A DNA stretch of 58,493 nucleotides, filler included, from Jimgerdemannia flammicorona (Eukaryota), in assembly GCA_003990765.1 (NCBI GenBank). It is 3 parts of 3 records of this genome, joined end to end, with 100 filler letters (N's around TTAATTAATTAA, not from the genome) between each part and the next. Parts side by side here need not be neighbours in the genome. Positions count along the whole stretch, not along the records: positions 39,070 to 58,493 come from RBNJ01001941.1; 2 more parts are not named here. The stretch is one strand, 5' to 3'. Positions 1-58,493 of the stretch are shown here, one piece after another. Within the stretch, counting starts at the first letter, position 1; the number at the start of each line of letters is the position of its first letter. The position numbers and the translations under genes are program-made. The notes below the pieces were generated by a model that saw nothing but the letters and a program-made list of their open reading frames with translations, ran no database searches and had not been told where the DNA came from.

Positions 1-1224
1 AAAAAAAAAAAAAAAAAAATGGAAATAGTAAAATACAAAATCGTTATCACTCTTATAGATGTGTGGATATTTCTGGAACGTCACGTTGATTGCGTTGTCT
101 GCCATCGCACTCATATTTACATGGGCCTATCGGCACCCGTCGCCCTCTCCGACTAATTACCACCACCCAAGCAATCTAATCAAGTAGTTGTAAGCTGAAC
201 GGGAAAAGTCGACCGTCCTGTCAATTCAGTAGTTTTATATACGGTTTCGTCCGAGATTTACCAATTAAATGTAGTGTCTGAGAATTTTGGTGACCATACC
301 GATATAGTTTGTACGCCCTACGATCAACTAATTAATACTTACAAATGGTATTTCGGGATGAAAGAATACAACGATCTACCACTGAGGTAACGTTTAGCAA
401 GTAGAACCAAAATCGGAAGCTCTCCAAAGTTTTCGGCTCCGATGACATCAGGGTGAGGGTTAGTACTCACTACGAAGCGCCGACGTTCGCATCTCTGTGA
501 TTCCAGTACGTCGACATCTTCAGGGTTCCTGGAGGTAAAACTCGAATCCATTCAGGACCGCCCTCTCAGTGTGCAAAGATGATCGGGATTTGGGAAGACA
601 GACGCACCGTGGCGGGTCGTGCGAGGATTGCGCAAAGGTGTCTGATCCTTACTTGCCACGGGAATTGTTCGCACAGGGAATCGGCCGATGATAGCGCCGG
701 AATGTCCGCTTCGGACGAGTTTAAGATATGCGTCGCATTTGCAATAAGGTACACCATCTCGGTCTGTTAATGATGCCTTCTTTAGTAAATAATAGTTCTC
801 TGAAGATAAATAAAATTATATAAATATTTTAACAATAGCACTATTGCATCATCCCTATCTCGCAGTTGTCATTGTATTTGCAATGCTCATCTACCATCAT
901 CGCGCTTAGCTTAGATTCGCCTGGTATTTGTCATCACGATCCACTATCACTCGTATTCACCATCACATTCACTTTGCTTATCTCCTCTTATATGCATACT
1001 CTCACCACACATTGCACGTCTGCAAGATTTGCCATTCTCTAGTGGGAATATACTCTAAACACTTGAACTTATCATTATGTTATGCACACTAATGTATTAT
1101 CTGTAGAACGGTGACATATTTCGCCTCTGGATGCGGTGATTATGATAAAATATGACTAGTTAATTATAAAGTGTTTCGCGATTACTGGTTATTAACCGCC
1201 GTCGAACAACGAAGATGTTTTAGC

Positions 1225-1975
1225 TCACCCCAAAAAACTGTGCCGTTTCTCATCAAACCGGTAATACGCGTCTCCTGCGTTTATCCAGTCATTGGAAACT
1301 TTTCTCGGTCGATATCCAGGAGGAAGCATTAGTAATCCTTCGTATCTCCACCATATTTTAGCGAAGGCACAGGTGACTGACTCGGCCCATTTGTCGCACA
1401 GTGGACATTTGGAATGGTGGTTGTCGTGGAAGAGGCTGAAATCTTTTAGTGAATATAACCCGGTTATCGTATGATTTGCGCGCATGATTGTTACATATTC
1501 CTGACGGATAGAGATGCGAGTTCATATTGTTACTGCTTGATCATCCAAAGGGTTGTGATGCTACTCACCTTCGAGATTCAGAGTCGACTGCGGCCCATTC
1601 TTCACATGCTTTTTTTTGACCAGTTAAGTATCCTAACGTTCCCGCTTGTCAAATTCACGAATTTGATCAGTTTGACACAATCACCACTAAGTAGACGGTC
1701 CAAAATAATAATGGTGCATTCATTTTTGATACTGTAGTCCAAAAGCGTACGCGTGTCTTCCAACTGCTTGCAGACATACGTCAGTCGTTGTTGATCGGGA
1801 AGAATGCCCTCTTTTTCGTAAATTTTACTCTTCGGCAGGCCTCGAACACCAGCGTTGTTCCATCAAACTTCCTGGCGAGGACCACTAACGGCTGTTCGGT
1901 GACAGGCAGGACGAGCAAGAATCCTGAACCTTGCTGAGGTTGTCCTGCTCCAAGGTGAAGGACTGCATCGTGTGC
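1225..1975 (-). pseudogene. Ubiquitin-like domain + Cys-rich C-terminal domain protein, frameshifted pseudogene (5' boundary uncertain)
   Basis: Minus-strand translation gives [17 protein letters not shown], then a deletion/frameshift, then [47 protein letters not shown]. This matches ubiquitin [33 protein letters not shown]. It continues ...LNLE, a GT-AG intron (1568-1501), GICNNHARKSYDNRVI, another frameshift, and SKCPLCDKWAESVTCAFAKIWWRYEG. Confidence 0.75.
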
Positions 1976-4344
1976 CGAGTTTTGAAGAGGGTTAAGAGTG
2001 TCGTCTTGATGAGGAGGGTGTGGCTAACTGGAGCGGTGTGTAGCATGCGGGTTAGGCGTGAAGGGTTTAAATGTGTGGTTCACCATTGATGGCTGCAAAG
2101 CAATGTGCGGCATTTTGCCAGGTTTGTTACCTTTCGCTTCGAACCGCGTTCAATCATGTTGATGACGTTGATGGATATATATCTGACCACTGCGGGTTAA
2201 CTCGACGCCAAGAGTCGCGACGGTGCCTGTGTTAAAATTACCGGAACTTCCCAATAACCATTGCGACCTTACCTGCTTCAGGTAGCAGAACTGCTTTGAG
2301 TTAAGCCTCTTGGTTTATAACATATAGAGTCCCCGAATAAAATGTCTCCCAAAGAACCAGACTGCTGTATATTGAAATGCCATAATATTGACGGCTTGTA
2401 ATGTCTGGTTGTTTCGCGCGATGCCTAACATAACAATGTGTCGAATAGTTGTCCACGCCGCTTGTAACTATCACGACTCCAAGATGACATCAAGTGAAAG
2501 AGATCACATGTTAATGATAAACTTTGAAAGACTGTTTCGATCCATGCCGAAGTTGAGCTAAGTTAACATTAATTGATTCTGTTACAACACACAACATACT
2601 TCTCCTAAGCTCTGATGTAAGACGAGTCGGAAACTTTTGGCGGGAATATGGCGACCGGCGATGATGACATCATAGCATATATGGCATACTAATTGATCAT
2701 GTCGGATGTATTCATACTGCGTTACGTCAATGGGTATAATGGCATAAAAAATTTCTGATAGTGTTGACGATATAATTTTTGTGAATTTATTCAAATATCA
2801 CTTCTGATGTCATAAAAAATAAAATAAAATTACATTTTACCACACAAGTTAAAGAAATATTTGAAACCGAAGGCTGCGACACTCTGGTGTTGGATGAATG
2901 ACTATTTTTAGTGGAGCCTGGAATGCAGAATTTTAGGCTCCCGTTATTTTTAATGCATTTATATAATAATGTCCTCTATTTGTGTATGCAATGGCAAAGT
3001 TTATGGTGTGGATTCCATAATTTCAAGAAGGTAAAGGTTATGATATGGGTCATTTTTTGCTATTTTCCTCACACGGGTGTAAATACGATGTCCTACACAT
3101 CCTCATGTTTCTTGATACGAATTATCCAAAGCGGATGCATGAATAAAATAACTCGTCATCTGCCTCGCGATAATAGTCTGACATTCTTACATACTCGAAA
3201 TTTCGTATCAAATTTTCTCACGTCGTTGTATGGCGCCTTCTTGGTATGTAATCATCACGCAATTTCATTATTATTATTGTTGTTGTTATTTAGCTTCATG
3301 TAATTCACAATCATTCGTTTGGGTCACAGAAGGCGGGCAATTGTGTCTCGTGCATAATCATACGCGGAGAAATGACTCACTAAGGCCAGTTGTGGTTTTC
3401 TTTTTAATTTTGAAACTCTTCACAAACTATCACGCGGTACAAGAACTCGGACACGATCTTTCGAAGTCAACAATTGTAAAACTAGGCCTTTGGAACACCG
3501 ATATTAAGAGTTTTACTGGCTCAACGAAGTAGCTCGTTTGGTTACTTACATTACACGAATAACGACCACCCCCCCTCTCTCCATGAAGAACACTATCCAT
3601 ACATATAACTTCTCAACATGATGCTCCAAGTGCCTCGGCATCTCAACCTCTGGTATGCCGACTTCCACAACGACCAACTTACAACGGCATGATGCAGCAT
3701 ACTTGATACATTTCTTCGTGCATTCGCTGCCATAATAGAATACAAGTTCAACATGTACCATTCATCGTAAGGTTTAAAAGATCGGCCCTTCGTGGGTTCT
3801 AAGCGAGAGTTTATTTCCATATCCAGAACGTTTCTAAGCCTTGTCAGCGATACGAAAGTTGTACGCTAAAACTAAGAAAAAAGACAGTGTATCCGCAGAT
3901 ATAAATGAGAGAAAGCGTGCCAAAGTCATATAACCACCAACAGGTTGGGCTTTGAAGGTCATCGTCATTCTGCTATATATATTGTGATGAGCAAATAGTA
4001 TAGTATAGCCAGATGACGTGAACACTCAGCATAGCATAGTTACCCATACCTAGTTACCCACATGTACCACCACTTATATAATTAGCTAAAGGTACCAAAT
4101 CAGGTTTGTTGATCTGTGTCCTAAGGACATACCTGTGCCCATTAGACACACCTGTGCTCACCAGACACACCTGTGCCCATCAGACACACCTGATCACCCT
4201 CTTTCCTAAATAGCATTACTGTGTATTCTATAGTTAGCTATGTATATAGCAACTAGATAGCCATCTTTCTCTGGTACCATTCAGGTTACACAACCTTTGG
4301 AAGGCACTTACAACATTGTTTTTTGGAGAAAAGAGACTAACAAC

Positions 4345-6325
4345 ATGGCAACCGACAGGCAATCTAGGGTGCATACTGGGCAGGACAGCCCAAGCGCTTT
4401 CAAATGGCAGTAGGTGGGGAGGGTGTAGAAGAGGTGGCAGTAGTGGTGGTAGACAAGGGTCTGGGAGAGTGAGCTTTGTGGAGACGGTGAAGGGGAGACA
4501 GCAGGTGTCAGGGCTAGAGGGCTGGCTAAGGAGGGGCAAGGAGACTGAGAAGGCAGTAGTGCATGGGAGAGTAGCCCTTGGAAGGGGGGGCAGTGGAGCT
4601 GGGGGAGTAGCAGCTGGGGGGAGTGTGACTGCTGGTGGTGACAGGACTGCTAATCTGGAAAAAAATCCAGATATGATGGCTGTTGGCGAGGCTGAGTAGC
4701 TGAGGCTTAAAAGACAAGGGAATTTGGTGGATAGCATGATGGGCCTGGTGGTGGCCCCATTACTCAAAAAATCAATCTCGGTATTCACAGTTATACTGTG
4801 CTTCTAGGGCTTAGTGGTGACAGTGAAAATGGTACTGGGGCTTATTACTAAGCAGGTGGCAGGAGCTACGTTGGTGAAGTTTTTGAAGGGACTGGAGGGT
4901 GTGGAGGTGGGTTTTGAGGAGGCTGAGCTATTGGAGGAGGCACTGAAGGTTGGGTTAGTGGTTGGGGAGGTGTGTGTTCTGATGGTGAGGTGTCTGAAAT
5001 GAGATCCAAGGGTGGTCCAACTGTTGGTGAAAGGAGTGCCCATGGTGATGGCGATGGAGATGAGAAAGAGAGTTGAGAATGTCATGGCAGAGTATAGAGA
5101 GGTGGTAGATATCAGATTCAGGGTCTGGGAAGAGACCTCGCTTAGGACTGGGGATGTGGATGTAAGAATTTGGCTGGCTGGGAAAGAAGCTACTGGGAAG
5201 GCAAGAGACTGGCCTTTGGTGATGGTCTGGGGAGCGATCTTGTGCAAGGTGATAAGGGTGAAAGGAAGTGAAGAGGAGGAAGAAGATTTATTAGAAGTGC
5301 TAGAAGAATTGGATGGTGCTGTAGAGTGGCGAGCAAAGGCTTGGAAGGCTTTCATAGAGTCAATGCACCTGGAGGTGGTAGATGGAAAGAGGATTCGAGG
5401 GGACAAGGTGCAGTGAAAAAGGGCTCAGGAGTGTAAGAGACAGAAAGATCTGCTGGCTAAACTGGGGAGCAGACCACAGGAGGATATGAGCAAGATGATG
5501 GGTATGGAAGGGGCCAAAGCGAGTGTCTGGGCTAGCAAGAGGAGTGGAAATGCCAGGGAGGAGACAGGGAAGGTGAAGGAGGTGAAGATTACTGACCTAT
5601 ATGCTGATGGCATCTTGGAGGTTTGGAATGAGGTCTGGGAGGATTCCCCCACTCCTTCTCCTCTTATCAGGTAAGGCCTAGCTTCCAGAAACAAGATGGT
5701 GAAGGATGTGACAATGCTGGGGACCCATCAGGTGAAATTCGGCATTCCAGAGGTGATGAATGGGGGACATATGGTGGTGGCCAGGGAGGAGAAATTGGTG
5801 GATGTTCTGGAGGTATGGGATGAGGCTGCGAGTGCTGAAGCTGATACCACAATGCTGGATGGAGGGAGGCCAGCAACCCCTGGAGGGAAGGAGGTGGGGA
5901 ACCTACTTTGGATGTACAGGATGATGAATAACCTGGTGGCAGAAGAGTTGGGGGAGGTGGACTTGCAAGTGATGGGTGATGAGCACTGGGTGCAGATATT
6001 GCAGGAGGATGGAGTGATGATGACACTGAAGGTGAAAATTCTTATGGTATATCTGGAGGAGGAAGGGTATGAGGTGGACAAGGAGTGAGAGGCAGAGATG
6101 GTGGTTGTCACTGGGGAGAGGGCTGAGTACTGTTGGAACAAGCATCATAGATTGCAGCTTTGGCAGGAGGCTTGTATTGAGTACTAGGAGGAGTTTGAGG
6201 AGAAGGCAGATGGGGAGATGAATGAGCTGTTGGCTGGATTAGAGGCTCAGAGGGCTGAAGAGGAGGAGGTGATGGCAGAACATAATCTGGACACAGCACA
6301 GGAGGAGATGAGTATGGAGCAGTAG
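4345..6325 (+). pseudogene. LINE ORF1 (nucleic-acid-binding protein), disrupted
   Basis: Fragments such as GRVSFVETVKG and VQLLVKGVP..VVDIRFRVWEETSLRTGDVDVRI are homologous to the ORF1 pieces at 52708-54739 and 33497-35413. Confidence 0.8.
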
Positions 6326-6355
6326 AGATCGACTGATAACAAATCATATTTCATT

Positions 6356-9300
6356 ATGAACAGTACAACTAACATTTTTTCTTTGAACATGAATGGGCTA
6401 AGGGGTGCTGTTAGACATAGGAACATTTTTATTTGGCTGAAGAGATTGGAGGCTGATCTCTTCCTCTTGCAGGATGTCAGATATGAGGATGACTCTGATA
6501 AGATAGAATGGACAAAGGAATGGTGTGGCATGGCGATTTAGAATGGCAAGGTCAGGATTCTGGTTCAGAAAGGTAGAGGGGAGATAAGAGATGTGGGGAG
6601 CTGGGGGGAGAGGCTGGTCTAGGGTGAATGGATTCATGCAGGCTAGGAGCCAGTTACAGTTGGCTCCTATTACTGCCCTGCTATAAGGGGGGAGTGTGTA
6701 GATTGGGTGAAGAGTCTTCAGGAGAGTGGGATCCTTACAGAGGCTGGGTTGGATATGCTTGGGGGAGATTTCAGTATGATTCGGGATATACAGATGGATA
6801 GAACTGATGGAGGATGGGGTGCTGAGAGCAGGAGTGGGGGGCTGGTGATGTGGGAGGAAGTCGAAAGACTAGGAGCACTGGTAGATGCTGGTAGGGAGTA
6901 CTGGGGAGATAGGAGGGTATGTATATATACATTGGGCTGGAGGCCTGGAGACAAGGATCGACTGGATTCTGATGGTCAACTGTTGGGGCTGAGATGTTTG
7001 GAAGTCGCTGGAGGTGGAATGGTGTCCATGGTCGGATCACTGGGGCCTTTTGGGACAGGGGTGCTTTGGGGGAAGTGGGGATGGGCCTGGACATTGGTAC
7101 CTAAATTCCTCCTTATTAGATGATGAGTCCCAGTAGGAGGAGTGGGCTAAAGACATTCAGCTGAGGGTGGAGAACTGGTGGCAGGAAGGTGCCTTGATTG
7201 GGGTTTGGTGGATGAGGATGAAAGAGATGGCCAGGATGTACTAGAGTGAGGCTGGCAAGGAGGCAGGGAAGCAGCAAAGGCAGAGAGTGCATTGGGCTTC
7301 TACTAGATTGGCTAGGCTTTTGGAGGAGTGGGCGAGACTGGCAATGGTGGAGAGAGAAGAAGATTGGAGAGTAATGAGGGCAAAGATGGAGGTTAGGAAA
7401 CTACAACAGGTACTGCGGGAAGAGAAAGAGGCAAAGGTGCAAAGCTTGGTAGCACAGCTTCATTGGCAGGGGCTGGAGGAAGGGGAGAGGCCTTCTAAGT
7501 TTCTTATGAGGACCCTTAGAGTGAGAAGGGTATAGCAATGGTGGGAAGGGATATTTGACTCAGATGGTATACTAGTGCATGGTGTATAGAATATTCTTGG
7601 ATCACTGAAGGAGCAATGGAGTGGATTGTGGAGTGAGGAGGAGGGTGGAGCAGATGCTACTGCTATTGACCATACATTGGAGGATTGGCACCCACTACAA
7701 GTTGAAGGACTAGGTGACCTGGTGATGCCTGTAAAGAAGGATGAGATCCACCAGGTTCTTGCCATGACAGCCTCAGGTACAGCACCTGGGGAGGATGGCC
7801 TACCCTGGGACTTCTGGAAGCGAATGGTTGGAGTCCCAGGTGTGATGGGTGAGTTGACAGCATTGTGTGACTCTATATTGCAGACAGAGAGATGGGTGGG
7901 GGAGCAGGATCTCAGGCTGGTGACACTGCTTTATAAGAACAAAGGAAGGTGAGAAGATTGGAAGAACTGGAGACCAATAATGTTGCTAGATATGGACAGA
8001 AAGTTGGTGACTAAGGTAGTGGTCATGAGGCTACAGAAGGTAGCCCAGCAAGTTGTAGGTATTGAGCAGAGGGGATTTGTGAGTGGTCAGCTCATTAGAG
8101 ATGGCACTGCCTGGGTACATGGAGTTATTGAAGGGGCTAGAGCCTGTGGACTAGATGGGCATCTAGTCTTCTTGGATCAGGAGAAGGCTTATGACCAGGT
8201 GCAATGAGTCTGGCTGGCGAAAGTATTGAATAGAATGGGGGTTCCAATCCAATTTCGGTCAGCAATGGTCAGTCTACTGGAAGGGAGTAGGGCTGCACTC
8301 ATGTGTAATAGGTATAGAGGGGTAGCATTTCCTCTGGGTAGGGGGGTGCCCCAGGGGGACCCACTGTCTCCCATCTTGTATACTCTTTCTCTGGAACCCC
8401 TAATGGACAGAATTAGGCAGAGAATAGTGGGGCTCTCTATCTATGGCATTGGGTGGAAAGTTGGGGCCTTCATGGATGACATGGTGGTTGGGTTAAGATT
8501 GATTGCTGATGTCAAGGAGCTCAAGAAGACAGTAGAGTGATATGAGGAGAACTCTGAGGCAAAGCTGAATTAGCACAAGTGTGAAACAATGGTGCTAGGC
8601 AATGGCCTAGTGAGAGGAGAAGTTATAGGAATAATTGTCCCCACTGGTAATATAGTGCGGTACTTGGACATCTATTTGTCAGTCTATGAGTCAGTTCTGC
8701 CCAGACTTTGGTGGGAGCAGTGAATTAGAATTTGAGAGGAGGACCTGTAGGATTGGGGGGGAAGACACCTTTCTCTAGCAGGATGGGTCTCGATTTTGAA
8801 TATATATTGGCTGCCGAAGCTGTGGTATTTGGCTTATCATCTGGACTTCCCAGTCTAGATGGTGAAGAGATTAGTGAAGGTGGCCAAGGGATGGCAGACA
8901 GAGCCAGATTGATTGGGAGACCTTGTCCCTACCAGTGGCGAGAGGTGGTCTTGGGCTAGTAGACTTTCCCAAATGACTATACTGCTTGAGGGCATGGTGG
9001 CTTAAGAGGGTGGTGGAGTTGCGAGGAGGAGGTTGGGTTCTCCTGCTGCAGAAGGTTTGGGAGAGGTAGTTATCACCAAGAGGCTCAACTGGTGATCTTC
9101 TCTCATTGGTTGGACTTCAGAACACTACACAATTGCAATATAAAGGTTTCTGATGGGGGATAGTGGAGGGGTACACCACATTGGTATTTGCTGGTAGGAG
9201 AATAAGAGAGAGGAGACTTGGGACCCAGTGATGTGGAGATAGGATGACATACTGCTGGGCAGTGTACCTTTACTTGAGTTTGATGTTGGTGATGAAATAG

Positions 9301-10004
9301 AATACCAAAAAGGATCAGGCCAGGATCTGTGGCCTAGCAGTTGGCAAGAAGTTGGAATTGGAGAAGAGTGAGACTGGTATGGTATTTGGTTCTGGAGTGC
9401 CACAGTGTGAAAATGGATGCCACTGAAGTACTGGGTGATCTGGTGGCATATACTGAGGAGGAATATAATGCTCAACTTCCGCTCAGGGCACCTTATCATA
9501 AGGGATTGCTTCGACTATGAGAAGTACCATAATGTAGGGCAGGAAGGGGGCTTTATACAGATGCCAGAACATTGGCTAGGAGAGTATGAGGTGTTGGGAG
9601 ACTTTTGGTAGGTCATCGGGAACTACTTGGGGGTGAGATGTAGGAGAGATGAAGTATGGGGGAGGTGGGAGGACTTGAGGGATTGATTGGTAGAAGGGGT
9701 GGGAAAGGAGTAGATTACTTTAAATTGGGTGTTGGCTATTTGGGTTGGGCTGGCCAGTCACTGGCTATTTGTTTTTGAGGATAGGAGACGACAGAGCTTG
9801 GAGAGCCAGTTATCATGGTGGCAGAGACTTATGGAAGACACCTTAACAGGCTGGTGGCTTGGTTGGGGGCTACAGGGGGGTCAGAGATACTGCTTGGTAG
9901 AGAAAATCTGTGAACAGAGCAGTGGGAGAGTTGGAGTCATTGGTGAGAGGGTGATCTTTATTCATGAAGGAGTAGAGAGGGGCTCCCCTATGGGAATCGG
10001 ATAG
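6356..10004 (+). pseudogene. LINE ORF2 (APE endonuclease, reverse transcriptase, C-terminal Cys/His region), disrupted
   Basis: Motifs NIFSLNMNGL, LFLLQD, GGDFS, APGEDGLP, QRGF, FLDQEKAYD, GVPQGDPLSP and AFMDD (FADD in other copies), with many TAG/TGA/TAA stops. Confidence 0.93.
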
Positions 10005-10063
10005 TAGGTGGTAATATTGTATACTTATTCATAGACTGGTAATAAAGATAGAGTCTAAGTAAC

Positions 10064-10132
<69 letters not shown>

Positions 10133-11859
10133 GCAACTAGATAGCAACCACAACTGTATAAAATACTCTAGAGACAAGAGTGAATAAACCTCAGTCCAAA
10201 AAGTTCTAAAGCAAAAGACAAGTCTGTTTATTATATTTTGAGAGATATGTCTACTAAGAGCTACTTGATCTAGGAAGAATTATAATACTTAGGAGAAATG
10301 TCCACTCTAAAGTCACTTTTAAGAGATTGTGAACTTTATTTCTTTTCTACTCTGGTCAACTTTTCAATATAAGGAGATTCACTATATTTTTAATTTGCTT
10401 GCTAGATAAGTCTGAAGAATTTGAGAAGTCTATTATATTTTGATATACTTATCAGACTACTATATTGGAAATTCTATTGGAATTTCTGTTGAAATTTTCA
10501 ATAGCTTTGTTACTATATAATAAACTATTATACTAACTGATGAATATTAAAGTGATATTACTTTTTAAATAGTTTAATATATAGCTCTTTAGCTTAATGA
10601 GTATCTAGAGTTCAGTGCTAAATTTAATAAGTAGGTTTTGGTAAAAAAGGAAAGAATATAACAGTTTGTTATATATATAATAACAAGCTACTGGAAATTA
10701 TAATAGAATTTTCAATAAAAATTCCAATAGAATTTATAATAAAATTTCAGTATAATAGTTATAGATACTATATATAGTATAACTATATAGATATATTCAA
10801 TATACTATATTTAGCCATAGTTCCAAATATATAAATACTCTTTATACTAAGTATATTATAATCTTAGCTCTGCTTTTTCTACTCAAAAATAAATAAGTAT
10901 TTTTATCTAGTACTCTCAGATCTGACTTATTAATGATTCTAAGTCTGATCAACTTAGAATATAAGTATGGTACTCCTGCTTAGCATAAGAACCTAAAAGC
11001 AATACTTGGACTATATCTCTATAATAGATATTTAGAACTTAGTGCTTTCTTACAGAATACAGAACTTAGAGCTAATAGTTATCTCTGATTATCTATAATA
11101 TATTAATTCTATCAGTATATAGTTTTATTATACTGAGCTAATTATGTATTTTAAAACCTTTCTCTAATTCTTAAATAACTTAAAGACAGATTGAAAATTA
11201 ATAAATTTATAATATCTTTTCTTTTTTTTCTATTAATAATTCTGAGAAACTATATTTAGAAATAATTTTAAGTTTTATAGTATTATTTAAGAGTTCTTTT
11301 CTTCTTAATAAAAGATATCTAAAACTTTAAATAGTTTTTATATAATATGATATAATAAATAGCTAACTAGATAGTAAGTTGCTCTAATTACTCTTTTTTG
11401 CATTTTGATAGTAAAATATAGTTTTTCAAAGATCTCTATAAGGCTCTTAATAGTTATCTCAGAGAAATATAGTATAAAATTCTAATAAAGTGAGTTCAGT
11501 ATTTTTAGATTCTACTTAGATATACATAATTACTTTTAATAAGTTGGTTATTTCAGCTTCAATCCAATAGTAAAATATATAATATCTTAAAAGATGACTT
11601 CTTAAAGATATACAATGGTCTAAGAGATATGGTAGAAAATTTAATAAACTCAGAGAGCCTTCTTAATTTATCAAATAGTGAGTAGTCCTTTTTAGATAAG
11701 ATCTTAATGGTCTTGTTCTATAGTTTCACCTCAGAGTCTATGATCAATTTTATATTTATACTAAAGAACTAGGTAGTTGGAGGTATTCTTGAGTTATTGT
11801 ATCATAATATGACAATAATTAATGAAGTGTCTCAAATTATCAGTATAAAAGTTCAGATA

Positions 11860-12100
11860 TGTATCGGATGAGAGCAAGCCTTCTGGATGGTTTCAAAGAT
11901 GTAAGGTTCAGGTTGATGGTCTGCTGTTGGTGGGAGAAATGTGAGAATGGGCAAGCTACACTATAAATTGTAACGAGCATATGAGTCATAACCCTTACAT
12001 AAAGTTGTGTTGACTCGGAGGAGGATGTATATACCAGGAACATAATTACACGACTTCGACGCACATGTTCCAAGTGTAAGAGCACATGCCCCTAAAATGG
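11860..12100 (-). pseudogene. 5' remnant of a third Rho GTPase tandem unit
   Basis: ctgctgttggtgggag..gtgagaa..aattgtaacgagc is homologous to 14060-14200 and 15690-15800. It encodes QQQTINLNL and homology breaks off before the P-loop. Confidence 0.6.
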
Positions 12101-13174
12101 ATGCATCCTAAATTGGGCCTGGGCCAAGCCCTTATCGCTCTACGCAGAGCGAAACCAGGCTAGAAGGGGGAGCCAAAGTATCCATATGCCTGTAGGATTG
12201 GATTTATTAGCCAGAAATTAGGTGAAAATAGCGGGTCCCCAGTAATCATTTAAAGATCAGTCTTGAAATCCTGAATAAGGGCATGCATTCGCAAGGATCG
12301 AATATTAAAGGAATTCCCGCATGACAGGTCGCTTTTCAAGCTCCCCCAGTGGCTCCACAACACCTCTCTTTGTGAAATCCTCCTCAATTTACTAACGATA
12401 ATCTCATTTAAATCCCACGTCGGGAATTTTTGGATACCTCTCTTCCCTAGTCGTCATGAATATCTAGCATTGCTGTCGCCCACCACCCTATCATGCTGGC
12501 CATACATATTGCACGTTTAGAAGCATCTTTGTAGATACTCTGCTGTCGTGTATTGTTCTCGGACTTGCGGCAGGCTGCCAGGCCGCCATTGCATATCTCT
12601 TATTACTTCGGTTTTGGCGTCCTGTGACCAGGTAGCATGTTCTTGAAAGAAATCGTCGTTCACCTCCAGAATATGCTTGGCAATCCCCTGCCATGCGAGG
12701 AAACATACCAGAATCTCGCCAACAATGTAACACAGTCGACTGAAACAGCTAAATTATATATAGGTCGTAGGCACTATATGGTTGTAATGGAGCAGCAAGA
12801 AGCAAAGAGAAGGTCAGCAGAACCAAATGTATATTTTGTTAGTCCACAACGTCACATAGTCTCCTAGGTAACTGTCACCTTATGTTCATCCACAATCACG
12901 AGAAAAGACTACATAACTCCACACCATCAAAAAAAATCGTTCACTATTTAACCGGCCACCATCATAACTCTTTCCAAAAACGTCATGCTCGTATAGGATC
13001 GAATTGAATCGGATCGGATTCCTTATTTGTACCCGATCGCACAAATTCAGGTCAATGTGAGCAAAAATTTTGAACAGAGACTACGGCTTGACATTGCGAA
13101 ATAAATAAATTTGGGGTTGGGCGGCAGACTTCATTTGAGCGATGGTGGTTTTCGCAATCTCACGCCGTTTATTA

Positions 13175-14154
13175 TTATAATAATATACAATCACACCCCG
13201 AACATCTCGACAGGACTTCTTCTCTCTTATTTTCCATGTAGATCTCGAAGCCCGCAATGCCCGCCGCCATCATGACCTCGTTCACGTTAGCGCCAGTCAT
13301 AGCGCTACACTCGAAATATTGCGCACCGATCGTTCGGGCGAAAGCCTCACCCTGCGGTACACATATGCAGAAATGAAAGGGCGCTCGGGTGAGAAGGTTT
13401 GGCATGTCAGATGAACCGAGAATTTGAGCCATTAACAACATAAAAGCAAAGACAAAAATAACGCAGGCAATAGATTCTAATGGCGAACCTCTCCGCGAGT
13501 GATGAGATCTGCCTGCACTAAGGCATAGCTGTCGCGCAAATCAATCTTGGTGCAGACCAAGAGTTTGGGGACCTTTGGTATAACTCTATTGACCTCGGGG
13601 ACCCACTGAAAAGTCGGGTCGACCGGAGAGTGACGTGTGCAACGGAAGTTAGATCAGCCTGTCTTTTTCAACACCCACTCGATTACGGATCAGTTATCCG
13701 CCTACCTTTTTTGCGATCTGGACGAACGACTCGCGATCGTCGATGGCGAAGGAGATGAGAACGACGTGAGACCCCGGGTAGGACAGCGGGCGCAGGCGGT
13801 CGTAGTCCTCCTGACCCGCCGTATCACGCAACTCCATTTCAACGTTCGTGCCCTCGATCACCAAGTCGGCCTTCAGTTCACAATCAGAGCAAGGTAAAAA
13901 AATTGCCTAGGAGGAGGTGAGCACAACGCCGCGTGGCAGTCAGTATCTGCATCTGAGTGTCGTGAAATGATGCGTACCGAGGAAGAAACCATTGATGCCG
14001 GTGAGGAGCAGAGAGGTCTTGCCAACGCCCGTGTTGCCAACGATAATTAGCCTCAGGTTGATGATCTGCTGTTTCTGCTGTTGGTGGGAGGGATGTGAGA
14101 ACGGACGAGCCACACCGGAAATTGTAACAAGCGTATGCGCCGTACCTTATGCAT
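13175..14154 (-). CDS. Divergent Rho-family small GTPase, 5 exons; apparent +1 frameshift in a T7 run (pseudogene or sequencing error)
   Basis: Exons about 14154-14146 (MHK, tentative), 14077-13978 (LIIVGNTGVGKTSLL), 13906-13706 (RDTAGQEDYDRLRPLSYPGSHVVLISFAID), 13605-13489 (WVPEV..LVCTKIDLR) and 13351-13175 (IGAQYFECSAMTG..CDCILL*, CAAX). Introns are GT-AG. Confidence 0.85.
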
Positions 14155-14877
14155 AATAGTTATGTTGACATGGAGGAGAACGTACCAGCGCACAATGTAG
14201 TGGCTAAGCTCCGTTGTTACACAAACGTCCCAAAGTCAAAATTCTGCTATCATGTATTGTTCTCGGGCTAGCTTCAGCTTACGCGGCTCGCTGCCAAGCC
14301 GCCATTGCATATCTCTTATTACTTCTGTTTTGGTTTTCTGTGGCCAGATGGCATGCTCTCGAACGGCTTTCTCGAAAAACTCGTGGAACTGCTTGGTAAT
14401 CTCTTGCCGTGACCAGAATCTCGACAACAATGTAGCACAGTCGACTGATGGAACAGCAAAAAGGCAAAAGAAGCAAAGAGGAGGTCGGCAGAACCAAATG
14501 TATATTTTTTTAGCCCACATCATCACGTCTTAGTCTCCGAGGTAACTGTCACCTTATATTTATCCACAATCACGACAAGCAAGCCGATATAACTACATAA
14601 CTCCACACCATTAAAACTCGCTCACTACTTAACCGGCCACTATCATAACTCTATCCAAATCTTCGCTCACGACTAATGCTCATATAGGATCGAATTAAAT
14701 CGGATTGGATTTCCCGTATTTTGTCAATGTGCAGGACCGAACCTTGAAAAGAAGACAATAAGGGTAGACAGAAGAAGAAGCCGAGACCACGGCCTTTCAT
14801 TCCCGAAAATGAATTTGGGGTTGGGCGGCAGACGTCATTTGAGCGAGGTGGTTTTCGCGTACTCGCACCGTTTATTA

Positions 14878-15780
14878 TTATAATAATATACAATCACACC
14901 CCGAACATCTCGACTAGACTTCTTCTCCCTTTTCCATGTGGATCTCCAAGCCCGCAATGCCTGCCGCCATCATGACCTCGTTCACGTTAGCGCCAGTCAT
15001 AGCGCTACACTCGAAATATTGCGCACCGATCGTTCGGGCGATGGCCTCACCCTGCGTTACACATATGCAGCAATGAAAAGGCGCTTGGGTGGGAATGTAT
15101 TGTGTGCCAGATGAACCGAGAAGTTAAACCAATCAACGACCTGAAAAAGGCGTAGGCGATAGATTGTAATGGTGAACCTCTCCACGAGTGACGAGATCCG
15201 CTTGCACTAAGGTATAGTTGTCACACGAATCGATCTAGAAGTTTTGTGACCCTTCTGACCTCGGGGACCCACTGTAAAGGTGGGTCGGCAGAGTAAAGGG
15301 AGCCTATGTCTTTTCCAACACCAACTCGAACACGAATCAGTCATCCGCCCACCACATCTATGATCCGGTAGAACGACTCACGATCGTCGACGGCAAAGCA
15401 AATGAGAATGATATGCGAGTCCGGGTAGGATAGTGTGCGCACGTAATCCGCCGGACCCATTGTCATGTCACACAACTCCATTTTGACGGTCGTGCTCTTA
15501 ATCTCGAAGTCGTCCTTCAATTTGCCGGAAAATAAATAAATAAATATAAAAAAAAATTGTCTGGGAGGAGATGAGTACAACGCCACGTGGCGGTCGGTGT
15601 CTGTATCCGAGGGTTGCGATATAATATGTACCGCGGAAGTAGGCCCTGACTCTGGGCAACGCCACGCCAACCATGAGTAGCTTCAGGTTGACTATTTGCC
15701 ATTGGTGGGAAGGATGTGAGAACGGGTAAAACACGCCAGAAACTGTAACGAGCGTATACACCGTACCTTTGAGGAGGATG
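14878..15780 (-). pseudogene. Rho-family GTPase pseudogene, tandem paralog
   Basis: Last exon (15051-14878) is nearly identical to the neighbour and ends CDCILL. LSYPDSHIILICFAVDDRESF is retained. The P-loop is deleted (LKLLMVGVALPRV), DTAGQE is degraded, and the WVPEV exon has deletions. Confidence 0.85.
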
Positions 15781-16576
15781 TACCAGGAACGCACATGAAT
15801 AGAGAATGTTACCACTGTACTGTCGCGGTATCTCTGAAATTTCGAACAAATTTGTCGGATCTATCTCGAGGCTTTTGCTAGTGAATTCCTCAAGTAGAGC
15901 GTCGCAAGGTGTCCTGTCAAGCCTGAAAATGAACCTGTCATCTTGCCGATAATGGAATCCGGCCTTGATTGCACACATTCTTTCTTCAAACTCACGTAGT
16001 TTCTTTGTTTTCTTCTGAAATCTTATCATTTTAGCAATTATTTCCCTCTTATCCTGATAAGATGACGAACGTTGCCTTCATTCGTTAAACAGATCCTATA
16101 TATATTTCCACATCTTTTTGCCTACAGCACGTAGTCTTTGCTATCCTATCCTCGAGCGCGGTGCTAACTTTTTAATAATTTCAGCGAGATCGGGCCGTTG
16201 TGCGCTGATCGGTGCCTGCTTGATCCTGAACTTGCGCCTGATACTTGTGCGCCGATCGGTGACTGTCCTTGCATGGACAAGGCCGCAAGAGGATTGGTCG
16301 CGAGATTTGGTGCCGAAGTTGGAAAAGCGGCGAAAGGATTTGGTGCCTAAACGAAAGGCGACGGTACGACGGGTGCGAACATAGCCAGACGGAGCGCGGT
16401 GTAGTCCTCCCAGTTCCTAGGCATCAGGCGTAGCGGTAAGAACCTTTTAGAAACCCCCGTTGATGTTGCGCCTTATTTCGCTTCCATATCCCTTTCCCTG
16501 TAGGGCAGGTATATTTGCCCAAAAATATTTAGTATAAAATATCTTACTTGATACTATAGGTATACTTTTAAGTTAA

Positions 16577-16600
16577 ATATATATATATATATATATATAT
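16577..16600. repeat. (AT)n microsatellite
   Basis: Run of atatatat seen directly in the sequence. Confidence 0.9.
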
Positions 16601-16995
16601 TATAGTCTTAGTTAAATATATATACTGTAACCCCTATATAGACAAATATATCAAAAATTTGAAGTGAAATATGTTGTGTTCATTTGAAATTCCAATATAA
16701 AAATAACAGACCATATATGGAAATGCAGACAAATATGCCTGCAAAATATTTTATATTTATAAGAGCAAGTGAGAGTCTATCTCTACTAGTCAGAGTCTGT
16801 TTATACTTTATATCTCTCTATGCTAGCCAGGGGTTATCTCTTTTGCCATCACTTTTTACTAGTCACGTTGTGATACTCCATCCTTCATTTTGTGGCTGGG
16901 GTACAGGTTATTGTGGCTGGGGTGCAAGCTAACCAACAGGTTTGTGGAAAGCAATTTACATATGCTTTGTACCCTTGAACAAGACAGAAAAAAAA

Positions 16996-17826
16996 ATGAA
17001 TATTCCTCTTAATCAATGTGGTCTTCCCCCTCACATTTTAGACCATATTGATGCAATTCAGACTTTTCTTATAAAATCCTCTTTAAAAGAGATACATATT
17101 ACCCTCAATGAAGGAATATTTTGCACAAAAAAAACTGGCAATACACCTTCTCCATCCCCAGTAAGCAATGAGAGTACTTCTGATGATGAGGAGCATGTGT
17201 GGTTCAAATGAAAGGCAAAAGCTAGTGCTTTGAACAACTTAAGAATACATAATGAGTGCCAGGCCCATAAAAAGGCAACAGGAATTGCCAACGTCTCCTC
17301 TGCCACTAAATACATACTAGATTTGACTCAAATGTTACAAACAGGTACCAAACAAAAGACTGAAGAGGCAGACCAAGAGGCAGACCAACAGACTCAAAAG
17401 AAGATTTAAAAGAAGATTGTCAAAGATCCTGAACAAATCAGAACTGCTTTGCTAAAGGCCCAAGAAGCTACTCCTGCCCAGTATTCTGAACTTACCAGAT
17501 CTTATGAAGATTTATATCTCCAGGCTACTGATTCGACAAACAAAAACATTCTCAAAAATTATCATATTTTTGGAAAGGTTCTGCATCAAGACGAGCAGAA
17601 ATGACAAGATGAAACAGATGTATATCGTGAACGGGCTATCACAAAGCTCATTCAATCAACTCTTTCACATCTTTCTAATATGGAGGTAAATAGGTGCTTG
17701 CGAAACGCACGAAAAATATATGATATTACATATCAGTTAGCTCCCAACCAAGTTCAAAATTTAGATATCATGAAAACAAACTTATTAAGTATAGCAAAAA
17801 ATCAAATTTCTATGTGTTTTATATAA
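16996..17826 (+). pseudogene. Intronless ~276-codon ORF of unknown function with three internal stops
   Basis: One frame from ATG at 16996 to TAA at 17824-17826 with no frameshift. Internal stops TGA, TAA, TGA are each one C>T change from CGA or CAA. C-terminus reads YHIFGKVL...VNRCLRNARKIYDIT. Confidence 0.5.
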
Positions 17827-17940
17827 TTTATTTTTTTATGCAATATGTACCTTCTTTTTTATATTTTTTTATGCAATATGTACCTTTTATTTATTTTTAT
17901 GCAATATATACCTTTTTTTTTTTTTTTTTTTTTTTTTTAT

Positions 17941-17977
<37 letters not shown>

Positions 17978-19374
17978 TTTTTTTTTTTATTTTGGAATGC
18001 AGTGGTCTTGTTGATTGTGAGCACCAGGTGTGAACACCGTAAAACGAATTTTCGCGTGATCGGTTCCGATGATGAATTATTTGATTGGAGGAATAATGCT
18101 GGCCGCATTGAGCACAGGATTTGCAATTGAATAACTCAACGAAAACATATTCAAATTCGACGATTTTTAGCTTGCCGAATTCGCCTCATTTAGGCAAATC
18201 CAACACAATAAGGATCATTAAATTTGAATGTGTTTTCATTGACTTATAATATTTTGAATTTTGGATATAATTTCAAAAATTAAATTGGATTTGATTCAAA
18301 TAGTAATCAAACTAACTTAGAATTCATATGGATTATACTTTGAAGGGGATCTTTAAAAAGATCTTTATGCATGTGAATGCTTAAAGTTGTCCCTTTGTTA
18401 TTATTATGATTGTCAACGTAACGTCATATAAATTTGCCTGCACGTGATTACGGGGTAAGAAACATTATTATTTTTGGTAAGGAGGGAGTCTTTGTCTAGG
18501 GCGGCCTGGTCCGTTTGCGTTGAATCGTAACCGCACTAAAAAAAAAATTCCACCACTCCCAAAATACGTGAAACCCACAACCGCGCGCAAGGGGGGTCAA
18601 AACTGGTATTGATAAATTGGCGTCTTCCATATACATTTTGAGCGCAAAGGGTGGGCATGGCAGTGTGTAGGCGGCGCTATACAAATAGACCGGTGCCAAG
18701 ATGTAGTGGGTGATTCCTCTTTTCCATTTTTATTTATTTATTTATTTATTTTTGGCTTCTATTGGGACATATGTTCTAGAGCCCATTTGATAGTTTTTGT
18801 GGATATTTAAAATCGTAACCTCTTCAAGCTCGCAGACGTTGTTTTGAGGGTAGGTCGCGTGGAAATTAGCAGGGTACACTAACAGTGACTCACGCGTACT
18901 CACACGTATTTGGTGTAAAACTGGTTGACAACAGGCTCGGAGTGCCGTTTTCACACACGCCACCATTCTTCACACTTTGCACTTCTCACATACAGTTGGC
19001 TAAGCACCTACGTATCCTACTCCTGCATTACCCTGGGAAATGACCCCTTGCATTACCAGATTCCTTTTGGACTGACCCTCCCCTATTCAGCGATAATTCT
19101 TCGCTAAGCCGTAATCGTTTTCCGATCGTAAATTTTCACCCTGGGGCAAGTCGTCGCCCAGCATGAGACAGAGTAGGAAAAGAACAGGGTTCACTTCGGA
19201 TGGGTATAGGTGGCGATTTAGCGACTCGTTTTTCACTCAAGCTCACTGATCCAAGTTTTACTATTTTATTTGACCCCCACAAAATAGAATGGATACGGGC
19301 GATCTGCGACCATGGCATCACGGTATAATGAGTTTATTCCAATTGTGTTTTCTACGCGCGTCCGGCGGAGGGAG

Positions 19375-19436
19375 GAGTTCAAAAAGGGGAAGAGTTCAAA
19401 GGGGGGAAGAGTTCAAAGGGGGGAAGAGTTCAAAGG
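19375..19436 (+). repeat. Short tandem repeat, ~17-bp unit ggggggaagagttcaaa, about 4 copies, abutting the gap
   Basis: gagttcaaa recurs four times, separated by G runs. Confidence 0.85.
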
Positions 19437-19536
19437 NNNNNNNNNNNNNNNNNNNNNNNNNNNNNNNNNNNNNNNNNNNNTTAATTAATTAANNNNNNNN
19501 NNNNNNNNNNNNNNNNNNNNNNNNNNNNNNNNNNNN
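19437..19536. other. Assembly gap / artificial linker
   Basis: N run, TTAATTAATTAA (stops in all six frames), N run; 100 nt in total. Confidence 0.95.
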
Positions 19537-19576
<40 letters not shown>

Positions 19577-19581
<5 letters not shown>

Positions 19582-19868
19582 TCTGGAAGGATCATAGAAA
19601 AGAAGAGAAAAGCCAAGAAATAGGTTCTTAGTAAAGATGACTAATAGAATTCTACAATGTTCTAAAAGATTCTATGACTAGCTAAGATAAGATACTTAGT
19701 ATTAAAAAAAGACAAGAATGTTCTAGTAATGTCTTAATATTAAGAGAAGATTTCTAGATATTTAGAAGATACTGGAATATAGTAGAATATTTAGAAAAAG
19801 ACAAGAAAACACTAGAGAAAAGATATAAAAAAGTACTAAGATTAAAATATGACTATGAAATTATTATA
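19577..19868 (-). repeat. 3' LTR of element A (partial; cut off by a poly(A) tract next to the gap)
   Basis: Aligns to 31101-31398 (aaagatgactaatagaattctacaat...gactatgaaatt.ttata). Confidence 0.85.
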
Positions 19869-20194
19869 TATCTCTCTTCTTAAGAACTAATATCTTTATT
19901 GAGTTCTTAGATAATATAAGACTAAATATATTTAATCAAAATTTTTCAAACTTGAATTGGTATATTAGTGAGAACTGGTCATCCTCATATAGAGAAGAGG
20001 GCCTATTACTAGACTAACTAACTGAGAGGAATTCAAATCTAGCTAGTAGCTTTATTTCAGTGAACTTCTTATTTACTAGATATTCTGTTGGTTCTGGGGT
20101 CTCAAAGTAAACTTCCAATATATAAGGTACTGATTATTGTTATAGGTAGTTGATAATCCATAGAAGTTACTATAGAGATTAGATAATACATTTT

Positions 20195-20352
20195 GTCTCA
20201 AAGTCTTAGACTAGGTCTTGAGAGTTCTTAAAATTGACTAGTGGTTTCTAGATAGTATTATATTTGAAATAGCTATATCCATTTGACCAGATATTCAGGA
20301 TAATGATAGTGGATTCATTTGTTAAAAATTTTCTCAACTTTATACTCAATAT
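20195..20352 (-). pseudogene. Chromodomain at the integrase C-terminus of element A
   Basis: EYKVEKIFNK*IHYHYPEYLVKW..(frameshift)..NTI*KPLVNFKNSQDLV*DFE matches the chromodomain consensus EYEVEKILD...EYLVKWxGY...TWEP..NL. Confidence 0.8.
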
Positions 20353-21057
20353 GGTTTTTGATAATCACAGGGGTAGATGGCTTGAGAATTTGACCAGGGT
20401 AAAGTAGTAACTAGTTCTAGGTCTTGAGGTGTGATATATAAAAGACTGGGTGTATCCTCATGGTTTCAGGTAGCTTGAGATAGTAGGAGGATACCAGTAA
20501 TCTCAAAGGGTCTAATATACTTGAGTTGGAACTTATTTGACAAATGATTAACTTGAGATTATATCTTAGATTCTCAGTAAACAGTAGGACTTAATTATCA
20601 ATAGTATAGGTAACATTATAGTATTTCTTATCAGTATACTTGACATGATACTGTTAGGCCTTCTGGAGGTTCACAGTAGCAATCTTGAGTAGTTCTTTCA
20701 TTTTGTCTGTGAGGTTCTTAGTAATAAAGACTTATATTTGACTATTTTTCTTAAAAGAGACTAGATTTGTAGAGATCTCAGAATTTTGACCATAGAGTAG
20801 CCAAAAGAGAGAAAGACTGGTAAATGATTAAACAGTATTATTATATACAAATTCTGTATAAGTTAAATAGTAGTCTCAATTATCTTGCTTATAAGAAATG
20901 TAGTTTCTAAGCATTTGTTCTAAAGTTTTGTTTATGCACTTAGTTTGTCTATTTATTTATAGGCAAAAGGTAATAGATATGGCCAATTGGATTTCCAGAG
21001 TCTTGAAGAGGGTTTGCCAGAAGTGACTGATGAACTTGGGGTCACAGTCACTAATAA

Positions 21058-21061
<4 letters not shown>

Positions 21062-21120
<59 letters not shown>

Positions 21121-24100
21121 TCACTTGGACTTCCATTTATTATCATGCAGTCTATAAATAATACAACATACATATGTACCCACAATCTCTTAGCCAATGC
21201 TCCTTGGATCTCCCTCTCTACTTACTATCTCTCTCTACCAAAGAACAACCCAGTCACCTACTATCTGAATCCTCTTGCCACTCTTTTTATAAACACAATT
21301 TACCAGATTCCGATGGCCTCTCCCACCTGGTCCCCACCCTCTCTACCAATCATTCAAAATGTCTAGTATTAACTATTTCTAACATGCTATCCAAACTCCA
21401 ATTGCAACCTGCTGGCCCTCCTCAAAGACATGAAGCCAATGACCAGTCAACTCTACTCAAATTGCCAGGGCCCATCCTAAAGTCAACCATTTATCTCCCA
21501 CTCCACTCACTAATCTTTGCTGGAGGTCCCCCCATCTCTCTCCTTTCCCTCCCACCAGGGGCTGCAATCTCAGCCTGCTAGAAATATTGTGCCCAAACTC
21601 CTCCGAAACTTCACACTCTCCTAGCCAATGTTCAGGTATTTATACCACTCCCCCCTCCTGGCCAATGTCTATGCACTCCTTATACTCAAATATGCCATCT
21701 GCCACCAAGTGCCCCAACTGATAGTTCAGTTTCACATTCCACCTTAGGAATCTCCACTATACCACTCAGAACTTAGGGGAAGCCAATGCATCACTTGCTT
21801 ACTCTAAGGCCAAATACCATTCCAATCCCACTCCTTACTAATCCCCACTCTCTGCCACACTTCAGGCCATATGTCACCCCCAAGCCCCCTCATACATTCC
21901 ATTCCATCATCAAGCTAAAAGTCCTCCACCAATGTACCTCCCAGCAGTAGCCAGTCCCATCTCTATATCTGTGGTCTCTAGTCCTCCTCCCTCTTATCAC
22001 CCCTCTATCAAAGTCCAATTCTCCTTACACTATCCACCACTCCCCACCAAAAGCCTTTGTAATATATCCTCCTGCTCTCATCCATGGCCACCATTGCAAG
22101 CAGGTCACCAGTTGCTCTATAAGGGGAGTAACAGACTTCCCACACCCTCTGCATAAGTGGTACCCACTCCTGATCTCTTAACTCACTTACTCTCTTTAGT
22201 CACTATACTTTCAGATAGTATAGATACTTAGTAAAATCAACTAAGCCCAGCCTGCCTCTGTCAACAGGCAGGGTCAGAACCTCCTAGCCTATCTGACTTT
22301 ACTACCCAGCCCAAATCTATGATCTTGCCATCTTCAGAAGATACCTGACCACCCATACCAGAAAGTCCAGATGATACCTTATATATCATAGCTTTGGTAA
22401 CCAATATACATTCAGCACCATCACCCTTTCTACCAAGGATATATGCTGACCACCCCACCTCAAAAGAGTATTTTCCCATACTAGTAGTTGCTGTTCCTAC
22501 CATACATGGGGCAGAAGGGACCTATATATTGAGAAGTATATCTCCAAGTACTGGACTGGTTCTCCTACTAGAACCACTGTTCCAATTACATTGCCACCAA
22601 CAATTCTGCTGCCTAGCACCAGAGTCTTACACTTGTATCAGTTAAGTTGAGCATCTGAGCCTCTCTCATATCATTCCACAGTCCTTCTTAATTCCTCTAC
22701 ATCTATCAATGAACCCAATCCAATCACCATATCATCTGCAAAAGCCCCAACCTTTCAGTTAGTCTCCAAAATGTCCAAACCCCCAATTTGATACTGAATT
22801 CTGTCCAATAGGGGCTCTAAGGAAAGAGTATATAGAATGGATAACAAAGGATCCCCTTGTGACACCCCACAACCCAGTGGAAAAGTCACTTCTCTGTATC
22901 CATTTACCACTAATGCTACTTGACTATTCTCCAATAGACTGATTAATAACCTTCTGAATACTGGGGGAACTCCTATATATTTCAGTACTCCTTCCAGCCA
23001 GACTCTCCTCACTCTGTCATATGTTTTCTCCTGATCCAGAAATACTAACTGACTATCAACCCCAGCCACCCAAGCCCCTTCAATTACCCCATAAACCCAG
23101 GTAGTTCCATCTCAGATCAACTGACCCCCAACAAATCCCCTCTGCTCCACTCCTAGCATCTGCTGAGCTATTCTCTGCAATCTAGTTACCAAGATCTTTA
23201 TCATCAGCTTGCAGTCTATATCAAGGAGTATGATTGGTCACCAGTTCTTCCAATCTTCTCTTCCCCCCTTATCCTTATAGAGTAAGGAGACTAGCCCTAG
23301 GTGCTGGCCCCAATCCAAGTTCCAGACTGAAGGACCTCCCTATACATTGCCATCATCTCCTTCAATATGTATCACCTCTACCCCCACCATTTTCTTCCAA
23401 AAATCCCAGAGAAGCCCATCCTCTCCTAGAGCTGTCCCCTTGCTTGTTGAAGCCAAGACCTTACATACTTCCTCCCCCCCACACCAGATCTCTCAGCATC
23501 CCCAGGCCCAATACTGGGTCTGAGTGCTAATTCTCCAACTGCTGTTCAATGTTCAGGGCATCCTCACTCCCTTCTTCTTCACTTTATAAATTCCCCCAAC
23601 AAGTCCTCAGTAATTCCAAAATCTTAGGGGTCTCTACCATCATCTCTCCATCTCATCCAAAATATCATCTCACTACTATCTGGTCCTCTGAGCTTAGAGC
23701 AACCATGAAAGGAGTCTAGTGAGCCTCTCCCCCTCCTCCAGCCTCTGCCACCACAGCCTTGCCACTATCTCCTTTAGCTAAACCTCTTCCTCTATCTGTA
23801 GCATCTTCTTCAGCTCATCCACTTTCTTTTGTATCTGCAGAATTTACCAATTGGCTGCCCCCCAATCCTCCAGCAATCCTGCCCATCTCTCCAGAAGTGC
23901 CACCAATCTCTGTGAAGCCCATTACACTTGCTGCCACCACTGAGCACTCCTTCCTTTCTCTGCCTCCCTCTAGTACCTCTGAGCACTTGATTTCAACCAC
24001 TGCCAGTGATCCCCAATTCCCAATCTCTGCTCATGCCACCTACCAATCTTTCCAATAATTTCTATCTCCCAGTTCATCCATAAGGAACCATCCTCCAATA

Positions 24101-36400: not shown

Positions 36401-38969
36401 CTCATGGAGAAATGGGCAGGAGTGATGGAGGATGGGGCCATGACTGATTGGCATATTGCGAGAATCCAGCAGGAGGTGGAGGAGCTCAAAGGGGTGCTAT
36501 GAAGGGAGGAGGAGGAGTGTTGTAGGGAATGGTGGCCTGCCTGTGGTGGCAGGGGCTTGAGGAGGGGGAGAGGCCTACCAGGTTCTTGTCATGGTTGTTA
36601 CAAGTACGATGAATGAGGCAGAGGTGGGAGGGAGCTTTGGACGAGAATGGCAAGCTGGTGGTTGAGACTCCAGCGATTCTGGGCCTATTGCGAACCCAGT
36701 GGGGGAACCTTTGGAGTGAGGAGGAAGGGGAATTAGATGCTCTGGATATTGAAAGGCAGCTGGGGGATTGGTACCCAGACCCTGCGATGGGACTTGGGAA
36801 ATTGGGGGACCCAGTGAGCGGTGAGGAGATTTGCAGAGTGGTGGCCTTAATGAGTAAGGGGACAGCCCTGGGGGAGGATGGTCTCCCCTGGGATTTTTGG
36901 CAGAAGATGACAGGGGTGAGTGAGGTGCTGGAGGAAATGATTGCTATGTGTGATGAAGTTCTTCGGTCTGGTACCTGGATTGGGGGACAGCACTTAGGGC
37001 TAGTCTCCTTACTATATAAGAACAAGGGTGGATGAGAGGATTGGAAGAACTGGCAGCCAATTGTGCTTCTCAACATGGACTGCAAACTGGTGACGAAAAT
37101 CTTGGTGATGAGGTTGCAAGGAATCGCTCAGCAGGTCCTTGGGTTGGAGTAACGTGGGTTTGTTGGTGGTCAGTTGATTCGAGATAGGATGGCCTGGATT
37201 CATGGAGTGATTGAAGGTACCTGGGCAATAGGGGTGGATGGCCGATTGGTGTTTCTGGACCAAGAGAAGGCTTATGATAGAGTGCGGTGAATATGGCTGG
37301 AGGGAGTGCTGAAGCAGATTGGTATCCCCCCAGGGTTCCAAGGTTCATTAATCAGCCTCTTGGAGGACAGTCAGGCAGCATTGGTCATCAATGACCACAG
37401 GGGGGTGACCTTTCCCCTGGGCCATGGGGTACCACAAGGGGACCCCTTGTCACCCATTTTGTATGCCCTTTCCCTGGAGCCACTACTGGATAGAATTCGG
37501 TATAAGATTGGAGGTTTGGACATTCTAGGGGTGAACTGGAAGGTGGGGGCCTTTGCTGATGATATGGTGGTTGGGCTGGGCTCCTTGGGGGATGTTGGAG
37601 AGTTACAGAGAATGGTAGAGTGGTATGAGCGGGGTTCTGGTGCTAAACTAAACTGGCACAAGTGCGAGATGCTGGTGCTGGGTGCTGGAATCATTGGCAG
37701 TGATGTTATTGGGACAGTGGTCCTGGCTGGTGAACCAGTGTGCTACTTGGAGATCTACTTCTCAGTGTTCGGATCTCTTCTTCCCTGGGCATGGTGGGAC
37801 TATAAACTTCTGGAGTGGGGTAATGTCTTGCTGTGATGGGGAGGCCGGCATATATCCCTTACCAGAAGGGTGATGGTGTTGAATGTGTACTGGATGCCGA
37901 AGCTGTGATATGTTGGATATCATTTGGATTTCCCAACCTGGGTGGTCAAGGGGTTGTTGAAGATGGCGAGGTCATGGATTTGGGGAGGGTGACAGAGCCA
38001 GGTTGGTTGGGAGGTGCTCACACTACCCTTGAAGAGAGGTGGGCTAGGCCTAGTAGACTTTACTAAATGGCTTCTATGTCTGAGAGCCTGGTGGCTGTGA
38101 AGGGCAAGTGAGCTCAGGGGTCAGGAGTGGGTGCCGCTCATGCAGCAGTTGTGGGAGGTTCAATACTCTCCACGCAGTGGCTCTGGTGACCTGCTTGCAA
38201 TGGTGGCCATGGAAGGGAGTAGGAAGATATGGTTTATGGGCTTTTGGTAGGGGGTGGTGGATAGTGCTAAGAAAATTGGACTTTGGTGGCAAGGTGACAA
38301 GGCCGAGGAGGTTTGGGGACCATGGATGTGGTGGTGGGACAGGCTTCTAATGGGTGGTGTTTTGGTGGAGGATTTTCAGCTTGGCAAGGGTCTGGAGTGC
38401 CTGTGAGGCCTAGGTAGCGACCTGCGGCCAGAAGCCTAGCAGAGGGTTGGAATCGGGGAGGAGTGGGATTGGAATGGACTTTGGCTTTGGAGCAAACAGG
38501 TGAGGCAGTGGCTGCCCCCCAAGTTCTGGGTAGTGTAGTAGCAGATCTTATGGTGGAATGTGATGTTGAACTATTGGTCTGATCACTTGGTGGATGGTGG
38601 AGTGTTCGAGTATAAGGATTGTTTCAATGTGGGTCAGGAGGGAGGAGTGGTACAAACATCTGAACATTGGCTTGGCAAGTGTGCAGTTTTGGGGGAGTTT
38701 TGGGGATGTATTATGGACAGGATTGGGCTAAGTGCCATGGAGGGGGGGGGAGGGGAAAGATGGGGAGAGCTTCACCAGTGGCTGGTGGGTGGGGTTGGGG
38801 ATGAATAGCTGACCCTTGGTTGGGCCTTGGCTATGTGAGTTGGAATGGCTGGACATTGGGTTTATGTATTTGAGGACAGGCATCGGGTTGGGATTGGTGA
38901 CAGAGTGGCATGATGGGAATGGTTGCTGTTGGACATTTTGAATAGCTGGTGGCAGGGTTGGGGGATGGG
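33416..38969 (+). mobile_element. L1/Tx1-like LINE, copy 3 (subfamily beta), 5' end intact, 3' end lost in the gap
   Basis: 5' motif taacattcgggtgacacaagactcagac. ORF1 at 33497-~35413. ORF2 from 35445 with GGDFN, SRID, SDH, GVPQGDPLSP and AFADD. Confidence 0.95.
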
Positions 38970-39069
38970 NNNNNNNNNNNNNNNNNNNNNNNNNNNNNNN
39001 NNNNNNNNNNNNNTTAATTAATTAANNNNNNNNNNNNNNNNNNNNNNNNNNNNNNNNNNNNNNNNNNNN
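38970..39069. other. Assembly gap / artificial linker
   Basis: N run, TTAATTAATTAA, N run; 100 nt. Confidence 0.95.
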
Positions 39070-39074
39070 GTCCG

Positions 39075-40146
39075 TCATAATGGCCAAAATCTGTACTTGA
39101 AATATTTGGTTGACAAGTTTATGTGAAAATAAGTAACCAATAAAATCTGGTTTGGTTTAGGACCTCCCTCAAAATGCCAACCTGATGGCAAGCCCCTCTT
39201 TTTTACCTTGGTGGTGATCCCAAACTCCCAGATACAACTAATAAAAGCATCTGCGATGTTGTCTCCAGAATGAGGGCCAGCAAGTTTGACGAAGTCAAGG
39301 GTGAGAGATTTAAGCTGCCAATCAAGGTCAATCCAATGACCGGTAATGCCCAGAAACGAAATTGCATTGGGGGATGTCCATGTGTTGATCATAAACGAAA
39401 TTTTGCCTGCCGAATTCTGCTTATTGAATGTGAGATTAAATTGGTGAGCTCTTTTGTATAATTCAGCTTGCAAAGGTCATGGTGCTGCCCTTATTTTACC
39501 TGAAGTGTCTGGCGGAGATTGTCGTGCTCCTTCCTATAGGCCTCCAGGACATCTTTGCAAATAGTATCAGTACTTGGCAAATATAAATCATGCTTGAGGA
39601 GGCCAAAGATGCTATACAATTGATCACTCTCGATGGTTGTGAATGGCTGGTCTGTGCATACAATCCAGCGAACGAGCCGATTTCGAAATTCTGCCGAAGA
39701 GTATGGCTAAAATTTTTGATTAAATGACGTTGTTGGTACAGAAATGGTCAGGCAATCAGATAAACGTATCCACCACAGCTTGGATGTCGATTTTATTTGT
39801 CTCCATGTTCTTTTTGATTTTGTCAAAGTGCTTGTCTTTTATGTATCGATTCATGTTCGAAGTCGTACCCCCAAGCATTTTGAACTTCTGGCTGGTGCAG
39901 TTCATGGGGGTGGATGAAACAATATCATGTGTGTATCAAACAATACCATGTGTATGTCAGACAAAGTGTCAATAGGTGCGTCTTAATTTTTTACCTACAA
40001 TAATTACAAACAACATCATCTCCTATCTTAGTACAATGTTGCCAGATTTCAGAGCGAGGATTGCGTGGAAGGTGTGGAACTATCAGGGATGTTTGACTTG
40101 AAGCATCATCGGTACTGTGGACTGTTGAAGACTGATCTGTCGACAT
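39075..40146 (-). pseudogene. hAT transposase N-terminal part with BED zinc finger, intron-containing and mutated
   Basis: RSEIWQHC..VVCNYC, an intron, then GTTSNMNRYIKDKH (BED, H>Y). FRNRLVRWIVCTDQPFTTIES..LPSTDTI follows. KISFMINTWTSPNAISFLGITGHWID..GPHSGDNIA has the first catalytic D of DxWTS changed to N. Confidence 0.88.
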
Positions 40147-40232
40147 GTGTGTTTGCATGTTTGCGTGTGCATGTGTATGTATGCGTGTGTGTGTGTTGTG
40201 TTGTGGATGCGTCCGGCATATGAGTCATGTAG

Positions 40233-40610
40233 AGGATTTGGATTGGAGGATTCGGTTGAAGGATTCGGATGAGGATTCGGATTGAAGGATTCGAATTGGA
40301 GAATTCGAATTGGAGGATTTGAATTGGAGGATTCGAATTAAGTGATTCGAATTGAGTGATTTGGATTGAGTGATTTGGATTGAGTGATTCGGATTGAGTG
40401 GTTCGGATTGGAGTGGTTCGGATGGGTGATTCGGATGGGTGATTCGGATGGGGTGATTTGGATGGGGCGATTCGGATTGAGTGATTCGGATTGAGTGATT
40501 CGGATTGGGGTGGTTCAGATGGGTGATTCGAATGGGGTGATTCAGATGGGGCGATTCGGATTAAATCTGAGTTGATCCGGATGGCTTCGGATTTGAGATT
40601 CGAATCAAAC
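40233..40610. repeat. hAT subterminal tandem repeats (GATTCGGATT / GATTCGAATT core, ~13-15 bp period)
   Basis: More than 20 imperfect copies visible, CpG largely retained. Confidence 0.9.
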
Positions 40611-40802
40611 CATCATGTGACAAATCGAATCTGGATTTGATTCAAATTGACTCATTCGGAGCACTAATCCAGAGCTAGAATAGAGTGACCCAGGTACAGA
40701 AAAGATGATAATGGAACAGGTATAGATATAGAAGATGCCTATGCTTATTAGAACAATGACTAAAGGATAGTCTGGGAGAGACTACTCTTTAGTGAGAGCT
40801 GA

Positions 40803-42465
40803 TATGACAAACCACAAAATGTAGCAATCTCGAAATCTAACCAGGTGATATGAACATTAGCATAGTATAGTAACCAACAACCATTACTGCAGAAAATATA
40901 TAAATAACCAGATAGCCAAAGAAGAGAATAATGTGAACAGTGGCTGTCCCCTGGACAGTAGCTATCCACCTAGTGCTCCTAATGAATCGAATCGAATCGA
41001 ATTTGGCTCAAACTCGATTTGATTTGATCGAATCAAGGGTCCAATTCGATTTGATTCAAATCGAATCAAAGGTCCAATTTGATTTAAAGTTTGATTCAAA
41101 CCTTAATTTTCAAAATGTAATAACTCGACGAAAACTCATCCAAATTTAACATATTTTAGCTTGTTAGATTCACCGTATTAATGTGATTCTAACAAGCTAA
41201 AGTATGTTATATTTGAATGAGATTACGCTGAGTTATTGCATTTTGAAAATTAGGGTTCAAATCAGACCCTCAATTCGATTCAACTTTTGATTTGATTTGA
41301 ATTGATTCGAATTGAAAAATCCCCAATTTGATTCGACTCGTTTGGGAGCACTATGTCCACCAGACAGTGGCTGTTCACTCAAACACACCATAAATAGCAA
41401 ATCTATAGTTAGTCATATAGCAACCAGATAGTAACCATAATGTGTAAAATACCCCAGAGACAAGAGTGAATAAACCTCAGTCCAAAATTGAATCTAAAAA
41501 GCAAAAGACAAGTCTGCCTACTACACTTCAAGGGATATGTCTACCAAAAGCCACTTGATCTAAGAAGAATTGCAACACTTAGGAGAAATACCCACTCTAA
41601 AGCCACTACTTGGAGATTGCGAGCATTGGTTCTCTTTTTCCACTCTAGTCCACTTTCTAATATAAAGAACAAGTTTGTTTTTGGTTTGCTTGCCAGATAA
41701 GTCTGAAGATTTGCTATCTAAGTTCAAGTAAAGAACTTCACTACCTTTTGAGTTATCCACCATTCCTAGTAAAGCTTATTGCCTGAGTTATTATTCCTAG
41801 AGAGCCCGCTATATTCATCAGTATTCTCAGTGAACCTGCTATATTTTGGTATACTTACCAGACAAAGTCAGAAACCTGCTGAATTCATATTATTCGAATT
41901 ATCTACATTCAAGTTATCTAAGTTATCTAAGTTATCAAGTTATCTACCTTATCTGAGTTATCTGAGTTATCTACCTTGTCCAAGTTATCTGAATTATCCA
42001 CCTTGCCTGATTTATCTAAATCACCTACCAAATTGAGTTATCTACCAGATCACTACATTCTCAGTTGACCCATAGAAGGAAATTCACTCATACTATACAG
42101 AGATCATCATGCTATACAGAGATCATCATACTACATAAGAGATTGTCATGTCAGAAATCACATACTTTAAGAGATTATCTTGCTACACAAAATTGTGATA
42201 TTCCCAATTGATCTGAATAAGGAACCCACTTGTGCTATATATAAATTAACTGCTACCCAAGAAGGAAACCACTCATACAAACTATTGCTATACCCAAGAA
42301 CCTGTCCCAAAAAGGAAACTGCTTGCACAGTATCCAGATCTTGACTATTATACCACTAAATATCAAGAATATTTTGTTGCTTTTAATAAAGTAACTGTGG
42401 GCTCAAGCCAAACTACATCAATCCCCAATCTTATAATTTGCCTCCATTGAGTCAGGTATATTATA
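40803..42465 (+). mobile_element. LTR family C copy containing a MITE insertion
   Basis: Starts tatgacaaacca and aligns with 32051-33400 at both ends and with 10146-10420. Internal (agttatct)n repeats at about 41900-42045. Confidence 0.7.
40971..41353. mobile_element. hAT-type MITE, 383 bp, foldback structure
   Basis: TIRs tagtgctcc and ggagcacta; 8-bp TSD tatccacc (40963-40970) and tgtccacc (41354-41361); internal palindrome at 41101-41255. Confidence 0.93.
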
Positions 42466-43199
42466 TTATATAGATTTTTTTTATTTAAATAATTAAAATA
42501 TAAAATTTAATAAAATATTGGTTCAGTTTTAGAACATACTTATGATTTTATATTAAAGACTATCAGTTAATAGAGAAGTAATTTTTTTTTTTTTTTTTTT
42601 TTTTTTTCTAGAATAGCCTTGCAATAGTGAATGAGAAAATTAGCTCTGATCAACTTCAAGTACTCTGAGATTGAAGGTGCCCTCATTGACTTATCTGAAA
42701 ATATATATATCTATTATAATATAGTAAGTATATAATTAGAAAAATGCAGTGAATTTCTATAACTCTTCTTGACTTCTCAGAGTCATAAATAGTACTATAA
42801 AAACTCTTTTGATCTGAGGTTTATTCACTCTAGATATATACTTGAGATATTTATACAGATTTGTATACTAATTCTACTACTAAATATGAGACTAAATAAT
42901 AAGTCATTTCATGAAAAATTCTATCTGAAATTCATGAAAGTAACAATAGTTTCACTGATAATATTCTAGATGTAATATCTACAATAAAGGTAATTTCTAT
43001 ATTATAATAAATTAGAAAATTAGATTCAGAAACTATAATCAAATGTCTATTTCCTATTCCTATTTTATTCTATATATTACACTATTTACTTTTTTATTTC
43101 TATTTTTATTTCTGATATCTAACTTTTGTTCTATATATATTATAAAAATATTTTAGCTTTCTTACCTTATGTATTCTGATTCTATAATATTCTATATAT

Positions 43200-44662
43200 T
43201 ATTATGTAGTAGTTACTGAGTTCTTCAAATATGTCAGATTCTCTCTAAAATGTATCTCTTAGACTAACCTCAAGTTTGTTATAAGTAAGTTCTTATTAGA
43301 GTACCTTCTCAAGGTCTTATAGTCCTCAAAATTCTTATCTTTAAACTGTCTTGTTATCTTTTAGATTACTTATATAGAATTGAGGATAAGTGAACTTAAC
43401 TAACTTTATTTCGAAGGAAATAAGAGGGGTATTTATATAAAATATAATTCAATAGTTGCTAAGATATAAAGCTAAATATAAATTTCAATAACCAAATAAA
43501 ATACTGAAACACAGAAAACTATAGTTATCAGTATAGATTCCAGTATTGGTATAGATAGTTGCACAAGTTTAGAGTACTGGTAGAATTCAGTATCACTAAG
43601 AACTTTAAAGCAGAATATTTAGGACTATAGGGGCTTCATCCTCATCATTGCTGAAGGAGATGAGATCTGCAAACATTTTATCCATCTCATTACATAGGTT
43701 GCACATTTCATATATATCATGTGGGATGACATAATCACTGATGACATCATCATATTCAGCAGTAGTGGGGGCTCTCCAATCTATGCTATTTTTTTCTACA
43801 AAATAGAAAACAAATATAGGGTCTTAGAGAGGTCTAATCTGGATGCTGGGGCCTTGGAATACTGAGATCAATTCTTGTAGAAATTGATCTGGATTGTCCT
43901 GGAGGATGGAATATCAGAACTCTTCTACCTTATCACTAATAAGAGTAATAGTGGACTAGACCTCTGTAGCTACCATGGCTTCTAGTACATTGATATAATA
44001 GGCTGATAGATCTCTGAAGTCTGAGACTTTGGTATATTCCAAGTTAGAGATTAATTATGGTATATGCCTGAAGATCTGATGAATCTTCTTGACTGTTCTT
44101 ATTTTATATATATTCATGAAAGTGGTATCTTGTAGCTCTTGAGGACTGGCTTGAGGGATTCCTAGCAGAGAAGATTTTCTATTTCATATTCTTGCTATAT
44201 CTGGAGATATTCAGTAGCAATGGTAATTCTTATTTCCATCTTATGGTAGTAGAGAATATAATAATAAGAGTCACCAGTACCTAGGTTGATACTAGGAGTT
44301 CTTGTAGTATGGGTCCTTATGGCTCTTTGGATATCTTGAAACATTCTTTTCTGAACTGAGGGGCCTTAGTGATTTCTTGATCTTGAGGTTTGGTGAGTAG
44401 TAGGCATTTTGTTTATAATAAGTCTTTGAGCTATTTCAGAATTAACAGGTCTTGTTGGTTTGCTGCTACTGTGATTCCTTGATTCTTCTTTTATATTCCT
44501 CAAGATGTTTATATTGTGGTCTCAATGACTCACAGTTAGTCATCATTACTCATCTTATAGCCTGAGTGAGTCATGTTATGATCTTCTTATACTCTGATCT
44601 GGTGGCTTACAAGGAAAGACTATCTCTTATGCTAATGTCATCATTCTGAGATCACCATTATA
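43200..44662 (-). mobile_element. Solo LTR of element B family, inverted
   Basis: Reverse complement aligns end to end with 45107-46733 (starts tataatggtgatctcagaatga, ends gaagaactcagtaactactacataata). Flanked on both sides by atat(at). Confidence 0.92.
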
Positions 44663-45348
44663 ATATATATTCTGAGTACATTTTTATTCTACAGTATTTT
44701 GAATTAAAGTATTCTGAGTGTATTTGCATCTGGATATATTTATCTTCTGCAGTATTTAGTATAGATATATTATAAGTATATTATTTTCTATAGTATTTAA
44801 AATTGATATATTTAGAATATATCTTTCTCTATAGTATTCTATTTCAGATATATTTCAGATTGATATATTTTGGATAAAGCTAACAACTTAGTAATTTCTC
44901 ATGTCAAAAATTATTAAAAATCTTTCATACCTCTCTATCACTAATTTATTTACAAAGTATATATCAAATATATAAATATCTTTCTACTACTCCTTTACCT
45001 TCATTACTAAATCTTGAGCTTCAAAGTAGGGCATCATATATATATTATAGACAATTATATCTATACTAATGATATTAAAAAAATTTAACTGAGTAGCTAT
45101 ATATATTGTAACAGTGACTCCAGAATGATGATATCAGCACAGGAGACAGTCTTTCCTTGCAAGCTACCAGATTGGAGCACAAGAAGATCATACAGCATAC
45201 AAGATGAGCAATGATGACCAACTGTGAGTCACTGTGACCACAGTATAAGCATTCTGAGGAATATAAAAGAAGGATCAAAGAACTGCAGTAACAGCAACCA
45301 ATAAGACCCACTAATCCCAAAATAGCTCAAAGACTTACTACAAATAAA

Positions 45349-46194
45349 ATACCTGCCGCTCACCAAACCTCAAGGTCAAGGAACCACCAAGGCATCTCAG
45401 TTAAAGAGAGGATGTTTTAAGACATCAGAAGAGCTATGAGGACCTGCTCAAGAAGGACTCCTAGTGTCAACCTGGGTACTGATGACCCCTATTACTATAT
45501 CCTCTACTGCTGTGAAATGAAAACAAAGATCACTATTGCTACTGAATACCTCCAAATGTGGCAGGAGTATGAAATAGGAAACCTCTTCTGCCAGAAGTTC
45601 CCACAGGCCAGCACTCAAGAGCTATAAGATGCCACTCTCATAGATATACATAAAACAAGGATAGCTAAGAAGATCCATCAGATCTTCAGGCATGTACCAT
45701 GGTTAATCCCCAACTTGGAGTATGTTAGAGTCTCAGATTTCAGAGACCTGTCATCCTGCCATATCAATGCACTAGAAGCCAGAGTGGCTACAGAAGCCCA
45801 GTCCACTATCACCCTCAATAGTAATGAAGTAGAAGACTTCTGGTACCCCATCCTCCAGGACAACTCAGACCAATTCCTACAAGGATTGATCTCAGTATTT
45901 CAAGACCCAAGCATCCAGGTTAGACCTCCCCAAGACCCCACATTTGTTCCCTATTTTGTAGAAGAGAACCTCATAGACTGGAGAGCTCTAGACCTCCTTT
46001 CCACTGCTGAATATGATGATGTCATCAGCAATGACATCATCCTATACAATATATGTGAGACACATGACATGCATAAAGTATGCAAAACATGTAACCTACA
46101 TGATAATGATGATGAATTCGTGGACCTCATCTCCTTTGAAGACATCCTGACCTCTGACAATGAAGCCCCCATAGTTCTAAACATTCTGCTCTAA
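45349..46194 (+). pseudogene. LTR-internal ORF (~281 codons), unknown function
   Basis: Track ORFs 45436-45627 and 45715-46194 are in one frame. Stops TAA at 45418 and 45625 read CAA in the solo LTR, and ATA at 45349 reads ATG there. Confidence 0.75.
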
Positions 46195-46207
46195 GTCTCT
46201 TGGTTAT

Positions 46208-46365
46208 ATTGAATAATGCCAGCACCAGTATTCTGATGTAACACTGAATAATACTAGTACTAGAATTCTGATGTAATACTGAATAATGCTAGTACTGGTA
46301 TTCTGATATAATACTGAATAATGCTAGCACTGGTATTTTGATGTAATACTGAATTATACCAGCAT
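46208..46365 (+). repeat. 35-bp tandem repeat, about 4.5 copies, in LTR B
   Basis: Unit actgaataatgctagtactggtattctgatgtaat starts at 46208, 46243, 46278, 46313 and 46348. Confidence 0.92.
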
Positions 46366-46799
46366 CTTGAACCTGTATAACCATCAGTACCAACCCTGGA
46401 ACTTAGCAGTTTTTTCTGTTCTGGCATTTTATTTTAGTTATTTGAATTTATATTTAGCTTTATATCTTAGCAACTATTGAATTATATTTTGTATAAATAC
46501 CCCTCTTATTTCCTCTGAAATAAAGTCAGTTCCAGTTCACTTACATATACATACTTTCTTGCAAGCAATCTAAGAGATAACAAGACAGTTTAAAGATAAG
46601 AAGTTTGAGGACTATAAGATCTTGAGAAGGCACTCCAATAAGAACTTACTTATAACAAACTTGAGTTAGTCTAAGAGATATATCTTGAAGAGAATCTGGT
46701 ATATTTGAAGAACTCAGCGATCACTATGTGACAATTTGGTACCCATTAGCTGGTGATTCAAGACAAATCCCTCACTTTTAAGCTGAAAAATAAACAACT

Positions 46800-49700
46800 C
46801 CCACAACAACTACCCTGACTACAAGAGTCACCCCTGTAAGAATTCAAGATAAGATAGAAATATATCTCCCTACATTCTATAGATATACTACTGAAGAGTC
46901 AATTCTGATCTTTATTGAAGACTTTGAACAATTTGCTGCCATACAAGCTCTTGGTGTAGATGCACAATTGGCTTTTCTACTAGTCAGTCTCAGAGGACCT
47001 GCCAGAGACAAGTTCAATGCAACTACTATTGCTGATAATGGTGCAGCCAAACTTGCCAACATGAAGGCCTTCTTCAGAACAATATACTATACTGAAGAGA
47101 TCAAGCAAGCTCTCAAGGATCAATTCAATACTATCTGCCAGGAACTTAGTAAAGATCCCAACTTATTCTATACCTGAATCTGTCACCAGATTATCTTGGC
47201 TGACTATGATGATGCCCTCAAAGAACAAATAACAGATTCAACCTTCCTCAAAGGAGTTTATCCTGAAATTGCTCTAGCAATCTGATCTACCCCAGCTGTA
47301 CTGACCCTTGATCAGAAAGTGGTCTTTGCACAGAGATATTGGACTGCCAGACACCCTGTCAAACACTCAATGGAGAAAATAACTGGTATTAAGATGGAGC
47401 CATCAAAGCCAACTAGTATCATACCTGTCATAGTTGTAAACAGACAACCATCTCCACCTACCCCCAAGGTAGCCAAAGCTGACCCAGTGGAGGAACTCAT
47501 CAAGCAGTTTGCTGAGATGACTGCACACCTTGGTGATGTTGTTAGAGAAGTCCAAAGTGCCAACAGGAGACCAGTGCAGAGATTTTCAGCTACTACAGAA
47601 GAATGCAATATCACATACTTCAGATATAGAGAAGAAGGCCACTATGCAAAGAATTGTATGACTGAAACAAGACACAAAGCTCAACCAAGCAATACTAGCA
47701 GAACCAGAGAACAAACTAATACAGTAGTCATTGAGGAGATTGGTGATACTGATAATGAAGAATACTATGAGGAGCTTCAATTCTACTCTACTACTGAAGG
47801 TACCAGAACCTGGTCCAAGCCCTATGACAAGAAGAGCAACAGCAAGTCAGTTGGAAGACCAAAGAAGACCCTAGCTGTAACTATTCAAAGCAAGACCCAA
47901 CCCAAGAAGATTGATCAAGATATGGAGTTAGATTAAGCTGCTTGCCAAATAATAGAAGATACTATTTCAGTCTTAGGAGAAAATGAAAGCAAGAAGAAAC
48001 AGAAGCTGTGCAAGACCAAGATCCACTAGTATGATATCTACAAAGATCTTAAGGAACAGAAGGTCAATACTACTTTTAGACAACTAGCTGAAGTCCCTGC
48101 CTTCAGACAGCAGTTGAGAGTAGGACTTACAACTACTGCCAAGAATCAAGAGTATAAGATTGTAGAAGCTCACAATGTACAAAAAGAATCTGAAAACTCA
48201 GGTGAAGAATCCAAAGACCAGTGCAAGACATCAGCCTATACCCCATATTAGATTGAAGACTGTATCTTTGATGCCATCATTGATACCAGTGCTAAAGGAT
48301 ACCTTATGAGCAAGAAGGCAATTGACTGTCTAGATTGAGATATTGAAGAGTCCACCAAGATGATCTATGTTACAGCAGATGGTACATGAGCTATCCCCCT
48401 TAACAAAATCTGAGAAGTCCCATCAAGATAGAAGGAGCTACTATCCCAGTAGATGTGATTATTACAAGTACTACCAACTATGACATTCTCATTGGCAATC
48501 AATGGCTTCACAAGGCCAAGACCATCATTGACCTCAATGCCCAGAAGATGCAGATCAACTATAGAGGAAGAAAGGTACAAGTCTCTATCAATGTCCATAA
48601 AGGAGTTCTACCAGACATAGAGGAAGGAGATGAAGAGAACACAGAGGTCTTCATGCACTTGGTGAATAAGAACAAGAACAAGACACCCAAGCTCTCAGAT
48701 GAGCAGTAGTATAACAAGATCATCAATGACTATGCCCCTCAAGGAAGATGCCCCCATGGTACTAGAATGTACTGCTCTGAACACCTGAATGACTGCTGGT
48801 CCTGTATCAGTGAAGTCAAGAAAATCTGCCAACAGAAACATGAGCAAGAAGCTGCCAAAGCAAAAAGGAAAGCCAAAGAAGATGATCAGCCTCTTGAGCT
48901 TCAGGCTGACAGTAACAATGAGAAGGAATAAGAATCAGATATTACCCTCAAGGTCAAGAAGTTTCACCCTAAATACAAAACTGAAAGAGCCATAGAAATG
49001 GACCTTGCTAGCATTCAAGATACTACCCTTGAACCACAGACCACCACCCTACTTAGCACTGGAATTGGAGTCAAGTTGCCAGAGAACTATGCTGGAATTA
49101 TCAAGACCAGGAGCAGTCTGGCCAAAAGTAAAATCTCAGTTAAAGGAGGAGTAATTGACCCTGATTACACTGGTGAGATCTTTCTTATAGTCAGGAATCA
49201 CAACTCCACCACCCCATTTGAAGTTAAGAAGCATAACAGGATTGGCCAGATGCTGATCTATGAAATCAAGAAACTCAAGATCACTGAAGCCATCAAACTC
49301 ATCAAGACCAAGAGAGAAGAACAAGGCTTTAGATCTACTGAAAGAGGAGTCTATGCCATTACTAAGATTACTAAACTTGAATACAAGAAAGACAAGGACC
49401 AGAATAAGCACACATATACTATTGAAGAAAACTTTCCTCTGGAAGAACAACTTCTCAAGATCCTGCACCAGAATGAAGGAGTACTTGCTACAGACTTCAG
49501 AGATATCCACAATCAAGAACCCAAGTACTACCACAAAGTTGATACTGGTGATACTAAGCCCATCTACCAGAAAGCCAGACCCATACCACCTGTCTACAGA
49601 GAATGGCTGCGAGCAGAACTCAAGGAAATGGAAGAAGCTGGAATCATCAAGCAAGCTATCAGTCTCTGGGCTTCACCCATTGTCCTCACCCCAAAGAAAG

Positions 49701-52051
49701 AAAGCAAGTCTGGAGAGTTTGCACCAAGACTCTGCATTGACTACAGAAAGCTCAATGCCATCACCAAGAAGGATAGGCAGCTCTTGCCAAATATTTAAGA
49801 AATCCTTACCACTCTTGGAAGTGAAGCCAAATACTACACCACCTTGGATCTGTTCTCAGGCTTTCATCAGATTGGTCTCACTTAAGATGCCAGTGAGAAA
49901 TTAGCTTTCATCACATCTGATGCCACCTATATCTACCTGCAAATATCATTTAGAATGTGCAATGCCCTAGCAAGTTTTTAGCAAATGATGAACAGAGTCT
50001 TCAGCAATGAAATCAGAAAATGGCTCTTTGTCTATATTGATAATGTGATCATCTTCAGCAATACTATATAGAAATATATCAATCATATACAGCTAGCCCT
50101 CAAGAAGCTCAAGGAGCATGGCCTCTACATCAAGTCCAAGAAATGTAAGTTTGCAGCTCAAGAAATCACCTACCTAGGATACCTCATCAACCAGACCAGA
50201 ATCCATACAGACCCTATGAAGATTGAGGCTGTTGCAGTCTACCCAAGACCCAGAACAACCACAGAAGTCCATGCCTTCCTTGGACTGGCCAGTTACTATA
50301 GAAGATTTATCAAAGGATACTTCAATATTGCAGCACCTATCTATGAGCTACTGAAGAAGGAAACTAAATTCAAATAGACCAAGGAGTACTAAGAAACCTT
50401 CAATGAACTCAAGATCAGGTTGACCCAAGTACTTATCCTCAGAAGACCAGATTGGAACCTAGAATTCATCCTGCAGACAGATGCAAGTACTATAGGACTT
50501 GGAGCAGTCCTAGCTCAGAAGAAAGATGGACATGAATATATTATCTCCTATGCAAGCCAAGGTACCTGTAGAGTAGAACAGAACTACAAGTCATACAAGC
50601 TTGAATACTTAGCAGTAGTTTGGGCAGTAGATAAGTTCTACTACTACCTAGCTAGAAAACACTTCACCATTCAAACAGACCATTCTGCTCTTGTCTGGCT
50701 ATTCCACACTCTGAACCCTAAAGGAATATATACCAGATAGATCTACAGGCTACAAGAGTATGCCTATACTGTCAAGCACTGCTCAGAAAGAGCCAACACC
50801 AATGCTGATACACTCTCAAGAACACTCTGAAACACTTCCATCAAGACTATTTAACATGAATAAGGAGCTATACTATGGATTAATCAGCTACCTTGGGCAG
50901 CAGAAGATGCCCAACCACCTCAAACCCTGGACAATCACCATCATCAACTGGACTTGGAAACAGTTTGAACTAGACAATACTATACTCAGAAAAGGAGGAA
51001 AGCTAGTAATATCTGAACACAAAAAGTATCAAGTAATGAAGGAAGTACATGAGCAAGGATACTTAGGAGGAACTAATACATATAACAAGGTGAGAAGAAC
51101 CATGTGGTGGCCTAAGATAGAAGAAGACCTGTGCCAATTTGTCAAAGGATGTGACAAGTGCCAAAAACAGAAACAAGATCAGTAAGACCAGGCACCCAGG
51201 TCATCAAGAATCAAGCCTATCTCCTTCCACCACATTGTAATGGATATCATTGGGCCACTACCAGTAATATTATCAGGAAACTGCTATATTATAGTTATTG
51301 TAGACCTCTTTACCAAATGGATAGAAGCAGGAGCATTATAAGAAGCCAATGCCCTCTCTATAGCTGACTTCCTGCACTGAGAAATCATCTGCTACTATAA
51401 GACACCAAAGCAAATCACAACAGACTATGATACAGAATTTGTCAATAGATTCTATAAGATAATATATCAGAAATACAAGATCCAGCACATCAAGACCACT
51501 GCATACCACCCTCAAGGAAATGGACAGATAGAAAGAACCAACAAGACCCTCAAGAACATCCTGGTGAAAATCTCAGAGACATATGAGAATTGGGATAACT
51601 ATCTCCCAACCACCCTCTCTATCCTATGAGATATATAATCACAGAGTATACACTTTATCCCAAGAGAACTGCTCTTCAGAAAAGAAGATTCTGATGGAAC
51701 CTCAGCTACAAATCTAGACCTAACTTAGAGATGAGTTGATGCAGAAATCTGGAGACTATACCAAATCAGAAAGAAGGCTGAAGATTATATCACCAAGTTA
51801 CAAGTACTAATAAGGAAGAATGCAGAAAAGAATCACAAGACCCTAGAACCCATCCAAATTGGAGAAAAGGTCCTACTGTATCAAAATATGGTAGAAGCCT
51901 CATGGTTATGAAAACTGGAGCCCAAATGAGAAGAACTCTTCTATGTATAAAATATCAAGAAAACTATCTTTTGGCTTAGAAAAATCTCAGAGATCATATT
52001 GCCTACCACAGTATATAGGAACAGACTCAAGAAGTACTACAAACCTATATA
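46800..52051 (+). pseudogene. gag-pol polyprotein of element B (gag-PR-dUTPase-RT-RNase H-integrase), disrupted; start approximate
   Basis: Zinc-knuckle relic ITYFRYREEGHYAKNC; protease AIIDTSAKG (~48280); RT WASPIVL, LCIDYRKLN, VYIDNV; RNase H ILQTDASTIGLGAVL; integrase HEQGYLG..CDKC, MDIIGPLP, TTAYHPQGNGQIERTNKTL. Gag and protease read in one frame. Confidence 0.93.
48940..49348 (+). pseudogene. dUTPase domain of element B, between protease and RT
   Basis: MDLAS (motif I), STGIGVKLPENYAGIIKTRSSLA (II), GGVIDPDYTGEI (III), NRIGQML (IV) and REEQGFRST (V), in frame with RT in ORF 48998-49798. Confidence 0.95.
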
Positions 52052-52406
52052 AGAGAAGTAAAATGTGATGGCCACCCACAAGGTTCTAGTCTGCAAATTA
52101 TAACAGCATGTCCTGTGACCAGCAGGCTATCTGTCTGGACTATTCTCTAAGAGATATGGTACCAGCAACTACTCATCCATGAGACTTTTAAAGCCAGAGG
52201 AGTTTGAACTATCAACTGATTGGTCAAGATCAGAATCAGGCCCTTGCTCTATATGAAGGGAGCAACTCTTCACCATCATACCAAAATATAAAGAGAAGAC
52301 ACCAGTTCATAAATATCCTTTGCCAGAGGTTATGAGATCAGCAAATGTTTCAGAACCAGACCAATGAATAAGGATGCTCAAGAAGATCCTTATTCAGGAG
52401 GAAGAT

Positions 52407-52620
52407 GTAATGGTGACTCCAGAATGATGACATCAGCACAAGAGATAGTCTTTCCTTATAAGCCACCAGATCAGAGCACAAGAAGATTATATGGCATATG
52501 CGATAAGTAATGATAACCAACTATAAGTCACTGTGACCACAGTACAAGCATCTTGAGAAATATAAAAGAAGGATCAAGGAACTACAGTAACAGCAACCAA
52601 CAAGACTCATCAATCCCACA
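52407..52620 (+). repeat. 3' LTR of element B, 5' portion only
   Basis: Aligns to 45107-45320, preceded by the polypurine tract, and ends at the LINE 5' end. Confidence 0.92.
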
Positions 52621-52626
52621 GGCCAT

Positions 52627-55600
52627 ATCTTTCTCCGGTAACATTCAGGTTACACAACCCTTTGGCAACACTTTCAACACAGTTTCTGGAGAAAAGCTAC
52701 TAGTATCATGGCGACCAATGAGCATCCGGAGGTGCATACTGGGCAGGGTGGCCCTGGAGCATTTGAATGGCAGCAAGTGGGGAGAGGCCCCGGCTTGGGG
52801 GGAAGTATGAGGGGCCTGCTGGCAGGGGGCTGTGGTGGAAGAGGGGGCAGAGCTGGAGGTCAAGGGTCTGGCAGGGTGAGCTTTGCAGAGAAGGTGAAGG
52901 GGGGTCGGCAGAGAGCTGGACTAGAGAGCTGGCTGAGAGGGAGGAAGGTACCAGTGGTAGCTTCCAGGCAGCAACCTCTTGGGGGTGCCTCTCTGGAGGG
53001 CCATAGGAGTGGAGCTGGGGGGGTAGCGGCTGGGGCAGGGACTGCTGATGGGGGTGTGACGAGTGATCTGGAAAAAAATCTAGATGGGACTGCTGATGGT
53101 GAGCCGAGCAGTGGGAAGGGCATGAGGCCCGGGGACCTGGTGGATGGTGTAACAGGACTGGCGGTGGCTCTGTTACTCAAGAAGTCAATCTCGGTATTCG
53201 CAGTCACACTGTGCTTCCAGGGCTTAGCAGTGATGGCGAAAATGGTGTTGGGGCTTATCACTAAGCAGGTGGTGGGAGTGGCTTCGGTGAAGTTTCTGAA
53301 GGGACTGGAGGGGGTGGAGGTGGGATTTGAGGAGGTGGAACCGCTGGAGGAGGCACTGAAGGTTGGATTAGTGGTTGGGGAGGTGTGCATTCCGATGGCG
53401 AGGTGTTTGAAATGGGATCTGAGGGTGGTCCAACTGCTGGTGAAAGGAGTACCCATGGTGACGGTGATGGAGACAAGGAAGAGAGTGGAGGATGTCATGG
53501 TGGAGTATGGAGAGGTGGTGGATATCGGATTCAGGGTCTGGGAAGGGACCACACTCAGGACTGGGGATGTGGATGTGAGGATTCAGCTGGCTGGGAAAGA
53601 GGCTACCAGGAAGACGAGGGACTGGCCTTTGGTGTTGGTATGGGGGGCTTTCCTGTACAAGGTGACACAGGTGAAAGGAAGTGAAGAAGAGAAGGAAGAT
53701 TTATTGGAAGCGCTGGAGGAGCTGGATGGGGCTGTGGAATGGTGAGCTAAGGCCTGGAAGATTTTCGAGGAGTCAATGCTCCTGGAGGTGGTGGATGGAA
53801 AGAGGATGCAAGTGGACAAGGTGCAATGGGAAAGGGCTCAGGGGCGGAAGAGGCAGAAGGATTTGCTGGCTAAGCTGGGGGGTGGACCACAGAAGGATGC
53901 GAGCATGAAGACGGGTACAGAAGGGGCTGGAGCAAGTGTCTGGGCTGGTGAGCAGAGTGGGAATGAAGGGGCAGGGTCAGGGAAGGCTAAGGAGGTGAAG
54001 ACTAGAGACCTATATGCTGATGGCACCTTGGAGGTTTGGGATGATGGCTGGGAGAACTCCCCCACCCCTTCCCCTCTAATCAGGTGTGGCCCGGCTTCCA
54101 GGAACAAGCCTGGGGAGGATGTGACGATGCTGGGGACCCAGCAGGTGAAATTCAGCATTCCGGAGGTGTTGGATGGGGACCAAGTAGTGGCGGCAGGGGA
54201 GGAGGAACTGGTGGATGTCCCAGAGGTGTGGGATGAGGACATGAGTGCGGGAGTGGACACCACAATGCTGGATGGAGAGAGGCCGGCGACCCCTGGTGGA
54301 AAGGAGGTGGGGAACCTACTTTGGATGTGCTGGATGATAAATAACCTGGTGGCAGAAGAGCTGGGGGAGGTGGACTTGCATGGGATGGGTGACGAGCACT
54401 GGACAAGAATTTTGCAGGGAGAAGGAGTGGCGATGGCACTGAAGGCAGAAATTCTTGTGGTGTATCTGGAGGAGGAAGGGTATGAGGTGGATAAGGAGAG
54501 GGAGGCAGAGTTGGTAGTGGTCGCTGGGGAGAAGGCTGAGTACTGTTGGAACAGGCGTCATGGGTTGCAGCTTTTGGCAGGAGGCTTGCATCGAGTACCA
54601 AGAGGAGTTTGAGGAGAAGGCTGATGAGGAGATGAATGAGCTGTTGGCTGGACTGGAGGCTCAGAGGACTGAAGAGGAGGAGGTGATGGCGGAATATAAT
54701 CTGGACATAGCACAGGAGGAGAGGGGCATAGAGTAGTAGGAATTGATTGAGAACAAACTGTATTTTATTATGAACAGTACAACCAACATTTTTTCTTTGA
54801 ACATGAATGGGCTAAGGGGCACAGTTAGACACAGGAACATTTTTATTTGGTTGAAGGGATTGGAGGCTGATCTCTTCCTCTTGCAGGATGTCAGGTGCAA
54901 GGATGATGCTGATAGGATGGAATGGACTAAGGAATGGGGTAGTATGGCGATTTGGAACAGCAAGGTTGGGATTCTGGTTCGGAAAGGCAGAGGGGAGATA
55001 AAGGATGTGAGGAGCTGGGGAGAGAGACTGGTCTGGGGTGAGTGGATTTGAGCAGGTTGGGAGCCGGTCACAGTTGGCTCCTGTTACTGCCCTGCGGTGC
55101 AGGGGGAGCATGTGGATTGGGTGAAAGGGCTCCTGGAGAGTGGGATCCTTGCTGAAGCTGGGTTGGATATGCTTGGAGGAGATTTCAATATGGTTCGAGA
55201 GGTACGGCTGGATAGAACTGATGGAGGATGGGGTGTGGAGAGCAGGAGTGGGGGGTTAGCAACGTGGGAGGAGGTTGAAAGGCTAGGAGCACTGGTGGAT
55301 GCTGGTAGGGAGCACTGGGGGGACAGGAGAGTATATACGCATTGGGCTGGAGGTCTGGGGACAAGGATTGACTGGATTCTGATGGCTGACTGTTGGGGCC
55401 ACGATGTCTGGAAGGTGATAGAGGTAGAATGGTGTCCGTGGTCGGATCACTAGGGCCTCTTGAGACAGGGGTGTTTTGGGGGAAGTAGAGATGGGCCTGG
55501 GCATTGGCGCCTGAATTCCTCCTTGTTAGATGATGAGGTCTGGTGGGAGAAGTGGGCGAAAGACATTCAGCTGAAGGTGGCGAATTGGTGGCAGGAAGGG

Positions 55601-58493
55601 GCCGCGATTGGGGTTTGGTGGATGAGGATGAAAGAGATGGCCAGGATGTATTGGAGCGAGGTTGGCAGAGTGGCTGGGAAGCAGCGAAGGCAGAAAGTGC
55701 ATTGGGCTTCTACTAGATTGGCTAGGCTCCTGGAGGAGTGGGCGAGACTGGCAGCAGTGGAGGGAGACGAGGATTGGAGAATAACAAGGGTGAGGATGGA
55801 GGTTGGGGAACTGCAACAGGTGCTGCGGGAAGAGGAAGAGTCAAGGGTGCAAGGCCTGGTGGCACAGCTTCATTGGTAGAGGGTGGAGGAAGGGGAGAGG
55901 CCTTCTAAGTTTCTCACAAGGACACTTCGAGCGAGAAGGGTACAGCAGTGGTGGGAAGGGGTACTTGACTCGGATGATGTACTAGTGTATGGTGTACAGG
56001 ACATCCTTGGAATCCTGAAGGCGCGATGGAGTGGATTGTGGAGTGAGGAGGAGGGTGGGGCAGATGCTACAGCCATTGACCAAATATTAGAAGATTGGCA
56101 CCCACCATAAGCTGAGGGACTAGATGACCTGGTGATGCCTGTAAAGGAGGACAAGATCCACCAGGTTCTTGCCGTGACAGCCTTGGGTACGGCGCCTGGG
56201 GAGGATGGCCTCCTCTGGGATTTCTGGAAGTGAATGGTTGGAGTCCCGGGCATATTGGGGGAGTTGACAGTACTGTGTGACTCTATATTGCAGTCAGGGA
56301 GATGGGTGGGGGAGCAAGACCTTGGGCTGGTGACACTGCTTTATAAGAACAAGGGAAGGCGAGAGGATTGGAAGAACTGGTGGCCGATAATGTTGCTAGA
56401 TATGGGCAGGAAGTTGGTGACTAAGGTGGTGGTTGCAAGGCTACAGAAGATGGCCCAGCAAATTGTGGGTGGTGAACAGAGGGGCTTCATAGGGGGTCAG
56501 CTCATTAGAGATGGCATGGCCTGGGTACATGGAGTTATTGAAGGTGCTCAAGCCTGTGGACTAGATGGGCATCTTGTCTTCTTGGATCAGGAGAAGGCTT
56601 ATGACCAGGTACAGTGAGTCTGGCTGGCAAAAGTTTTAGATAGAATTGGAGTTCCGGCCCCATTTCGGGTGGCGATGGTCAGCCTACTGGAAAGGAGTAG
56701 GGCTGTGCTCGTGTGCAATGGGCATCGAGGGGTGGCTTTCCCTCTGGGTAGGGGAGTGCCCCAGGGGGACCCACTGTCCCCCATTTTGTATGCTCTTTCC
56801 TTGGAACCTCTCATAGACAGGATTTGGTGGAGGATCATGGGGCTCTCTATCTATGGAGTTGGCTGGAAGGTTGGAGCCTTTGCGGATGACATGGTGGTTG
56901 GTTTGGGAGTGACTGCGGATGTCAAGGAGCTCCAGAAGACAGTGGAGTGGTATGAGGAGAACTCTGGGGTGAAGCTGAATTGGCACATGTGCGAAACAAT
57001 GGTGCTGGGCAATGGCTTGGTGGGCGAAGAAGTTATTGGAACAATTGTCTCCACCGGAGAGGCAGTGTGGTACTTGGGTATCTATTTGTCGCTCTATGGG
57101 TCTGTTTTGCCCAGGCTGTGGTGGGAGCAGAGGATTGGAATTTGGGAGGAGGACCTGTGGGGTTGGGGGGGTAGACACTTCTCTCTGGCAGGAAGGATCT
57201 TGATTTTGAATGTTTACTGGCTGCTGAAGCTGTGGTATTTGGCCTATCATCTGGACTTCCTAGCCTGGGTGGTGAAGAGATTGGTGAAGGTGGCCAAGGG
57301 ATGGATTTGGGCTGGCAGACGGAGTCAGATTGGTTGGGAGACTCTGTCCCTACTGGTGGCAAGAGGTGGTCTTGGGTTGGTGGACTTCCCCAAAAGACTA
57401 CACTGCTTACGGGCTTAGTGGCTGAGGAGGGTGGTGGAGTTGCATGGCAGGGGCTGGGTCCCCTTGCTGCAGAAGATATGAGAGAGGAGGACATCACCTA
57501 GAGGCTTGACTGGGGATCTTCTTTCATTAGTTGGGCTTCAGAACACTGCGCAACTGAGATATAAAGACTTCTGGTAGGGTATAGCTGAGGGGGCACACCA
57601 CATTGGTATTCGCTGGCGAGAGGATGAGGGGGAGAGGGCTTGGGGCCCGGCGATGTGGAGATGGAATAGCATTCTTCTGGGAGGCATGCCTTTACTGGAG
57701 TTCAATATTAGCAATGGTATCGAATGCCAAAGGGGACCAGGCTAGGATCTGTGGTCTAGTGGTTGGCAAGGAGTTGGAATTGGTGAGGAGTGGGACTGGC
57801 ATGGAGTTTGGACCTGGAGTGCCGCAGTGAAAAATTGGATGCCGCCAAAGTACTGGATAGTCTGGTGGCATATGCTGAGGAGGAATGTGATGCTTAACTT
57901 TTGCTCAGGACACCTTGTTGTCAGGGGCTGCTTTGACTGCGAGGAGTGCCATAATGTAGGGCAGGAAGGGGGATTGGTACAGATGCTGGAACATTGGCTA
58001 GGGGAGTGTGAGGTGTTGGGAGACTTTTGGCAGGCTATTGGAGACTGCTTGGGGGTAAGGCGTAGGAGTGATGATGCACAGGGGAGGTGGGAGGACCTGA
58101 GGGATCGATTGATAGGAGGGGTAGGGGAAGAGTAGATTATGCTTGGCTGGGCATTAGCTATTTAGATTGGGCTGGCTGGCCACTGGCTATTTGTATTTAA
58201 GGAGGAGAAGCGACAGAGCTTGGGGAGCTATTTAGCAAGGTAGCAGTTCCTTATGGAGGATACCTTGACAGGCTGGTGGCTTGGTTGGGGGCTGCAGGGG
58301 GGTTGGAGGCACCACTTGGTGGTGAAAATCTGTGATCAGAGTGGTGGGAGAGTTGGAGTTGTTGGTGAGAGGATGGTCTTTATATGTGAAGAGGTGGGGT
58401 GGGGCCCCCCGATGGGGATCGGTTAGTGGGTGGTGATATTGTATACTTATTCATAGACTGGTAATAAAGATGGAGTCCAAGGGACTATAAAAA
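52627..58493 (+). mobile_element. Full-length L1/Tx1-like LINE, copy 4 (subfamily alpha)
   Basis: 5' end atctttctccggtaacattcaggttacacaacc as in copy 1. ORF1 at 52708-~54739. ORF2 at 54770-58426 with GGDFN, TRID, SDH, AFADD and CEEC..HWLGEC. AATAAA and the start of poly(A) at the window end. Confidence 0.95.

Follow-up and report, generated by a model that had tools for sequence, protein, structure and literature searches.

Architecture of the locus

The window—the whole 58,493-nucleotide stretch of DNA analysed here, filler included, made of three joined parts of the Jimgerdemannia flammicorona assembly GCA_003990765.1—contains a Ty3/gypsy retrotransposon, element B, whose 5' LTR holds a protein-coding frame of its own. 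The element and the related sequences in the window are listed in Table 1. Element B has the hallmarks of a Ty3/gypsy element: direct TG...CA LTRs around an internal region, a polypurine tract, a PBS-like site, and pol domains in the order protease, RT, RNase H, integrase (RT_RNaseH, then Integrase_H2C2), with a dUTPase upstream. An ESM Atlas search with the dUTPase region recovered dUTPase again.

Table 1. Features of element B and related sequences, in window coordinates
Feature	Position	Strand	Basis or remark
Third, more distant relative (P0010-like), strongly decayed, in 24%-GC DNA	11341-11862	-	tblastn with P0010
Inverted solo LTR, same family and same gene	43200-44662	-	alignment to 5' LTR
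5' LTR, Ty3/gypsy element B	45107-46735	+	LTR comparison within window
TATA1 TATAAAAG, proposed LTR-gene promoter	45262-45269	+	motif; 87 nt (first base) upstream of codon 1
Leader motif AAAGACTTACYACAAAYAAA, conserved	45329-45348	+	abuts start codon
LTR-borne gene, 281 codons plus TAA stop	45349-46194	+	reading frame in element B 5' LTR
Four tandem 35-bp repeats	46203-46377	+	between gene stop and TATA2
TATA2 TATAAATA, proposed genomic-RNA promoter	46492-46499	+	motif
AATAAA poly(A) signal	46519-46524	+	~27 nt after TATA2; kept in solo LTR
PBS-like TGGTACCCATTAGCTGG (TGG...)	from 46737	+	3' of element B 5' LTR
gag-pol of element B, decayed	46794-51629	+	gag, protease, dUTPase, RT, RNase H, integrase
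dUTPase, element B	48932-49340	+	Pfam PF00692, E 1.9e-24
RNase H, element B	50393-50740	+	RT_RNaseH, E 2.2e-29
Integrase, element B	50715-51629	+	Integrase_H2C2 at 50715-51185, E 1.8e-15
Polypurine tract AGGAGGAAGA	52396-52405	+	before element B 3' LTR; again in another copy's contig
Element B 3' LTR stub, first 213 bp including TATA1	52406-52618	+	starts TGTAATGG

The 5' LTR starts with TGTAAC, and its end needs a small correction: the terminal TGTGACA has its last base at 46733, while similarity to the solo copy extends to 46735. Within the window the 3' LTR is a stub, matching the 5' LTR at 85% identity across 213 nt; a LINE interrupts it at 52619, short of the gene start, and its remainder falls past the LINE, off the window. 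The inverted solo LTR is bordered by ATATA-like sequence at both ends and has suffered heavy C>T/G>A decay, more than the 5' LTR of element B. We also considered element A (minus strand, ~19583-20400) as a further carrier of the gene and rejected it; only a pol-tail motif is in common, and its 288 nt of LTR before a LINE poly(A) contain neither TATA1 nor the leader.

Between the gene and TATA2 lies an array of 35-bp repeats, of which the solo LTR has a single unit. Contigs from other copies show joints that jump 71-195 nt within this region, and the copy number varies; an enhancer or binding array is a possible role. Contig cover (counted per contig) is thin at 45970-46357, with joints there.

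The frame inside the LTR

The frame forecast from the sequence, about 281 codons in a single register, is present with three lesions and no frameshifts—codon 1 is ATA instead of ATG, and in-frame TAA codons stand at 45418-45420 (codon 24) and 45625-45627 (codon 93). Stops in the five remaining frames here number 15, 30, 16, 10, and 24; at their mean of 19, the Poisson chance of two stops or fewer is ~1e-6. At the three broken places the solo LTR reads ATG, CAA, and CAA in the alignment, as the original prediction had it, and its own copy of the gene has a 1-nt deletion and additional in-frame stops. C>T/G>A decay has inactivated every one of the three LTR copies that the window contains.

Other copies of the family retain the second glutamine codon. 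Contigs from four public runs have C at 45625 (X1, n = 20; X2, n = 8; X3, n = 1; X7, n = 6), so that stop 2 is CAA in those copies; the variants listed cover 40 of 1184 variant places, with 45351 (start codon) and 45418 (stop 1) outside the listed set. A ciliate-type code in which TAA is read as glutamine was rejected on the strength of these CAA codons, in other copies at stop 2 and in the solo LTR at both stops, and also because gag-pol is interrupted by stops of every kind. The decay itself comprises 263 transitions against 57 transversions, and 59 of the 103 C>T sites with a known next base precede A. Canonical RIP as the only cause was likewise set aside, since Arg-to-Cys and Arg-to-His differences from relatives suggest CpG decay too; as both compared copies are decayed, the two processes are not separable here.

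As had been proposed, the segment belongs to the LTR; it is not an insertion. Its place is the same, with matching ends, in the solo LTR as in the 5' LTR, and it is counted as LTR sequence because these are two independent copies and because a contig of run X2 joins TTATTCAGGAGGAAGA to window position 45107, i.e., polypurine tract to LTR start in another copy. The LTR start and TATA2 bracket the entire frame, and the order of parts in the solo LTR is identical.

Relatives of the protein

Open frames in other copies and relatives, which the gene reading called for, were found in database proteins, run contigs, and a metagenome contig. Public protein sets, which list only copies with an open frame and so carry an ascertainment bias, hold intact relatives of 138-342 aa. 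Five of 296 candidates from a set of 5.8 billion proteins match (E 5.5e-115 to 1.1e-35, identity 62-76%), among them P0003, whose complete frame of 271 aa begins MPAAR. A profile search of 1.84 billion representatives gave seven matches at E<=0.001, including the distant members P0008, P0009, and P0010, whose mutual identity is 27-56%; P0009 sits on a contig of 4848 nt, and one of the seven, P0011, was discounted as a low-complexity repeat. By hhalign, the close family aligns with P0010 at probability 98.0 (E 2.7e-13) and with P0012 at probability 94.9 (E 4.5e-8). The P0010-like relative within the window matches P0010 at E 1.3e-8, with 29% identity over 166 aa.

The metagenome contig, L001, contains an intact frame of 291 codons with 0 stops, against 6-22 stops in each other frame, and this frame adjoins a retroelement pol tail. 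Its stop codon is directly followed by a purine run and TGTAAT, the hexamer that opens the window LTR; in the L001 lineage, therefore, an internal position of the gene, and not an LTR-borne one, is possible. L001 was the single relative among 29 pattern matches in the second of two metagenome scans, the other giving 315 pattern matches and 0 relatives. Genome contigs (15 pattern matches) and viral contigs (21 pattern matches) yielded no relative, the neighbours retrieved with the wide alignment were P0009 and P0012 alone, both already members, and longer or fused forms were absent from 3198 candidates of 600-2000 aa, which is weak evidence. These proteins constitute a newly defined orphan family that is abundant in soil sequence data, with 258 to 4550 contigs on the element per run in four runs from four studies. 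Gypsy and LINE dominance, a gypsy dUTPase, and the soil setting are reminiscent of truffles, a likeness that is only suggestive.

Selection on the protein

The window protein and the L001 protein share 41.9% identity over 222 aa (E 4.9e-49), while their DNA matches only in patches of 30-45 nt. Across 264 codons, nucleotide identity at codon positions 1, 2, and 3 is 0.515, 0.655, and 0.409, and the alignment score is 428 in frame against 91 and 110 when shifted. Estimates of dN/dS are 0.60/1.86 by NG86 (core 0.54/2.39) and 0.55/1.30 by LWL85, giving ratios of ~0.2-0.4 overall that are rough because dS is saturated and in which dN is inflated by neutral decay of the window copy. A value well below 1 is what had been predicted for a real gene.

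The two window copies carry the same imprint of more recent date. Their differences fall 55, 41, and 87 by codon position (chi-square p = 1.1e-4), and 72 of 158 transitions are synonymous where 54.3 +/- 5.0 are expected (P = 0.00015); the indels between them measure 9, 24, and 9 nt, plus one 1-nt deletion. Purifying selection is diagnosed here from an open frame in diverged copies, dN/dS below 1, the codon-position pattern, and in-frame indels. These properties show the frame of ~270-290 codons to be a genuine gene that was under purifying selection while the family was active.

Protein features and fold searches

The N-terminus of the protein is basic, its conserved core helical, and its tail, which carries conserved DLIxF and LNF motifs, acidic; the net charge of P0003 is +8 over its first 60 residues and -14 over its last 60. 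An AF2 model of the core has a mean pLDDT of 64.1 and a pTM of 0.57, with blocks of 67-94 in model residues 51-140, and the ESM Atlas model of P0003 is poor (pLDDT 0.35).

The original prediction recognised no domain, and searches of Pfam, PDB sequences, and folds bear this out. Pfam offered no family for the window protein (E<=0.1) or for 12 members (E<=1), bar a noise-level match to ATG5_HBR; a Pfam match to the MMTV superantigen family was likewise absent. PDB sequences gave zero matches at E<=10. With two models, Foldseek returned nothing at E<=0.001 from PDB and BFVD, and VIA-align nothing at Z>=5, the best Z among the matches listed being 3.9. About 38 of the 50 VIA-align matches listed are helix-turn-helix regulators by title, at Z 2.7-3.4, which by the tool's own rating is too low for a fold claim; this hint was absent with the full-length model. 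The ESM Atlas search was uninformative (best feature score 0.83, TM <= 0.33).

Promoter motifs and proposed expression

Two TATA motifs had been proposed, one ~85 bp upstream of the frame and a second, with AATAAA, downstream of it; both are present, the latter at the expected site of a genomic-RNA promoter and poly(A) signal. The 5' LTR of element B contains TATAAA at two places only, 45262 and 46492. TATA1 is common to all three LTR copies in the window (5', solo, and 3' stub), and TATAAAAG recurs in L001 at position 296, 80 nt ahead of its ATG. The leader is A/C-rich, and ATG is absent between TATA1 and the start codon in both the window and L001; by blastn, L001 355-384 matches window 45329-45357 at 86.7% of 30 nt. 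As a query, the 20-nt leader found five prokaryotic MAG loci and two viral loci, all of them coincidental, with tblastn yielding no relative at E<0.01. TATA2 lies within a block (46428-46531) that is 91% identical to the solo LTR. An additional AATAAA, at 45343, arose by a C>T change confined to the 5' LTR of element B, as the solo LTR and L001 have C there.

We lean towards reading the locus as a selected, LTR-borne gene with its own TATA1-driven mRNA, a reading we hold to be reasonably probable and in which the product is tentatively a trans-acting regulator of its own LTR. TATA1 may act as a promoter, giving a monocistronic mRNA that would start at ~45290-45300, run through the short ATG-free leader and the gene, and terminate with the usual poly(A) signal of the LTR, at 46519. 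TATA2, immediately before that signal, would start the genomic RNA, and the one AATAAA would serve the gene mRNA and the 3' end of genomic RNA alike. In retroelements the U3 of the 3' LTR always belongs to the genomic RNA, and the gene would therefore be carried at the 3' end of every genomic RNA. Each LTR, whether 5', 3', or solo, would then be a small stand-alone gene, and solo LTRs would be predicted to express it. A TATA1 transcript in the 5' LTR would cross TATA2, with possible interference with genomic-RNA synthesis, which counts against the model.

As to function, our best guess is a transcriptional activator or anti-silencing factor, with the 35-bp repeats as its candidate target; this assignment is tentative. 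An extended form makes all LTRs, solo copies included, autonomous genes for a family-specific DNA-binding regulator that acts via the 35-bp repeats, which we judge decidedly unlikely. Here the HTH-like helical core and acidic tail would bind the repeats and either activate the genomic-RNA promoter or shield it from methylation. Were it true, solo LTRs would form a scattered, expanding pool of trans-acting factor genes sustaining the activity of the family, and the hypervariable protein tail would co-evolve with the repeat array, giving each subfamily its own specificity.

Alternative explanations

The strongest rival accepts the gene and confines it to retroviral-style expression: the U3 of the 3' LTR would be read as the 3' end of genomic RNA, or of a spliced RNA started at TATA2, so that TATA1 would be no promoter and the gene would be silent in solo LTRs. 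The constant presence of this U3 in genomic RNA fits such a scheme, as do splice-like signals picked out by eye in the window—a branch-point-like ACTAAT with ATAG 20-35 nt before the start, and GTGATT after the PBS-like site. L001, however, has no comparable acceptor there. Moreover, TATAAAAG, its spacing, and the ATG-free leader are kept across relatives 42% identical in protein whose other DNA is unalignable, which counts against splicing because splicing would not need them. We regard this reading as unlikely.

A second alternative makes TATA1 the promoter of the genomic RNA itself, with a U3 of ~185 nt and the gene as the first frame in a very long R (~1.25 kb). TATA1 is found in all copies and nothing in the sequence forbids a long R; however, the AATAAA at 46519 would then stop most transcripts in the 5' LTR, ahead of the PBS and gag. 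TATA2 stands ~27 nt before that signal, the classic layout that excludes it from the RNA 5' end, and few parts of the LTR are as well conserved as the TATA2 block (91%). An upstream frame of 281 codons would also be expected to impede gag translation, and we consider this arrangement very unlikely.

That the frame is a functionless passenger, either open by chance in young copies or a captured host-gene fragment without a role, is already disfavoured and hardly credible: known domain and confident fold are both absent, and the dozen or so database members all come from short contigs in sources that list open frames alone, but the conservation of the protein outlasts the DNA signal (dN/dS 0.2-0.4), codon positions rank 2 > 1 > 3 in identity, in-frame indels and an excess of synonymous changes mark the recent divergence, a pol tail adjoins the frame in L001 too, the window also contains a second, divergent lineage, and, more weakly, the 3198 long candidates contain no cellular or longer homologue.

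Implications and comparison with known systems

Retrotransposon LTRs are regarded as control sequence without coding content, they are masked by annotation pipelines, and a solo LTR is taken to be a dead remnant. A selected gene in an LTR, together with promoter motifs, alters this view. The element would gain a third gene, one that is doubled at every insertion, survives LTR-LTR recombination, and could be provided in trans from solo copies in their thousands. A retrotransposon would then have a layout hitherto associated with complex retroviruses (MMTV sag, foamy virus Tas); and if the protein activates its LTR or opposes silencing, it would offer a direct handle on how the family escapes genome defence in its host, probably a filamentous fungus.

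The closest analogue is MMTV sag, a complete frame of ~300 codons wholly in the U3 of the LTR, so that each LTR has a copy and the genomic RNA carries one 3'-terminally; it is the dominant example of an LTR ORF in the portions of the literature consulted. The likeness is one of layout only, since MMTV is a mouse betaretrovirus and not a retrotransposon. The sag product is a type II membrane glycoprotein and is expressed mainly via splicing, in contrast to the conserved TATA directly upstream of the LTR gene described here. In foamy viruses, Tas/Bel1 is a regulator of ~300 aa with an acidic C-terminal activation region, which is made from a separate promoter and then activates that of the LTR; the accessory genes are 3'-terminal and extend into U3, with the internal promoter inside env. 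This two-promoter circuit resembles the one proposed for element B, where the regulator role is only a guess; however, the virus is a retrovirus, its second promoter lies outside the LTR, and sequence and fold are dissimilar. A possible functional analogue is VANC of the plant VANDAL DNA transposons, an unrelated, family-specific protein that binds short tandem motifs of the element encoding it and relieves methylation.

Additional genes are also carried by other LTR retrotransposons. The brtn gene of the Botrytis element Boty/BcGypsy1 is antisense and internal. In the portion of its description consulted (bioRxiv 10.1101/2021.04.13.439636) it figures, like the LTR gene, as a gene added to a fungal gypsy element; there is no evidence of kinship between the two. 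Plant LTR retrotransposons such as Grande, whose accessory gene has its own promoter, carry aORFs in addition to gag-pol, some with their own promoter and encoding nuclear proteins (PMC7264820, in part); as far as those sections of the review go, these are internal (upstream of gag or in the gap between pol and the 3' LTR), are often antisense, and encode unrelated proteins, and the phrases 'in the LTR' and 'within the LTR' are absent from the review text. A limited search of the literature turned up no retrotransposon reported to carry a gene in its LTR. The sections consulted on PosPlaTy3-5 of Postia do not mention an LTR gene, and a figure legend there notes an 'add. ORF' without position (PMC2864245). 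In its backbone, element B resembles this element, with the dUTPase in the same place, between protease and RT (PMC2864245, same sections); dUTPase-bearing fungal Ty3/gypsy elements comprise PosPlaTy3-5, Phanerochaete elements, and Tmt1 of Tuber.

The LTR Frame and Its Two Window Copies

Sequence comparison confirms the observation and supports the original prediction: the 5' LTR of the decayed gypsy retrotransposon element B contains a genuine orphan protein gene once maintained by selection, equipped with its own conserved promoter-like and leader motifs. The long frame of the original prediction was recovered at 45349-46194 (281 codons and a TAA); its start is replaced by ATA and TAA interrupts it at codons 24 and 93 (stops 1 and 2). 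Two or fewer stops would be expected there with a chance of ~1e-6, and the remaining five frames of this stretch carry 10-30 stops each. Alignment with the second complete LTR of the family, which is a solo LTR, gives ATG for the start and CAA for both stops, as had been claimed. Among 40 of the 1184 variant places in public sequencing runs—these cover stop 2, the start codon and stop 1 lying outside them—position 45625 is C in 20, 8, 1, and 6 contigs of four runs (likeness at least 80%); stop 2 is therefore private to the element B copy.

Over 1482 aligned bases, 263 transitions and 57 transversions separate the 5' LTR from the solo LTR; this transition excess means that both copies were struck by C>T/G>A decay, which is heavier in the solo LTR. 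The Cys/His-rich stretch CETHDMHKVCKTC quoted in the original prediction (46040-46110, codons about 231-254) lies for the most part in 24 nt inserted from 46076 onwards and in the variable sequence around them; it is absent from the solo copy, unmatched in database relatives, and not a conserved family feature. Coordinates of the mapped features are collected in the table.

Features mapped in the window
Feature	Position	Strand	Remarks
Element B, Ty3/gypsy retrotransposon		+	decayed
Element B 5' LTR	45107 (TGTAAC) to 46733 (...TGTGACA)	+	likeness to solo copy up to 46735
PBS-like TGGTACCC...	from 46737		after 5' LTR of element B
Element B gag	start 46794		
Element B dUTPase			PF00692, E 1.9e-24
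Element B RNase H			E 2.2e-29
Element B integrase zinc domain			E 1.8e-15
Polypurine tract AGGAGGAAGA	52396-52405		ahead of element B 3' LTR
Second complete LTR, same family	43200-44662	inverted	without internal sequence; ATATA-like flanks
GC-rich LINE, four copies	4000-10130; 21000-27000 (-); 33000-39000; 52619-58493		RVT_1 and endonuclease hits
Two frames, weak Ras-family matches	13178-15682	-	E about 2e-4, at or just under Pfam cut-off; 44-49% GC island
Tandem array, 14-nt unit (GGATTCGAATTGGA-like)	40272-40563		at least 12 overlapping 97-nt registers

Position of the Gene

The gene lies inside the LTR in the element B family. Both full copies share one order—LTR start, first TATA, leader, gene, 35-bp repeats, second TATA, AATAAA, U5, LTR end—and a contig from the public run X2 joins the polypurine tract to 45107, so the predicted LTR location holds. 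Only 213 nt of the 3' LTR match the 5' LTR (85%) before a LINE cuts in at 52619; this stub shares the LTR start and first TATA. The internal part follows gypsy order: protease region, dUTPase, RNase H, and integrase zinc domain.

The distant relative L001 is a metagenome contig of 1535 nt whose 291-codon frame is intact; it is collinear with the window and the only relative retrieved as DNA. The pol-tail motif matched by the first 54 nt of L001 is found also ~115 nt before the element B polypurine tract and after the chromodomain remnant of element A, a decayed gypsy on the minus strand. MAFFT aligned a purine-rich stretch of L001 and TTACATAATCAG onto the element B polypurine tract and LTR start, at a site without TG; at L001 1252-1275 a stop codon is followed directly by GGAGGGAGGAT and TGTAATAAG, resembling a polypurine tract and LTR start. 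With two candidate LTR starts, the gene in the L001 lineage is either LTR-borne or just internal. The 35-bp repeat units after the window gene (46203-46377) begin with TGTAACACTGA, of which 10/11 bases equal the LTR start TGTAACAGTGA (45107-45120); an ancestral LTR may have started only downstream of the gene, with later upstream extension bringing the gene inside.

The pol-end motif itself (52 nt, RPSALYEDGQF-like) lies at L001 3-54 and window 19958-20009 (-) and 52236-52290 (+), and is thus common to L001, element A, and element B; L001 and element A agree at 81%.

Selection on the Protein

Over 222 aa, the window and L001 proteins share 41.9% identity (E 4.9e-49), and blastn matches inside the gene are limited to three patches of 30-45 nt. 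Nucleotide identity by codon position is 0.515, 0.655, and 0.409, and the alignment score is 428 in frame and 91 and 110 in shifted frames. The proposed dN/dS check against a related sequence gave ratios well under 1: 0.60/1.86 (NG86), 0.54/2.39 for the core, and 0.55/1.30 (LWL85). As dS is saturated and decay of the window copy inflates dN, these values, if anything, overstate the true ratio.

The two window copies of the gene, ~80% alike, differ at 55, 41, and 87 sites by codon position (p = 1.1e-4). At sites with C or G in either copy, the differing fraction is 0.36, 0.37, and 0.54 by codon position, and 0.42 for non-coding LTR sequence. Synonymous transitions number 72 of 158, against 54.3 +/- 5.0 expected from random placement with the number of each transition type unchanged (P = 0.00015). 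The two gene copies are offset by gaps of 9, 24, and 9 nt and by a single 1-nt deletion. From these comparisons we conclude that the frame encodes a protein once under purifying selection, deep in the history of the family as well as during divergence of the window subfamilies.

Promoter Motifs and Proposed Expression

The predicted TATA motifs are present, and the 5' LTR has TATAAA at these two sites only: 45262 (TATA1), 87 nt before the start, and 46492 (TATA2), followed by AATAAA at 46519. A further AATAAA at 45343 is a private C>T product. TATAAAAG lies 87 nt upstream of the start in the window and 80 nt upstream in L001; in both, an A/C-rich leader without any ATG follows, and its last 20 nt, AAAGACTTACYACAAAYAAA, are near-identical, the remaining DNA having diverged beyond alignment. 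This conservation is as expected for a working core promoter and leader; were the gene read only from spliced genomic RNA, conserved TATAAAAG and leader would not be needed. TATA2 precedes AATAAA by ~27 nt in a block 91% identical between the two copies, a placement that would exclude the poly(A) signal from the genomic RNA's 5' end but retain it at the 3' end. The conserved TATA1 and leader, together with the TATA2-AATAAA placement, lead us to favour two promoters sharing one terminator: in any LTR, transcription from TATA1 would yield an mRNA of about 1.25 kb for the gene, and TATA2 would drive the genomic RNA.

Protein Family and Candidate Function

Of 296 candidates from a word-indexed search of 5.8 billion proteins, five are relatives (E 5.5e-115 to 1.1e-35, 62-76% identity; 161-271 aa, source contigs all 778-1625 nt), one of them a full-length 271-aa frame that opens with MPAAR. 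Searching 1.84 billion representatives with a profile brought seven hits at E<=0.001, one of which was discounted as a low-complexity repeat. Among the rest are the distant members P0008, P0009, and P0010 (200-342 aa), with P0012 borderline; hhalign confirms P0010 (probability 98.0) and P0012 (94.9; N-terminal 125 columns only). The LTR is partly present in 9 runs from 6 soil-metagenome studies (best share 0.20), with no run recorded as RNA among those listed. Together with the transition-type decay, the landscape of gypsy elements and LINEs, and the dUTPase gypsy, these soil runs would fit a filamentous fungus as host. The family has a third member in the window, more distant and far more decayed, at 11341-11862 (-), in 24%-GC DNA adjoining LINE poly(A) (10065-10130); it matches P0010 (tblastn E 1.3e-8, 29% over 166 aa), with weaker P0008 and P0009 hits nearby, and two diverged gene lineages therefore coexist in this genome.

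No Pfam family, PDB sequence, or significant fold match was found for the LTR protein, in keeping with the first impression of no recognised domain. The suggested structure prediction (AF2) gave a helical core with pTM 0.57 and mean pLDDT 64.1 (67-94 in blocks within model residues 51-140), and showed the tail as disordered. The family is acidic overall, with a basic N-terminus (net charge +8 over the first 60 residues of the relative P0003) and an acidic tail carrying conserved DLIxF and (V/I)LNF motifs. Of the 50 rows that VIA-align listed for the core model, about 38 are helix-turn-helix regulators by title, at Z 2.7-3.4, which by the tool's notes may mean only a common helical arrangement; the trend was not seen with the full-length model. 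As a best, though doubtful, guess, the protein would regulate the LTR in a family-specific manner, and the copy-number-variable 35-bp repeats may be its target.

The layout resembles MMTV sag, a whole gene inside U3, and the possible circuit recalls foamy virus Tas, a regulator that reportedly has a separate promoter of its own. Among the papers listed by a literature search on LTR ORFs, judged by title and abstract, the MMTV superantigen dominates, and none on another subject reports a gene inside a retrotransposon LTR; in one of them the "LTR ORFs" are gag-pol frames. The portions available of a review of plant LTR retrotransposons place additional ORFs in the internal region and lack the phrases "in the LTR" and "within the LTR" (PMC7264820), and dUTPase-bearing fungal gypsy elements are already known (PMC2864245, in excerpt). 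Within this limited search, no earlier description of an LTR-borne gene in a retrotransposon came to light.

Neighbouring Features

The solo LTR and element B stand head to head across an AT-rich 444 bp spacer (44663-45106) in which the words TATTCTGAGT and CAGTATTT recur, with ATATAT beside both; the arrangement may reflect a (TA)n target preference or nested insertion into an older repeat. In the four LINE copies the coding strand is strongly skewed towards G over C (0.30-0.58 per kb), and C>T decay has left little trace, unlike in the ruined gypsy copies around them. One cuts the element B 3' LTR at +213, and the poly(A) of another (19537-19582) abuts the element A LTR at about +288. At 19444-19535, next to a long poly(T/A) run, the linker TTAATTAATTAA stands between two N runs; this is an assembly gap, and joins across it are untrustworthy. 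The two frames with Ras-family matches are probably an intron-split host small-GTPase gene between repeats.
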